Assembly (NCBI GenBank): GCA_013239625.1
Contig: MU053561.1
Span: forward strand, 5,253,214-5,313,996
Reading direction: 5' to 3'
DNA length: 60,783 bases
DNA from: Lama guanicoe
Taxonomy: Eukaryota
Shown: positions 1 to 60,783 of the stretch, piece by piece
Layout: every line of letters begins with the position of its first letter
How positions within the stretch are numbered: position 1 is the stretch's first letter
Position numbers and translations under genes: made by a program
The notes under the pieces: generated by a model
Told to the model about the DNA's origin: nothing
What the model saw: only the letters and a program-made list of their open reading frames with translations
The model's database searches: none

Positions 1-160
1 ACGTAATAGTCTTTAAAGACAGTAATCATTCTTTTATTTGGATATATCAATTAACAAGATGTTCAGTTACATTCCTGATAAGCTTTAGCCAGCTATTCAA
101 TTACCAAATTTGGAAGAATAATCAATAAAGTAGTTGTCTTTTGGTAGCATTTTTTTTTCA
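1..160 (+). terminator. Probable 3' end / poly(A) site of the upstream gene (PTPN22 by synteny)
   Basis: AATAAA at 124-129 followed by a GU/U-rich tract (TAGTTGTCTTTTGG...TTTTTTTTT). From memory, human PTPN22 ends ~1.3 kb upstream of RSBN1 on the same strand, matching this spacing. No PTPN22 coding sequence is visible. Confidence 0.45.
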
Positions 161-859
161 TTTCAAAGTTCCTATATAAAAAACTGTATAGTTTATATCC
201 AACTAACCAGAGGTACTACTAGTTAAATTTTTTTCTATATAAATATGGATCTACTTTATCTTAAGAAAGTTGACCTTGCAAATCTAATTTTATGTAACAA
301 GTTAGTGGGTAATTATTATTACACAGCATTTCCCTGAGTTCTCATAATGATTTAACTTTAAAAAGTCTGTAACTTCCTAAAAATGGAATACTTAAATACC
401 ATGTGTTCTTTAGTATTCTTCATTAGGAAGCCCAAGGAAGGCACATATTGGATGAAATATTTTTACCTGTTTATTGCAGTGCAATATACAGAAGAGGTGC
501 TCAATAAACTTTTTGTTTTAAACTAACTTCACTGTAGTGTTCATTGTGCCGGATACTTCTCCAGGCACTAGTGCTACCAAACCACAGTGATTTCCCCTGA
601 GTTCTTTACTGTAATCAATTATTTCTAAGTATCTTTATCAAGGAGATAAAATCTAAAGTGACGATCAAATTGTAAATAGATTTCCGGGCGGAAACCCTGG
701 TTAGCAGGGACGATTTCTGGAGCGTTCTTTGATAGACATACTTCTCAAATTTATGCAACCTTATACGTGCGATTTGAAAACATTAAGAAATTTCGAAACA
801 GTTTTCCATCTAGAATGGAGCGGTAACTGTAGGGATGTATTCAAAATAATCAATGTTTG

Positions 860-2510
860 CTGCCGTCCCAGGCGCTGGAGGGAATGTGGCCCGACAGCGG
901 GGTGAGGTGGGGCCGCGCGAGGTGGGGCGGCGCCCACCAGGCTCCCAGGCAGGCAGTTCTTGCACCTGCCTTGTCGCGCCTGTAGTTGTAACCATAGCAA
1001 TCAGTGCCCAGGTACAGGTTCAAAACTGATTTGCAGCTGCATTCGCTTTTAAAGCAAAATCGCCCTCATCTGATAATATTAAGTTCCCCTTTCCTCTTCA
1101 TCAAACCGCTTATCCAAGGGTAAAAGGCCGGAGATTCTTTTACCTCACAAAGGTTACCAGAGGAAGAGGAAATTTATAAGTAACTATGGAGACCACCTCC
1201 TCCGTGTAAAATGAAGAAAGGGGCACACGGAGACAATAATGGGAACGCGCAGACGGACTATGAAAAGCCTTTAACATTGTTTCGGCCGTTAAGTCGGTTG
1301 GCGGCAACTCTCCGCCCAGCGGCGGTTGCGTCGCGATCCGGAGCGTGACTCGGCGCACGCTCTCTTTCGGCTCCTCCACTCGCCGAGCCGCGACGCTGAA
1401 TGGGTGCGGGGGAACTACCGCTCCCGTGAGGCTCTGCGCGGCCCAGGGTGCTTTACAATAGAGCTCGGTTGGAGGGGCCTGCGAAGAAGGGCTGGGAAGT
1501 TCCGCTTCCGGCATGTTCAGCTCTGGACGAAGAACGGCCGAGAAGTGGAGGGTTGGGGAGAGACTCCAATGCCCAGCGGGCCGTGCGCCGGTGGCGCTTG
1601 CGCGATACGCGGACGGGGGGGCGGTCGGGCCATTTAAATGTGTGTTTGTGGGTGAAATGGCTGCGCAGGTCGGAGCGGTGCGCGTAGTACGGGCGGTGGC
1701 GGCGCAGGAGGAGCCGGACAAAGAGGGGAAGGAGAAACCCCATGCTGGGGTCTCGCCGCGGGGAGTGAAGCGGCAGCGCCGAGCGAGCAGTGGGGGGTCT
1801 CAGGAGAAGCGGGGGCGGCCGAGCCAGGACCCTCCTCTCGCTCCCCCTCACCGGCGGCGTCGCAGCCGCCAACATCCCGGGCCGCTGCCGCCAACGAATG
1901 CAGCCCCAACCGTCCCAGGCCCTGTTGAGCCTCTGCTCCTGCCGCCTCCGCCGCCACCTTCGCTGGCACCCGCCGGGCCCACTGTCGCTGCCCCGCTCCC
2001 GGCCCCGGGCACCTCGGCCCTCTTCACCTTCTCGCCTCTGACGGTGAGCGCGGCCGGGCCCAAGCATAAGGGCCACAAGGAGCGGCACAAGCACCATCAC
2101 CACCGCGGCTCTGATGGTGACCCCAGCTCCTGCGTTCCGGGAGAGCTCAAGCACAAGGACAAGCAGGAAAACGGCGAGAGGACCGGAGGAGTTCCTCTCA
2201 TCAAGGCCCCCAAGAGAGGTGAGAGCAGGCGAACTGCCCCGAGCTTGGGCTCTCTCTGTTGCGATATCCCGCCCCTTTGGCCCTGAAAGAGGCCAGCCCT
2301 GTGCTTACCTCCTGCTGCTGTACTCCCCTAAGCCCACTGGGGTGGACCCTGGATTTCAAACCGTTGACACAGTCTGACCTACTTGAGGCTTCTTGCTTCG
2401 AGGCCGAGCTGTCAGTTACTTCCCCCCTGACCAGTCCCCCTCCCCGAGCCTTTACCAACGTTTGTTTTCAAATTCGCCAGGGTTTCCGCGCCGCGCGGTC
2501 CTTGGCGTGG
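860..2510. promoter_or_regulatory. CpG island / TATA-less promoter of RSBN1
   Basis: High GC and CpG density against an AT-rich background. Tandem ETS-type sites GGAAGTTCCGCTTCCGG just before ATG 1513, GC boxes, and a YY1-like AAATGGCTGC at 1655-1664. Confidence 0.9.
1513..2218 (+). CDS. RSBN1: RSBN1 exon 1 (Pro-rich and His/Lys-rich N-terminus)
   Basis: [11 protein letters not shown]...IKAPKR, donor G|GTGAGA at 2218/2219, phase 1. Confidence 0.95.
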
Positions 2511-5500
2511 AATTAGTAGGTGGGGTATTAAAAACTACCTGTCCAAAGTAAAGGCTTGTCGCTCAGAATCCTTTTTCCTGTTTTCCTTGATGGAAAGCTT
2601 TACTGTTCACTCTCCTCTGCTTCAGAACATTCACGAGTATGGTTGGGGACTTTAATGAGTTTGAATTTTTCCAGAGATTAGCTCGACTCAGTGGTTGCCT
2701 TGGCTCCTGTAAAGTGATATATCAAATGCAGTTTATCTTGGTTCTTTTTTATGTGGAGGTAAAAATCATTTTTAATTTTCATATGAAATCTTAATGCTCT
2801 GAAAAGGGGTGGGGAAGGTTTTCCCTTTCCTTTGATCCTAGAAAATAGAACCAACCCAGCCTCTGAAAAGTGGAAGCGTCCAGTAGTAGAGAGTACAGGC
2901 GAGAATTCCAATTGTCTGGCACAATAAATGAGAATTTATTTAATTCCAATAACCCTCACTAAAGTAAAAAATATTTAGCCCAGGAAATGTAGGACTAAAT
3001 GTGGGTTCGAGAGAAATTAGGTTGACCAAAATTAGTGTTTTCTTGTTCCCAAGTACCTGCAGCATTTATTTACATTCTCTTTAGAAGAAAGGAGGGGAAG
3101 ATATGAATTTTAATTATGTCATATGTTTGTATATGATTTTATGTAATTTGTTAGTTGTATCTACTCAAGATTTAAAAGTACTTTTGTGTTTCTTAGTACT
3201 GGGGCGCTTAAGTTATTGCACGTTAATGAAATTTTGTCTTTCAATCCAAAGTTCGGTGAGTCCTGGATTTCTTTGACATATTTGGTCTTAACCTAGGGCC
3301 AGTTAATTTCTTTGTTTGTTTGTTTTGTTGTGCTACTTCTAGATAGTGCAGTCTGTTGCAAATAATTGCTCAGTAACCTTTTATTGAATTGAATTAAATC
3401 TTCTTTGGTGATACCCGCATCTTATCCTTAGGAGTAGAACTTGTGCCAGCCTGACAGGAGTGCCAGTTTTCGCCACCAGTGTGCAATGATCTTGCTCTCT
3501 TTTATTTTTATCTTTCTTTTTCTCACTTTCTCATTTCATGTGTGTACATGTTTTTGTGTATTTTGACTGTGCAGAGCTGAGGGAATCTAGAGATCATCCA
3601 AGTCAAATTTGTATTGTAGAAGAGAGGAAACCAGGGCTAAGGTAGTGAAGACACTCGTCTAATCTAGTCACAGTTAATTAGTAACAGTGCCAAAAAAATG
3701 AATCATTGGCCTAATGGGGGGAAGTACCCGGATCTCCTGAATCCCAGTTCAAGATTCATTCCCCAGCTGCATGATGTTGCTTTCTCCTTTTGCTATTCAT
3801 TTTTTCCACTTCTTTGCTTACCCTTTCCCTGTTCCTTAGCATCCAAGTGGCAGTGGCCAACCCCATTAAAAATTTCTGACTTGGCCCCCTTTTTGGGGGG
3901 ATAGTGGCAAATAGATGATAATAATTCACAATGTACTTCTCTGAAAATTGCCGAGGCCCATGTCTTTAAAAAACAAACAGAAACATAAAACTAAAAGTTA
4001 AAAAGAAAAAGGATATTGCAACGTAGTGTTAAGTAACAAGGTCTGAAGGGTTTTCTGTCTTGTTGATTCTTTTGGCAGAAATTCATCTAGTGACAACCAT
4101 ATGTATTTATAATAATCATAGATTAACTTTTTCTTGTGCATTATTCATAGAGCTATTATAACATTTCAGTTTAATGAAGTTTTGCTCTGATGAGTGTTAT
4201 TTGGGTCACACGTACACAAAATAAGAGGTGGTCCAAATCTGTAAAAAAAAACTTGAATTCTGTTGTGCCATGTTACATTACAAAATCAGCTTTTATATTC
4301 AAAATAAGTATTTTTATTTCCTTTAAAAAAAAAAAACCAAAACCAAACAAAACCAAATAGAAACAAACCTTTAACCCAGGTGCTGCCTGACAGAATTTTC
4401 TCTGATGATGGAAATATTTTCTATAAATGTGTTGTCCAGTAAGGTGGCCATTAGTCATATGTGGCCCTTGAAACAAATATTTTCAAGACTTGAAATGTGG
4501 CTAGTGTGACTGAGGAACTGAATTTTTAATTTTATTTAATTCTAATTAATTCATAATTAGATAGTTCCTTTTGGCTACCACATTGGACAGTACAGCTCTA
4601 AGCATTTGTAGTTTGCCAATATGTGAAGATGAAAAGTGGGTGAAGATTAGGTCATTTATACATTTTAACTTTTAAAGAAATTGAGGTATAATTGACACAT
4701 AACTTTATATCAGTTTTTAAGTGTACAAAATGGTTCAATATTTGCACACATTGTGAAATGATCACAACAATAAGTCTAGATTAAACATTTTGACTTTTGA
4801 ATGAGAGATTGTTAGATTATATATTCTGGGGGGAAAGGTTCCCTGACCAAATACATTGGGGAAAAAATGTATACAGTAGCCTTCTAGATACATGGCATAC
4901 ATTGGCATTTTAAAAGTTCTGAGAACCTTACAGAAAGTAAACCGGTTTAACCTTGTTTAAAACAGGCTTTTGCATACACTTCAATAGATACCTTTTGTTT
5001 TTCCACTCAGTCTCTTTATACTTGTTACAATGGTATGCTGGAGGCGTGCCTTTGGAGTTTAAAAAAATTGTGGCTCTACCGATTATGGCATGACCATGGG
5101 CAAATTACTTTAATCTCTCTCAGTTTTAGTTTTTCTGTCTGTAAAATGGGGTTGTGATGTTTCTTTTGTCAGATTGTCATGTGGATTAAATGAGGCAATA
5201 TGTGGAAAGCATGTAAAACAATGTCTAGTTGTTATTAAGCACTACTTTTTTAATTTAAAAAAATTTCTTATTAGGCACTGTTAAAACTGCTTTTTGTTAC
5301 TTTATCATGCTTGGGCCTTGAAACAACTCTAAGATTAATAAGGAGAATGGTTGGATCCTTGTTATTTACAGAACTATGTCTTCCCTTCTCTTTTCCTTAG
5401 ATTTTCAGAAACTATTTTGACTTTTTATTTTGAGATAATTATATATTCACAGGAAATTGCAAATAGTGCAGGGAGGTCTTTACCCTTTACTAGTTTCCTC

Positions 5501-8500
5501 CAAAGGTTACATCTTACATAACTGTTGTATAATGTCAACACCAGAAAACTGATATTGGTGCAATGGTGTGTGTATAGTTTTGTGCCATTTTAACGTAGAT
5601 TAGTTTAACCACCGTTGCAATCAAGATACACAACTGTTCTGTCACCACAAAGATTCCCCCTTGTGCTATCCCTTTGTAATCTTAGAACTTCCTGTGTTTC
5701 CCCACCTTCCGCAACCCTTAGAAACCACTAATTTGTTCTCCAACTCTATAATTTTGTCATTTTGAGAATGTTACATAAATGGAATAATATGGTATGTGAA
5801 CTTTTGAGATTTTTTTCCACTCAGCATGTCCTTGAGATCTGTTCAAGTTGTGTATATCAATAGCTCACTCTTTTTCATTGCTGAGTAGTGTTCTGTGGTA
5901 TAGATATACCACAGTTTAACTGGTCATCTGTTGAAGGACATTTTGGTTGTTTCCAAATTGGCCATTATGAATAAAGCTTCTGTGAACATTCATGTTCAGG
6001 TTTTTGTATGAACATAAGTTTTCATTTCTCTGGGAATGCAATTGCTGGGTCATATGTTAAGTGTATGTTTAGGGTTTTTTTTATTTTTTTATTTTTTTTT
6101 ATTTTTTTGTTTTTGGAAGGTATTGCCAAACTATTTTCTGGAATATCTGTACCATTTTACATTCCCACCAGCAATGTATGAGAGATCCACTTCCTCCATA
6201 TCCTTGCCAGTATCTGGTATTGTTACTATTTTTATTTTATCTGTTTTAATAGATATGTAATGATACCTAATCGTGGACCTAAGTTTCATTTCCCAGTGGC
6301 TAGTGATATTTAACCTCTTTTTATGCCATTATTTGCTGTCCATATAGTCTCATCAGTAAAATGTCTCTTTATGTCTTTTGCCCATTTTTTAATTGAATTG
6401 GTTTTTTACTATTGAGTTTTGAGAATTCTTTATATATTACAGATATGTATATCCTTTATCAGAATAATGGTTTGCAAATATTTTCTCCCACTCTATTGTT
6501 TGTCTTTCCATCCTCTTAAAGGATAAAGTCCAATTTATTGATTGCTTTTATGGATTGTGCTTTTGGTGTCATGTCTAAGGTCCCATGACCTAAGTCCCAA
6601 AGATTTTCTGTTGTTTTCGCAAAAGTTTTATAATTTTAACTTTAATGTTTGAATCTCTAATCCACTTGAGTTAATTTTGTATAATGTGTGAGGTTTAGGT
6701 CAAGATTCTTTCTTTCTTTTTTTTTTTTTCTATGATACCCAATTGCTTCAGCATTTTTTTGTTGAAAAGACTATTCTTCCTCTATTGAATTGCTTTTGTA
6801 CCTTTGTCTGAAATCGGTTCCATTGCCTATTTTCATATGACCTGTGAGCTAAGAATGGTTTTTACATTTTAAATGGTTGGGAAAACCCCATGACACGTGA
6901 ACATCATTTGAAATTCAAGTTCAGTATCCAGAAATAAAGTTTTATTGGGACACCACTTTATTCATTGAAATGTATTGTCTGTGGGAGTTTTCACACTACA
7001 GCAGTAGAGTGAGTAGTTGAGACAGACCATATGACCTGCAAAGCTTACTGTCTGGCTCTTAATAGAAAAAGTTTGTTGACCTCTGAGATAGATCATTCAG
7101 TTAAGAAACATGTTACTGCACAGAGCCCAACAGTACTCAATCCAAATTCTTGTATAGGCTGATTATGAATTTCAGATTCCAGACATTTGGAGTTGCTTAT
7201 AAATAGTTGAAACAAAAATTTAATCTGTAAATGCAAAGGTAAACTTGCTTCATATATAAAATGGAAAGTAAGTTATTTTCAAAGAGGTGAAGTGTCACAC
7301 TTCAAATTTTCCAGTTAGTACGTGATAGAACTGAATCTAGCACCCAGTTTTTTTGCCTTGTCTAGTTGGCTTTTCACTTTCCACTAAGCACATATATATT
7401 GTTAATAAAGAGATTTAAAATATTTTTTGTTTCTTGTAAACAATAGGCTTGAGTCTTAATTAAATGATAGTTACCTATGTCTTTTGAAATCTTAATTTTT
7501 TTCTGTTCTTCTTGCTCATAATAAAGCCTAGAGGAAACAAACTTCCTTAAAAGAAAAAACCCATCAAAATAAATTATGCTTCTTTTTAGTTATTTTTGGC
7601 TAATAAATGTACAATTTTAATAGTATTTTAATAATTTTTTAAAAGGAAAGGAGGAGTTGATTCCTGTAGCTCTCTTCTTCAGTGTCGTTAAATGATAGGA
7701 TTGCTCTTGTGTATTCTTGTGAGTCAACCTTCCCTTCTCACTTTTTTTCATTTTTGACCAGCTGTCCAACTGCTATTACAGGGAAACTGTCCCCAAGTCA
7801 CACAAACTAATCGAAATTTTCTGTGATGTCAAAAAACTATTAGCAGGAATTTTAATCCAGAAACAGCTGATTGTTTTTGGTGATAGGAATGGGGAATTAC
7901 TTGGGGGTTATGTAGAGAACTGAAATAAACAGATAACCTCATTTATCAGATCAACACGTTCAGGGACTGATGTTTTTCTTTATCCAATTAGAGGGAAGCA
8001 AAAAAGCCTTTAAGGACTTTTTTTGCAGAATCTAAATAATATTCTGTGATTAGGCAGAATTATCATGTAATTGGCACTCAATAACGTATTTGTTGAATGT
8101 AGTGATGCTTCCCTTATTGGAGGTTTCTCCAAGCCACTTCAAGTCTTTTGCTGAAACTGGACAATTTTAGTTGATCATCTAAGAGCAGTGCTGCAGAGGA
8201 GAAGATAGAGAAGGCAGAAAGGAAGAGAATGTAGTGTAGTGTATTGGAACACTTTTGGAGTCAGACAGGTGATAGTTTGAATCTAGATTGTCATCTACTA
8301 CCTTTGTGACCTAATATAAGTAACATCTTATTTCAAGCTTGTTTTCTTCTCTATAAAAAGGATTTATAAATGTACTTTACTGGTTTGTTTGAAAATTAAA
8401 GTGAGATAATATACATGATCCCTAGCAGACACTTGGTGAATAGTAGTTTTCTCTTTCAGAGATTTTTTTCTCCCCATTTTAGGTGATTTTCTTGTGGTAC

Positions 8501-11500
8501 ACCACATTGTACTCTAAGTTGATCATCTCTAGCTCTAGTTTTGATATACCAGAGTTATTGACAGTTATTTCAAGGAAGGTTATCGAATATCATTATGAAA
8601 ATCATAAAAATGGTAAGAGAGGACTTATTGTGTGTCAATGAGGGCCTTATATTCATTGTCTCATTTAATTCTTACAATAATTCTGTGAAATAGATACTAG
8701 TATTAGTAACATTGTAGATGATAAAATTGAAGTTTAGGGAGATTTATGAGCTTGCCCAGAGGCCTTAGTAAGCAGTGGAGCTGGAACATTAACCTAGGTC
8801 TAACTGTAAAACACTTGCTCTTAAATAGCATATCTACTGCCTCTACAATTCAGCTATTTTGGAGTAATAATAGTAGTTAACATGTATAATTTGTCATGTT
8901 CTGGGACTATTCTAAGTACCTTATAAGCTTTGTTTCATTTGCTCTGCAAACTGATTTTATGAGGAAATACTGTAACTTTCCCCCATTTTACCAATAAGAA
9001 ACAAGATACAAAGAAGTTAACTTGGAAAAGTTAGTACTGCTAGGAAGTGATAGGACAGTGCAGCCAGTCACTTTTAAACACCATAATTTGAGGGGTGGCA
9101 GGTAAAGTAAGGCAGTGTTTTAAGCATACAATGATGTACTAAAATGATGGCCTTCAAAATCTGCAGCTTTTTATTTTTCCTTTTTAGTCAGGCTTTTCTG
9201 TGGAGCTGGAAAAACGTTATTTTCAGAAAAGAATTTATTTTCAGAAAGAATTTATTTTCAGAAAATAGAACTTTAGCTAAACTTTTTTCTTTATTATGAT
9301 TAATGAAATATTTAAAAAAAATCATAATTTTGCTTTTGCTTATCCACCATGATTTTTTGGAATTGAGGATACTATGTATTTTTAAGTTTTAAGCTATAAT
9401 TCAGTCATAAGAATGGTGTTATGAATTTAAGTTTTGTAATGTGGAAAGATAATTTTTTTGAATTAATGAATGCTTTCAATAGTGTTGTTAAATTAATGGT
9501 ACTATTTAATGGTTGATAATATTAATGATATAAGCACGTAGAGGATTTTATTGATAATGTCATATATTAATCTATAGTTATAATGGCCTTTTTTAAGACA
9601 GCCAGCAGTTTGTCTCTAAGATGTTTGTGTCTTCTTCTGTAGAATGACATACTCCCTTTTATATTTAATTTCACAGTTTGATATGTGAAAGCTTTCCTTA
9701 ATCATAGATACAATGAATCTTGGCTCTTTTTCTGTAAAAGAACTGTTGTCACTAAATATTAACTTTTGTACTATAGGTAAATACTCAAAATACTACTTCC
9801 TGAATATGTTCTCTGGAAAGCTAAAATCTCTCAACTAGAAGTGGAAAGATTGTGAAGACATTGTTTTTTTTTTTAAATTGATATATAATTGACCTATAAC
9901 ATTGTGTAAGTTTAAGGGATACAATACATTGACTTGATACATTTATTGCAAAGACATTGACTTTTAAGTGACATTTTTAATTCAAGGCAAGACAACCTTG
10001 GTATCATCCTCTTGAAGCAATAATGAGTTACTGTAATAACCTTTAACAACTTTGTATATGTATACCATTCTCAGTTAGTTGCTTCCACAATAGTTCAGAA
10101 ATAAATTCTGATTATTCATGGAAATTCACTGGCTAGTATGATACAGTCTCAAATTTCTCTGTAAATAAAGTCGAGCTTTCTTTGTCTCAACCTTAGTTAA
10201 GTATCAAAATTCAGGAAATAGGATTAGTGAAGAGACTGAAATTTATTCTGTTTTAAACTTTTATGCCGAAATATGAGATTACAATCAATTTAAGGTCCTT
10301 TTCGTTTCCTTGTATAGTGGGTTTTTTTTGAGTTGGGCTATGTTGCACTAATTGAATGGTTCTCATATAAATGAGTTTTGAATAAAACCCACAGAGACTT
10401 GGCCATGATAGAAATACCATTGGTAAGCGGATAGTAATATAGAAAACGTGTTACAATCAAGGCAGCTCCTTCTTGGTGTTAATTTCAGTGGCAGATCTAG
10501 GTCACAATTCATCTTCTGCATACCAAATACCTTCTCTGAAGCTTAAATTAACAGAGTCTATTCAGAGGAATTTTTCTTTTTTTTTTTTTACCTGCAAAAT
10601 TGCCAAAACATTTAGCAGAGGGTAATTAGATGACTGTTTTAAAATTGGTCTAACCTTTATATTTAATGGCATTAACATTTAGTTGGTTGGGAGAATTGCC
10701 CAAATTACCAATTTGATATCTGGAAAGAGTATTTAGATGAATTTTATTTGGTAAGAAATATAAATGACTTTCACTAAGTATTTTAAGGAATTCTCAAAGC
10801 CTTAGTTATATATAAAGTAAAAGATTGCTTTTTCTGCCACTTTAAACAATCTAATTATATTATATTTTGGTGTATGATCTCAGTTTAATCATACTTGATG
10901 CCTGCAAATGAAAGGTTTTCTTTTTGTTGTTTAAAAGCAAATATTGAACAGAATGAAAATCATTTGGTATCTGTACACTTCAAAGTCTTTGACTTGTACT
11001 TTTAAATATTTTCTTTAGAAGATTTTGTAACTATTGTGATTATCCGGTGATTTGGAATGATTTTGTATAGAGTACTGCAGTTGTCATATATTTACATATT
11101 ATACCAAGTAAATTCTTTACTGTAGAATTTATTGAACTTATTATCTTCAGATGTGATAGAATTAAGAATATCTGTCTTAATACTGAATTACTTGAATCAT
11201 ATCAGAAATACTATTTTTGAGTGGACAAATTCTATACAGTAAATACCACACCAAGCTGGAAGGTTGGTCAGGACTATACCTGATATTTAATCCTAAAGAT
11301 TTCTTGCCAAGACTATTTTCCAACTAGTAAAGGTGCTATTCTATTTTGGGTTTATCAACCCATGATAATCCTTTAAAAATTAAAAAATATTTTTTAAATT
11401 ATAAAGGTAATATATGTTTCTTGCAGAAATTAGAAAATACAGATACGCAAAAAAGAGGAAACCTAGACATTTATAATCCTACCAGCCTAGGTAGCCTACA

Positions 11501-14500
11501 TTAATACCTTGGTGTGTATTTCTCCAGATACTTTTCTGTGATGTATATATAAAAAATACATATAGATCAGTCATACTTTTTTCTCTTTAGGTTCTTCGCT
11601 TTCCTCTAGAATATTTTCCCTAGAAAATATGCCTGGCCTGTTTATTATTTAGGACTCAGCCTAAATGTCACCTCCCAAAGAGAACTTCCCCAGCATTTAG
11701 AGTAGCGTACTGATACTTTCTCTTTCTAGTCCAATGAGATTGTAAGGTCCAAGAGAGTAGGGATCATGTCTGTCTCTGTCAACACTGTATTTCTAGTGCT
11801 CAGAAGTGTCCCTGGGATGTAGTAGATACTTAATAAATGTTTGAATGAATGAATATTTAATATTATCAAAATGGAATCAGATTATACACGTGTTAGGTGC
11901 TTTGGAAAGAAAGGTAAGATATATATCTCTGACCTTAGATTGCTTGTAGTCTAGAGGAAAGGTGGAAAATTAAATGTGTAATAACACAGAATGTGGTAAA
12001 GTTCTGTAATAGGGGAAGTATAGTGTTAAGGAAGCACATAGGAGGAGTAGCTGTCCAGTTGGGTTGGGAAGAGTTGTTAGAGAAGGCTTTCTGGAAGCGT
12101 GACAATATAAGCATTTTTGTAACCTTGTAATTTGTCAGTTCTTTTCATCTATAATATAATTTATAATGGCTGGGTAGGATTTTATCAGAACGTAAGTACC
12201 AGAGTTTAATCAAATCCTGATGTTAGACATTTAGAGGATTCCATAAATAACACTGTCATGAATGTCTTTATCCTTTCTTAGTTATTTTCTTGGGTAGTTT
12301 TTACTTGGGGGTGGAATTTATGGGTCTAAGAATTATAAATATTTTCAAGGCTTTGGTGCATATATCCATTTTCGGGGGAACCAGATTGTCCTCCATGAAG
12401 GTTGTACCCAGTTTATATTTCTAATGATAGTATATAAGAATGCCTCACCCCCAAAAATATTGTGAGTTAGGTAGGCAGAATGGTGTCTTATTTTGCCTTT
12501 GTTTGCTTTGTCTAAATGAATCACAGTAATTTGTAGACAAATAGGATAATATGATGAACTTCAATTTAGATTTTACAGTGGTTTTTGAATAGCTATTCGG
12601 TACAGTATGGCATATGTGAAATGATCTGGATATTACCTTTAGTTTGGATTGCAAGTCATATTAAGTTATATGCTTACCTTTGCATTACCTACTTTTTATC
12701 ATAATATTCAACCGAGAATATTTTTGTGTTTTAAGATCTTTGTCTCATTCATTTTATAAACATATAAATTATAATGACAAATTCAGAGAAACTGAGAATA
12801 AGCTATTTAGTTTGAGATCAAGTACCTTAAGAAGCTTGTATGTTGACACTAGGCCTAGCAACTAACTTCTTTTTAATTATTGTGGCCAGAAACACCAGAT
12901 GAAAATGGTAAAACCCAGAGAGCTGATGATTTTGTCTTGAAGAAAATAAAGAAGAAAAAGAAAAAGAAACACCGAGAAGATATGCGAGGACGACGCCTTA
13001 AAATGTACAATAAGGAAGTACAAACCGTCTGTGCTGGCCTGACCCGCATCAGTAAGGAAATCCTCACCCAAGGACAAATAAATAGCACTTCAGGTGTTAA
13101 TAAGGAGTCCTTCAGGTATCTGAAAGATGAACAGCTGTGTCGATTAAATTTGGGCATGCAAGAATACCGGGTACCCCAGGGAGTACAAACACCTTTTATG
13201 ACTCACCAGGAGCATTCTATTCGTAGAAATTTCTTAAAAACAGGTACTAAATTTAGCAACTTTATTCATGAGGAACACCAGTCCAATGGTGGTGCTCTTG
13301 TCCTTCATGCTTACATGGATGAACTCTCATTTTTGTCTCCAATGGAGATGGAGAGATTTTCTGAGGAGTTTCTTGCTTTGACATTCAGTGAAAATGAGAA
13401 AAATGCTGCTTACTATGCTTTAGCAATAGTGCATGGAGCGGCCGCTTATCTCCCAGACTTCTTGGACTACTTTGCTTTTAATTTCCCGAACACTCCAGTG
13501 AAAATGGAAATTCTGGGCAAGAAAGATATTGAAACAACCACCATTTCAAATTTTCACACTCAGGTAAGGTAAAATCATTGTTAAATTATTTAGTAAATAC
13601 AGGTTACAGTATCTCAAAAGTATTAACCTCGTTCTGTTGCTTAACACATAACAGTACACTTCTGATAAAAATTCATGGTGGTGAAGGTGGTTCATATTGT
13701 TTGTTTATACCTCTAATTGAAAAATTCTAATTGCTGAAGTTCTTTGGGATGTGGATTGTTACTTGCTTGGTCTAAGAAATGTGTTAAATGTCTTTACAAG
13801 TCTTTGGAAAACCAGCTTGGAAACCGATAGTTTTTCACAAATCGGGTAATGTTAGTATGGAGGATGTGATTTAGATCTGGTAGCATCAAGGCAACTTTAG
13901 TTAAAACTTACCTTTTATGTCATAATAAAACATACGAGGACATTGGCCTGTTTATTTGTCAGGTTTTTGCTGTTTCTGTTTCTCTTTCAGTAACTTGTTG
14001 GCAGTCTATCCCAGAAACATACCCCATTTATGTGACTTGGAAGTGTCACTAGGAAGACGGCCGTAGACTCTGCTCCTTCTGCCTATGCACTGTTGTAGGT
14101 GAAGGCATTTTCTGAAGCTTTGCTTGGGCAGCTAGGCTTAAGTCAGCAGGGAAACCTCTCCTTCCTTTTTAACCAGTTTTTTCAATGAAGTTATTTTAGG
14201 GCATAAAAAGTTGATAATGTATCCTATTTTTTTTCTTGCTTGCTTTTCTCATAAGGATTATGAATACATGAATGGTCAGCTGTAAATTTGTATTATAGAT
14301 ATAAATTCTGCACAGGTTTAGTGAGAATATTTAACTTTTTAGAGATTTATGATTATATAACCTCTTTTTTTTTTGGGTTATCTAATAATTTGCTGCCATT
14401 CTTTTCCTTAAGATTTTTTTTTAGATAAATAGACTGTTACATAATAAGACTCTCAGCTGCCTGCATTATAGTGGTTTCAAGCCACTTAGGTTTATATGAA

Positions 14501-17500
14501 ACCTTCTTTAACTTGAATCTTTTTAGTGATCCTTACCATCCTTGCCTCCAATGAGGGGAGCATCCAGTTTAGATTTATAAGCTTCAGAATTTCTCTAATT
14601 GAAGTTCTCTCTGCAGTAGAGAGAGCAGGAGCAGCCAATCTGGAGAGGTCGCAAGATGGGGCTGCCCAAGACGTTGGAACACCATGTGCAATAAAGGGCT
14701 TCGTCTTGGATTTTGGCCTTGTTACCACAATCAGGTACCGAAGTGCTGACTTTTGTAGTAGATTTTGTTTTTTCTTTTTCTTTTTTTTTTTAAAAGAGGA
14801 GTTTTGCCCTTTGAAGGTTAAGGAATCCTATTTTTATAAATATTGCAAAAGGGACTGAAAACAGTTCTCTTAATTTAGTCCATAATCATCCTAAGTCCCT
14901 CTTTAACAAAGAAAGATATTGCTGAGAGCAGAATTAATGTGCTCTGTCACTTTTTTAGTTTAGGAAAATGCAGCAAATTTTCTCTTCTAATTGATAGAAC
15001 AGCAAGCATATCTGAGAAATAAGCCAGAAATTTGGGTGAAAAAAGTCTTGGTTTTGTAATGATGACTTTTTAACTTTCATATTAGTTAGTCTCTAGTGGA
15101 TCAAGCTTATATATCAATAGACAGTACCCAGACTGAATAGTTAATAGAAGGAAATGTCTCTAAATATTCCCTGCTGATTTTTGTCCTCCAATTAATTTTT
15201 TAAATGGAGCTGAAATTTAAATGACTGTACCAACAACTTACCTTGAGATTTACTTAGAGATTTATGAAATAATGACTTTATAAGAATGTATCAAATTATT
15301 ACTAACTTGGAAATCATTAATCACTTCAACCACATAAGAATATTGAGGACTATTCAGTAAGTCTTGTGCTCTGGTGATCCTGGAACTTAATTTTATTTAT
15401 GAATTTTTAGTCATTTCAGTCATTCAGACATACGGGGTGGGCAGGGGAGGTTGAAGTAGCCAACGAAACTATAAATTTGCAACTGTAAAACTTTGGCACA
15501 TGATGGGATGGAAGCTAACACAGTAGTTCAGATTTCTTTGGCACTTCATAGTTTATAGAAATGCTTTCACATTCATATCTTAATATTTGGAATAATCTGT
15601 GGGATGGGTAAGCAGTTTTATCTGTTTTCCATTGAAGAAACTGAGGTTTGGAGATGTTCATTGTTATGCAAGGTCATGTAGCTAGTAAGTGGAAGCAGTC
15701 ACTGTGCACACTTACGCCACTTGAATAATAGGTGCATCATTTTACCATACTCCTTCCTTCCTTTAACATTTGGAGAAGGGACTAGGCTTTTATTTGTCTA
15801 AATAAAAGCACTAGTCAGTGCTTTTTATTTATGCGTTTTAGTCAGTGAAATTAAAATATCTCAGTTTAACACAGTATTCAGAATGCTATTCTAATAGTTT
15901 TTACAGATACCTTTAGATTGTTGGGAATTAAATGAATACCCTAGGTATTTTGGACTTCAGTGTTTTGTGAAGTCATATGAAATTCTGTGCAGCCTATAAA
16001 TGAAATGAAGTACATTTTTTATTATCTTAGAGATACAGCTAATGGAAGTTATTTATAGTTTAAATAGGTAGACATGATAATTATTCATGACTGACTGACT
16101 AACTGACTTCCTTCCTTCCTTTCTTTCATTCTTTCTTAATGGAGGTACTCGGAATTGAACCCAGGACCTCATGCATGCTAAGCGCGTGCTCTACCACTGA
16201 GCTATACATTCCCTGCTTCATGACTATATTTCAAGATAGTTTATTCAGCAATCATTTATTGAGAATGTACCATGTACTGCACATTCTGTTCTGAAAAGGA
16301 TTAATTGATGAGCTCAATTTAGTGGAAGAGATGAATAAACCAGCAATTGTAATACAGTTTGATAAGTACTAGAATGGAGGTATGCATAGGGAAAACCTTA
16401 TAATGGAGCATAGTTTGTGGTGTTCCCTAACTGAGATGTGAAGTGATTAGAAAAGGCATTTTAAAGCGTGTGATGCTTGAGTAGAGTCTTGAAAGAAGAT
16501 TAGTACTTAGCCTAATACTAACACTTTAAGCAAAGGGAAAAATAGCCTATGCAAACACATGGAGACATTAGAGAATGTGGAATTCTTCAGAAGCTGCAAA
16601 TTCTTGACATGGCAAGAGTACATGCTGACTGTTAAGGGGTGGTGGGAGTTAACACCAGAGGGGTAGACAAAATCAAAGTTGTGAGGACCTTTTTATGATG
16701 TGCTTTAAACAAAAGTTAGTACTTTTTCCCAAAGGTAATGAATGGGGAATCACTGGTGAATTTTAATAGGGGAGTGCTATCAAGTTATGTTCACAAAGAT
16801 TACATAGTAGTGTGAAGGGTGGAATTGAGGAAAATGAAATTGGAAGCAAGACTGGTTAACTATGATAACCAGATCAGAAATGACCCATGTCTAAACTGAT
16901 ATTGACACTAGAAAGGAAGGAATGAAATTGGAGAAATAATTAGAAGTTGGGGTTAATTGCACTTGGTGAGTGAGAAGGATAGAGTCTTAAAATGTGGTTT
17001 GGACAAATGGATGGATGGCTGTGCTGATCACAGAGTTGATACAGGGTTCAAAAAGTTGGTTTCTAAGGGTGTAAGGTGTTGATGAATTGTTTGAGATATT
17101 TTATGTTGAGATACTTGTGAAGATGAACAGAAATATCTGTTAGGTAGTGAAATACATGGATCTAAGATTGGGAGACATGAGAAGCAGAAGTTGGACCATT
17201 AGCATATGGGTGATCCAGGCACAGCATTAGAAATGGAAGAAATGAAGCTAAGGATGGAATTCTGTGATGCACCTGTATGTATGAGGAACATGGAAAGAGA
17301 ATAAAAAGAAAGAGAAGTAGAAGGAAGATGATAATACAGGTTTTTTCGGTTTTAAGAATGATGGAGTAGGGGGGGAAGGTAATAGTTCAGTGATAGAGCA
17401 CATGCTTAGCATGCACAAGATCCTGGGTAGAATCCCTAGTACCTCCATTAAAAAAAAAAAAGAATGATGGAGTGATTAAATATCACATCCGTATGTGAGG

Positions 17501-20500
17501 TCAAGTTTGATACGGACAGAAAAGTGTTAGGTTGCTCAATTAAGAATTTAATTGAAAATATTATCAAGACCAGTGCTTTGCAAACCATCACTATCTAAAT
17601 ATTTTAAATTATGCTGCTTTTTTTTTAAGAAGCTTGCTATTTGTTCTGTGAATAAGTTTGGATCATTAGGGAGCTTGCTAGAAATGCAGTCTCAGACCCC
17701 CTACCCAGATCTTCTGAATCAAAATCTGTATTTTAATAAGATCCTCAGGTGATTCATAAGCACGTTAAGTTTTGAGAAGTGCTACTTTAGTACTCACCTG
17801 TTCTAGCTGGAGGAAAGTAAAATGTAGCTTTGTTTTTATGCAAGAAGAATGATAGCTTCTGTTATTTTTATATTTTTAAATTAGTGTAGTAGCAAAGCTA
17901 GGATGCACATACAGGTTTTCTTTTTCTTTTAATGGTCTATTAAAAAGTGTTTTTTAACAGCAGAGTAGGTAAGTTCATGATAAATATCAATTGAAGCACC
18001 AAGCTGATCCTCAAGTTTGATTACTTAACTCTTAGTTGATACAGGATAACTTAGTAAGTTTGAGTTTCTAAAGGACTACATATGTATCGACACAGTATGG
18101 TATTTTTACAATTCTGTAGAATTATTTAGGCCTAATTAAGTTTTAAATAGTCATTGGCTAAATAACAATTTTGACCAAAAAATTAAGTGTTTATGGAATC
18201 TTTTGTCAGTTAATGGAGAAAAATTAATGTTCACTAAGACATGTATTTCTCTCTTAAAGTATGGAATAAGTATAATTTATGATCTTTTTAGTTAGGTGTT
18301 AGATCTTGTGATTATTGGCTACTTGAAAACTTTTTTTTTTTTTTGAAAACCTTTTGAATGGTTTTCAACTTTGAAGTGTGATAGTTCTGCAGTAAGTATG
18401 CAATCCATGGCTCTGTATAAAAATCCTGTGGCAGCTGATAAACTGATTAAAATTTCACATGTTCTTCTAGTTATTTTATAGACTAAGAAGATTTTAGAGC
18501 AAATGGGAGCCATTTCTAAGCCTTTGTTTTATAGATGGGGAAGGTTACATTTTGGTTGGCCGTCCCCAAAGTTACATAGTGGAAGATCTTCAAAGAGGAC
18601 TTGTTTTTTCTTCTGTCTCTGAATGGTATTTAATCCTATAGATGAGGGTTGAGCAAATTTCAATGTGCATGTAAAATGCAAATTTTGATTTTGTAGGCCT
18701 GGATTGTAAGTCTGCATTTCTACCAAGGTCTCAGATGATGTTGGTGTTGCTGGTCCCAAGAATCAGCAAGGCTCTCAGTCTTAGATTCTGTCCATGTGTT
18801 TCAAACAAAATCAACAAAAAACACTAAAATATATGTGAAGTTAAATGGAGAGTTGTTTTAAATATCACCATCTGAGACTATTTTCCCAATTATAGCATCT
18901 AAGTAACTGATGGGTATATATGGAAATGAAAGGTACGTGGTAGGGAAGGGAGCAGATTGATTTAAAAAATATGTCTACCATAATAGGATTTTGTTCTCTT
19001 TATCTGGCAAGTGTGCATATTTTAAGTTCTGCTTTAAAAAAAATTCTCTCTACATGAGATTGAAATCTTACTGAGAGTCATAGCTCTTTAACTTTACATG
19101 GTAGTAGATCTTAACAACTGTTACTTTTTCCACTGTAAAATGATAATGTGTACTGTCTCAGAGAAAATCAGCAACAGTTATTTCTTCATTTGTATTGTGG
19201 CAAGGCTTAAAATGGACTTATTATATGTGTTCTCCATCTTTGATTAATATAACTAACATTTTATAGTAAATTGGTAGTACTAATTAAGAGAGTAGAACTA
19301 GTAGAGTGCTTTATGACTTGGTAAATAACTTAGAAACTCTTAAGGAACTACACATTAGTGTGCTATTTAAAAGGAGAAATAAATATTTTAGGTAGCTGAC
19401 TTTATAAAACAGCATAAAAATGGTAGGTTGGTTCTTTTTTTCTCTCATTCTAAGTACAGCTTATAATAAACTCATTTTGACTCACACTGCTTTTTCACTG
19501 TATATTTTATAGTGGAAATGCCTTTCTGTTCAGGTCACAGGGTTAGGAAGATTGCTGGCTAGCTTTTTCCTTTCTGTTTTTTAAACAATCAGCTCGAATG
19601 GGCTTCTTCCTGAAACATGAGTTATGTGGAATAATTACTAACCTCCCCTTTCCCCTCTCCCCTTCCTCCCCCAGGGTTTTTCCATATTTTGTATTTCTAG
19701 CTTGGTGTTCTTGTGAATTTTTCTTTTATAAAAAGAATTGATTTTTCTAGAGCAGTTTTTGGTTCATAGCAAAATTGAGAGGAAGGTACAGAGATTTCCC
19801 ATATCCTCCCTGTCCTCACATGCGTATAGCTCTCCATCATCATCATCCCCACCGTTGATGAAATTACACTGACACATCATAACCACCCAAAGTTCATAGT
19901 TTACATTACAGTTCACTCTTGGTATTGTACAATCTGTGGGTTTAGACTAATGTGTAATGATATGTATGTGTCCATCAATATGGCAACATAGAGTATTTAT
20001 GCTGCTCTAAAAATCCTCTGTGCTCTTCCCTTTCTCCCCTTCCTCCAACCCCTGCCAACCACTGGTCTTTTTAGTGTCTCCGTAGTTTTGACTTTATAAG
20101 AATGTCATGTAGTTGGAATCATATAATGTGTAATTTTTTCAGATTGGCTTCTTCCACTTAGTGTTATGCATTAAAGTTTCCTCCACGTCTTCATGGCATA
20201 ATAGATCATTTCTTTTTAGTGTGAATATATCTCATTGTCTGGATGTACCACAGTTTATTTATCCATTCACTTACTAAAGGACATGTTCGTTTCTAAGTTT
20301 TGGCAGTTATGAATAAAGCTGCTATCTTCTAAGTTTTTAACTTATTCATGGCTTTCCTTATAAAAAGGTGTGTTCATTGGGAGCCCAGTTGAGCTTATTT
20401 CACACTCAGCAATTGTTATAGGATAACTTTGTGAAGTTGAGTTTCTAATCTAAAGGACTACATATGTGTTGACACAGAGCAATTTGCATATTCAAATATA

Positions 20501-23500
20501 ATTGTTTAAACTTTAACAGATATTATAAATATATTTAAAAATTTAATGCATACAAAGCTAACTACTGTTTTCTTATTGGTATTATCCCCCTATGTACGAA
20601 CTATTCCACAATCTTTGTTCCCTCCCCACTTTGCCTTCTAATTTTGCTAAAGGCTGTTTCCCCTGTTTGGTGTTTTTTTCCCCTGTTTGGAGAAAAAGGC
20701 ACAAAACAACCAAACAGGCCTTCCCTCTGGTTGTTTTGTCTTCTGCTTCCACAGAAGCCTTACTTTTTTCTGTTCTTTGGTCTCTGGTTACCTCCCTCCA
20801 GTCCTTACACCTGTTTCTTCCTCCACTGTGCCCGCAATGCATATACTTTGGGAGGTGGTAGAACTCAGTTTGTTCTTTGCTTTTGAGTGCCATTTCCAGG
20901 GCAGAGTTTCTCAAACATGCCAGGTCCTAAGAATATCTGAGTTGCTAGTTCCAAACACATATTTAGAATCTCAGGTTCCGCTCCTGGAAATTCTGATTCA
21001 CTAGGTCTGGATTAAGGCCTGATTCAATTCCTATGATCAGGCAAGTTTAAGAAATACTGTTTTAGACTATGTGCCATCTACCAACAGTCAGATTCCGTTC
21101 ATTTGACCAGTAGATACAATCCTCTTAGAATTTTATAGAATCATAAACTAAGGGCTCTTGGAGATAATCTTGTCTAACTTCTACCTAGTGCAAATGCTTT
21201 AGAAAACCAGTGTTGGATTGATAATTATTCAGGAGCTTGTCTCTGCATAAGGATTCATAAGGCCTCCAGTCGGCCCTCAACATTGTGTAGGAAGCTTACT
21301 TCTTTGGTCAACTTGCTTGCCTTTACTTCATGATGACTATTCAGACTGTTTAATCTGTATACATCTTTTCTGAATTTCCCTCCTGTTATAGTAGAGCAGC
21401 TATCCCACCTCCTCTTCAGAAGTTAATCCTTCTGCCTGTGTTCTGGATTCCATCCCTCATCCTGCTTAGGATTTTTAAAAATTGTCACAAAATATACATA
21501 ACATAAAATTCGCTATTTAAAGTGTATAATTCATTGGCATTAAGTACTTTCGGAATGTTATGCAACCGTCTCCACTGTCCATTTCATCTCTGGTGATATT
21601 AATTACACTTGTTTTGAAATTTTATTCTCAATTGTCTCTTTAATCAAGTTCCTTTTTGTTTGTTTAAATCTTTTATGTTGGGTATTTTCCTTAAATGTCT
21701 GGTGATCTGTTTATATTTAAATATGAGTCAGTACAAAACTGATTAGAAACTATGAACATAGTAGGTGGGACTTATCATTTGATGACCGAGTAGGGAATCT
21801 GGTCATATCATTGTAAGAAAAACTCAAGTTATCAGCATTTAGAGACCTTTTCTTTGGGGCTTTTAATTTCTACAGCTAAGAATCTACCCACATTTTTGCC
21901 AAAGTAGAGTAGCTTATACCCCTGTCTGCTAGGATTCTATGTAAGTGATTTCACTGTTAAATATATGGAATTTTATTCAATTCTCTTTTTCAGTATACTA
22001 GGTCTTTTCCATACTTGTGCCTGGTATCTTTGTTTCTATAGTCTTTTTGGTTCATTTTCTCCAAAAAATACATAGGTAAGAAAGTACAGGATGGGAACAT
22101 GAAAGGTAAGTGGAGGGTCTGACTGACTCGTAAACAGATTTTAAAGCTGTCGCCTTTGTTTTTAGTTTAATGCTTTGTTCCCCACCTTCTGTGATACTTA
22201 GCCTTTCCATGATTTTGTAGCATGAACTTGTTTTATAGATATCTTCTGTATAGGTACTCAGTATTCAAAGTGCTAAGTCTGCTAATTCCCCTATACATTT
22301 TTTACCTTCTAAAAATGTTTCAATAGCTTGTATCTATCATTTTTACTTCTGTTCTCTTTGAGCTTCTGGGACTTAACAGCCTTTCTATTTTACTCTCACT
22401 TGAGTGTAGTTTTGGTAAGGAATATAAATAAATCATGTGTTCAGTCGGCCTTGTTTAACTAGCAGTCTTCACCTTTTCACCTTTACCAGACTTCACATTA
22501 GCTTTAAAACCTCACAGAAAAGAAGACTTAAACGGAAAGATGTTCTACGTTCTTGGATTAAGAAGAACGAACATCAAAATGATGATTTTCCCTAACTTAT
22601 AAATTGAACATAATCCAAATAAAAATACCAATGGTTTTTTTTTTTTCTGGGACAGTTGCCTGATTTGGAAGTTTATATGAAAAAATAAACAGACAAGAAC
22701 AGCCAGGAAAACTTTGAAAAAGAAAAGGAGTGATGGAGGAGTGCCCTGTAAGATACCAATACATTCTGAAGATTTAATTATTAAGTAGGTGTATACTAGT
22801 TTATGAACATTGTTCAGTGAAAAAATTAAGTCCAGAAATAGACCCAAATATATATAGGCATTTGGTAAGTAAAAATGATAGCACCTCAAATCTTTGGTGG
22901 CAGAGAGAATGTAGTGTTGGGACATCAGGGTATCTAGAATTTACCTTAGTATCCATATCACTGTATATACTATGATCAATTCCAAATGGGATCAAAGATT
23001 TAAATGTAGAAGATGGACATAAATATAAGAAAACATGGAATAATTCTTTTATAACTTTGGAGTGGCAAAGGTCTTTCTAACTGTGACCAAAACAGAACAA
23101 AAATCTCTGTAAATAAAGTCAAAAGACAAATTTCTGTCACTGACAGGATTAACCATCCTAAACTATAAAGAGCTCTAGAAATAGATACGAGAAATACTAG
23201 GAACAAAGTATAAAAATAAGCAAGCATTGTAAATAGTTCACAGAAAAAGAAATACAAATGGCCCTTTAATCTTCTTATCTGAAAAGATATATAACTTTAT
23301 TCCTAAGAAAATGAAATTAAAACCAAGAAGATGCCAGTTTTATCAATTAGTAAAAATCCAAAAGTTTTATAACATTCTATTAATAAGATTATGGGGCAAC
23401 TCATACTTTTATAAACAAACTTCTTGAAAGAATTGTCTAGGGGTGGGGTATAGCTCATTTGTAGAGTGTGTATGTACTTGGCATGCAGGAGGCCCTGTGT

Positions 23501-24182
23501 TCAATCCCCAGTACTTCCATTAAAAAAAAATTGTGTCCACTTGCTGTCTCCATTTCCTTATATCTCCATGCCAGTTTGGTTTCTGCCTTCATAATTTCTC
23601 TCAAATAGCTCTTGCTAAGGTCACCAGTGGGCATTTTTCATCTTCATTTTATTAGACATTTCAGCAACATTTTGACCATATTCTTGAAATATTTTCTTAC
23701 TTTGACTTTCATGATACTGTGCTCTCTTGGTTTTCTTTTTAACCTCTCTGACCTCTTGACAACTCTTTTACATTGTTTTTTGTTAGCTTTTCTTTCCCTT
23801 TTGTATTCTTTTAATTTGGAGCTTTCCAAGACCCCTAGTCTTTGAACTCTCTTTATTTTCTCTAATCAAGTCTCTTTTAAGACTAAAGTTCCAATAACTG
23901 CCAATGACTCGGATTTATATCCTCAAGTCACCATTTCTTCTGATTTCAAACTCATATACCTTTTTGACACAGGCACTTGGGTGTTTTGAAGGTACTTTGT
24001 ATTAGTTCCTATCGCTGCTCTAGCTAATTACCACAAGCATAGTGCTTTAAGACAGCACAAATTTAGTCTCTTACAGTTCTGAAGGCTCTGAAGGAGAATT
24101 TGGCTTTTTTGAATTTTTTTTATGTATGTTTTTGGGTTTGCTTGTTTTTTGTTGTTGTTTTGTGGGTTTTTTTTTTTTGTTG

Positions 24183-24219
<37 letters not shown>

Positions 24220-27200
24220 NNNNNNNNNNNNNNNNNNNNNNNNNNNNNNNNNNNNNNNNNNNNNNNNNNNNNNNNNNNNNNNNNNNNNNNNNNNNNNNNN
24301 NNNNNNNNNNNNNNNNNNNNNNNNNNNNNNNNNNNNNNNNNNNNNNNNNNNNNNNNNNNNNNNNNNNNNNNNNNNNNNNNNNNNNNNNNNNNNNNNNNNN
24401 NNNNNNNNNNNNNNNNNNNNNNNNNNNNNNNNNNNNNNNNNNNNNNNNNNNNNNNNNNNNNNNNNNNNNNNNNNNNNNNNNNNNNNNNNNNNNNNNNNNN
24501 NNNNNNNNNNNNNNNNNNNNNNNNNNNNNNNNNNNNNNNNNNNNNNNNNNNNNNNNNNNNNNNNNNNNNNNNNNNNNNNNNNNNNNNNNNNNNNNNNNNN
24601 NNNNNNNNNNNNNNNNNNNNNNNNNNNNNNNNNNNNNNNNNNNNNNNNNNNNNNNNNNNNNNNNNNNNNNNNNNNNNNNNNNNNNNNNNNNNNTTTTTTT
24701 TTTTGCCTTTTTCTTTTTAATCTTCTAGCGCCCATCTCTATCTCCTGGCCTTTGACCCCTTCTTCCATCTTCAGAGTGCATCAGTCCAATCACTGCTTCT
24801 GTCATCACATCACCTTCTCTCTGTGGCCAAGTCTCCCTCTGCTTCCTTCTTATAAGGACACTTGTGATTACACTTAGGGCCCACCTGGGTAATTCAGGCT
24901 CTCTCCCCAGCTCAAAATCCTTAATCTGTTCACAGCTGCGAAGTTCTTTTGCCATAGCATATAACAGTCACAGGTTCTAGAGATTAAGACCTGGATATCT
25001 TTGGGAGCCATTATTTAGCCTAGTGCACACTTCAGTCTCATCATGTCCCAGAGTGAAGATACCACCTCCTCACCCAAACCTGGTCCTCTCCTCCAACAGA
25101 AAGAGTAGTTTCTTCATGAGGTTACAAAGGGCAGAACATGGGAGACATCCTTGATACTCGTTTCTCTCCTCTGTCATAACCGATCTTTCTGTAAGTCCAG
25201 GCAATTTTATCTCATGGATATTTTTCAGATTAAAAAAAAAACTTTTTAAAATCAGCTCCACTGCTAATGGCTTAGTCTGTTGTTTCTAACCTAACTGGTC
25301 TCTTGTCTTTCAGAGTCCCTTTGAGAAAACAAAACCAAACCCCAAGCCCCATTCCCCACTAAAAAAACAAAGGCAAATTGGGTAACTTTCCTTTCCTCTT
25401 TACTACTTTAGATCCTTAGTGATTTCCCAAATTCTTAATGTAGTCTTTGAGACTTTCCCTAACCCAGCCACAGCTCATTTCTCCAGTCTCATGTTTATTT
25501 TTCTCTTTTGTTTTCTGTTCAGCATCAGTAGCTTTCTTTTAGACCCTGGAAAGTGTGATGCTTAAAGGATTTTTTTTTCTTTAAACTTGTTTTGTAGATT
25601 TTAATTCACTGTTACTTTGAGGAATAGTTTGTCCCCTGTATCAGGATCCCATGTCCTACAAATGCCAGTCAGAAGATTTGTTATAGTTTATAATTAAATG
25701 CTTGTGTAGTGTCTGCCTCTCTCTACTAGACTGTAAGTTTCCAGGGGCCAAGAATGGGTCTGGTTTGCTGTATCTGTATTTAGGACAGTGTCTGGCATAT
25801 AATACACAGTAAACATTAATTGAGTGGATGATAGCGGCTTTCCTGTACATCCTGTTCTTTATTTAAAGTTATGTGAGTCTACTCTTTTGTGATAAGCTTC
25901 CAAGTATTTGAAGATTATTATGTGTCTCCTTTAATCTTTTCAAGTCAAATACTTTTGAAATATATTTAATTTCATCACTCTTCCTAGAATTTGTATGGTT
26001 TCCAAGTCACTAATCATCTTAATTGTTCTCTTTTGGCTGTGCTCTTGTAATAGACTTTTTTTTAGCCCAGAGCAGGAGATAATAATCCAGGTGTTGTAAT
26101 CTGTGTAATACAGAGTATTGCCTCCCTTAGTATAAAGTGTGCAAGATATAGGCTAAACCACCAATAACAAAGAGCTCTCACATACAGTGGCTAGAACAAA
26201 ATAAGTTTCTCTCTGAGTAACAAGTCTAGAAGTAAGCAGCTCTGTTCGTGATGTCATCTAGGATTCTGCTTTCCTTCTATCTTTAAGTTTTGCCATTTCC
26301 TTTGGTGGTGGTGTCATGTGCATGCTTGAACTTGGCCCAAGGGAGAAAGAGGATGTGGAGAGCCAGCCACTTACTTACAAAGGCATGCTCTAGAAATTGC
26401 GTATGTAACTTATGCTAACATTTTACTGTCCATAACTTAGTCACAGATCATACTTAGCTGCCAAGGAGTCTAGCTCATTGGCTATATGCCCAGGAAGTTC
26501 TGTTACTAAAAAGAAGAGGAGAATAATTATTTTGCTTGTTTGGCATTAGTATCACAATTGGTACACGTTGAATTTCTGGCCGTAAGTGCTTTTCCATCTT
26601 TAAATTTGTGCAGTTAATTATTTAAATACATTGGAAACGTTAGCATTTATTAAATTATTCAATACAAGTGATACATACTGTTAATTAGCTTTATTACTAC
26701 TACCTTTTGGGGAGGGGCAGAGTTTAATGGCTGATTATTTCTAGGCTCAGCAAACATATTCAACAATTTCTCCTCTTCATTTTCTTTCTCTTTCCAAATA
26801 AGAAAGAATGCTTTATATTTATTCATGTCACATATTAATTATCCTATGTGTTTGCATTTTTTTTGTTGTCTTTGAGTGCCATACTATTGAATTTAGTGGT
26901 ATTTGAATTAGGTAAACTTGAAATACCGTGATATAACAGTGTTAATTCAGTCTAACTTTGTGCAAAATTTAAAGTAATGTGAATCCCTTCAAATTAATAA
27001 TCCATTAAGAGTTGTATAATCTCAAAACTAGCAGGCCAAGTAAGTTAACGAAAACTACCACATGGCAGTGTACTTCTACAAGATTGGTCTCTTAAGTGAG
27101 ATTTAAATTGTGACAGGTCTTTAAGAAATTTATCACGTAGCTTGAAAGCCTTTCTTGGAAGGCATTTCTGATAATTGGGAATAGTGGCAGGTGGTATTCG

Positions 27201-30200
27201 GAGGAGACTGATACTTCTTATTAGCCCAGAAAGCATAGTGTTCCTAGAACTGGTGCTGAAGTTAAAGCTGCTGTAGTCATTTTGGGTACTAGGCTTAGAA
27301 AGGCTAGAATACTGCTTAGAAAAGTTCCCTTGCTTCCCCTTCTTTATCTCTATGTCCCATAATCATCCTCTTTCCCAGACTTTCTACACTGGCTTTTTAC
27401 ACGTGATGATCACACAAAGAAATGGAAGGTAATTCATACGAATATATGCAAAGTATTCTGGCCTAGGCAGTTGTTGTTTAAGGATCACCTAAGGAGATTT
27501 TGGGGGAAAGATTTGTAAGGAATTAGGAAATCACTGCTATTTATAACAAGATCTGAGACCTTTTATGGGTTTATGTGTATGTGTGGGATGATGTTAAATT
27601 GTCTGTGGAAAAAAATGGATGATTCTGAAAATCCTGCTGAAGAACTTAATAGTAAAGAACTGTGTACTAGATGTTCATTTATACTTTCTGTTGAGGCAAA
27701 ATAGTAACAATTGATTCTTAAAAACAATTTTTTTGAATGTTTAATAGAGACCCACCTTACAAAAGCATAATTACATGTTAGGCTTTTTCAGTTTAGTCTA
27801 CATCTTAGCTAAAGTAGAATTTGCTAGGTTACTGATCTGAGGTGGAAATCCTAGTTAGAATCCAGTGTTTTTAGTCTAGACATCTGTATACATAGGATCT
27901 GTCTCTACATTTGAGAAACAGTCATTCTGAATTGGGGATAGGAATATTAAGAACATACGTGAGATGATGACCAGAAGAATAGTAAGAAGCTTGCATTGAA
28001 TCATTTGGTAGATTTTGTTTGAATGTTAGGATTCTCTGGGCTACAAATTTGTATAGAATATGCTAAGTTTACTAGAGAGTTGATACAGAGAAAATGTCTC
28101 TGTGCTTGTAGGTGACATTAGACTTCAGAAAAAGGAAAGATTATGAAGGGTGATCAGGCTGGCTTCCAGAAGAAAAGTCTTGAACTGATCTTTGAAAGAT
28201 AAGATTTAGGTTGTCAGAAAAGAGGACATTCTAAGAAGGGCAGATGCAAGAGAAAAATCAGTGCTGACAGAAATAAGTTCGGCATAAGTTGCTTAGAGAA
28301 AATGATTAGGCTGCCTAGGGTGGAGGATCTTACATGGAGGTAATGGGAGATTGGGTTTGCTAACAGTCATCCGGGTATATGGCCTGATGTGAAGGCTTTC
28401 AAGCTAGGGAGTGCAAAGTGAGTATGGAAGATTAATTTGACAATAATACTTTTTTTCTTTCTTGTCCTGCCAGTTTTAATTTGCTTACTGTTTTTTTTCC
28501 CTAATAAAGATCACTTTAAAGTTTTTACAAAGTTCCAAAATCATCATTCTCTGAGAAGTTTAATTATATCTTAATGTTTCCAGTATTTCTTTGAGATGCT
28601 GGGACCATAGACCAACTTGGACTTGAAATTTCTGTTTGTGGCACATATATCAATGTATTTGTCAGTGTGCTAGGGTGCCTTTCTGTAACTATTGACTTTA
28701 TCCAAGGTACTGACCTTGGAGTTCTTAGTATGTAGAAGAAATAGCAACATTGGAAATGATACCTTATCCTAATTCTTATATTACAGTGTACTTCAGTCCT
28801 TTCTCCCCCCTCTTTCGTTTTATCTCAGGTCAACAGGACATACTGCTGTGGCACCTACCGAGCAGGTCCTATGCGGCAGATAAGTCTTGTTGGAGCAGTA
28901 GATGAAGAAGTTGGTGATTATTTTCCAGAGTTCCTTGATATGTTAGAAGAATCACCATTTCTGAAAGTGAGTGTTTTTCAAATTATTAAAGTTCTGATCA
29001 TTACTTAAATGGACACTTTCCATTAAAAAGTTTTAAGCTAATCTTGTCTATTAAAATTAAATTTTCTCCACTGTTTTGAATAGAAATGTTTAGAAAATTA
29101 TTGATATAAAATACTTAACTTCAGTTATTCTTTTTAACATATAAATTACTGTCTAATGAAGCATTTTTTTCTTTATGTACACATATAAACTTCTTAGAGC
29201 TTTCTTTGTTTTTTTGGGGCTTTTTTTTTTATCAGGGTACTGTGGATTGGACCCAGGACCTTGTGCATGCACTCTACCACTGAGCTGTACCCACTTCCCC
29301 CTCTCAGGCTTTCTTTTAGGTGTGAAGGGTTAATTTATAAATAGTTAAAAAAATTTTTTTTGATGGTTATTATGTCTGTTTACTAAATGGAACAAAATCA
29401 TTTAAGTCTCATGCATTTGATTTCTTTGTATAACATTTTCTGTTTTTATATATTCATTGTGCTCTCCAACTTTTTTTAAACTGGTATTTAAACAGAATTA
29501 AAAAAAATCTTAGCAAAAAAAATTTTTTTTAATGTAACTTTTTCATCTGACTTCCAGATGACTTTGCCCTGGGGTACACTTTCCAGCCTTCGACTCCAGT
29601 GTAGGTCCCAGAGTGATGATGGGCCTATCATGTGGGTAAGGCCAGGAGAGCAGATGATCCCTACAGCAGATATGCCAAAGTCACCCTTCAAAAGACGACG
29701 GTAAACATTTACTTTTCTCAAATAATCAAAAAGCACTTTATTTTAGTTGATTGCTTATAGAAATGATTGAGACCTGAGCAGTTTGAAAACCATTTGTCTA
29801 AATTATTTGAAGAGCTATGTTAAGTAAATCTTCTAGTTGTCAGTTCCTTAGTCCAGTTCACTCATTACACAGTTATCAGAGTAAGGAATCCTACCAAAAA
29901 ACAAATTTAATTTTTACTTCTTTTCTTAAAACCTGGATCCTAACTGCCTGCAAGATAAATGCTCAAACTCCTTTGTATGGTTTACAAGGATCTTTCATAA
30001 TCTGGCCCCAACAGTATCTCTTCTAGATTTGTCTGCTTCTAGTCCACTCCAGCCACACTGAATTCTGTTTCTAAACCATGATCTTTCACAACTCTGTGCT
30101 TTTGTGCTGTTCTTTTTACTTGGAATGGCTTCCCCTCCCCTATCTTCCTCTCTACCTGGCAAACTGTTTTAACAAATTTCAAAACTTAAGTTGGACATCA

Positions 30201-33200
30201 TTTCTTTTGTGAAGCTTTTCTTTGTTTCCTTAGACAGTTAGTCGTTCCCTTCTCTGCTTACACATCATTCTGTTCATTAATGATCTATTTACAGTTTTTT
30301 GGTTTTTACTAAAGTTTGCCTTTTTTTGAGGACAGTCTTATTCTTCTCTGTCTTCATGACACATAGCAAGTGATCAGTGTTTACTGAATGAAATCAGTAT
30401 TCTCCTGTAGTAATTCATATTGGGCTAACATATTTTTTTGTTTCAGACAAAATTTATTTTGCTTCAAACAAATGTAGATTAACTTACTCTAGTACTACAA
30501 AAAATCTCATCTAATGAGACTGGAAATGATTTATATTTGCTTAGACTATAGAAACCCCTAAGTGAATTTTAATGGACTGGTCTAGACCTTACCTTAAAGC
30601 TCATAGGAGAGTGATACTAGAACTAAGTATGAAATAATCCTAGCTACTTAAGATAATCATGAAAATACTTTGTAAGAACTATTTATGAATGCAAGGTGGT
30701 GGCATGGTAAAACATGGCAGTAAACCAAAACTTCTGCACATTGCTAGGCTATAGCATTAATTGTACATCATGATTATGAATCTTGATAGTCTTAATTCTT
30801 CAGTATTGTATACCTTTACTCTATAGTCTCCCAAAAGGAAATGACCATTGTTTGTTTCCTGATTATTACAAACTTAAAAAAAAATCAGATAATAGGAAAA
30901 AGTAAAAAGGCAAAAAATACCTATAATCCCACCCATTTAGGCATATTAACCTTTCAAATTTTGGTCCATGTATGCTCATAAATTTTCTTTGTACTTAAAT
31001 GAACTCATTCTTTACATGATGTTTACTTTAAAACTTGGTTTTTTTCCCCCTTAGATTTATGTGTTACATTAAAATGCAGCCATATCATCATTTCTAAATG
31101 ACTATGTAGTTTTGACTGTATGGTTGTATCAAGATTTATTTAACCAATTCTTTATTCATGTAAATTGTTTCCAGTTTTTCAATATAAATGGTATTTTGAC
31201 AAACATGACAGTGATATGCTAGAGCCTGTTTGTACCAGCTCATAGGGCGATTATTAGCCTCACAATTCCACATTGAGTGAGGTCACATTAGTAGCTTGAA
31301 ATTGGCCATGTTGAGAGTATTTATACCACAGAAAGCACCATATGAGCTACAAATCAGCCTTCTACCCTCTAAAGTCAGTTGTTAAACATGTACAACATAT
31401 TGATTATGGCTGACTGACTTAGAGGGCTGGCTGGCTGACTGGTTGATAGGGAGGGAGGTGCATGTGCATGTTTATTTTCTTGGTAGAAAGTACTAAAGGC
31501 TCAAAGTATATACATATTCCTAATTGACTTCCAGGAATGTACCAATTTATACTCTCACCCATATAGTGAGACAGTACCTTTTCCCCCTACCCTTCACTAA
31601 CATTCATTTTAACTTTGTTGATTGAACAAAAATGTGTTATTTTAATTTGCTTTTCTTTTAGGGGTTTGTATTTCTTTTGTGATTCCTTTTTAATTTTTCT
31701 ACTCATATTTCTATTGGGGTGTTTTTAATGTGTAAAAATCCCTGTGTATTATAACTATTACTTTTTTCTTACGTTGCAAGTTTTTCTCATTTTTCTTTTA
31801 GCATAAACTTTAGCTTAAAGGTTTTTCTTTACTCCATTTTTTCCAGTTTCTTTTTTTTTTTTAACTCACAGAAATTTTTATTTATATGTTTTCAGATTGA
31901 TCTTTTCCTCTGAGGTTTCTGTCAGTGGCAGGCTTTGAAAGGCCTTCTCTCATTTAGTATTATGAAATACTTACCTACATTTTCTTCTAGTACATCGGTG
32001 AATTCAGTATTTATATATTTTATCTAGCTAGTATTCCTTTCAGTATGAAGGGAGAGAGTTAGTTTAACATTCTTTTCAAGTAGTTAGGCAGCTGTACCAA
32101 CGTCATTTATTTATTTCTCCACTAACCTGAGGTGCTATTAAATTTTATTTCTATTGGATAAAATATTCTTAGGAGAGGCATTCAAAAGCACTTTGAATTA
32201 GAGTGAATAAAACAGAACTTAAATACTAATGTCATCTTTCTGTGTTAATGAGAATACCCTATTGCTTAAAGTGGTGAAATCAATGTGAAAAGCTGTCTAG
32301 TTATCAAGGGCACTGCTAGTGAAGATGATCTTTAAATTTATGAACTCTAGAGAACTATATGTACAGGGTTTTAAAACAGCAAACAGTACAGTAGGGTTTA
32401 TAATGAAAAATCTGGCCACCTTTGCCTCCAGAGGCAAACACCTTTTTACCAAAGGCAAAAAAACACTTCTGTTTTTTATGCCTGTTTTGTTTTGTTTTGT
32501 TTGTTTTGTTTTAAGGCTTTGACAAGAAATTTGTGAGTTTTTTGGTATAATAGATAGGGATTCCTTCCCTTCATGGGTTCTTCAGATAGTTAACTGACCC
32601 TTACTTTATGCTCTTCATCCCCTTTCTACTTTTGTTAACTGTGCTTTTACATTGTTGAGGTTAATTCAGAGTCTCCTTTAAAAACATAATTAGGTTCTAT
32701 ATGCTTTGTCAATAGGTATGTTCTAAAATTTGAAAACCAGTAAGTGGCATTTTAAATATTATGAGTAGGTAAGTTTACTGCAGTCCAAACTAATAGGCTA
32801 AAATTTGCATTCTAGGGTTCCAGTGGTTTGTTATCACTCAGAGAAATAATACACAAAAAGATCTTTCTTTTCTTTATTTCACCTAGATACGGAAAATTGT
32901 GCCGCATTTTAGTTTGTTTCATATTTGGATTGTGCTGATTTTTACTCTCTTTATTGCTTAAGATACATTACTTTTTTCTAGAATCACACTGACCTTTTCC
33001 TCTATAACTGTGCCTTTGGGTATTGCCTTTTTATATAGCCTTTTTTGGGGGGAGAGTGTTGAGTTACATTGCATTCTTTGCTTTTATCTTAACGAATCCA
33101 GAATTTTAATCATACTGTCTGCTCTAACATGTCACTTTGTACCTGGAAATCTTCTGGAACTCTCTTTTCTTACCTCAGTGTGAAAAGCTTATTTCACAGT

Positions 33201-36200
33201 TCCCTACCTAGGACTTCCCGTTTAGTAGTTTTCTGCTTTAACCTATGGTTGTCTTCCTCGGTTTCTTTCTTTTTCTTGTCTGAGAACATGCTCAAGTTAT
33301 ATTGTAAGAAAAGGTAGATATTGAGTCATATGTCTGGAAATTTTTTTCTGTCATTAAATGTGATAGTTTAGCTGGAGTTCAGAGGATGTATTTCCCCTTA
33401 GAATTTTTAGCACTGCCTTTGTGTCTTCTGGTATCTATTGTTTAAGAGATGTTTTAATGCCAGTGTAATTTTTGTTCTTTTGTAAGTAACCTGCTTTCTT
33501 TTCTTCTCTGAAAGCTTCATTTCACAATGATATTTTTGGGTCTTTATTTGGGTCTTTCATTCTATTTTCATTTTTAAATCCTTTTTGTTTTTTGGTGGGT
33601 CCCTTAAAGATTCATGTCCCCTTTCATTTCTCAGAATTTTTATTGCTTAATTTCTTCAGTAATTTATTTATTTTCTCTATTATTTCTTCCTGAAACTACT
33701 GTTGGTTAAATAATGAACCCAGTTTGATTATCCTCATTTCTTATTTCTTATCCTTTTGCTTTCAGTTTTCTTATTATGTTTCTTATTATCTTTTTGCTTT
33801 CAATTTTGGGATATTTACTTGACTCTTGGCTTATGACAAAATCCTTTAATTTCAGCATTGTTTATTTTGGTCTTTGTCAGGCTGCCATCGGCTGTCTTCA
33901 CACATCTGGTGATTGGTTGACCCATTCAAGTTTAGGAATAAAGCATTGGGCTTACTGGGAGTTCTAGTTGTATTTCAGTGAGGCTTGTCAATAGGTAGGT
34001 TTCACTTTAGAGTTAACAGGCATAGAAGTGGACATTAAAGGATGTTCCAAATACCAGAGGATTATGTTAGTTCTAATCGTATGGTTAAGTTCAGTATGTT
34101 TAGAGAAGAACATGCAGGGTTTTTTTGGCTGCTTGGTATGGTGGCTTGGTTGTCAGGATACTTTTGATTACAAGCAATAAAACTGATTCAGACTGGTTCA
34201 TAAAATAAAATGTTATCCTCTATATATCAAGAAGTTCAGAGAGGCAGACTCTAGGCACCATATAGTCAATGGCTCAGTGCTGTCATAAAGGAACCAGGTT
34301 TTTTCCTCTCTGCTCTGTGATTCTCTGCCTAGGCTTTGTATTTGCAGTGGCTTCCTTTATGGTTGCTGGTTGGCTGTAGCTGTTCTAGGTACCACATCTG
34401 GATCTGATTACATCTGATAGAAGAGACTCTCTCCTTTTACTTCTTTCTTAGGAGCTAGGAAACTTCCCAGAAGTCTTCCTGTATATTCCACATTCATATT
34501 CCAGATTGCCTCTCATACTGCTAGCCAGATTCATGCCCGTTCCTAAATCAGTCACTGGCAAATAAGCTTAGCATAATTTGCCAGAACTTGTCAGGATCTA
34601 CCTCTGGAGCTTGTGAATGAGGTTCCCTATAGGGTAGGAGCAGATACTTAATAAAAATCAGAGTTTTATCAGGGAAATTAAGATGAAGGATAGTTGCTCC
34701 TTGGTCACCCATGAGGCTAAATGCCTGACTGTCCAGATTTCTACCACGAGGTGGCAGGTGACAGGTTTATCTGCAGAATTTCACTTTATTTGGCTCTTTC
34801 TCAGTTTAACTTCATTTCTATCCATTAGCATCATTATACTAGCTTTTTTCTCTTGACTCTTAGGTTTCTCCAAGGTTTGTTGGGCAGGCCTGCTGCCTTT
34901 TTAGCTGCCATTCCCTTCTTATATAGTCTAGGCCTGTGGCTTTCTCTGCTCAGTTTCATTAGTTCAAGACACTTAGTCATTTTTCATCTTCCAAAATGTG
35001 TTGATTTTGTTCATTCACTGATTCATTTCCTTTGTTGCTTCATATTAATTCCTTTACTGTCACCTTTAGATTATTATATTTAGGAGGTTTTGCACACATA
35101 AAAAAAGCAGAAGGTAAATGTAATAAATTCCCTTGTATTCAATATCAACAGTTGTCAATTCACAGCCAATTCTCTTTCATCTGTACACTCATCCACTCCT
35201 CCACTACTCTTCCCTACCCCTGCCACATTAGTTTGAAGCCTTTTACTTTCATTTTAATGTGGAAGGAGATCACGTAGATGCTCAGTTGCCACCTTGAATC
35301 AAGTCTAGTAGAATATTTTGAGAGTTAAAAATGACTCAGGGCCAAGAAACATACAGTCTTGAACTTTGAATTGTATTTTCTGTTGCTTCATAGACAACTA
35401 AATTTTATATATTCACACACTACATTTGAGCCAATCAAAGACAGAGCTTCTGTGTTACCATGGCGTACTGAGAGAAGGTAATCACATTCAGCATTACACT
35501 CTAGTGTGTTAAATGCTAATGATCAAAATCATTGAACCCCTCTCAGCCCTCATTGTTTTTAAAATTTGGTATTTTAGCAGACTTCTTTGCCTTATTGCTG
35601 TTAATGCTTTGTCCCCTTCCTTTACTTCACAACCAAATCAACTACAGATCAATGAATGAAATTAAAAATCTCCAGTACCTACCTCGGACCAGTGAACCCC
35701 GTGAAGTCCTCTTTGAAGATAGGACGAGAGCTCATGCTGATCATGTAGGTCAGGGGTTTGACTGGCAGAGTACGGCTGCTGTTGGGGTTTTGAAAGCTGT
35801 ACAGTTTGGTGAATGGTAAGTTAATAGAACTCAACTGCATGATTGGTTTATATTGTCTTAAGATATGGACTCAGTTTGAAAGGTTGGGGACAATTTTTTT
35901 AAAGTGTGGTAAAATACACATAACATAAAATTAAAATCTTAACTGTTTTTACCTGTGCAGTTCAGTAGTGTTAAGTATATTCACATTGTTGTGAAACAGA
36001 TCTCTAGATCTTTTTCATCTTATAAAACTGTAACTCTGCACCCATTAAACAATAACTCTCTTCTCCCCTTTCCCCCCAGTTCCTGGTAACCATCATTCTA
36101 CTTTGTTTCTATGAATTTGACTACTTTAAATACCTCATAAGTGGAGTCAGTCATTATCTTTTTATAATTGACTTATTTCAGTTAGCATGATATCTTTAAG

Positions 36201-38319
36201 GTTCATTATATTGTACCATGTATCATTTCCTTCCTTTTTAAGGCTGAATAGTATCCATTATATGTATATGCCACATTTTGTTTATCCATTTATCTGTCAG
36301 TGGACACTTGGGTTGCTTCCACCTTTTGGCTGTTATGAACAAATAGCTCTTCATGTCCCTGCTTGCATTGTTTTGGGTATATACCCAGAAGTGGAATTGC
36401 TAGACCATATGGTAATTCTGTTCTTAACTGTTGTTTTTCATAGAGGTTGCACCCTTTTACATTTGGTTGGGGCCCAGTTTTAACAAGGCTCAGAACATAG
36501 AATTTAGCTTTTTTAAAAGCTGTTTTACTTTGTTTTTCATATTTATGCCTTCAGGGCCTTCAGTATTATGTTTGAGTTTCATCTGACCTTTTTCTTAGAA
36601 GTATATAGTTCAATCACAGGTTGACAATAAGTATTTCAAGTTAAAGATCATTTAGCTTTTTTCTGCTATTTTGAAAACTGAAAGGTATAACACTTTCATG
36701 GCTGAGATGTGTTTGAGGTCTCCATTTCATTCTGCCCTGATGTTGACATTATAGGGTGGCAAGGAGATGTGGGCAGAGTGGTTAGAAGATGCCAATGTAA
36801 CTAGTTTACAACAAAACTATTTGTTTTTAGTCATTGATGTTTTAGTTTTACAACAGCTAATTTTCATTTTTTAAAAGTGGCTTTATTGATTGACACAGCA
36901 TTGTAAACTGACAAAACTTCAATAAAATTTCTTTAAATTAAAAAAAAATCAGCTTTTTTTTTAAGTTGATTAAAGAAACAAAGATATACTTTGTCCTTAG
37001 AATCTATGCATCTATTTCTGTGCCAGTGTACAGGAACTGTCATTTTCTTTGTTATCATTTCATTGTGATCACTTTCAGTTATGAGATGCTTGTTTCTAAA
37101 GCTTAATTTTGCTAATTTTAGGAGTGACCAACCTCGTATAACCAAAGATGTGATTTGTTTTCATGCTGAGGATTTTACTGACGTTGTACAGAGACTTCAG
37201 TTAGACCTTCATGAACCTCCAGTTTCCCAGGTAATGACTTTAGCTTATTTATTACTCTTTGAGTGAGATTTTGGAAATAAGTATTTTTGCCCGTTTTATT
37301 TTATAGATGTATACATGGGATGGTGAATTTAATTTTATTACTATTAAAGTCTGTGTGTGGAGGATGTTGAAAATCATTAAAACAGAGCTTCCCAAGCAGA
37401 ATGCTTAGGATCTCTTCAATATTTGGGATGCCAGGTGGGCCTGGGATGGTCACAGGGCCCAGGGAGCTCAGTTCTGGCCATGAGCAATCTCAGCTGTTAA
37501 CCCCATTGCACCGTGTGTCCTCACCTGCAAATGGTTGTAAGACACTGAGGGAGCAGATGAATGTTGCCCTTATGTATGTCAGAGAATATTGATTAGCTGC
37601 ACTTTGAAATACTTATTTAAATGATTCCCTAGGCCTTCCTAACTTCAGCCTGTACTTTTTACTAAAAAATAGTGAAATATGAGGGAAAATGTGTCTCAAG
37701 AATTACAGGAAATTTTAGAAATTTGTATATCATTTAGTATTGCTTAACTTTAATTTGACCCTCCTGTTTCCCTATGCTAATTGTAATATTTTATTTGACT
37801 AAATCATTACATAATTTACTTTAAAATCTCATGCCACTTTTCTCCTCTCTTCAGTGTGTTCAGTGGGTGGATGAAGCAAAACTTAACCAAATGAGGCGGG
37901 AAGGCATTCGTTACGCTAGGATTCAGCTATGCGACAATGATATCTACTTCATCCCTAGAAATGTCATTCATCAGTTCAAAACAGTGTCAGCGGTGTGCAG
38001 CTTAGCCTGGCATATAAGGCTTAAACAGTACCACCCCGTTGTGGAAGCCTCTCAAAACACAGAAAGCAGTTCTAATGTAGACTGTGGAAAGCGAGAATTA
38101 GAAGTTGACTCCCAGTGTGTGAGGATAAAAACTGAACCTGAGGAAACATGCACAGAGATGCAGCTTTTAACAACTGCTTCATCATCCTTCCCACCTCCAT
38201 CTGAACTTAATCTACAGCAAGAGGAGATGACTCAGCCTATTCCAGTTTTAAAGGTGGAAAGTAGACTGGACTCTGACCAGCAACACAATCTGCAGGAACA
38301 TTCAAGCACTCCTGTGTGA
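1513..38319 (+). CDS. RSBN1: RSBN1 (round spermatid basic protein 1 / KDM9), join(1513..2218,12890..13563,28829..28966,29558..29700,35648..35815,37122..37230,37855..38319), 800 aa
   Basis: Seven exons with GT-AG boundaries and consistent phases total 2403 nt. The translation matches mammalian RSBN1 as recalled ([11 protein letters not shown]..., [28 protein letters not shown], ...HNLQEHS). Confidence 0.97.
4378..4597 (+). mobile_element. MER3-like hAT-Charlie MITE
   Basis: Contains GATGATGGAAAT...AAATGTGGCTAGTGTGACTGAGGAACTGAATTTTTAATTTTATTTAAT...ATTGGACAG, typical of MER3. Confidence 0.8.
4674..4784 (-). mobile_element. Short 5'-truncated L1 3' end with target-site duplication (TSD)
   Basis: ATTGAGGTATAATTGAC... 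L1 tail. Flanking repeats ACATTTT(A/G)ACTTTT at 4660-4673 and 4785-4798. Confidence 0.65.
5085..5245 (+). mobile_element. MIR SINE
   Basis: MIR core GGGCAAATTACTTTAATCTCTCTCAG...TCTGTAAAATGGGG...GATTAAATGAG. Confidence 0.7.
5420..6815 (-). mobile_element. Old L1 (L1MC/MD-like) 3' UTR + ORF2 end
   Basis: Antisense L1 motifs ATAAATGGAATAAT, TTTTACATTCCCACCAGCAATGTATG, TTTGCAAATATTTTCTCCC, GTTGAAAAGACTATTCTT. Confidence 0.85.
6820..7085 (+). mobile_element. MER58B-like hAT MITE
   Basis: GAGCTAAGAATGGTTTTTACATTTT...AATAAAGTTTTATTGG...AGAAAAAGTTTGTTGACCTCTG. Confidence 0.8.
8230..9085. mobile_element. Cluster of three degraded MIR SINEs
   Basis: TTTGGAGTCAGACAG (+ strand); TCTCATTTAATTCTTACAATAA and CCCCATTTTACCAATAAGAAAC (- strand). 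Confidence 0.6.
9217..9270. repeat. Tandem repeat, 3 x ~17-18 nt (TTTATTTTCAGAAA(A)GAA)
   Basis: Seen directly in the sequence. Confidence 0.85.
9864..9950 (-). mobile_element. ~90-bp L1 3' stub with TSD AAGACATTG
   Basis: Poly-T followed by ATTGATATATAATTGACCTATAAC. TSD at 9855-9863 and 9951-9959. Confidence 0.75.
11620..12105. mobile_element. L2 fragments
   Basis: L2 3' end AATAAATGTTTGAATGAATGAAT at ~11833, AGAGAAGGCTTTCTGGAAG. Confidence 0.6.
12890..13563 (+). CDS. RSBN1: RSBN1 exon 2 (poly-Lys NLS, start of conserved domain)
   Basis: Acceptor GGCCAG| at 12889, ETPDENGK...SNFHTQ, donor CAG|GTAAGG. Confidence 0.97.
16093..16216 (-). mobile_element. tRNA-derived SINE (camelid Vic-1 type)
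   Basis: Reverse complement reads TATAGCTCAGTGGTAGAGCACGCGCTTAGCATGCATGAGGTCCTGGGTTCAATTCC (A and B boxes). Microsatellite tail, TSD TTCATGACT at 16084-16092 and 16217-16225. Confidence 0.85.
16240..17270 (-). mobile_element. L2 LINE fragment
   Basis: ATTCAGCAATCATTTATTGAG (L2 3' end, antisense) followed by a degraded L2 body. Confidence 0.7.
17368..17459 (+). mobile_element. tRNA-derived SINE (Vic-1 type)
   Basis: GGGGGAAGGTAATAGTTCAGTGATAGAGCACATGCTTAGCATGCAC...TACCTCCATT plus A tail. 14-bp TSD AAGAATGATGGAGT at 17354-17367 and 17460-17473. Confidence 0.88.
17660..17786 (+). mobile_element. MER5A-like hAT MITE
   Basis: AGAAATGCAGTCTCAGACCCC...AATCAAAATCTGTATTTTAATAAGATCCTCAGGTGATTC. Confidence 0.78.
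18640..18775. mobile_element. MER5-family MITE
   Basis: AAAATGCAAATTTTGATT...TCTGCATTTCTACCAAG...GATGTTGGTGTTGCTGGTCC. Confidence 0.6.
19730..20330 (-). mobile_element. L1MC1/2-like 3' UTR
   Basis: AGAGCAGTTTTTGGTTCATAGCAAAATTGAGAGGAAGGTACAGAGATTTCCCATAT. Confidence 0.85.
20900..21065. mobile_element. MER5-family MITE
   Basis: CAGAGTTTCTCAAAC...TTCTGATTCACTAGGTCTGG...GCAAGTTTAAGAAATACTG. Confidence 0.6.
22520..23420 (+). mobile_element. Degraded old L1 ORF2 fragment
   Basis: CCAGAAATAGACCCAAATATATAT, AAAAAGAAATACAAATGGCC, GAAAATGAAATTAAAACC. Confidence 0.7.
23439..23530 (+). mobile_element. tRNA-derived SINE (Vic-1 type)
   Basis: GGGGTGGGGTATAGCTCATTTGTAGAG...GTTCAATCCCCAGTACTTCCATTAAAAAAAAA. 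Confidence 0.82.
23998..25028 (-). mobile_element. MLT1-type (ERVL-MaLR) solo LTR spanning the gap
   Basis: TGTATTAGTTCCTATCGCTGCT...CTTACAGTTCTGAAGG; CTTATAAGGACACTTGTGATTACA; ATATCTTTGGGAGCCATTATTTAGCC. Confidence 0.8.
24220..24693. other. Assembly gap (474 N) flanked by poly-T
   Basis: Run of N. Confidence 1.
26135..26530. mobile_element. Old MLT1J-like LTR
   Basis: ACAGTGGCTAGAACAAAATAAG, AACTTAGTCACAGATCATACTTAGCTGCCAAGGAGTCT. Confidence 0.55.
28829..28966 (+). CDS. RSBN1: RSBN1 exon 3
   Basis: Polypyrimidine tract + TCTCAG|, [17 protein letters not shown]...EESPFLK, donor AAA|GTGAGT. Not present in the ORF track. Confidence 0.96.
29205..29305 (-). mobile_element. tRNA-derived SINE (Vic-1 type, internally deleted)
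   Basis: Poly-T then GGTACTGTGGATTGGACCCAGGACCTTGTGCATGCACTCTACCACTGAGCTGTACCC, TSD-like GCTTTCTTT. Confidence 0.8.
29558..29700 (+). CDS. RSBN1: RSBN1 exon 4
   Basis: Acceptor TTCCAG|, [14 protein letters not shown]...KSPFKRR, donor ACG|GTAAAC, phase 2. Confidence 0.96.
29830..30395 (+). mobile_element. L2 3' fragment
   Basis: TTCATAATCTGGCCCC, ACTTGGAATGGCTTCCCC, TGTTTACTGAATGAA. Confidence 0.6.
31209..31403 (+). mobile_element. MER63-like hAT-Blackjack element inside a degraded L1
   Basis: GTAGCTTGAAATTGGCCATG...AGTATTTATACCACAGAAA...CAGTTGTTAAACAT. Confidence 0.7.
34150..34700. mobile_element. Old MLT1 (J/K/L-like) LTR
   Basis: TGTCAGGATACTTTTGATTACAAGCAATAAAACTG, GAAACTTCCCAGAAGTC, CCTAAATCAGTCACTGGC. 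Confidence 0.55.
35648..35815 (+). CDS. RSBN1: RSBN1 exon 5 (HxD motif HAD)
   Basis: Acceptor CTACAG|, [19 protein letters not shown]...AVQFGE, donor ATG|GTAAGT. Confidence 0.96.
35895..36465 (-). mobile_element. L1MB-like 3' UTR
   Basis: GTGGTAAAATACACATAACATAAAATT...TTCCTTCCTTTTTAAGGCTGAATA...GGACACTTGGGTTGCTTCCACC. Confidence 0.85.
37122..37230 (+). CDS. RSBN1: RSBN1 exon 6
   Basis: Acceptor TTTTAG|, [16 protein letters not shown]...EPPVSQ, donor CAG|GTAATG. Confidence 0.96.
37855..38319 (+). CDS. RSBN1: RSBN1 exon 7, coding part
   Basis: Acceptor CTTCAG|, [17 protein letters not shown]...EHSSTPV, stop TGA. Confidence 0.96.
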
Positions 38320-41300
38320 TATGTACATATTCAAACACATTTTTTAACTTTTTTAAATTTTGATGTGAAGTTATAGTTTTATAACTGGCTTAAGTTAAGT
38401 TTTATTGGAGAAATCTTGCCTATAATTCTATAAAGAGAAATGACATTCCACAAATGTCAAGCATATCTTTTTTACACAGATTATGCAAAGTTAAGAGTTG
38501 TATCTTATCCCGTTAGTACAGTACGTAATAGTGGGTCTGCTGCTACTTTCTGTTTTAAGGTGTGAGGTAACAATTCAATCTCTTCTTTAAATCAAAATGA
38601 GAATTCTCTGGAATAACAGATTCTTATTTGGTAAATTATTCACTTCCCTTAATTTTATCTTGCCTTTGTCTCTTGCCATATTTGCTGTTTTTTGATAGAA
38701 GATCAGATTTATGGTTTAGTACTTGTGCTTTTATGGCGCAGATTCAGCTTCTACAGTAAAAAATGGCATAGGTTTTGGGAAAGAGTTCCTGCTTCTTGTA
38801 CATAGGCAAGTCAGTTATTTAGGTCCAACCAAACAGAACAGGTAGTTTCTAAGGAGTTCAGTGGCTCTCTGGTTTCTTAACAAAAGAGAAAGCACAGCAC
38901 TTTCTGATCCAAACTGTTTTTTTTGTTGTTGTTTTTGTTTTTGTTTTTTTTTGGTATTTGTTATTTAAAGCCCAGTGGATATTTCAATTAAAAATATCTA
39001 AAGATGAACAGTCCTTGGTCATTCATTATCCATGGTTCATTAAGCTCTTCTAGAATACATGGTAACTGTGGAAGATATTTTGGGTAAAAGAGATAATGTT
39101 GACATGATACTCTATTGTTCTGCTTCCTAGCGTCCTCACATTTTGTGTGGATACTTTTGCTTCCTAAACTGATCACGAGTATCAAACTTGGAGAATGATA
39201 CCTATCTTTCTGATGAGGCTGCCATATTTTGTGCATGAAACTTAGGAAAAACTAATTTTTTCAGCTGGCATCAACCTCTTCATGGTAAAGATCTGTTGAG
39301 ACACTTCAATTCACAGTTTCAACTGGTGAATACCTGGGTTTATTTATTATTACTCTGTGTTGCTACTGTCTTATAAAGAATATGGCACTAGACTTCATCC
39401 TAGAGTTTCAGCTAGCCTAATCCATATTAGTGCCTGAGTATTTAACAATTGTTTTTCAAACAGGCACAGTTCATATAGCTAGTGTAGTCTTAACTTTCTA
39501 TTATTTTGGAATGTTAATGTGATATACATTTCACTTTCTCTTAGTTAATAATATGGTAGGCCTTTTGTTTGTTAAAGGAAGAGTACTCCCCACACCTAAG
39601 ACCAGATCCTTGTATCTACCTGGTTATAGTGCAATTTGGAGGTTTTTTTTTTTCCCTGGAGGGTGAGATTTGGAATAGTTACATTAACATAGGCAAAAAA
39701 AGATGCTGCTTTATTATGTCTGTCACCACGAAAACTTAGCTGCATCTTTTGAAATATCAAATATGAATTTTCTCTAAAATATTCTGAAATAGGTTAAATC
39801 TTATATAAATATTACTTTGTGCAATATTGTTGTGTAGTTAAATGCATATTAGCAAAGTATAGAGGTCACTGTGTAAACCGATAGAAAAGTAACCATCAGC
39901 AAATACTGCAGTGATTAGTTAGAATCTGTATTATTCCTTATATATATGTATATGTATGTATTCTCTGTTACAAAGGATGAAGACAAATAGAGAAACATTT
40001 CAGTGTAAACCATTTATGAATTGGAAGTGATGTTGGTTTTAGTTATCTTTGTAAATAAGGTAATTAGAATGGTATGAAAAGTAATGTGATTATTGCAGGG
40101 GTGTTTTAAAATCTTGGGTATAAATTCTAGGCTAAATTCTAGTTTATCAAGACTAGTTTTTAAGGGACCTGCCTTTGAGGGTGTTTTTTGTTATTTTGCG
40201 GGGAGGGGCTTAATCACAAAGTATGTGGGTTTGGGTTATTTCTTGTGTTTTGTTTTTCTGTCCAGAAGAATTTCATAGAGCTTTACTAGGCTGTGCAAAG
40301 TAAAATTCTTCTCAGGCAACATTTGCTTTTTAAAATAATCATGAAGAACAAGGTTGTTAAAGCAAAAACTTTTTATTTTTTTCTTGTCTTCCAAGATCCG
40401 ATTTCCCCATCTCCCACTTGCCATCCAGCAGATGCCATCTGTCATCTAAGCTGGTCATTGCTAATAAACAAGGAGACTGTCTCCTGACAGCCAGCACTGT
40501 GTATAATCACTCAGGAACCAGCGGATCTGCAAAGACCTACAATCAAAAGCAAATCCCCATTTTCTTTTTATAAAACATTCTACCCTCAACTCCAATTATA
40601 AGCATATTAAAAGAATAAAAAATGTTTAAAATCATGTACTAATAAATTCATTGTATGTTAGAATTGCAATAGAACCGAGAGAGAAACATTTAGCTAGTAA
40701 TGTATCTGGAAACTGAATGTCCTATGTGAGTATTAGATTTTAATAGCATGCTTTAAAGACTGATGAATATAAAAGCTCAAGTTTTGAGTTTCTTACTGCT
40801 TTAAAGCTGTATCCTAGTTTAGTGATACAAATGATTGCAACTTTTCTAAAATCATTAAATTATTTGGTTTGGTGGAGTGAGGCATGGAGCAATCTGGCGT
40901 TTTCTGATTTGTTAAAGTAGTGATGGCAGTGAAGTTGTAACTGAAATTTAAGCTGATCTTCCTTTTTGGTTATTATCCGTTGTGCCAACTTTTTGAGATT
41001 ACTTGCAGAATGTGGCTATAAGTTTTAGTATTTTGTGGAGCAGAGGGATATTTTTCAAAATGTGCTTATGGAAAGGACCCAGTAAATGAGTATTCCTAAC
41101 TTAGTAACTAGAATGATTTTATGGTCTTCATTAATCAGGAGAAAAGTCTTCCCCTTGCCCCAGAACTCATTCTGTAATTACCAAGATACGCTAGGAGTAG
41201 GATTATGATTCAAAGAGGTATTCCAAATTCATAAAGCAATAATTTAAAAAATAACTACATATTTATTCCCCCTCCAAAGTTTTAACTTTAAAAATGAATT

Positions 41301-42515
41301 CCTAGGCTTAATTTTACTTTTAATTTGCTTACTTAGAATTTGTTTCACTGGTACTTTATCAGTTTGAATTAAAGACTTTTGAAAGGTGCCCTTTCCCCTT
41401 AGAGACAGTTGGAATATCAGTCGACTAATATCACAAGCTCTTGTAGGGGGAAAAAGGAGCTTACTAAATAAAATTATTTACAAAATATAAACCTGAGGAA
41501 AAGATGTCTTGCATCATCTTGCATCGGTCTTAATAGGCATAAAGTTCATCCTTAATGACTGGAGAAACTTTTGCTTATTGCCTTTCCTTCTATAAATATT
41601 GTCTAGAGTGAAAGCTAATTTAGGAACATGACTCCAAAATTCAATTAGTGCATATATTCTTGATTATTATTATTAGCTCATTATTAGATCATTTATTTTA
41701 ATCTATATTTGCCATTAAATTTTTCTTTGCATTTATACCTTTAGAGTAATTGAGTTTGTGTCTTTCTAATGAATCTGTTTTATCATTGCTACAAGTTTTA
41801 GAAAAAGAACCTTTCACTAGTACATGCCAGAGGTTTGTATTTCTGCTAAGTTTAATTTTTTTTAAACAGGTTTTAGTTGTATTTATTGGTCATGCAGTCA
41901 GTAGAGGAAATGTACAAGACAGATGTTTTTCTTTAGCACATAAGGGACCTATCCTCATTATGAAAGTTTGTTGCTTTAAAAGCAAGTATCTCTCCATAAA
42001 TATTATGGCCTTCCATTTTCTTCATACATCTTTTAGGATCCACTTGTGCATGTAGTTGAGACCACTGTCTCTTAATATAGCACTTTTCAATTCTCTCTAA
42101 AGAAATACTTATGTACTACTTCTATCACATGTTGTAAATTTTCATGTAATAGTGTTTTCTGTGACTAAACTCCATTATGATTGGCAGCTAAGACTTTTTT
42201 TCCTGTGGCTTTAATTTATCTTAAGAGGTCTTTGCATATAGATGAAATGTATAATTTGCTTGGCGGACTATTTGCGTTTTGTGGCCTTAGTTTGTTTATT
42301 GACATTAATGAGTGTTTTAAAAAGGTTTTTAATGAATAGTCTTAAATCTAAATTTGTGTGAATAATAATCCTTTTAACACAGTGCTTTTTTGTAGCTGTC
42401 TAAGTGTGTTAAATTGTTAAGCTATTTCTTTGTAAAATAGGACAATGGAATGCATAGAGGTTTTTTTTTTCCTGTAAAGTATTTTTTTAATAAACAAAGT
42501 CTGATTTGTCCTTTA
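38320..42515 (+). other. RSBN1: RSBN1 3' UTR (~4.2 kb)
   Basis: AU-rich stretch with no recognisable repeats, running from the stop codon to AATAAA at 42489. Internal AATAAA at 40463, 40614, 40641 and 41467 could be alternative poly(A) signals. Confidence 0.7.
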
Positions 42516-42530
42516 TTGATGTTTCGTGAC
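42489..42530 (+). terminator. Distal poly(A) signal of RSBN1
   Basis: AATAAA at 42489-42494 with upstream UGUA motifs and U-rich sequence, and a downstream GU/U-rich tract. Confidence 0.65.
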
Positions 42531-44499
42531 AAAATGAATAGCATGTGTGAATTGTAGCCACCTGGAACCTGTTTTTAAAGTATTAATCTCTCCCTTCTGT
42601 GTCTCCTATTATTTTCTGATATTTTAGAAAATCTTGTGACCTTTGTTTCCTAAAGAAAAGGTCATAGATACCCAGGGAAAATTTCATCCATATTGAGAGG
42701 CAATTAGTGGAGGCATTTGTGGCAGTTGTGCCTCTTGCTGCATTAATTGATTTATACCTATGAGAGAGCAATCAAAGTTTTATTCTGGGGATGTTATTTT
42801 TGAAAGTACATGCATGTAGTGTCAGTTAATGAAGGTAATTTACAGGTGTTTCAGGTGTCATTGATGTATTAAGTGACATAATCCAAATGGATTTTTTTCC
42901 TCATCAGTTTTTATTTGTGTGGACTTCTCATTTTACTGCCCTCAGCACTGATAGCCCTTGCTTATGATTAGGAAAGGAAAAGGAAAGGACTGAATGTTTT
43001 TTTGAGTAACTGCTGTGGGCTAGGCAGTTTATATGAGGGTATCTCATTGAATCCTCACAGCCTTCAGTAGGAAGATAACAATACAATCGCCATAATACAG
43101 GTGAGCCAACGGGCTTGTTAGGTTGAATACATTGCCTAAAAATCAGTTAGTGGGAGTAGGAATTAGAATGCAATTCTGGGTTCAGAGTCCTTTGTTAGGT
43201 GAGAGACTTAAGCACTGAAAATTGGTCAAGAGGCTCCTAAAAGATGATATGCTGCTGTTTACTCTTGCCTGGCGCATCTTACCTGATTCTGTTCTTTCAG
43301 GAACCTCCCCCAAGCTTCTTAGTGTGCCAAGCAATGAAGTAAAATGTTTTTGCTACTAGTGTAAATTTACGTCTTAAAGTAAACATTAAGATACACAAAA
43401 AATGACCTTCTCATGTCATTTTTCCAGGTTTTTTTGTTGTTGTTAAGTCAGCCATTTGTCTTGAAACCCAACGGATTCGTCATGTTTCGCTCTGAGGAAG
43501 GGAAAAGCTGTCAAGCAAAAGCGGAAAGGAAACCACTGCCCATGTGTGCAATATAAAAATAAAGCCTGGGTAAAATAATTTTAAATTAGTTTCGTGGGAG
43601 TTACTTTTATCCTAGTTGATTTTCTTCACCGGTAAAACGGGGATAACTTACACCTTATGTCGATTTGATAATCAAAAATAAAGATGTAAAACATTTAGAA
43701 CTGCACTTACTAGGCTTTCTGAAGTGGTCTAGTCATTATCTCATTAGCTTTATCTGACCCAAATGCTACATGTCAGGCAAGCAAGAACACGTGAGGTGTA
43801 CTTCAAGTGGGATGAGAATGGCCGTTAGAGGTCAGCGTTCCATTAATGCCCCCCACCCCCCAATTATATATAGAGAGAGAGAGAGGCGGGGGGAGGGGGG
43901 AGGGAGAGGGGAAAGCGGATTAAAACCTTCTTAACGTATCTTTAAATATTCATTTGAGATCGCAACCGTTCCTTTCCCCTGACCTCTATCAGCTGCCTGA
44001 CTCTTAACCTAGAAACGGTTCTTCCCGCCGCTACCTTCCCCTACCCTGATTTGGGAAAAGCGCCCTGGAACTGCCCCAAGCCTTGTCCCTTTTTACCCTT
44101 GAGCACTCAGAACGCTGAAGTCCCACAGCTGCTGAGGGGCTGGAGAGGAAGGCAAACAGCAAGCTGCAGCCTGCCAGGCCTTTTCGTCCCAGGACAGCGT
44201 AAATTCAGGAAAACATTTGTTCATTCAGCAAGGGTTGCGAATCTACGTGCCAGGCTCGCGCCAGCCCTCAATCTCTGACCTCATGGCACCCACAGCCCAA
44301 GGAGGAAGACCGACAGTAAATCATTAAGCACAAAGAAACCTACAAAAACACAAGAAAAGATAAGTGTTGCAAAGAAATAAATGGGGAACTACTGGAATAT
44401 CAGGACCGACCTCCTTTAGACCGATGGCTGGGAAAGTCATTTCTGAGGAAGTGACCTGAAGGGAGCTGCTCTTGGCCTTGATCTCCGTGTGGCTCCCCA

Positions 44500-45260
44500 G
44501 CCTCTTGGTCTGGGAACCTGGCAGAGACGCGGAGGGAAGGCCCCGGGCGGGGGCGGAGCCTCCTCCGCGGTAAAACCCGGAAAGCGGAAGCCGCGGCCCA
44601 GCTGCACGGTGGTCTGCGGCGCTGCAGTAGCCCAGCTCTCGGCGGGCTGAGCCACGGTCCAGGCCGGCCCGGCCTAGCGAGGACGCCCGCCCGCCGCCCC
44701 GGAGCGGCTGCTACCCCGGCCTTGGGGCCTTTGCACTTGACTTTTCTAGCCCGGCCCCGAGACGTCTGCCTTTGCCATAGCGACTGGCGGCCTAGAGAAG
44801 ACCCCCTTCACATTTTAGTTCCCCCCTTTCCCAGTTCATTCTTTGCTTATTTTAGGGTCAGTCCGATGACCCTGTAGGTCGGGTTTGGAGGGCGTCGGCT
44901 CTCTGGCAACACACTGCCCTCCCCTGGGCGCTGCGCGGCCGGTTGCCTCCGAGGCTGGGGCGGCCTCCGCGGTCTCCATGGTAACGGCCCTGCCGGCGTC
45001 TCCGCCTCGGGGGGAAGATGCGGCCTGCCGGGCCCGCAGCCTCGCCCCCGGCCTCACGGCGGGGCGGGGGCCGCTGAAGAGGAAGGTCCCGGCCGCCGGA
45101 CTGCTGGGCTGCGGGCACCAGGTGAGAGCCGGACGCTGGGAAGCGGAGGAGGCGGGGTGCAGGTCCTCTCCAGCGACCTCCCCTCCTCTCCCTCTCTGCA
45201 TCCCTGAACACGCTCGCACAAAATATCGCAGAGAGGCATCTCCGGTCGCCACTGCGCCAG
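44500..45260. promoter_or_regulatory. CpG island / promoter of PHTF1
   Basis: GC/CpG-rich, GC boxes (GGGCGGGGGCGG ~44545), tandem ETS-like CCGGAAAGCGGAAG at 44577-44590, X-box GTCTCCATGGTAAC at 44972-44985. Confidence 0.88.
44620..45121 (+). other. PHTF1: PHTF1 5' UTR exon 1 (start uncertain)
   Basis: Strong donor CAG|GTGAGA at 45121/45122 within the CpG island, upstream of the first coding exon. Confidence 0.6.
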
Positions 45261-45459
45261 AGTTTTTTTGGTATGCTTTTGTTTTTGTTTTTTTCCCCTG
45301 GCAAACAGCCGGAGAATGAGACAGTCAGCAGCTCAGAGAGGCTGAGAGAAGCGGTTTTTGAGTTCTGCCCAAACTGGGAGAGTACCTTTCAGCAACTGGA
45401 CTCACTGACTGGTTTTTCTTTATTTTCAGTGAAATCCTATTCTCTGGCTGGAGACGCAG

Positions 45460-45504
45460 ATGGCCTCAAATGAGAGAGATGCTATATCGTGGTACCAAAA
45501 GAAG
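45460..45504 (+). CDS. PHTF1: PHTF1 first coding exon (exon 45430..45504), MASNERDAISWYQKK
   Basis: Acceptor TTTTCAG| at 45429, ATG at 45460, donor AAG|GTAATC. The peptide matches the PHTF1 N-terminus as recalled. Confidence 0.95.
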
Positions 45505-46157
45505 GTAATCTCAATGTATTTTTATTTGTAAAGCATGCTTCCTGGAAAAAAGCTCCCACAAAGAACACCTATCGTGTTAGTTTTCCCTGAGCTCGGTAGT
45601 ACAGGTGTTCTTACAAGGTATCTCTCAACATATATGGGAAAACTGATGTTTAAGGTCAGTAGGTCTTTTAAACTCAGTTTCAGGCCTCTGAATAAGATTT
45701 TCAAATTACCTCCCATCTCCAGGCTGCATTCACAGTGTCACAGCAATGCTTTGAAAGTTTGTTTCTGATCAAACTGCTGTTTTTCTAGACATAAAACTTT
45801 TATCTGCACAGCTCCAATTGCTACTGTCAACAACCTTACTGAGCTGTCCATTACCTTTTATTTCTCTCAGTTTCCTACTGGTGCTTTTCCTGTAAGAAGT
45901 GGAAATATCTTTTAAGGTGATACTTAATTTGAAATATTTTGGACATTGCTTTTTTAACTTAGGCTTAGATGCAGCTAAACCTTCCAGAATTTGGAAGGAA
46001 ATTGTCCTTGGAAATAATAATTTATTCCAGCCTCAGAGAAGCACAAACATTTCCCAGATATCATATTGATACCTAATAGTTTGATTACGTTTGTGAGACT
46101 TGACCTAAATAAAAACATTGCCTTTGCATCATTTAAATGGCCTTCTTCCTATTTCAG

Positions 46158-46214
46158 ATTGGAGCATATGATCAGCAGATATGGGAAAAGTCAATCGAAC
46201 AGACTCAAATTAAG
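46158..46214 (+). CDS. PHTF1: PHTF1 second coding exon, IGAYDQQIWEKSIEQTQIK (gene continues beyond the window)
   Basis: Acceptor ATTTCAG|, donor AAG|GTAAAT, conserved PHTF motif IGAYDQQIWEKS. Confidence 0.95.
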
Positions 46215-47299
46215 GTAAATTGATTAATTTTTAGCTTTGTTTTACTTCATTAATGTGAAAAGTAGATTGTACTTACTTTAAAAAAAATCTGCACTTATCC
46301 ACCAAGTGTGGTGTTCTTTATTCTTTGAAATTTATAAGGAAAACAACACTGCAAGCGGAATGATATATGACAATTGACATTTGGCCTCGGTATCAGGGAA
46401 ATAGAAAGGAGTTGGTCTATGATGAATTTGAAAGCAAATGTCCTAAATAAATGGTGCTATGGCTGTTTAACTCTGGTGGTTTTGCTTTGTGGTAACGCAA
46501 ACTTAGTGTTGTCAGAGCTTCATTCAAAGTTTTCAAGAGAAGCTGTGAATATGCATTTTTATGTAAAATATCCAGGTATTTTGAGCATCTCCCTCTTCTC
46601 CTCCTCCTCCTCCTCCCTCTCCCTCACCTCCCCCTTCACCACATTCCCCCACCTCTTCTTTCTCTTTTTCTTCCTGTGCAAGGCAAACAAAATCCATTTG
46701 TTGCCTGAATCACTTTTTCAATTACTGATGTAGAGTATGGCTTAAATTTTTTCCAGTTCTTAAACTTTTCCTATACTGCTCTTAGAACTGAGCAGATTCT
46801 TGAGTTATTTCATGCTAATCAAGCAACCAAAAATTGATGTGTGATTCAGAATGCCAGTGTATTAATTTATAATAGGGAGAGGAGGGTTAAATAATGTTCC
46901 ATAGTTGGTGTTGTGGGATCAACATGTATTGATGGGGAAGGTGGTGCAAAGTAGTCATGGAAAGGTTGTGTGGTAGCCAAATGTAATTGTACAATCTTGA
47001 GAGATGTGGAAAAGCCTAAAAACCATCCTACCCCTACAGAATGTCTTTCTATTGACCTTAATACTTGGATCAACAGATTCAGGGTCTTACCTCCATGGAA
47101 ATTACTGAATAGTGACTGGCAGATTCTTGTTTTGGGACCTGTCTTTTTTAAAGATTTTCTTCAGACCCTCTATTAACATTTAAATAAAAATATGTACATA
47201 TAAGTGTAATACAACTTAATATTTGTTCTATTTATCTCCAAGTCAGATTGATTAGACTGGAACGTTTAAATCTTTGGTGAAATAGGGTGCATTCTTTTT

Positions 47300-47690
47300 T
47301 TATGTATTTATTTTACAATGTCATATTTTTAAAATTGAAGTATAGTTGATGTACAATATTATATGTTACAGGTATACAGTATAATGATTCACACATTTTT
47401 AAAGGTTAATAATTCCATTTATAGTTATTATAAAATATTGGCTGTATTCCCCATGTTGTACAATGCATCCTTGTAGCTTATTTTATACCTGATAGTTTGC
47501 ACCTCTTAATCTTCCACCTCCACCTTGCCCCTCCCCTGTCTCTCCCGCCGACCTGGGAACCACTAGTTCCTTCTCTACCTCTGTGAGTCTGTTTCTTTTC
47601 TGTTATATTCACTAGTTTGTTTAGATTCCAAATGTAAGTGATATCTTACAGGATTTGTCTTTCTCTGACTTATTTCACTTAGCTTAATGA
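47300..47690 (-). mobile_element. L1 3' end with 16-bp TSD
   Basis: ATTGAAGTATAGTTGATGTACAAT...TCTGACTTATTTCACTTAGC. TSD AGGGTGCATTCTTTTT at 47284-47299 and 47691-47706. Confidence 0.88.
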
Positions 47691-49609
47691 AGGGTGCATT
47701 CTTTTTATGGGCCAATCAATTAGAAAGTTGTTTCTACTACATGGTACTTGAGCTAACTTTTCACAGTTCTGTACAGTCCTTGATGTTTTATATTAATAGA
47801 AGATGGGGTCAGGATGAATAAATGCCCAAATTTTACTTTGTAACTCTCTGAATCCTGTCCTGTTATTCTTTTGTGAGCTCTAAAAAGTATTGATAGTAAA
47901 TATGGTATAATGAAAAATGCACAGACCTGGGAGTTGGATTTCTTGTGATCTCTGTCTCCAGCCTTGTGATCTTGAACCAGCACCGTAGTGTGTCTGGGTT
48001 TGGGTTTAGTTATCCTTAGAAGGATTTTACTTCTTGCTGTAAAATTTCCTTACCAACTGCCTTCCCCCACCCAATTTAATTATTTCCTAAACCTTTTTGT
48101 CCAGGCAATTTTATACAGACCTTCGTGTTAGTACACCATATCAAAGTTACTTGTTAACCTGGGTATCTTCATAGCCCTCAACGGCAGGAATTGCATTTGC
48201 ATCCCACTCTTAGAGCATCTTGATTCATACTAGGAACTCGGTGTCACTTTAGTTAATTGAACCCCATCTATTATTTATATTTTTATTCATTGTTCTCTCA
48301 TAGGAGAATCTACCTAACAACTCCTTAAGGTATACTTTTTAATTTGACAGCAGTGGAAACAGTAAAATTAAAGACAACTGTAAAAATTTACCGAGTTAAT
48401 GTGCCAACATGTCCTAGGTGCAAAGGATACAGTTATTAACATAGACATGGGTCTTACTTTCATGAATTTCACAGTGTAATGGTGATGGGAGAAAGGCAAA
48501 GATACCGTTTTAAATTTTAACAAAAATTGACCAAAGTATAGACTCCATAGAAGTATTTGATGCAATTTAAAAAAAAATTACACAAATGTAAATATTTTTT
48601 TAAAACAAATTTAAAACAAGGAAAAAAAGAAAAAATGAAACAACCCCCCCAAAAAAACACAACACTAACACCAGATCATAGCACAATAAAATTAGAAATT
48701 ACATAATAAAAACACTCAAAATTGTAAAAAAAAAAAAAATAAAAAAAATAAAAAAATCTTAACTTGGATCATGAAAAGTGATATGAACTGTTTTATGAAC
48801 ATTTATTGAGCTATTATGTTTAAGACCTTTTGCTAGGTGCTGGGCACAAGAGGAATGGTATTTACAGAGTACGCTTGTTTAAGGGAAGAGCAAGTAGCTT
48901 AATCTGAGTGGAGTGTAAGGTATGTAGATGAGATGATAGGCCATAAATCAGTTTGGAGCTGAGTTGACTGCTTTCCTAAGAACTTTAGATACTGTTCTGT
49001 AGGAAATGGAAAATTTTTATAGTTTTTGAGTAGAGAGGCCACATCAAATCTGTATTTTTGAAGGATAGAAATAAAAATAATAGATGTAACAAAATCTATG
49101 GAATGTTTCTAAAGTAATATTTGATTAAATATCATTCTGTATGTCTGTATTAACAAAAAATGTCTAGATTAACTAGGAAGAAAGAGTTACAGTGATTCAA
49201 GTTAATATACGAAGAATCTAGAGAAAGAAGACAGTCAGAGTAAAGAAGGGAAAGAAATACCAAAAATAAAACTAAAGCAGTCATTATATATTCTTCATTT
49301 AACAAATATTTATTGAGCACCTGTCTACCATTTGTCAGGCAGTAGGCTAGGCACTATGTCCATATAGCAGTGAAAAGATACATTTTTTTTTCATGGAACT
49401 ACGATAAAGTGGGAAAGAAACAATAAATTCTACTAATGAATAAAAATTACTTTGGATAAATACTAAGAAGGAGAGCTGTTGCTTGCAAGCTATTATGCTT
49501 CTAATAAAGGAAATGGACCTAGTGAAGGAGGTCAGAGAAGCCTTCCTTAAAGAACTGATGCTTCAAATAAGATCCGAAGGATAAGTTGCAATTAACTAGG
49601 TCAAGAACT

Positions 49610-52213
49610 AATATAGTAATTCTACACAAACTCTTTCAGAAAACAGAGAAGGACGTGTACTTCCCAACTCATTTTATGATACTAGTATTACCCTGATTCC
49701 AAAGCCAGACAAAGATAACAGAAGAAAATTTGTCATAGCTCTACAACAAAGCTGGGTAAAGAAGATGTATATATACACACACACATATATATACAATGGA
49801 GCCACATACTCAGCCATAAAAAGAATGAAATCTTACCATTTGTGACAACATGGATGGACCTAGGGGGTATTATCCTAAGTGAAATAAGTCAGACAGAGAA
49901 AGAAACACTGTATGATTTCGCTTATATGTGGAATCTAGAAAACAAAACAGATGCGCAAACATAATAAAACTGAAACAGAGTTATAGATACAAAGAACAAA
50001 CAGGTGGTGCCAGAGCAGAGGAGGGGTGGGTGCAAGAAATAAGTTAGGGGAGATTAAGCAATACAAACTTCCAGATGCAAAATAAATGAGTCACGAGTAT
50101 GAAATGTACAGTCTGGGGAATATAGTCAATAATTATGTAATATCTGTGTATGATGACTAGACTTATCTTGGTGAGCATTTTGAAGTGTATAGAAACATGG
50201 AATCGCTATTTTATCTAACAGGAACTAACATACTGTTGTAGGTCAATTATATTTCAAAAGCAAACTAACTCATAGAAAAAAGGATCAGATTTGTGGTTAC
50301 CACAGGTTGAGGGGCAGGGAGAATTGGATGAAGACAGTCAAAAGGCACAAAATTCCTGTTATAAGATAAATAAATACTAGGGATGTAACGTACAACATGA
50401 CAAATATAATTAACATAGCTGTATGTTATATATGAAATTTGTTAAGAGAGTCAAGCCTAAGAGTTCTCATCACAAGGACAAATTTTTTTTCTATTTCTTT
50501 AATTTTATATCAATATGAGATGATGGATGTTCAGTAAACTTATTGTAGTAATCATTTCATGGTATATGTAAGTCAAATCTTTATGCTCTGTACCTTAAAC
50601 CTACACAGTATTGTATGTCAATGATTTCTCGGTAAAACTGGAAGAAAAAAGTCTTACCTGAGTCATAATATGGAGCTTTTAATAAACTATCATACTGACC
50701 ATTAAGAAAAAAGACAATTTGTCATAAACAGAAGTTAAAAATTTTGAATTCAACAACATATAAAATGGGTTATCTACTGTGACCAAGTGGGATTTATCCT
50801 AGGAATGTGACATTGGTTTAATATTGGAAAATAATGTAATATATTAATAGAATAAAGGACAAAACCACATGATCTTCTCAGTTGAGAGAGAAAAAGCATT
50901 TGACAAAATTAAATGCCCATTAATGAGGAACTAGAAATAGTAATTTCCACAAACTGTCAAAGGGTGTCTATTAAAAACCTACAGCTAACACTGTATTTAG
51001 GAATTAAACTGAGTGCTTTGCCCCTCAAATCAGGAACACAGCAAAGATGTCTGCTCTCGCTGCATCTGTTTAACATTTTACTACAGATTCTAGCCAGTGC
51101 AATAAGGCAAGGAAAAGAAATAAAAATCATTGAGATGGAAAAGAAAATTGCCTTGATTCATGATGACACGATTCTGTATTTAGAAAATCCAAGGGCATTA
51201 CTAATATAAATAAATGAGTTTAGCAAGGTCTTTAAGTAAAAGATCAATATAAAAAATTATCTGTATTTCTGTTTACCAACAATGAGTAATCCAAAAGTGA
51301 AATTAATAAAGCAGTTCATTCACAGTAGCATCCAACAGAATAAAACGCTTGAGATTAAGTTTAACATAGAATGTATAGACCAAAACTACAAAACATCGTT
51401 AAGAGAAATTAAAGGTCTGAATAAATGGATTAACATTGCATATTCATGATCTGAAAGACTTAACATTTAGATGGCAATTATCTCAATGTATCTACAGATT
51501 CAATATAATCCCTTCAAAATTCCAGCAGGCTTTTTTTTTTTGGTAGAAATTGATAAGCTAATTCTGAAAATGATAAGCAATGCAAAGGACCTAGAACATT
51601 CAAAACAAGGTTAAAAAGTACAGAGCTGGAAGACTTACTGGACCTCAAAATTTACTGTAAAGCTGTAAGTAATTCAGATAGTGTAGTATTAGTATGAATT
51701 GTAGATGAATGGAACAGAATAGAAAATCTAGAAATAAATCCTTACAGTTTTGATAATTTGATTTTGACAAAGATGTCAAAACAATTCAATGAAGAAATGA
51801 TAGTCTCATCAACAAATGGTGCTGGAACAATTGGATATCCACATGTATAAACATGATCCTTGATTCTGACCCCACATTGTACACAAAAACCACTTAAAAA
51901 GGACCATAGACTTAAGTGTAAGAACAAAAGTATAGGTTTTCTAGAAGAAAATAAAAGATCTTTATGACTTTGGCTAGGCAGAGGTTTCTTAGAAGCCTAG
52001 TCAAAAAAGAAAAAAGATGATAAATTGAGCTTCATCAGAAATTAAAACTTTTCTTCAAAATATCCCATTTTAAAAAATGAAAAGAAAGGCCACAGACCAG
52101 GAGAGAATATTTCCAAATCATATGTATAATAGAATTTTCTATCTAACTTATAAAGAACTCCTACAACTCAGTAAGAAGACAAAAAAAAAAACCCAATTTA
52201 AAAATGGGCAAAT
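49610..52213 (+). mobile_element. Old L1 ORF2 relic carrying a nested L1MA/MB-like 3' end (~49740-50712)
   Basis: CTTCCCAACTCATTTTATGA, GAAAAAGCATTTGACAAAATT, AACAAATGGTGCTGGAACAATTGG. The nested copy is flanked by AATTTGTCATA repeats. Confidence 0.85.
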
Positions 52214-52410
52214 CGTTAAAAAAGTTCACAAACAATAAATGCTGGAGAGGGTGTTGAGAAAAGGGAACGAACCCTCCTACACTGCTGGTGGGAATGTACC
52301 TTGGTGCAGCCATTATGGAAAACAGTATGGAGATTCCTTAAAAAACTGAAAATAGACATACCGTATGATCCAGCAGTCCCACTCCTGGGCTTATATCTGG
52401 AGGAAACTAG
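52214..52410 (+). mobile_element. Younger L1 ORF2 C-terminal fragment (sense)
   Basis: Encodes [31 protein letters not shown]. Confidence 0.85.
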
Positions 52411-54514
52411 TGTGTGTATGTATATGTGTGTGTGTGTGTGTGTGTCTGTGTATATATTCCTTTCCATATTCTTTTTCATTATAGACCATACTGAATATAG
52501 TTCCCTGTGCTATACAGTAGGGCCTTGTTGTTTATCTATTTTATATATAGTAATTAGCATTGACAAATTCTGAACCCCCAATTTATCCCTCCCCACTCCC
52601 TTTCCCCCTCTGGTAACTGTAAGTTTGTTTTCTCTGTGACTCTGTCTCTGTTTTGTAGACTGTCTTTCTCTCTCCATCTTGTCCTTTTTTTTAAAATTTT
52701 TTTTGGATTGCACATGAGTGATATCATACGATATTTTCCTTTCTCTTTCTGGCTTACTTAACTTAGAATGATGATCTCCAGGTCCATCCATGTTGCTGCA
52801 AATGTCATTATTTTATTCTTTTTTATGGCTGAGTAGTATTCCATTGTATAAATATACCACAGCTTCTTTATTCAGTCATCTATCAGTGGACATTTAGATT
52901 GTTTCTATGTCTTGGCTATTGTAAATAGTGCTGCTATGAACATTGGGGGTGCATGTATTTTTTTTCAAATTAGAGTTCCCTCCAGATATATGCCCAAGAG
53001 TGAGATTGCTGGAACATGTGGTAAGTCTATTTTTAATCTTTTGAGGAATCTCCATACTGTTTTCCATAATGGCTGCACCAAATTACATTCCCACCAACAG
53101 TGTAGGAGGGTTCTCTCTTCTCCACACCCTCTGCAACATTTATCATTCATGGACTTTTGAATGATGGCCATTCTGACTGGTGTGAGGTGATACCTCATTG
53201 TAGTTTTGATTTGCATTTCTTTGATAACTAGTGGCATTGAGCATTTTTTCATGTGCCTATTGGCCATCTGTATGCCTTCATTGGAGAACTGCTTGTTTAA
53301 GTTTTCTGCCCATTTTTGGATTGGGTTGTTGATTTTTTTGTTATTAAGTTGTATGAGCTGTTTATATATTCTGGAAATTAAACCTTTGTCAGTTGCATTG
53401 TTCGCAAATATTTTTTCCCAGTCCGTAAGTTGTCTTTTCATTTTGTTTATGGTTTCCTTTGCTGTGCAAAAGCTTATAAGTTTAATTAGGTCCCATTTGT
53501 TTATTTTTGCTTTTATTTCTGTTGCCTGGGTGGACTGTCCTAGAACATTGCCAAGATTTATGTCAATATTTTGCCCACTTTCTTCTAGGAAGTTTACGAT
53601 GTCTTGTCTTATATTTAAGTCTTTAAGCCATTTTGAGTTTATTTTTGTATGTGGTGTGAAGGGAGTGTTTGAACTTCATTGATTTACCTGCTGCTGTCCA
53701 GTTTTCCCAACACTACTTGCCAAAGAGACTGTTTTTTCTCCAGTGTATACTCTTGCTTCCTTTGTCAAAGATTAATTCACTAGTCTGTGGGTTTATTTCT
53801 GGGCTGTCTGTTCTGTTCCATTAATTCATATGTCTGTTTTTATGCCAATACAATGCTGTTTTGACTACTGTAGCTCTGTAGTATTGTCTGAAGTCTGGGA
53901 GAGTTATTCCTGCAGCTTTGTTCTTTTTCTTCAGTTTTGCTTTGGTAATTCTGTGTCTTTTGTGATTCTATATAAATTTTAGGATTATTTGTTCTAGTTC
54001 TGTGAAAAATGTCATAGGTAATTTGATAGGGATCACATTAAATCTGTAGATTGCCTTGGGCAGAATGACCATTTTAACAATATTGATCCTTCCAATCCCA
54101 AGAGCATGGGATATCTTTCCATTTCTTTAAGTCATCTTTAATTTCCTTAATCAATGTTTTTTAGTTCTCTGTGTATAAGTCTTTCACCTCCTTGGTCAAA
54201 TTTATTCCTAAGTATTTTATTGTTTTGGATGTGATTTTAAATGAAATTGTTTCTTTATTTTCTTTTCTTGCTATTTGTTAGTGTAAAGAAATGCAACTGA
54301 TTTCTACATGTTAATCTTGTATCCTGCTACCTTGCTGAATTCTTTTATCGGCCCTAGTTTTTGTGTGGAGCTTTTAGGGTTTTCTAATATATAGGACCAT
54401 GTCATCTGCATAGAGCGACAATTTTATTACCTCTCTTCCAATTTGGATCCCTTTTATTTCTTTTCTTGCCTGATTGCTATGGCTAGGACTTCCAAAACTA
54501 TGTTGAATAGAAGT
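52411..54514 (-). mobile_element. Lineage-type L1, ~2.1 kb, 5'-truncated, with a (TG)n run at the 3' junction
   Basis: ORF 52965..53441(-) [14 protein letters not shown]...[17 protein letters not shown] is the L1 ORF2p C-terminus. Confidence 0.93.
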
Positions 54515-54785
54515 ATCAGTTTAAATGAAAAACCTAGAAAAGGCAAGTCTGTAGAAATAGAAAGCAGATCAGTGTTTGCCTTGGCTAGGGGATAGGAACA
54601 GAGATTTACTACCATTCTCGTTTTTGAGGTGATAGAAATGTTCTAAAATTTGAATGTGATGATGTTTGCACAACTCTATAAGTTGACAGAAATCTACTAA
54701 ATTAATTGCTAGAACTGTACACCTAAAAATGAGTGAGCTTTATCGTGTGTTAATTATACTTCAATATAGCTATTTTCTTAAATCA
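54515..54785 (+). mobile_element. 3' end of the old host L1
   Basis: AGGCAAGTCTGTAGAAATAGAAAGCAGATCAGTG...GGTGATAGAAATGTTCTAAAATT...AATTATACTTCAATA. Confidence 0.75.
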
Positions 54786-56829
54786 CACCAATAGAAAAAA
54801 ATTGTAGTGTACAAAAAAGACTACTAATGTAATATGCAAGAAACTCATATATATTCCCAAAGTAATTTGTCTTCTAAAATTTCTTAAGTGAGAGAGTATA
54901 TTAAATCTAAGATCTAACATTATTTTCAGTGATGGAGCTCAACTTAGTACCCCTCCAAAAAGAATAAAATAAGAATGGCCCCTATCGCTATTATTTAACA
55001 TGCTGTTTGAGATATATTTACTAAGATGAGCAAAAGATTCTAATTACTGTTCTTTTCTTTTAAAATTTTTTTTAAATTTTCTTTTTCTAATTAACATTAG
55101 AATAACAAAAATTAATATTTGAAAATGACATGATTTTATACCTTGAAAATTATAAATGGCTAATCATAAGCACAGAGGTTATTTCAGTATTTGTAATGTT
55201 TTATTTCTTGAGCTTGATGGTGGGTACATGACAGACGAGAACCCTCATTAAAAATGGCTGTTTGAATATGTGCATTAATCATCTGGTTTCTTCTGAAACT
55301 CCTTTAAAATTATAATAATTAAGAAAAAAAATCAGCCACAAGGATTGAAGGAATGGAAGAGAAGAGTATAGTAAATGAGAACAATTAACACAATTTTGAA
55401 AGTTGGAAAGTGGATGAAAAGTGAAGAAAGTAAAAATGTCAGTGTCTATAGCAGGGGATGCCAATAGAAAACAAATGAATTTCCTGTTTTAAAACCCTTG
55501 TATTTAATTGAACTAATGCCTTTTCGTGGAAAGGAATACTCCATATTACCAGATACCCATCCTCCCTAAATTAATCTATAAATTTAAAGTAATGCCAAAA
55601 GAAGCACTAAAGATTTCTAAAGTGTTAAAGGAAAAATAAATCTATTAAAATTTTGCAGCCCTTAATCATGTTTTGAAGATTTCTTCATAATTATATATGT
55701 ATGTATGTACACACATATACACCTTAAATATTTTTGTTAAGTTTACTACTAGATATTTTATTTTTCATGTTGCTGTTGCAAATGGGATTATTTTTCCATT
55801 ATATTTTCTAGCTGATTGTTGGTCGGTGTTTCTTCTTTGTAATTCCCTAAATTAATTTCTATAAATGAAAAAAACCCCCAAAACCCTTGTATTTGATTTC
55901 TGGAAAAACTCAGGAATTAGATGGATCAGGTATATCTTTAGGTATGAAGTAGAACTGAAAAAAGGATTTTTTTGAGCATAGGTATAAGGGGCAATAGACC
56001 TATCCCCAGATCCTCCTCCTTATTCTACATGGCCTCATAGTTACCCTTATCTTCCCCTAACAGAAGACTAGGGTGAAGCTTGCTCTCTGCAGAGGTTGGA
56101 CCAGAGAAGTTCTGAATTTTGGAATACCACACACAAATGGGTAGAGTGAAATACTATACTAATAAAGGAGATTAAGTAGAAGTCTGCTGGCTAGGTTTAT
56201 AATCTCTAAACAGAAGGCCGGAATTTCTTTTTGCAGAAGCCGAGTAAAAAGACCTAAGGAAGTGAAATGGCTGGCTATCCTCTACAGGGAGACCACTGTT
56301 TAACAAGCACCACCCTTTACACACTGAACTTGCATTCAGCATGTTAGTAGTGCCTCACTCTTAGGTGTAAATGGATAATTAAAGATGCTCAAATATTTGA
56401 GACCTAAAGAAAAAGAAAGAGATTTTAAAAAGTGATGCAGGAATCATAAGAATACTATTTTTTAAAGACATAATTAATAACTGGATTTTTTTAAAAAAAA
56501 GCTCTATAGATGAAAAAGTAAGAGAACCAGAAAATAAAAATTACCAAAATAAATTCAGTAGGAAAGTTGGGAGATAAAATTGAGGCCATTTCCCAGAAGA
56601 ATAGTACAAAAAGACAAAAAGATAATAGAAAAATGAGTACATGCAACTAATAGGTGTTCCAGAAAAAGAAATTGTCGAGTAAATAATACAGAAACATTAC
56701 TCAGAACTGAAATACACACATTTACAGATTGAAAGAAGAATCTTTTCAGTGATCAGCATTTAAACTAAGAAACATGATTGAGGTTTCAGAGCTAAATTTT
56801 AGAAAAATTCAGTTCAGCCTACCTCGTAT

Positions 56830-57640
56830 GTTTCTCCTGTGAGTCTCCCTTACTACTCACACAAAACCATTTCTGGTCATCAAATGTGCAGAGGTTTTTT
56901 CCCACACCAGGCAATTCTCTGACACCAGCTGAATGTCCTACAGTTCAACTCAATTTTGACACTTTGTACCTGGAGATGGTTTCAGTTCTCACAGGTTAAG
57001 GGCTGAGTCCCACAAGACTGCTCCTACCCTACTTTGGATGCCAACTGCAAGTAGTAGGTCCTAGGTCACCCCCAACTTCTGTCCAATTTGGCTACAGATC
57101 AGAGGTTCCCACACAACCTTCTTCTTAGGTATGATTAATTTCCTAGGATAGTTCACAGAACTCAGAGAAACACTTCCTTAAATATTTACCAGTTTATTAT
57201 AGGTTATGATAAATGATACAGATAAACAGCCAGATGAAGAGATATATAGGGTGAGGTCTGGGAAGGTTCCTGTAGAGTTTGGGTTATGTCACCCTTCTGA
57301 AGTGAATGTGTGCACCAACCTGGAAGCTCTTTGAACCCCATAATAATGGAATTTTATGGAGGCTTCATCAGGTAGGCATGATGGATCATTAAACTCTATT
57401 TTGAGCCCTTTCCAAGAGGATGGGGAGCAGGGCTGAAAATTCCAAGCTTCTATTCATGGCTTGTACTTTTCTGGTGGCCAGCCATCATCCAGGAGCCATC
57501 TAGGAGCCCACCTAGACTGGCTTCATTAGAACAAACGACACTCTTGCCACCCAGGAAATTACAGGGGTTTCAGGAGACCTGTGTTAGGAACTGGGGACAG
57601 AGATCAATACAGAAATTTATTATAAACCGCAACATTACAA
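56830..57640. mobile_element. MER21-like solo LTR
   Basis: CAATTCTCTGACACCAGCTGAATGTCCTACAGTTCAACTCAATTTTGACACT...CACAGGTTAAGGGCTGAGTCCCACAAGACTGC. Confidence 0.78.
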
Positions 57641-58269
57641 GAACATTTGGGATCAGATCCTGGATTAAGCAGGAAGTAGAGAGAAGGATCAAAACAGATC
57701 ATATACAAGATTGGGAGTTAGAATGACATGGGGCCTCTCAGCAGCAACCTCTGGCTCACCTGGAAGCGTAAGACAATGGAACCTTCAAAGTTCTCAGAGA
57801 AAATGACTTTCAACCAAACACTTTGTGCCCAGCCTAAGTATTAAGTACAGAGGCACTATATGAAGACATATTCAGACTACCAGTCTCAACATATGTATCA
57901 CTCTTGCCCCCCCCTTCTCAGAGGAGTACACGTTACTGTATTGCAATGAGTGAGTAAACCGAAAAAGAGGAATTCATACTATCAGGAAACAGGATGGCCA
58001 GCACCAAGAGAGGTAAAGGGAATTCTAGGATAATTAAGAGATGTCCCAAGATGAAAGTTCATTTATTAGGCCTAGAAAACAAGACCAGAAGGGAGCATGA
58101 GGACAGAAAATTGTGGTTAATAGACATCTTCAAAGAGGAAAAAAAAAGAAATCAGCGTTTGTTGTGTTTGAGTATGCTGGGAGCAGATTTATAACACTTA
58201 CAGGGAGTTTCAAAATGAATTAGTAATAGATGTGTAGAAAATTAAGTGAATGAAAAAAATGAGACTTGT

Positions 58270-59605
58270 CATTATTATTTATTATGTTGAGATTCATTCC
58301 CTCTACACTCACTTTGTTGAAGTTTTTATCATCACTGGGTGTTGAATTTGGTCAAATGCATTCTCTGCATTTATTGAGATGATAATATGATTTTTATTTT
58401 TCACTTGGATAATGTGGTATATCCCATATCCATGACTTGTGAATGTTGAACAATCCTTACATCCCTGGAATACATATTCCATTTGATCATGGTGTATGGT
58501 CATTTAAATATTACTGAATTCAGTTTGCTAATACTTTGTTGTAAATTTTTGTATCTATATTATCAAAAATATTGGCTTATGATTTTCTTTTCTTATAGTG
58601 TTCTTGTCTGGTTTTAGTTTCAGGGTAATGCTGGCCTCATAAAATGACTTTGGAAGTGTTCTCTCCTCTTTTGTTATATGGAAGAGTTTGAGAAGGATTA
58701 GTATTAATTCTAATTTGAATGTTTGGTAGAATTCACCAGTGAGGCCATCTGGTCCTGGACTTTTTCATTTGTTGGGAGGTTTTTGATTATTGATCCAATC
58801 TCCTTACTGGTAATCGGCTGTTTCACATTTTCTGTTTCTTCATGATTCCATCTTGGTAGATTATGTTTCTAGGCGTTTATCTATTTTCTAGATTGTCCAA
58901 TTTGTTGGCATGTAATTATTCATAGTAGTCTCTTATCCTTTGTATTTCTGTGGTATCAGTTGGAATGTCTCTTTTATTTCTGATTTTACTTATGAATTCT
59001 ATCTTTTTTTTTTGTCTTGAGTCTAGCTAAAGGTTTGTCAGTTTTATTATTTCAAAAAACCAGCTCTTAGTTTTGTCAATCTTTTCTATTGTCTTTTTAG
59101 TCTGTATTTCATTTATTTCTGCTCTGATCTTTGTTATTTCCTTCTTTTTACTAACTTTGGGCTTCATTGGTTCTTCTTTTTCTAGTCTCTTGCGGTATAA
59201 AGTTAGGTGTTGTGTACTTAAAATCTTTCTTGTTTCTTAATGTAGGCATTTACCACTATGAACTCCCCTCTTAATCTGTTTTGCTGAATTCCATAAGTGT
59301 TGGTATGTGGTATTTCCATTTGCATTTTCATTTGTTCTCAAGGTATTTTTTAATTTCTCTTGATTTCTTCGACTCATTTGTTGTTCAGTAACATGTTGTT
59401 TAATCTCCACATGTTTGTGAATTCATCAGTTTTCTTCTTGTAATTGATTTCTAGTTTCATACCATACAATTGTTGTTGGAAAAGATACTTAAGATGATAT
59501 CAGTCTTCTTAAATTTATTAAGGTTTGTTTTGTAACCTAACATATGACCTACCCTGGGGAATATTTCTTACGCACTTGAGAAGTATATGTATTCTGTTGC
59601 TTTTA
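58270..59605 (-). mobile_element. L1 ORF2 (RT-region) relic
   Basis: ORF fragment KNKNHIIISINAENAFDQIQHP; GTTTGGTAGAATTCACCAGTGAGGCCATCTGGTCCTGG. Confidence 0.88.
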
Positions 59606-60612
59606 AAATTTATTTAGTTTTTTATTGAAGTACAGTCAGTTACAATGTGTCAATTTCTGGTGTACAGCACAGTGTCCTAGTCATGCATATACATACATAT
59701 ATTCATTTTCATAATCTTTTTAATTAAAAGTTGTTACAAGATAATGAACATAGTTCCCTGTGCTATACAGAGAAACTTTTTTCTTTAAATCTATTTTTAT
59801 ATATAGTGGCTAACATTTGTAAATCTCAAACTCCCAAATTTATCCCTTCCCACCTCCTTTCCCCAGTAACCCTAAGATTGTTTACTGTGTCTATGAGTCT
59901 GTTTCTGTTTTGTAGATGAGTTTGTAGTGTCTTTTTTCTTTTTTCTTTTTTAGATTCCACATATGAGTGATATCATATGGTATTTTTCTTTCTCTATCTG
60001 GCTTACTTCACTTAGAATGACAATCTCCAGGTCCATGCATGTTGCTGCAAATGGCATTATTTTATTCTTTTTCATGGCTGAGTGGTATTCCTGGTGTATA
60101 AATATACCAGAACTTCTTTATCCAGTTATCTGTATGGACATTTAGGTTGTTTCCATGTCTTGGCTATTGTAAATAGTGCTGCTGTGAGCATTGGGGGTGC
60201 ATGTGTTTTTTTTCAAATTAGAGTTCCCTCCGGATATAAGCCTAGGAGTGGGATTGCTGGAACATATGGTAAGTCTGTTTTTAGTTTTTTGAGGAATCTC
60301 CATACTGTCTTCCATAATGGCTGCACCAAATTACATTCCCACCAGCAGTGTAAAAGGGTTCCCTTTTCTTCACACCCTCTCCAGCATTTATCATTCATGG
60401 ACTTTTTAACGATGGCCATTCTGACTGGTGTGAGGTGATACCTCATTGTAGTTTTGATTTGCATTTCTCTGATAATTAGCTTTATTGAGCATTTTTTCAT
60501 GTGCCTGTTGGGCATTTGTATGTCTTCATTGGAGAACTGCTTGTTTAGGTTTTCTGCCCATTTTTGGATTGGGTTGTTTGATTTTTTGTTATTAAGTTAT
60601 ATGAGCTATTTA
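59606..60612 (-). mobile_element. Lineage-type L1 3' end (same family as 52411-54514)
   Basis: ORF 60213..60515(-) [19 protein letters not shown]...HCWWECNL; tail TTTTTATTGAAGTACAGTCAGTT. Confidence 0.92.
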
Positions 60613-60783
60613 TTTTTTATTTATTTATTTATTTTTTCAGCACAATTTTTCAGTCATTCATGGACATATACACACTCATTGTCACATTTTTTTCTCTGTG
60701 ATTTATCATAACATTTTGTGTATATTTCCCTGTGCTATACAGTGTAATCTTGTTTATCTATTCTATAATTTTGAAATCCCAGT
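60613..60783 (-). mobile_element. Another L1 3' end nested in the preceding L1 (runs off the window)
   Basis: (TTTA)n tail, then TATATTTCCCTGTGCTATACAG. Confidence 0.7.

Follow-up and report, generated by a model that had tools for sequence, protein, structure and literature searches.

Intron 2 of RSBN1 contains a short block, at 14590-14795 of the window (the whole 60,783-nt stretch of Lama guanicoe DNA that was analyzed, from contig MU053561.1), whose motifs raise the question of whether the gene carries a poison exon, an alternative terminal exon, or a chance assembly of splice-like sequences. An earlier note on this DNA had proposed that inclusion of the block either triggers nonsense-mediated decay (NMD) or, through intronic polyadenylation, yields a protein of 460-484 aa. 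In the reading that we hold with considerable confidence, the segment 14617-14734 forms a conserved exon of 118 nt, which introduces a stop right after exon 2, likely sends the mRNA to NMD and is very likely the ortholog of a human poison exon. The earlier note had missed that the exon is annotated in human, that a second frame through it is opened by an internal donor of exon 2, and that a hairpin is predicted over its pyrimidine tract.

The 118-nt exon in RSBN1 and its orthologs

The gene in the window is the RSBN1 of a placental mammal, with an exon-1 protein that is 97-98% identical to records from pig, whale and cat. It was rebuilt on the forward strand as seven coding exons encoding 800 aa: the coding part of exon 1 (1513..2218), the 674-nt exon 2 (12890..13563), and exons 3 to 7 (28829..38319; individually 28829-28966, 29558-29700, 35648-35815, 37122-37230 and 37855-stop), which encode the JmjC core with H583 and D585 in exon 5 and H685 in exon 7. 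Intron 2 contains a 474-N assembly gap between T runs (24220-24693), and its length is therefore uncertain. At the start of the gene, in-frame ATGs lie at 1513 and 1657 (+), 48 codons apart; database proteins begin at either, and the human RSBN1 proteins from the two ATGs have 802 and 754 aa. In addition, the first two to three residues of exon 2 are missing from isoform 2 of mouse and from a turtle isoform, pointing to a nearby alternative acceptor at 12890 (+).

The 118-nt alternative exon (14617..14734, +) lies between exons 2 and 3. As the earlier note had stated, exon 2 ends in phase 0 at its usual donor in the joined models, and joining this donor to the exon through the proximal acceptor makes TAG the first codon and gives a 460-aa product, while the distal acceptor leads to a stop 24 codons later and a product of 484 aa. 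Frame 14618 runs through 39 codons of the exon without a stop, ending in phase 0. Upstream of the exon, a branch-point-like CTAAT is present at 14595-14599, with the putative branch A at 14598, 18 nt from the AG, followed by the pyrimidine tract TTCTCTCTG at 14605-14613 (together 14595..14613, +). The NAGNAG tandem acceptors CAG/TAG/ (14614..14619, +) end at 14616 and 14619, the proximal one being that of the human 118-nt exon and of most models, and the weak donor CAG/GTACCG (14732..14740, +; junction 14734/14735) splices to exon 3 in 24 in-frame models. The distal-frame TAA (14692-14694) lies within an AATAAA (14690..14695, +), a candidate poly(A) signal. These motifs all stand where the earlier note had placed them, and the U-rich tract beyond the donor is also present, at 14763..14791 (+; 26 of 29 T, 29-57 nt beyond the donor), 2 nt shorter than had been claimed. 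The contrast that had been noted between the block and the AT-rich intron is likewise real, with 52% GC in the exon compared to 35% in the intron, a value attained by 0.4% of 118-nt intron windows.

Two human catalogues contain this exon. Lim 2020 (PMC7347940) lists human RSBN1 chr1:113796186-113796303 (hg38) as an EI_NMD exon of 118 nt. To enter that list an event needed three or more junction read pairs and an inclusion of at least 3% in tissue RNA-seq, and its NMD label came from GENCODE or RefSeq. Mironov 2023 (PMC10123112) lists the same exon (chr1:114338808-114338925, hg19) as a GENCODE-derived 'annotated poison exon, PTC within'; its distance to the end of exon 2 is 1,060 nt, compared to 1,054 nt in the window. 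As far as the available parts of this GTEx study go, the single occurrence of RSBN1 is in the starting catalogue. The human NMD exon is therefore alike in gene, intron, length (118 nt), near-equal distance and a stop within the exon, while its catalogue rows make no mention of the internal exon-2 donor, the distal acceptor, the hairpin or the poly(A) site. Because gene, intron, length, distance and phase agree and the exon occurs in a squirrel model, 14617-14734 is very likely the ortholog of the annotated human poison exon. The comparison with NMD isoforms annotated for human, to which the earlier note had pointed, thus returned an NMD-inducing exon of equal length and position in the catalogue rows available.

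Ortholog proteins point in the same direction. Normal continuation into exon 3 was seen in 135 of the 187 RSBN1-related proteins examined, and seven of the 187 have their C-terminus precisely at exon 2's last codon (the 'isoform 3' of human/chimp and of orangutan, three bats, and the human and rat RefSeq 459-aa models). The poison-exon reading of the earlier note is supported by these seven proteins and by the human NMD exon; alternatively, the seven could use an acceptor at 13991, which is likewise stop-first. If the intron is read through instead, two residues are added, as in a blue-whale record and many Logan records. Both flanking junctions of the 118-nt exon are used in the human catalogues, as far as their rows extend, and in ortholog models, and it is this ortholog and catalogue evidence, not the motifs, that shows the exon to be real. 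The 24-codon peptide of the distal acceptor was found in none of the 187 proteins, and no convincing example occurred among 188 more (best 120 of 231 matches). Among these 188, which comprised many birds and turtles, few marsupials, and mammalian and Logan fragments, none end at exon 2 and the exon occurs only in a felid; as they represent the best 120 of 231 matches, absence beyond placentals is weak evidence. Twenty of 24 listed sequencing runs contained at least half of the words, and since the ranking selects intron-containing runs, no evidence was taken from them.

The felid exon was reconstructed from automated models of two species, Prionailurus (frame 14619) and lynx (frame 14618). These two frames resolve 115 of 117 bases, and 113 of the 115, AATAAA included, equal the window; by way of proteins, this bears out conservation in felids, cross-mammal conservation being a check that the earlier note had named. 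One change was found at 35 degenerate third positions, where neutral rates would predict approximately 4-7 (P 0.01-0.09). An ultraconserved element is a stretch of at least 200 bp identical in human, mouse and rat; the exon is unlikely to be one, since it has 118 nt and is variable among mammals.

Intronic polyadenylation and a second acceptor region

It is possible, although we consider it rather unlikely, that the 118-nt exon, or a longer form starting at 13991 or 14005, acts in addition to its cassette role as an alternative last exon that is cleaved after the AATAAA at 14690 and encodes a stable 460-484-aa protein without the catalytic core. Among the 13 AATAAA of the intron, this one, which is kept in felids, is followed by the 30-mer richest in T (26, compared to at most 19), yet at a density of 0.88 AATAAA per kb there is an approximately 10% chance of finding one in 118 nt, and the whole exon is conserved rather than the hexamer alone. 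The main U tract begins 68 nt past the hexamer, and a position 29-57 nt beyond a weak donor is the usual place of a TIA1/TIAL1 enhancer. The tract at 14763-14791 is thus presumably a TIA1-type donor enhancer, for which its spacing is the better suited, and possibly a poly(A) downstream element.

Some coding models do terminate in intron 2, namely the human and rat RefSeq models of 459 aa and a mouse model of 493 aa. A second acceptor cluster, a single-copy region identified from splice scores and tblastn, lies in intron 2 at 13991..14112 (+): an exon starting at 13991 has TAA as its first codon, one starting at 14005 has 15 codons and then TAG, and a candidate donor is found at 14098/14099. 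The segment 14005-14112 is homologous to the C-terminus of mouse XP_036018967.1 (tblastn E 8e-8, 58%), making 13991-14112 a candidate second poison or terminal exon. Because the mouse model maps to this second region, terminal forms may exist without necessarily passing through the 118-nt exon or its hexamer.

Active poly(A) sites follow poison exons more often than other cassettes (PMC13187750), and the NMD-escaping poison exons described there resemble the RSBN1 exon in combining a stop-bearing cassette with a nearby poly(A) signal. However, in that class the site lies in the downstream intron and has read support, while the RSBN1 hexamer lies inside the exon and is known from sequence. RSBN1 is also absent from the available immune-cell intronic-polyadenylation supplements of PMC5928244; the main text of the 2026 paper on NMD escape (PMC13187750), which lists its 451 events elsewhere, does not mention it either, and a full-text literature search never coupled RSBN1 with intronic polyadenylation. 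Compared to such a terminal form, a poison exon leading to NMD remains the preferred reading of 14617-14734.

An in-frame route through the exon and its predicted protein

The exon is spanned by two open frames, while an ordinary poison exon needs none. The second frame is reached from an internal donor of exon 2, CAG/GTATCT (13113..13121, +; junction 13115/13116, phase 2), which is found in ortholog models and in the window model and is the top-scoring of the 26 GT sites within exon 2. Used alone, this donor shifts the frame and the window model stops at 328 aa; combined with the 118-nt exon, the frame stays open and encodes 690 aa. Either event by itself is therefore unproductive and the pair restores the frame. 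A further GT, 5 nt beyond the usual exon-2 donor (13568/13569, +), also gives an open frame with the exon (841 aa) and is used by one sheep UniRef model (P0077). The 13115 donor additionally joins acceptors within exon 2 in P0038 and in Eptesicus P0025, in exitron-like events.

Of the 21 candidates in a search with the frame-14618 peptide, 20 proteins matched, 19 with an identity of 94-100%, and cluster members added four more among the matches listed. At least 23 RefSeq models from at least 22 mammal species in five orders splice from the 13115/13116 donor to 14617 and on to exon 3, and the exon sequence is also present in sheep, Eptesicus and Prionailurus models. The models are RefSeq predictions named 'lysine-specific demethylase 9 isoform X2/X3/X4' from whales, hippo, sheep, yak, musk deer, horses, rhinos, lynx, Myotis and squirrel, with the same peptide at 94-100% identity and the same junctions; they are automated models known from annotation alone, and none was identified from the window's own species. 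In the window's 690-aa model, 675 of 693 positions match the hippo protein. Between lynx X2 and X3 there is a one-residue difference at the junction, reflecting use of the distal acceptor, so that both AGs of the NAGNAG are used, the distal one by one of 23 in-frame models (lynx, 1 aa shorter). Among the matches listed, the 375 proteins included no primate, afrotherian, marsupial, bird or turtle model with the in-frame peptide.

KDM9 / DPY-21 is a JmjC demethylase of H4K20me2 with a known structure (PDB 5UQD; PMC6041165, PMC8241091). Residues 351-708 of RSBN1 align to this structure, with H583, D585 and H685 as the facial triad, and the triad and cofactor residues of PMC6041165 map to H583 and D585 (exon 5), K618 (exon 6), and Y677 and H685 (exon 7), all five of which are invariant in 61 homologs. 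By the same residue mapping, the 460- and 484-aa products lose the HxD of exon 5 and the distal His of exon 7, as the earlier note had held. The 690-aa form keeps the triad and drops residues 313-460, exchanging 148 residues for 39. Of the dropped segment, residues 354-460 are present in 60 of 60 homologs and are modeled as five predicted strands with pLDDT 89-98; the product therefore lacks about 30%, the N-terminal third, of the JmjC module. In the short-donor model, pLDDT is below 50 over residues 319-340 of the new peptide, a low score even though homolog residues stood opposite the peptide in the alignment behind this fold, which would favor folding, and the TM-score to 5UQD falls from 0.89 to 0.59 of the target. 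These predictions suggest that the 690-aa form would lose activity or stability. Pfam returned no match for four RSBN1 proteins, and the available text of the DPY-21 papers (PMC6041165, PMC8241091) describes no splice isoforms, that of PMC8241091 being without the terms 'isoform', 'variant' and 'splic'.

Frame compensation as such has been described (PMC12322889), for example in HPS1, where each of two events alone makes an NMD target and both together restore the frame; compared to that pair, the compensated product of RSBN1 drops a third of the catalytic module. The internal donor and the exon might act as a two-key gate in which either alone kills the mRNA, both together give a stable nuclear isoform that retains the iron triad without the N-terminal third of the JmjC module and works as a non-catalytic or dominant-negative H4K20 demethylase, and a hairpin over the pyrimidine tract sets the opening of the exon, which we regard as unlikely. 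A still more doubtful proposal is that the exon is kept mainly as a coding cassette, giving through the internal donor a 690-aa nuclear KDM9 isoform that retains the lysine-rich NLS and the iron triad and is non-catalytic or dominant-negative. The exact junction pair shared across so many species, the open window model, the near-identical peptide and a JmjC core that still folds in the predicted model are what such a cassette would produce, but automated annotation favors open frames, and the human catalogue rows list the poison form only. The groups without in-frame models among the 375 proteins count against a cassette as well.

The pattern of change within the exon also argues against a coding role. 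Compared to felids there is one synonymous and one non-synonymous change, and in these small numbers the exon shows neither the synonymous excess nor the kept frame of a coding cassette; third positions are conserved like the rest, and changes are mostly non-synonymous and radical. The 39-aa peptide varies at six of 39 sites across 24 models, including swaps of R/C, W/R and C/Y, compared to none of 245 in exons 3-7. However, residues 236-290, the low-complexity 5' part of exon 2, vary at five of 55 sites; peptide variation alone is therefore not decisive and is compatible with a coding role. In one Eptesicus model the frame switches within the exon, implying a 4-nt insertion that breaks the in-frame form, possibly through assembly or model error. 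Because the peptide is variable, predicted to be disordered and frame-broken in one bat model, the constraint on the 118-nt exon looks RNA-level. The in-frame 690-aa form is probably a by-product that is tolerated and that annotation pipelines retain on account of its open frame.

Splice-site strength, predicted structure and a possible mechanism

Splice sites were scored with splice matrices. The donor at 14734/14735 scores 1.8, compared to 1.3-8.0 for constitutive donors, and the acceptor of the 118-nt exon scores 4.0, inside the constitutive range. In intron 2, 36 of 873 GT and 23 of 999 AG sites score at least equally, as do 13 acceptor-donor pairs including the exon's own, and the intron holds 13 AATAAA and 37 CTAAY; with 13 such pairs, motifs alone do not prove the exon. 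Nevertheless, a pseudo-exon formed by chance in a locally GC-rich intron segment, with which these equal-scoring pairs, the weak donor and the lack of a counterpart in the paralog RSBN1L would be in keeping, is highly improbable given that both boundaries recur in annotations of more than 20 species and in two human catalogues, with approximately 98% conservation.

The block is single-copy in the genome, on which ground a repeat or retrocopy origin was rejected. A small-RNA origin was also rejected: PVT1_3, the sole Rfam row touching the block, reaches 13 bits where the cut-off is 45. Intron 2 of RSBN1L (approximately 9 kb, within 30 kb fetched) contained no counterpart, with only SINE-like, low-complexity or chance-level matches. 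A tRNA-derived SINE-like element is present in intron 2 of RSBN1 at 16140-16211 (-; Rfam tRNA, 43.8 bits), and SINE-like matches also recur in the RSBN1L intron.

Folding predicts a 10-bp hairpin (14604..14626, +) in which the pyrimidine tract pairs with the first 10 bases of the exon, with arms at 14604-14613 and 14617-14626 and the proximal CAG in the loop. Its energy of -13.2 kcal/mol (z -2.0) was matched by nine of 200 shuffles, for a window chosen after viewing the fold, and wider folds were unremarkable (z -1.0 for the whole region, z 0.09 for 81 nt). The predicted unpaired probability of the pyrimidine tract, 0.04, is the lowest among 24 pyrimidine-rich AG sites in intron 2 and lies below the 0.23-0.92 of the six constitutive acceptors.

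Taken as a working mechanism, inclusion of the exon would put a stop right after exon 2 and likely send the RSBN1 mRNA to NMD. The stop of the proximal form conforms to the 50-nt rule, the next junction lying 115 nt past the TAG and four more downstream (at 253, 396, 564 and 673 nt); that of the distal form, which conforms as well, lies 40 nt before the end of its own exon and 178 nt before the next junction. Inclusion may be held low by the weak donor and by the hairpin masking the pyrimidine tract, aided by the downstream U tract, and such low, tunable inclusion could trim the dose of an H4K20 demethylase. Where the weak internal exon-2 donor is used as well, the frame shifts would cancel, and the transcript would escape decay and encode the 690-aa protein without the N-terminal third of the catalytic module.

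At least four routes lead to a premature stop near exon 2 of RSBN1/KDM9: the 118-nt exon, skipping of exon 2 (a stop at 260 aa in the window model), use of just the internal donor, and probably the 13991 acceptor. This multiplicity suggests that unproductive splicing buffers the dose of RSBN1. Under cycloheximide, Rsbn1 in mouse neurons rises by 0.6 log2 (PMC11188260), and the event reported there is skipping of the 674-nt exon 2, not the 118-nt exon; inclusion of exon 2 goes from 0.90 to 0.49 at day 12 in a cycloheximide-sensitive NMD event. The searched supplements of PMC11188260 hold no NMD-inhibition rows for the 118-nt exon, and RSBN1 is absent from the readable supplements of PMC11632617, PMC8091538 and PMC8233366.

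Because the exon is catalogued in human, the main result here is confirmation across mammals: the RSBN1 poison exon is already known, and the in-frame route is a modest unreported twist. A literature search found no paper on the in-frame use, hairpin or second acceptor of RSBN1 and none that combined RSBN1 with 'poison exon', and looser searches yielded none as judged by title or the start of the abstract. The 118-nt exon readily lends itself to antisense targeting as a way to raise RSBN1. Should the double event produce a real protein, RSBN1 would be a clear-cut example of a chromatin enzyme in which one exon serves both as poison exon and as isoform switch; if it makes no protein, the 'isoform X2' found in many mammal annotations would be a by-product of the pipeline.

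Beyond RSBN1, a second GC-rich island at 44000-46000 is likely the promoter of the next gene, and the open frames near 52200-53700 and 60000-60700 are what we take to be LINE-1-like sequences.
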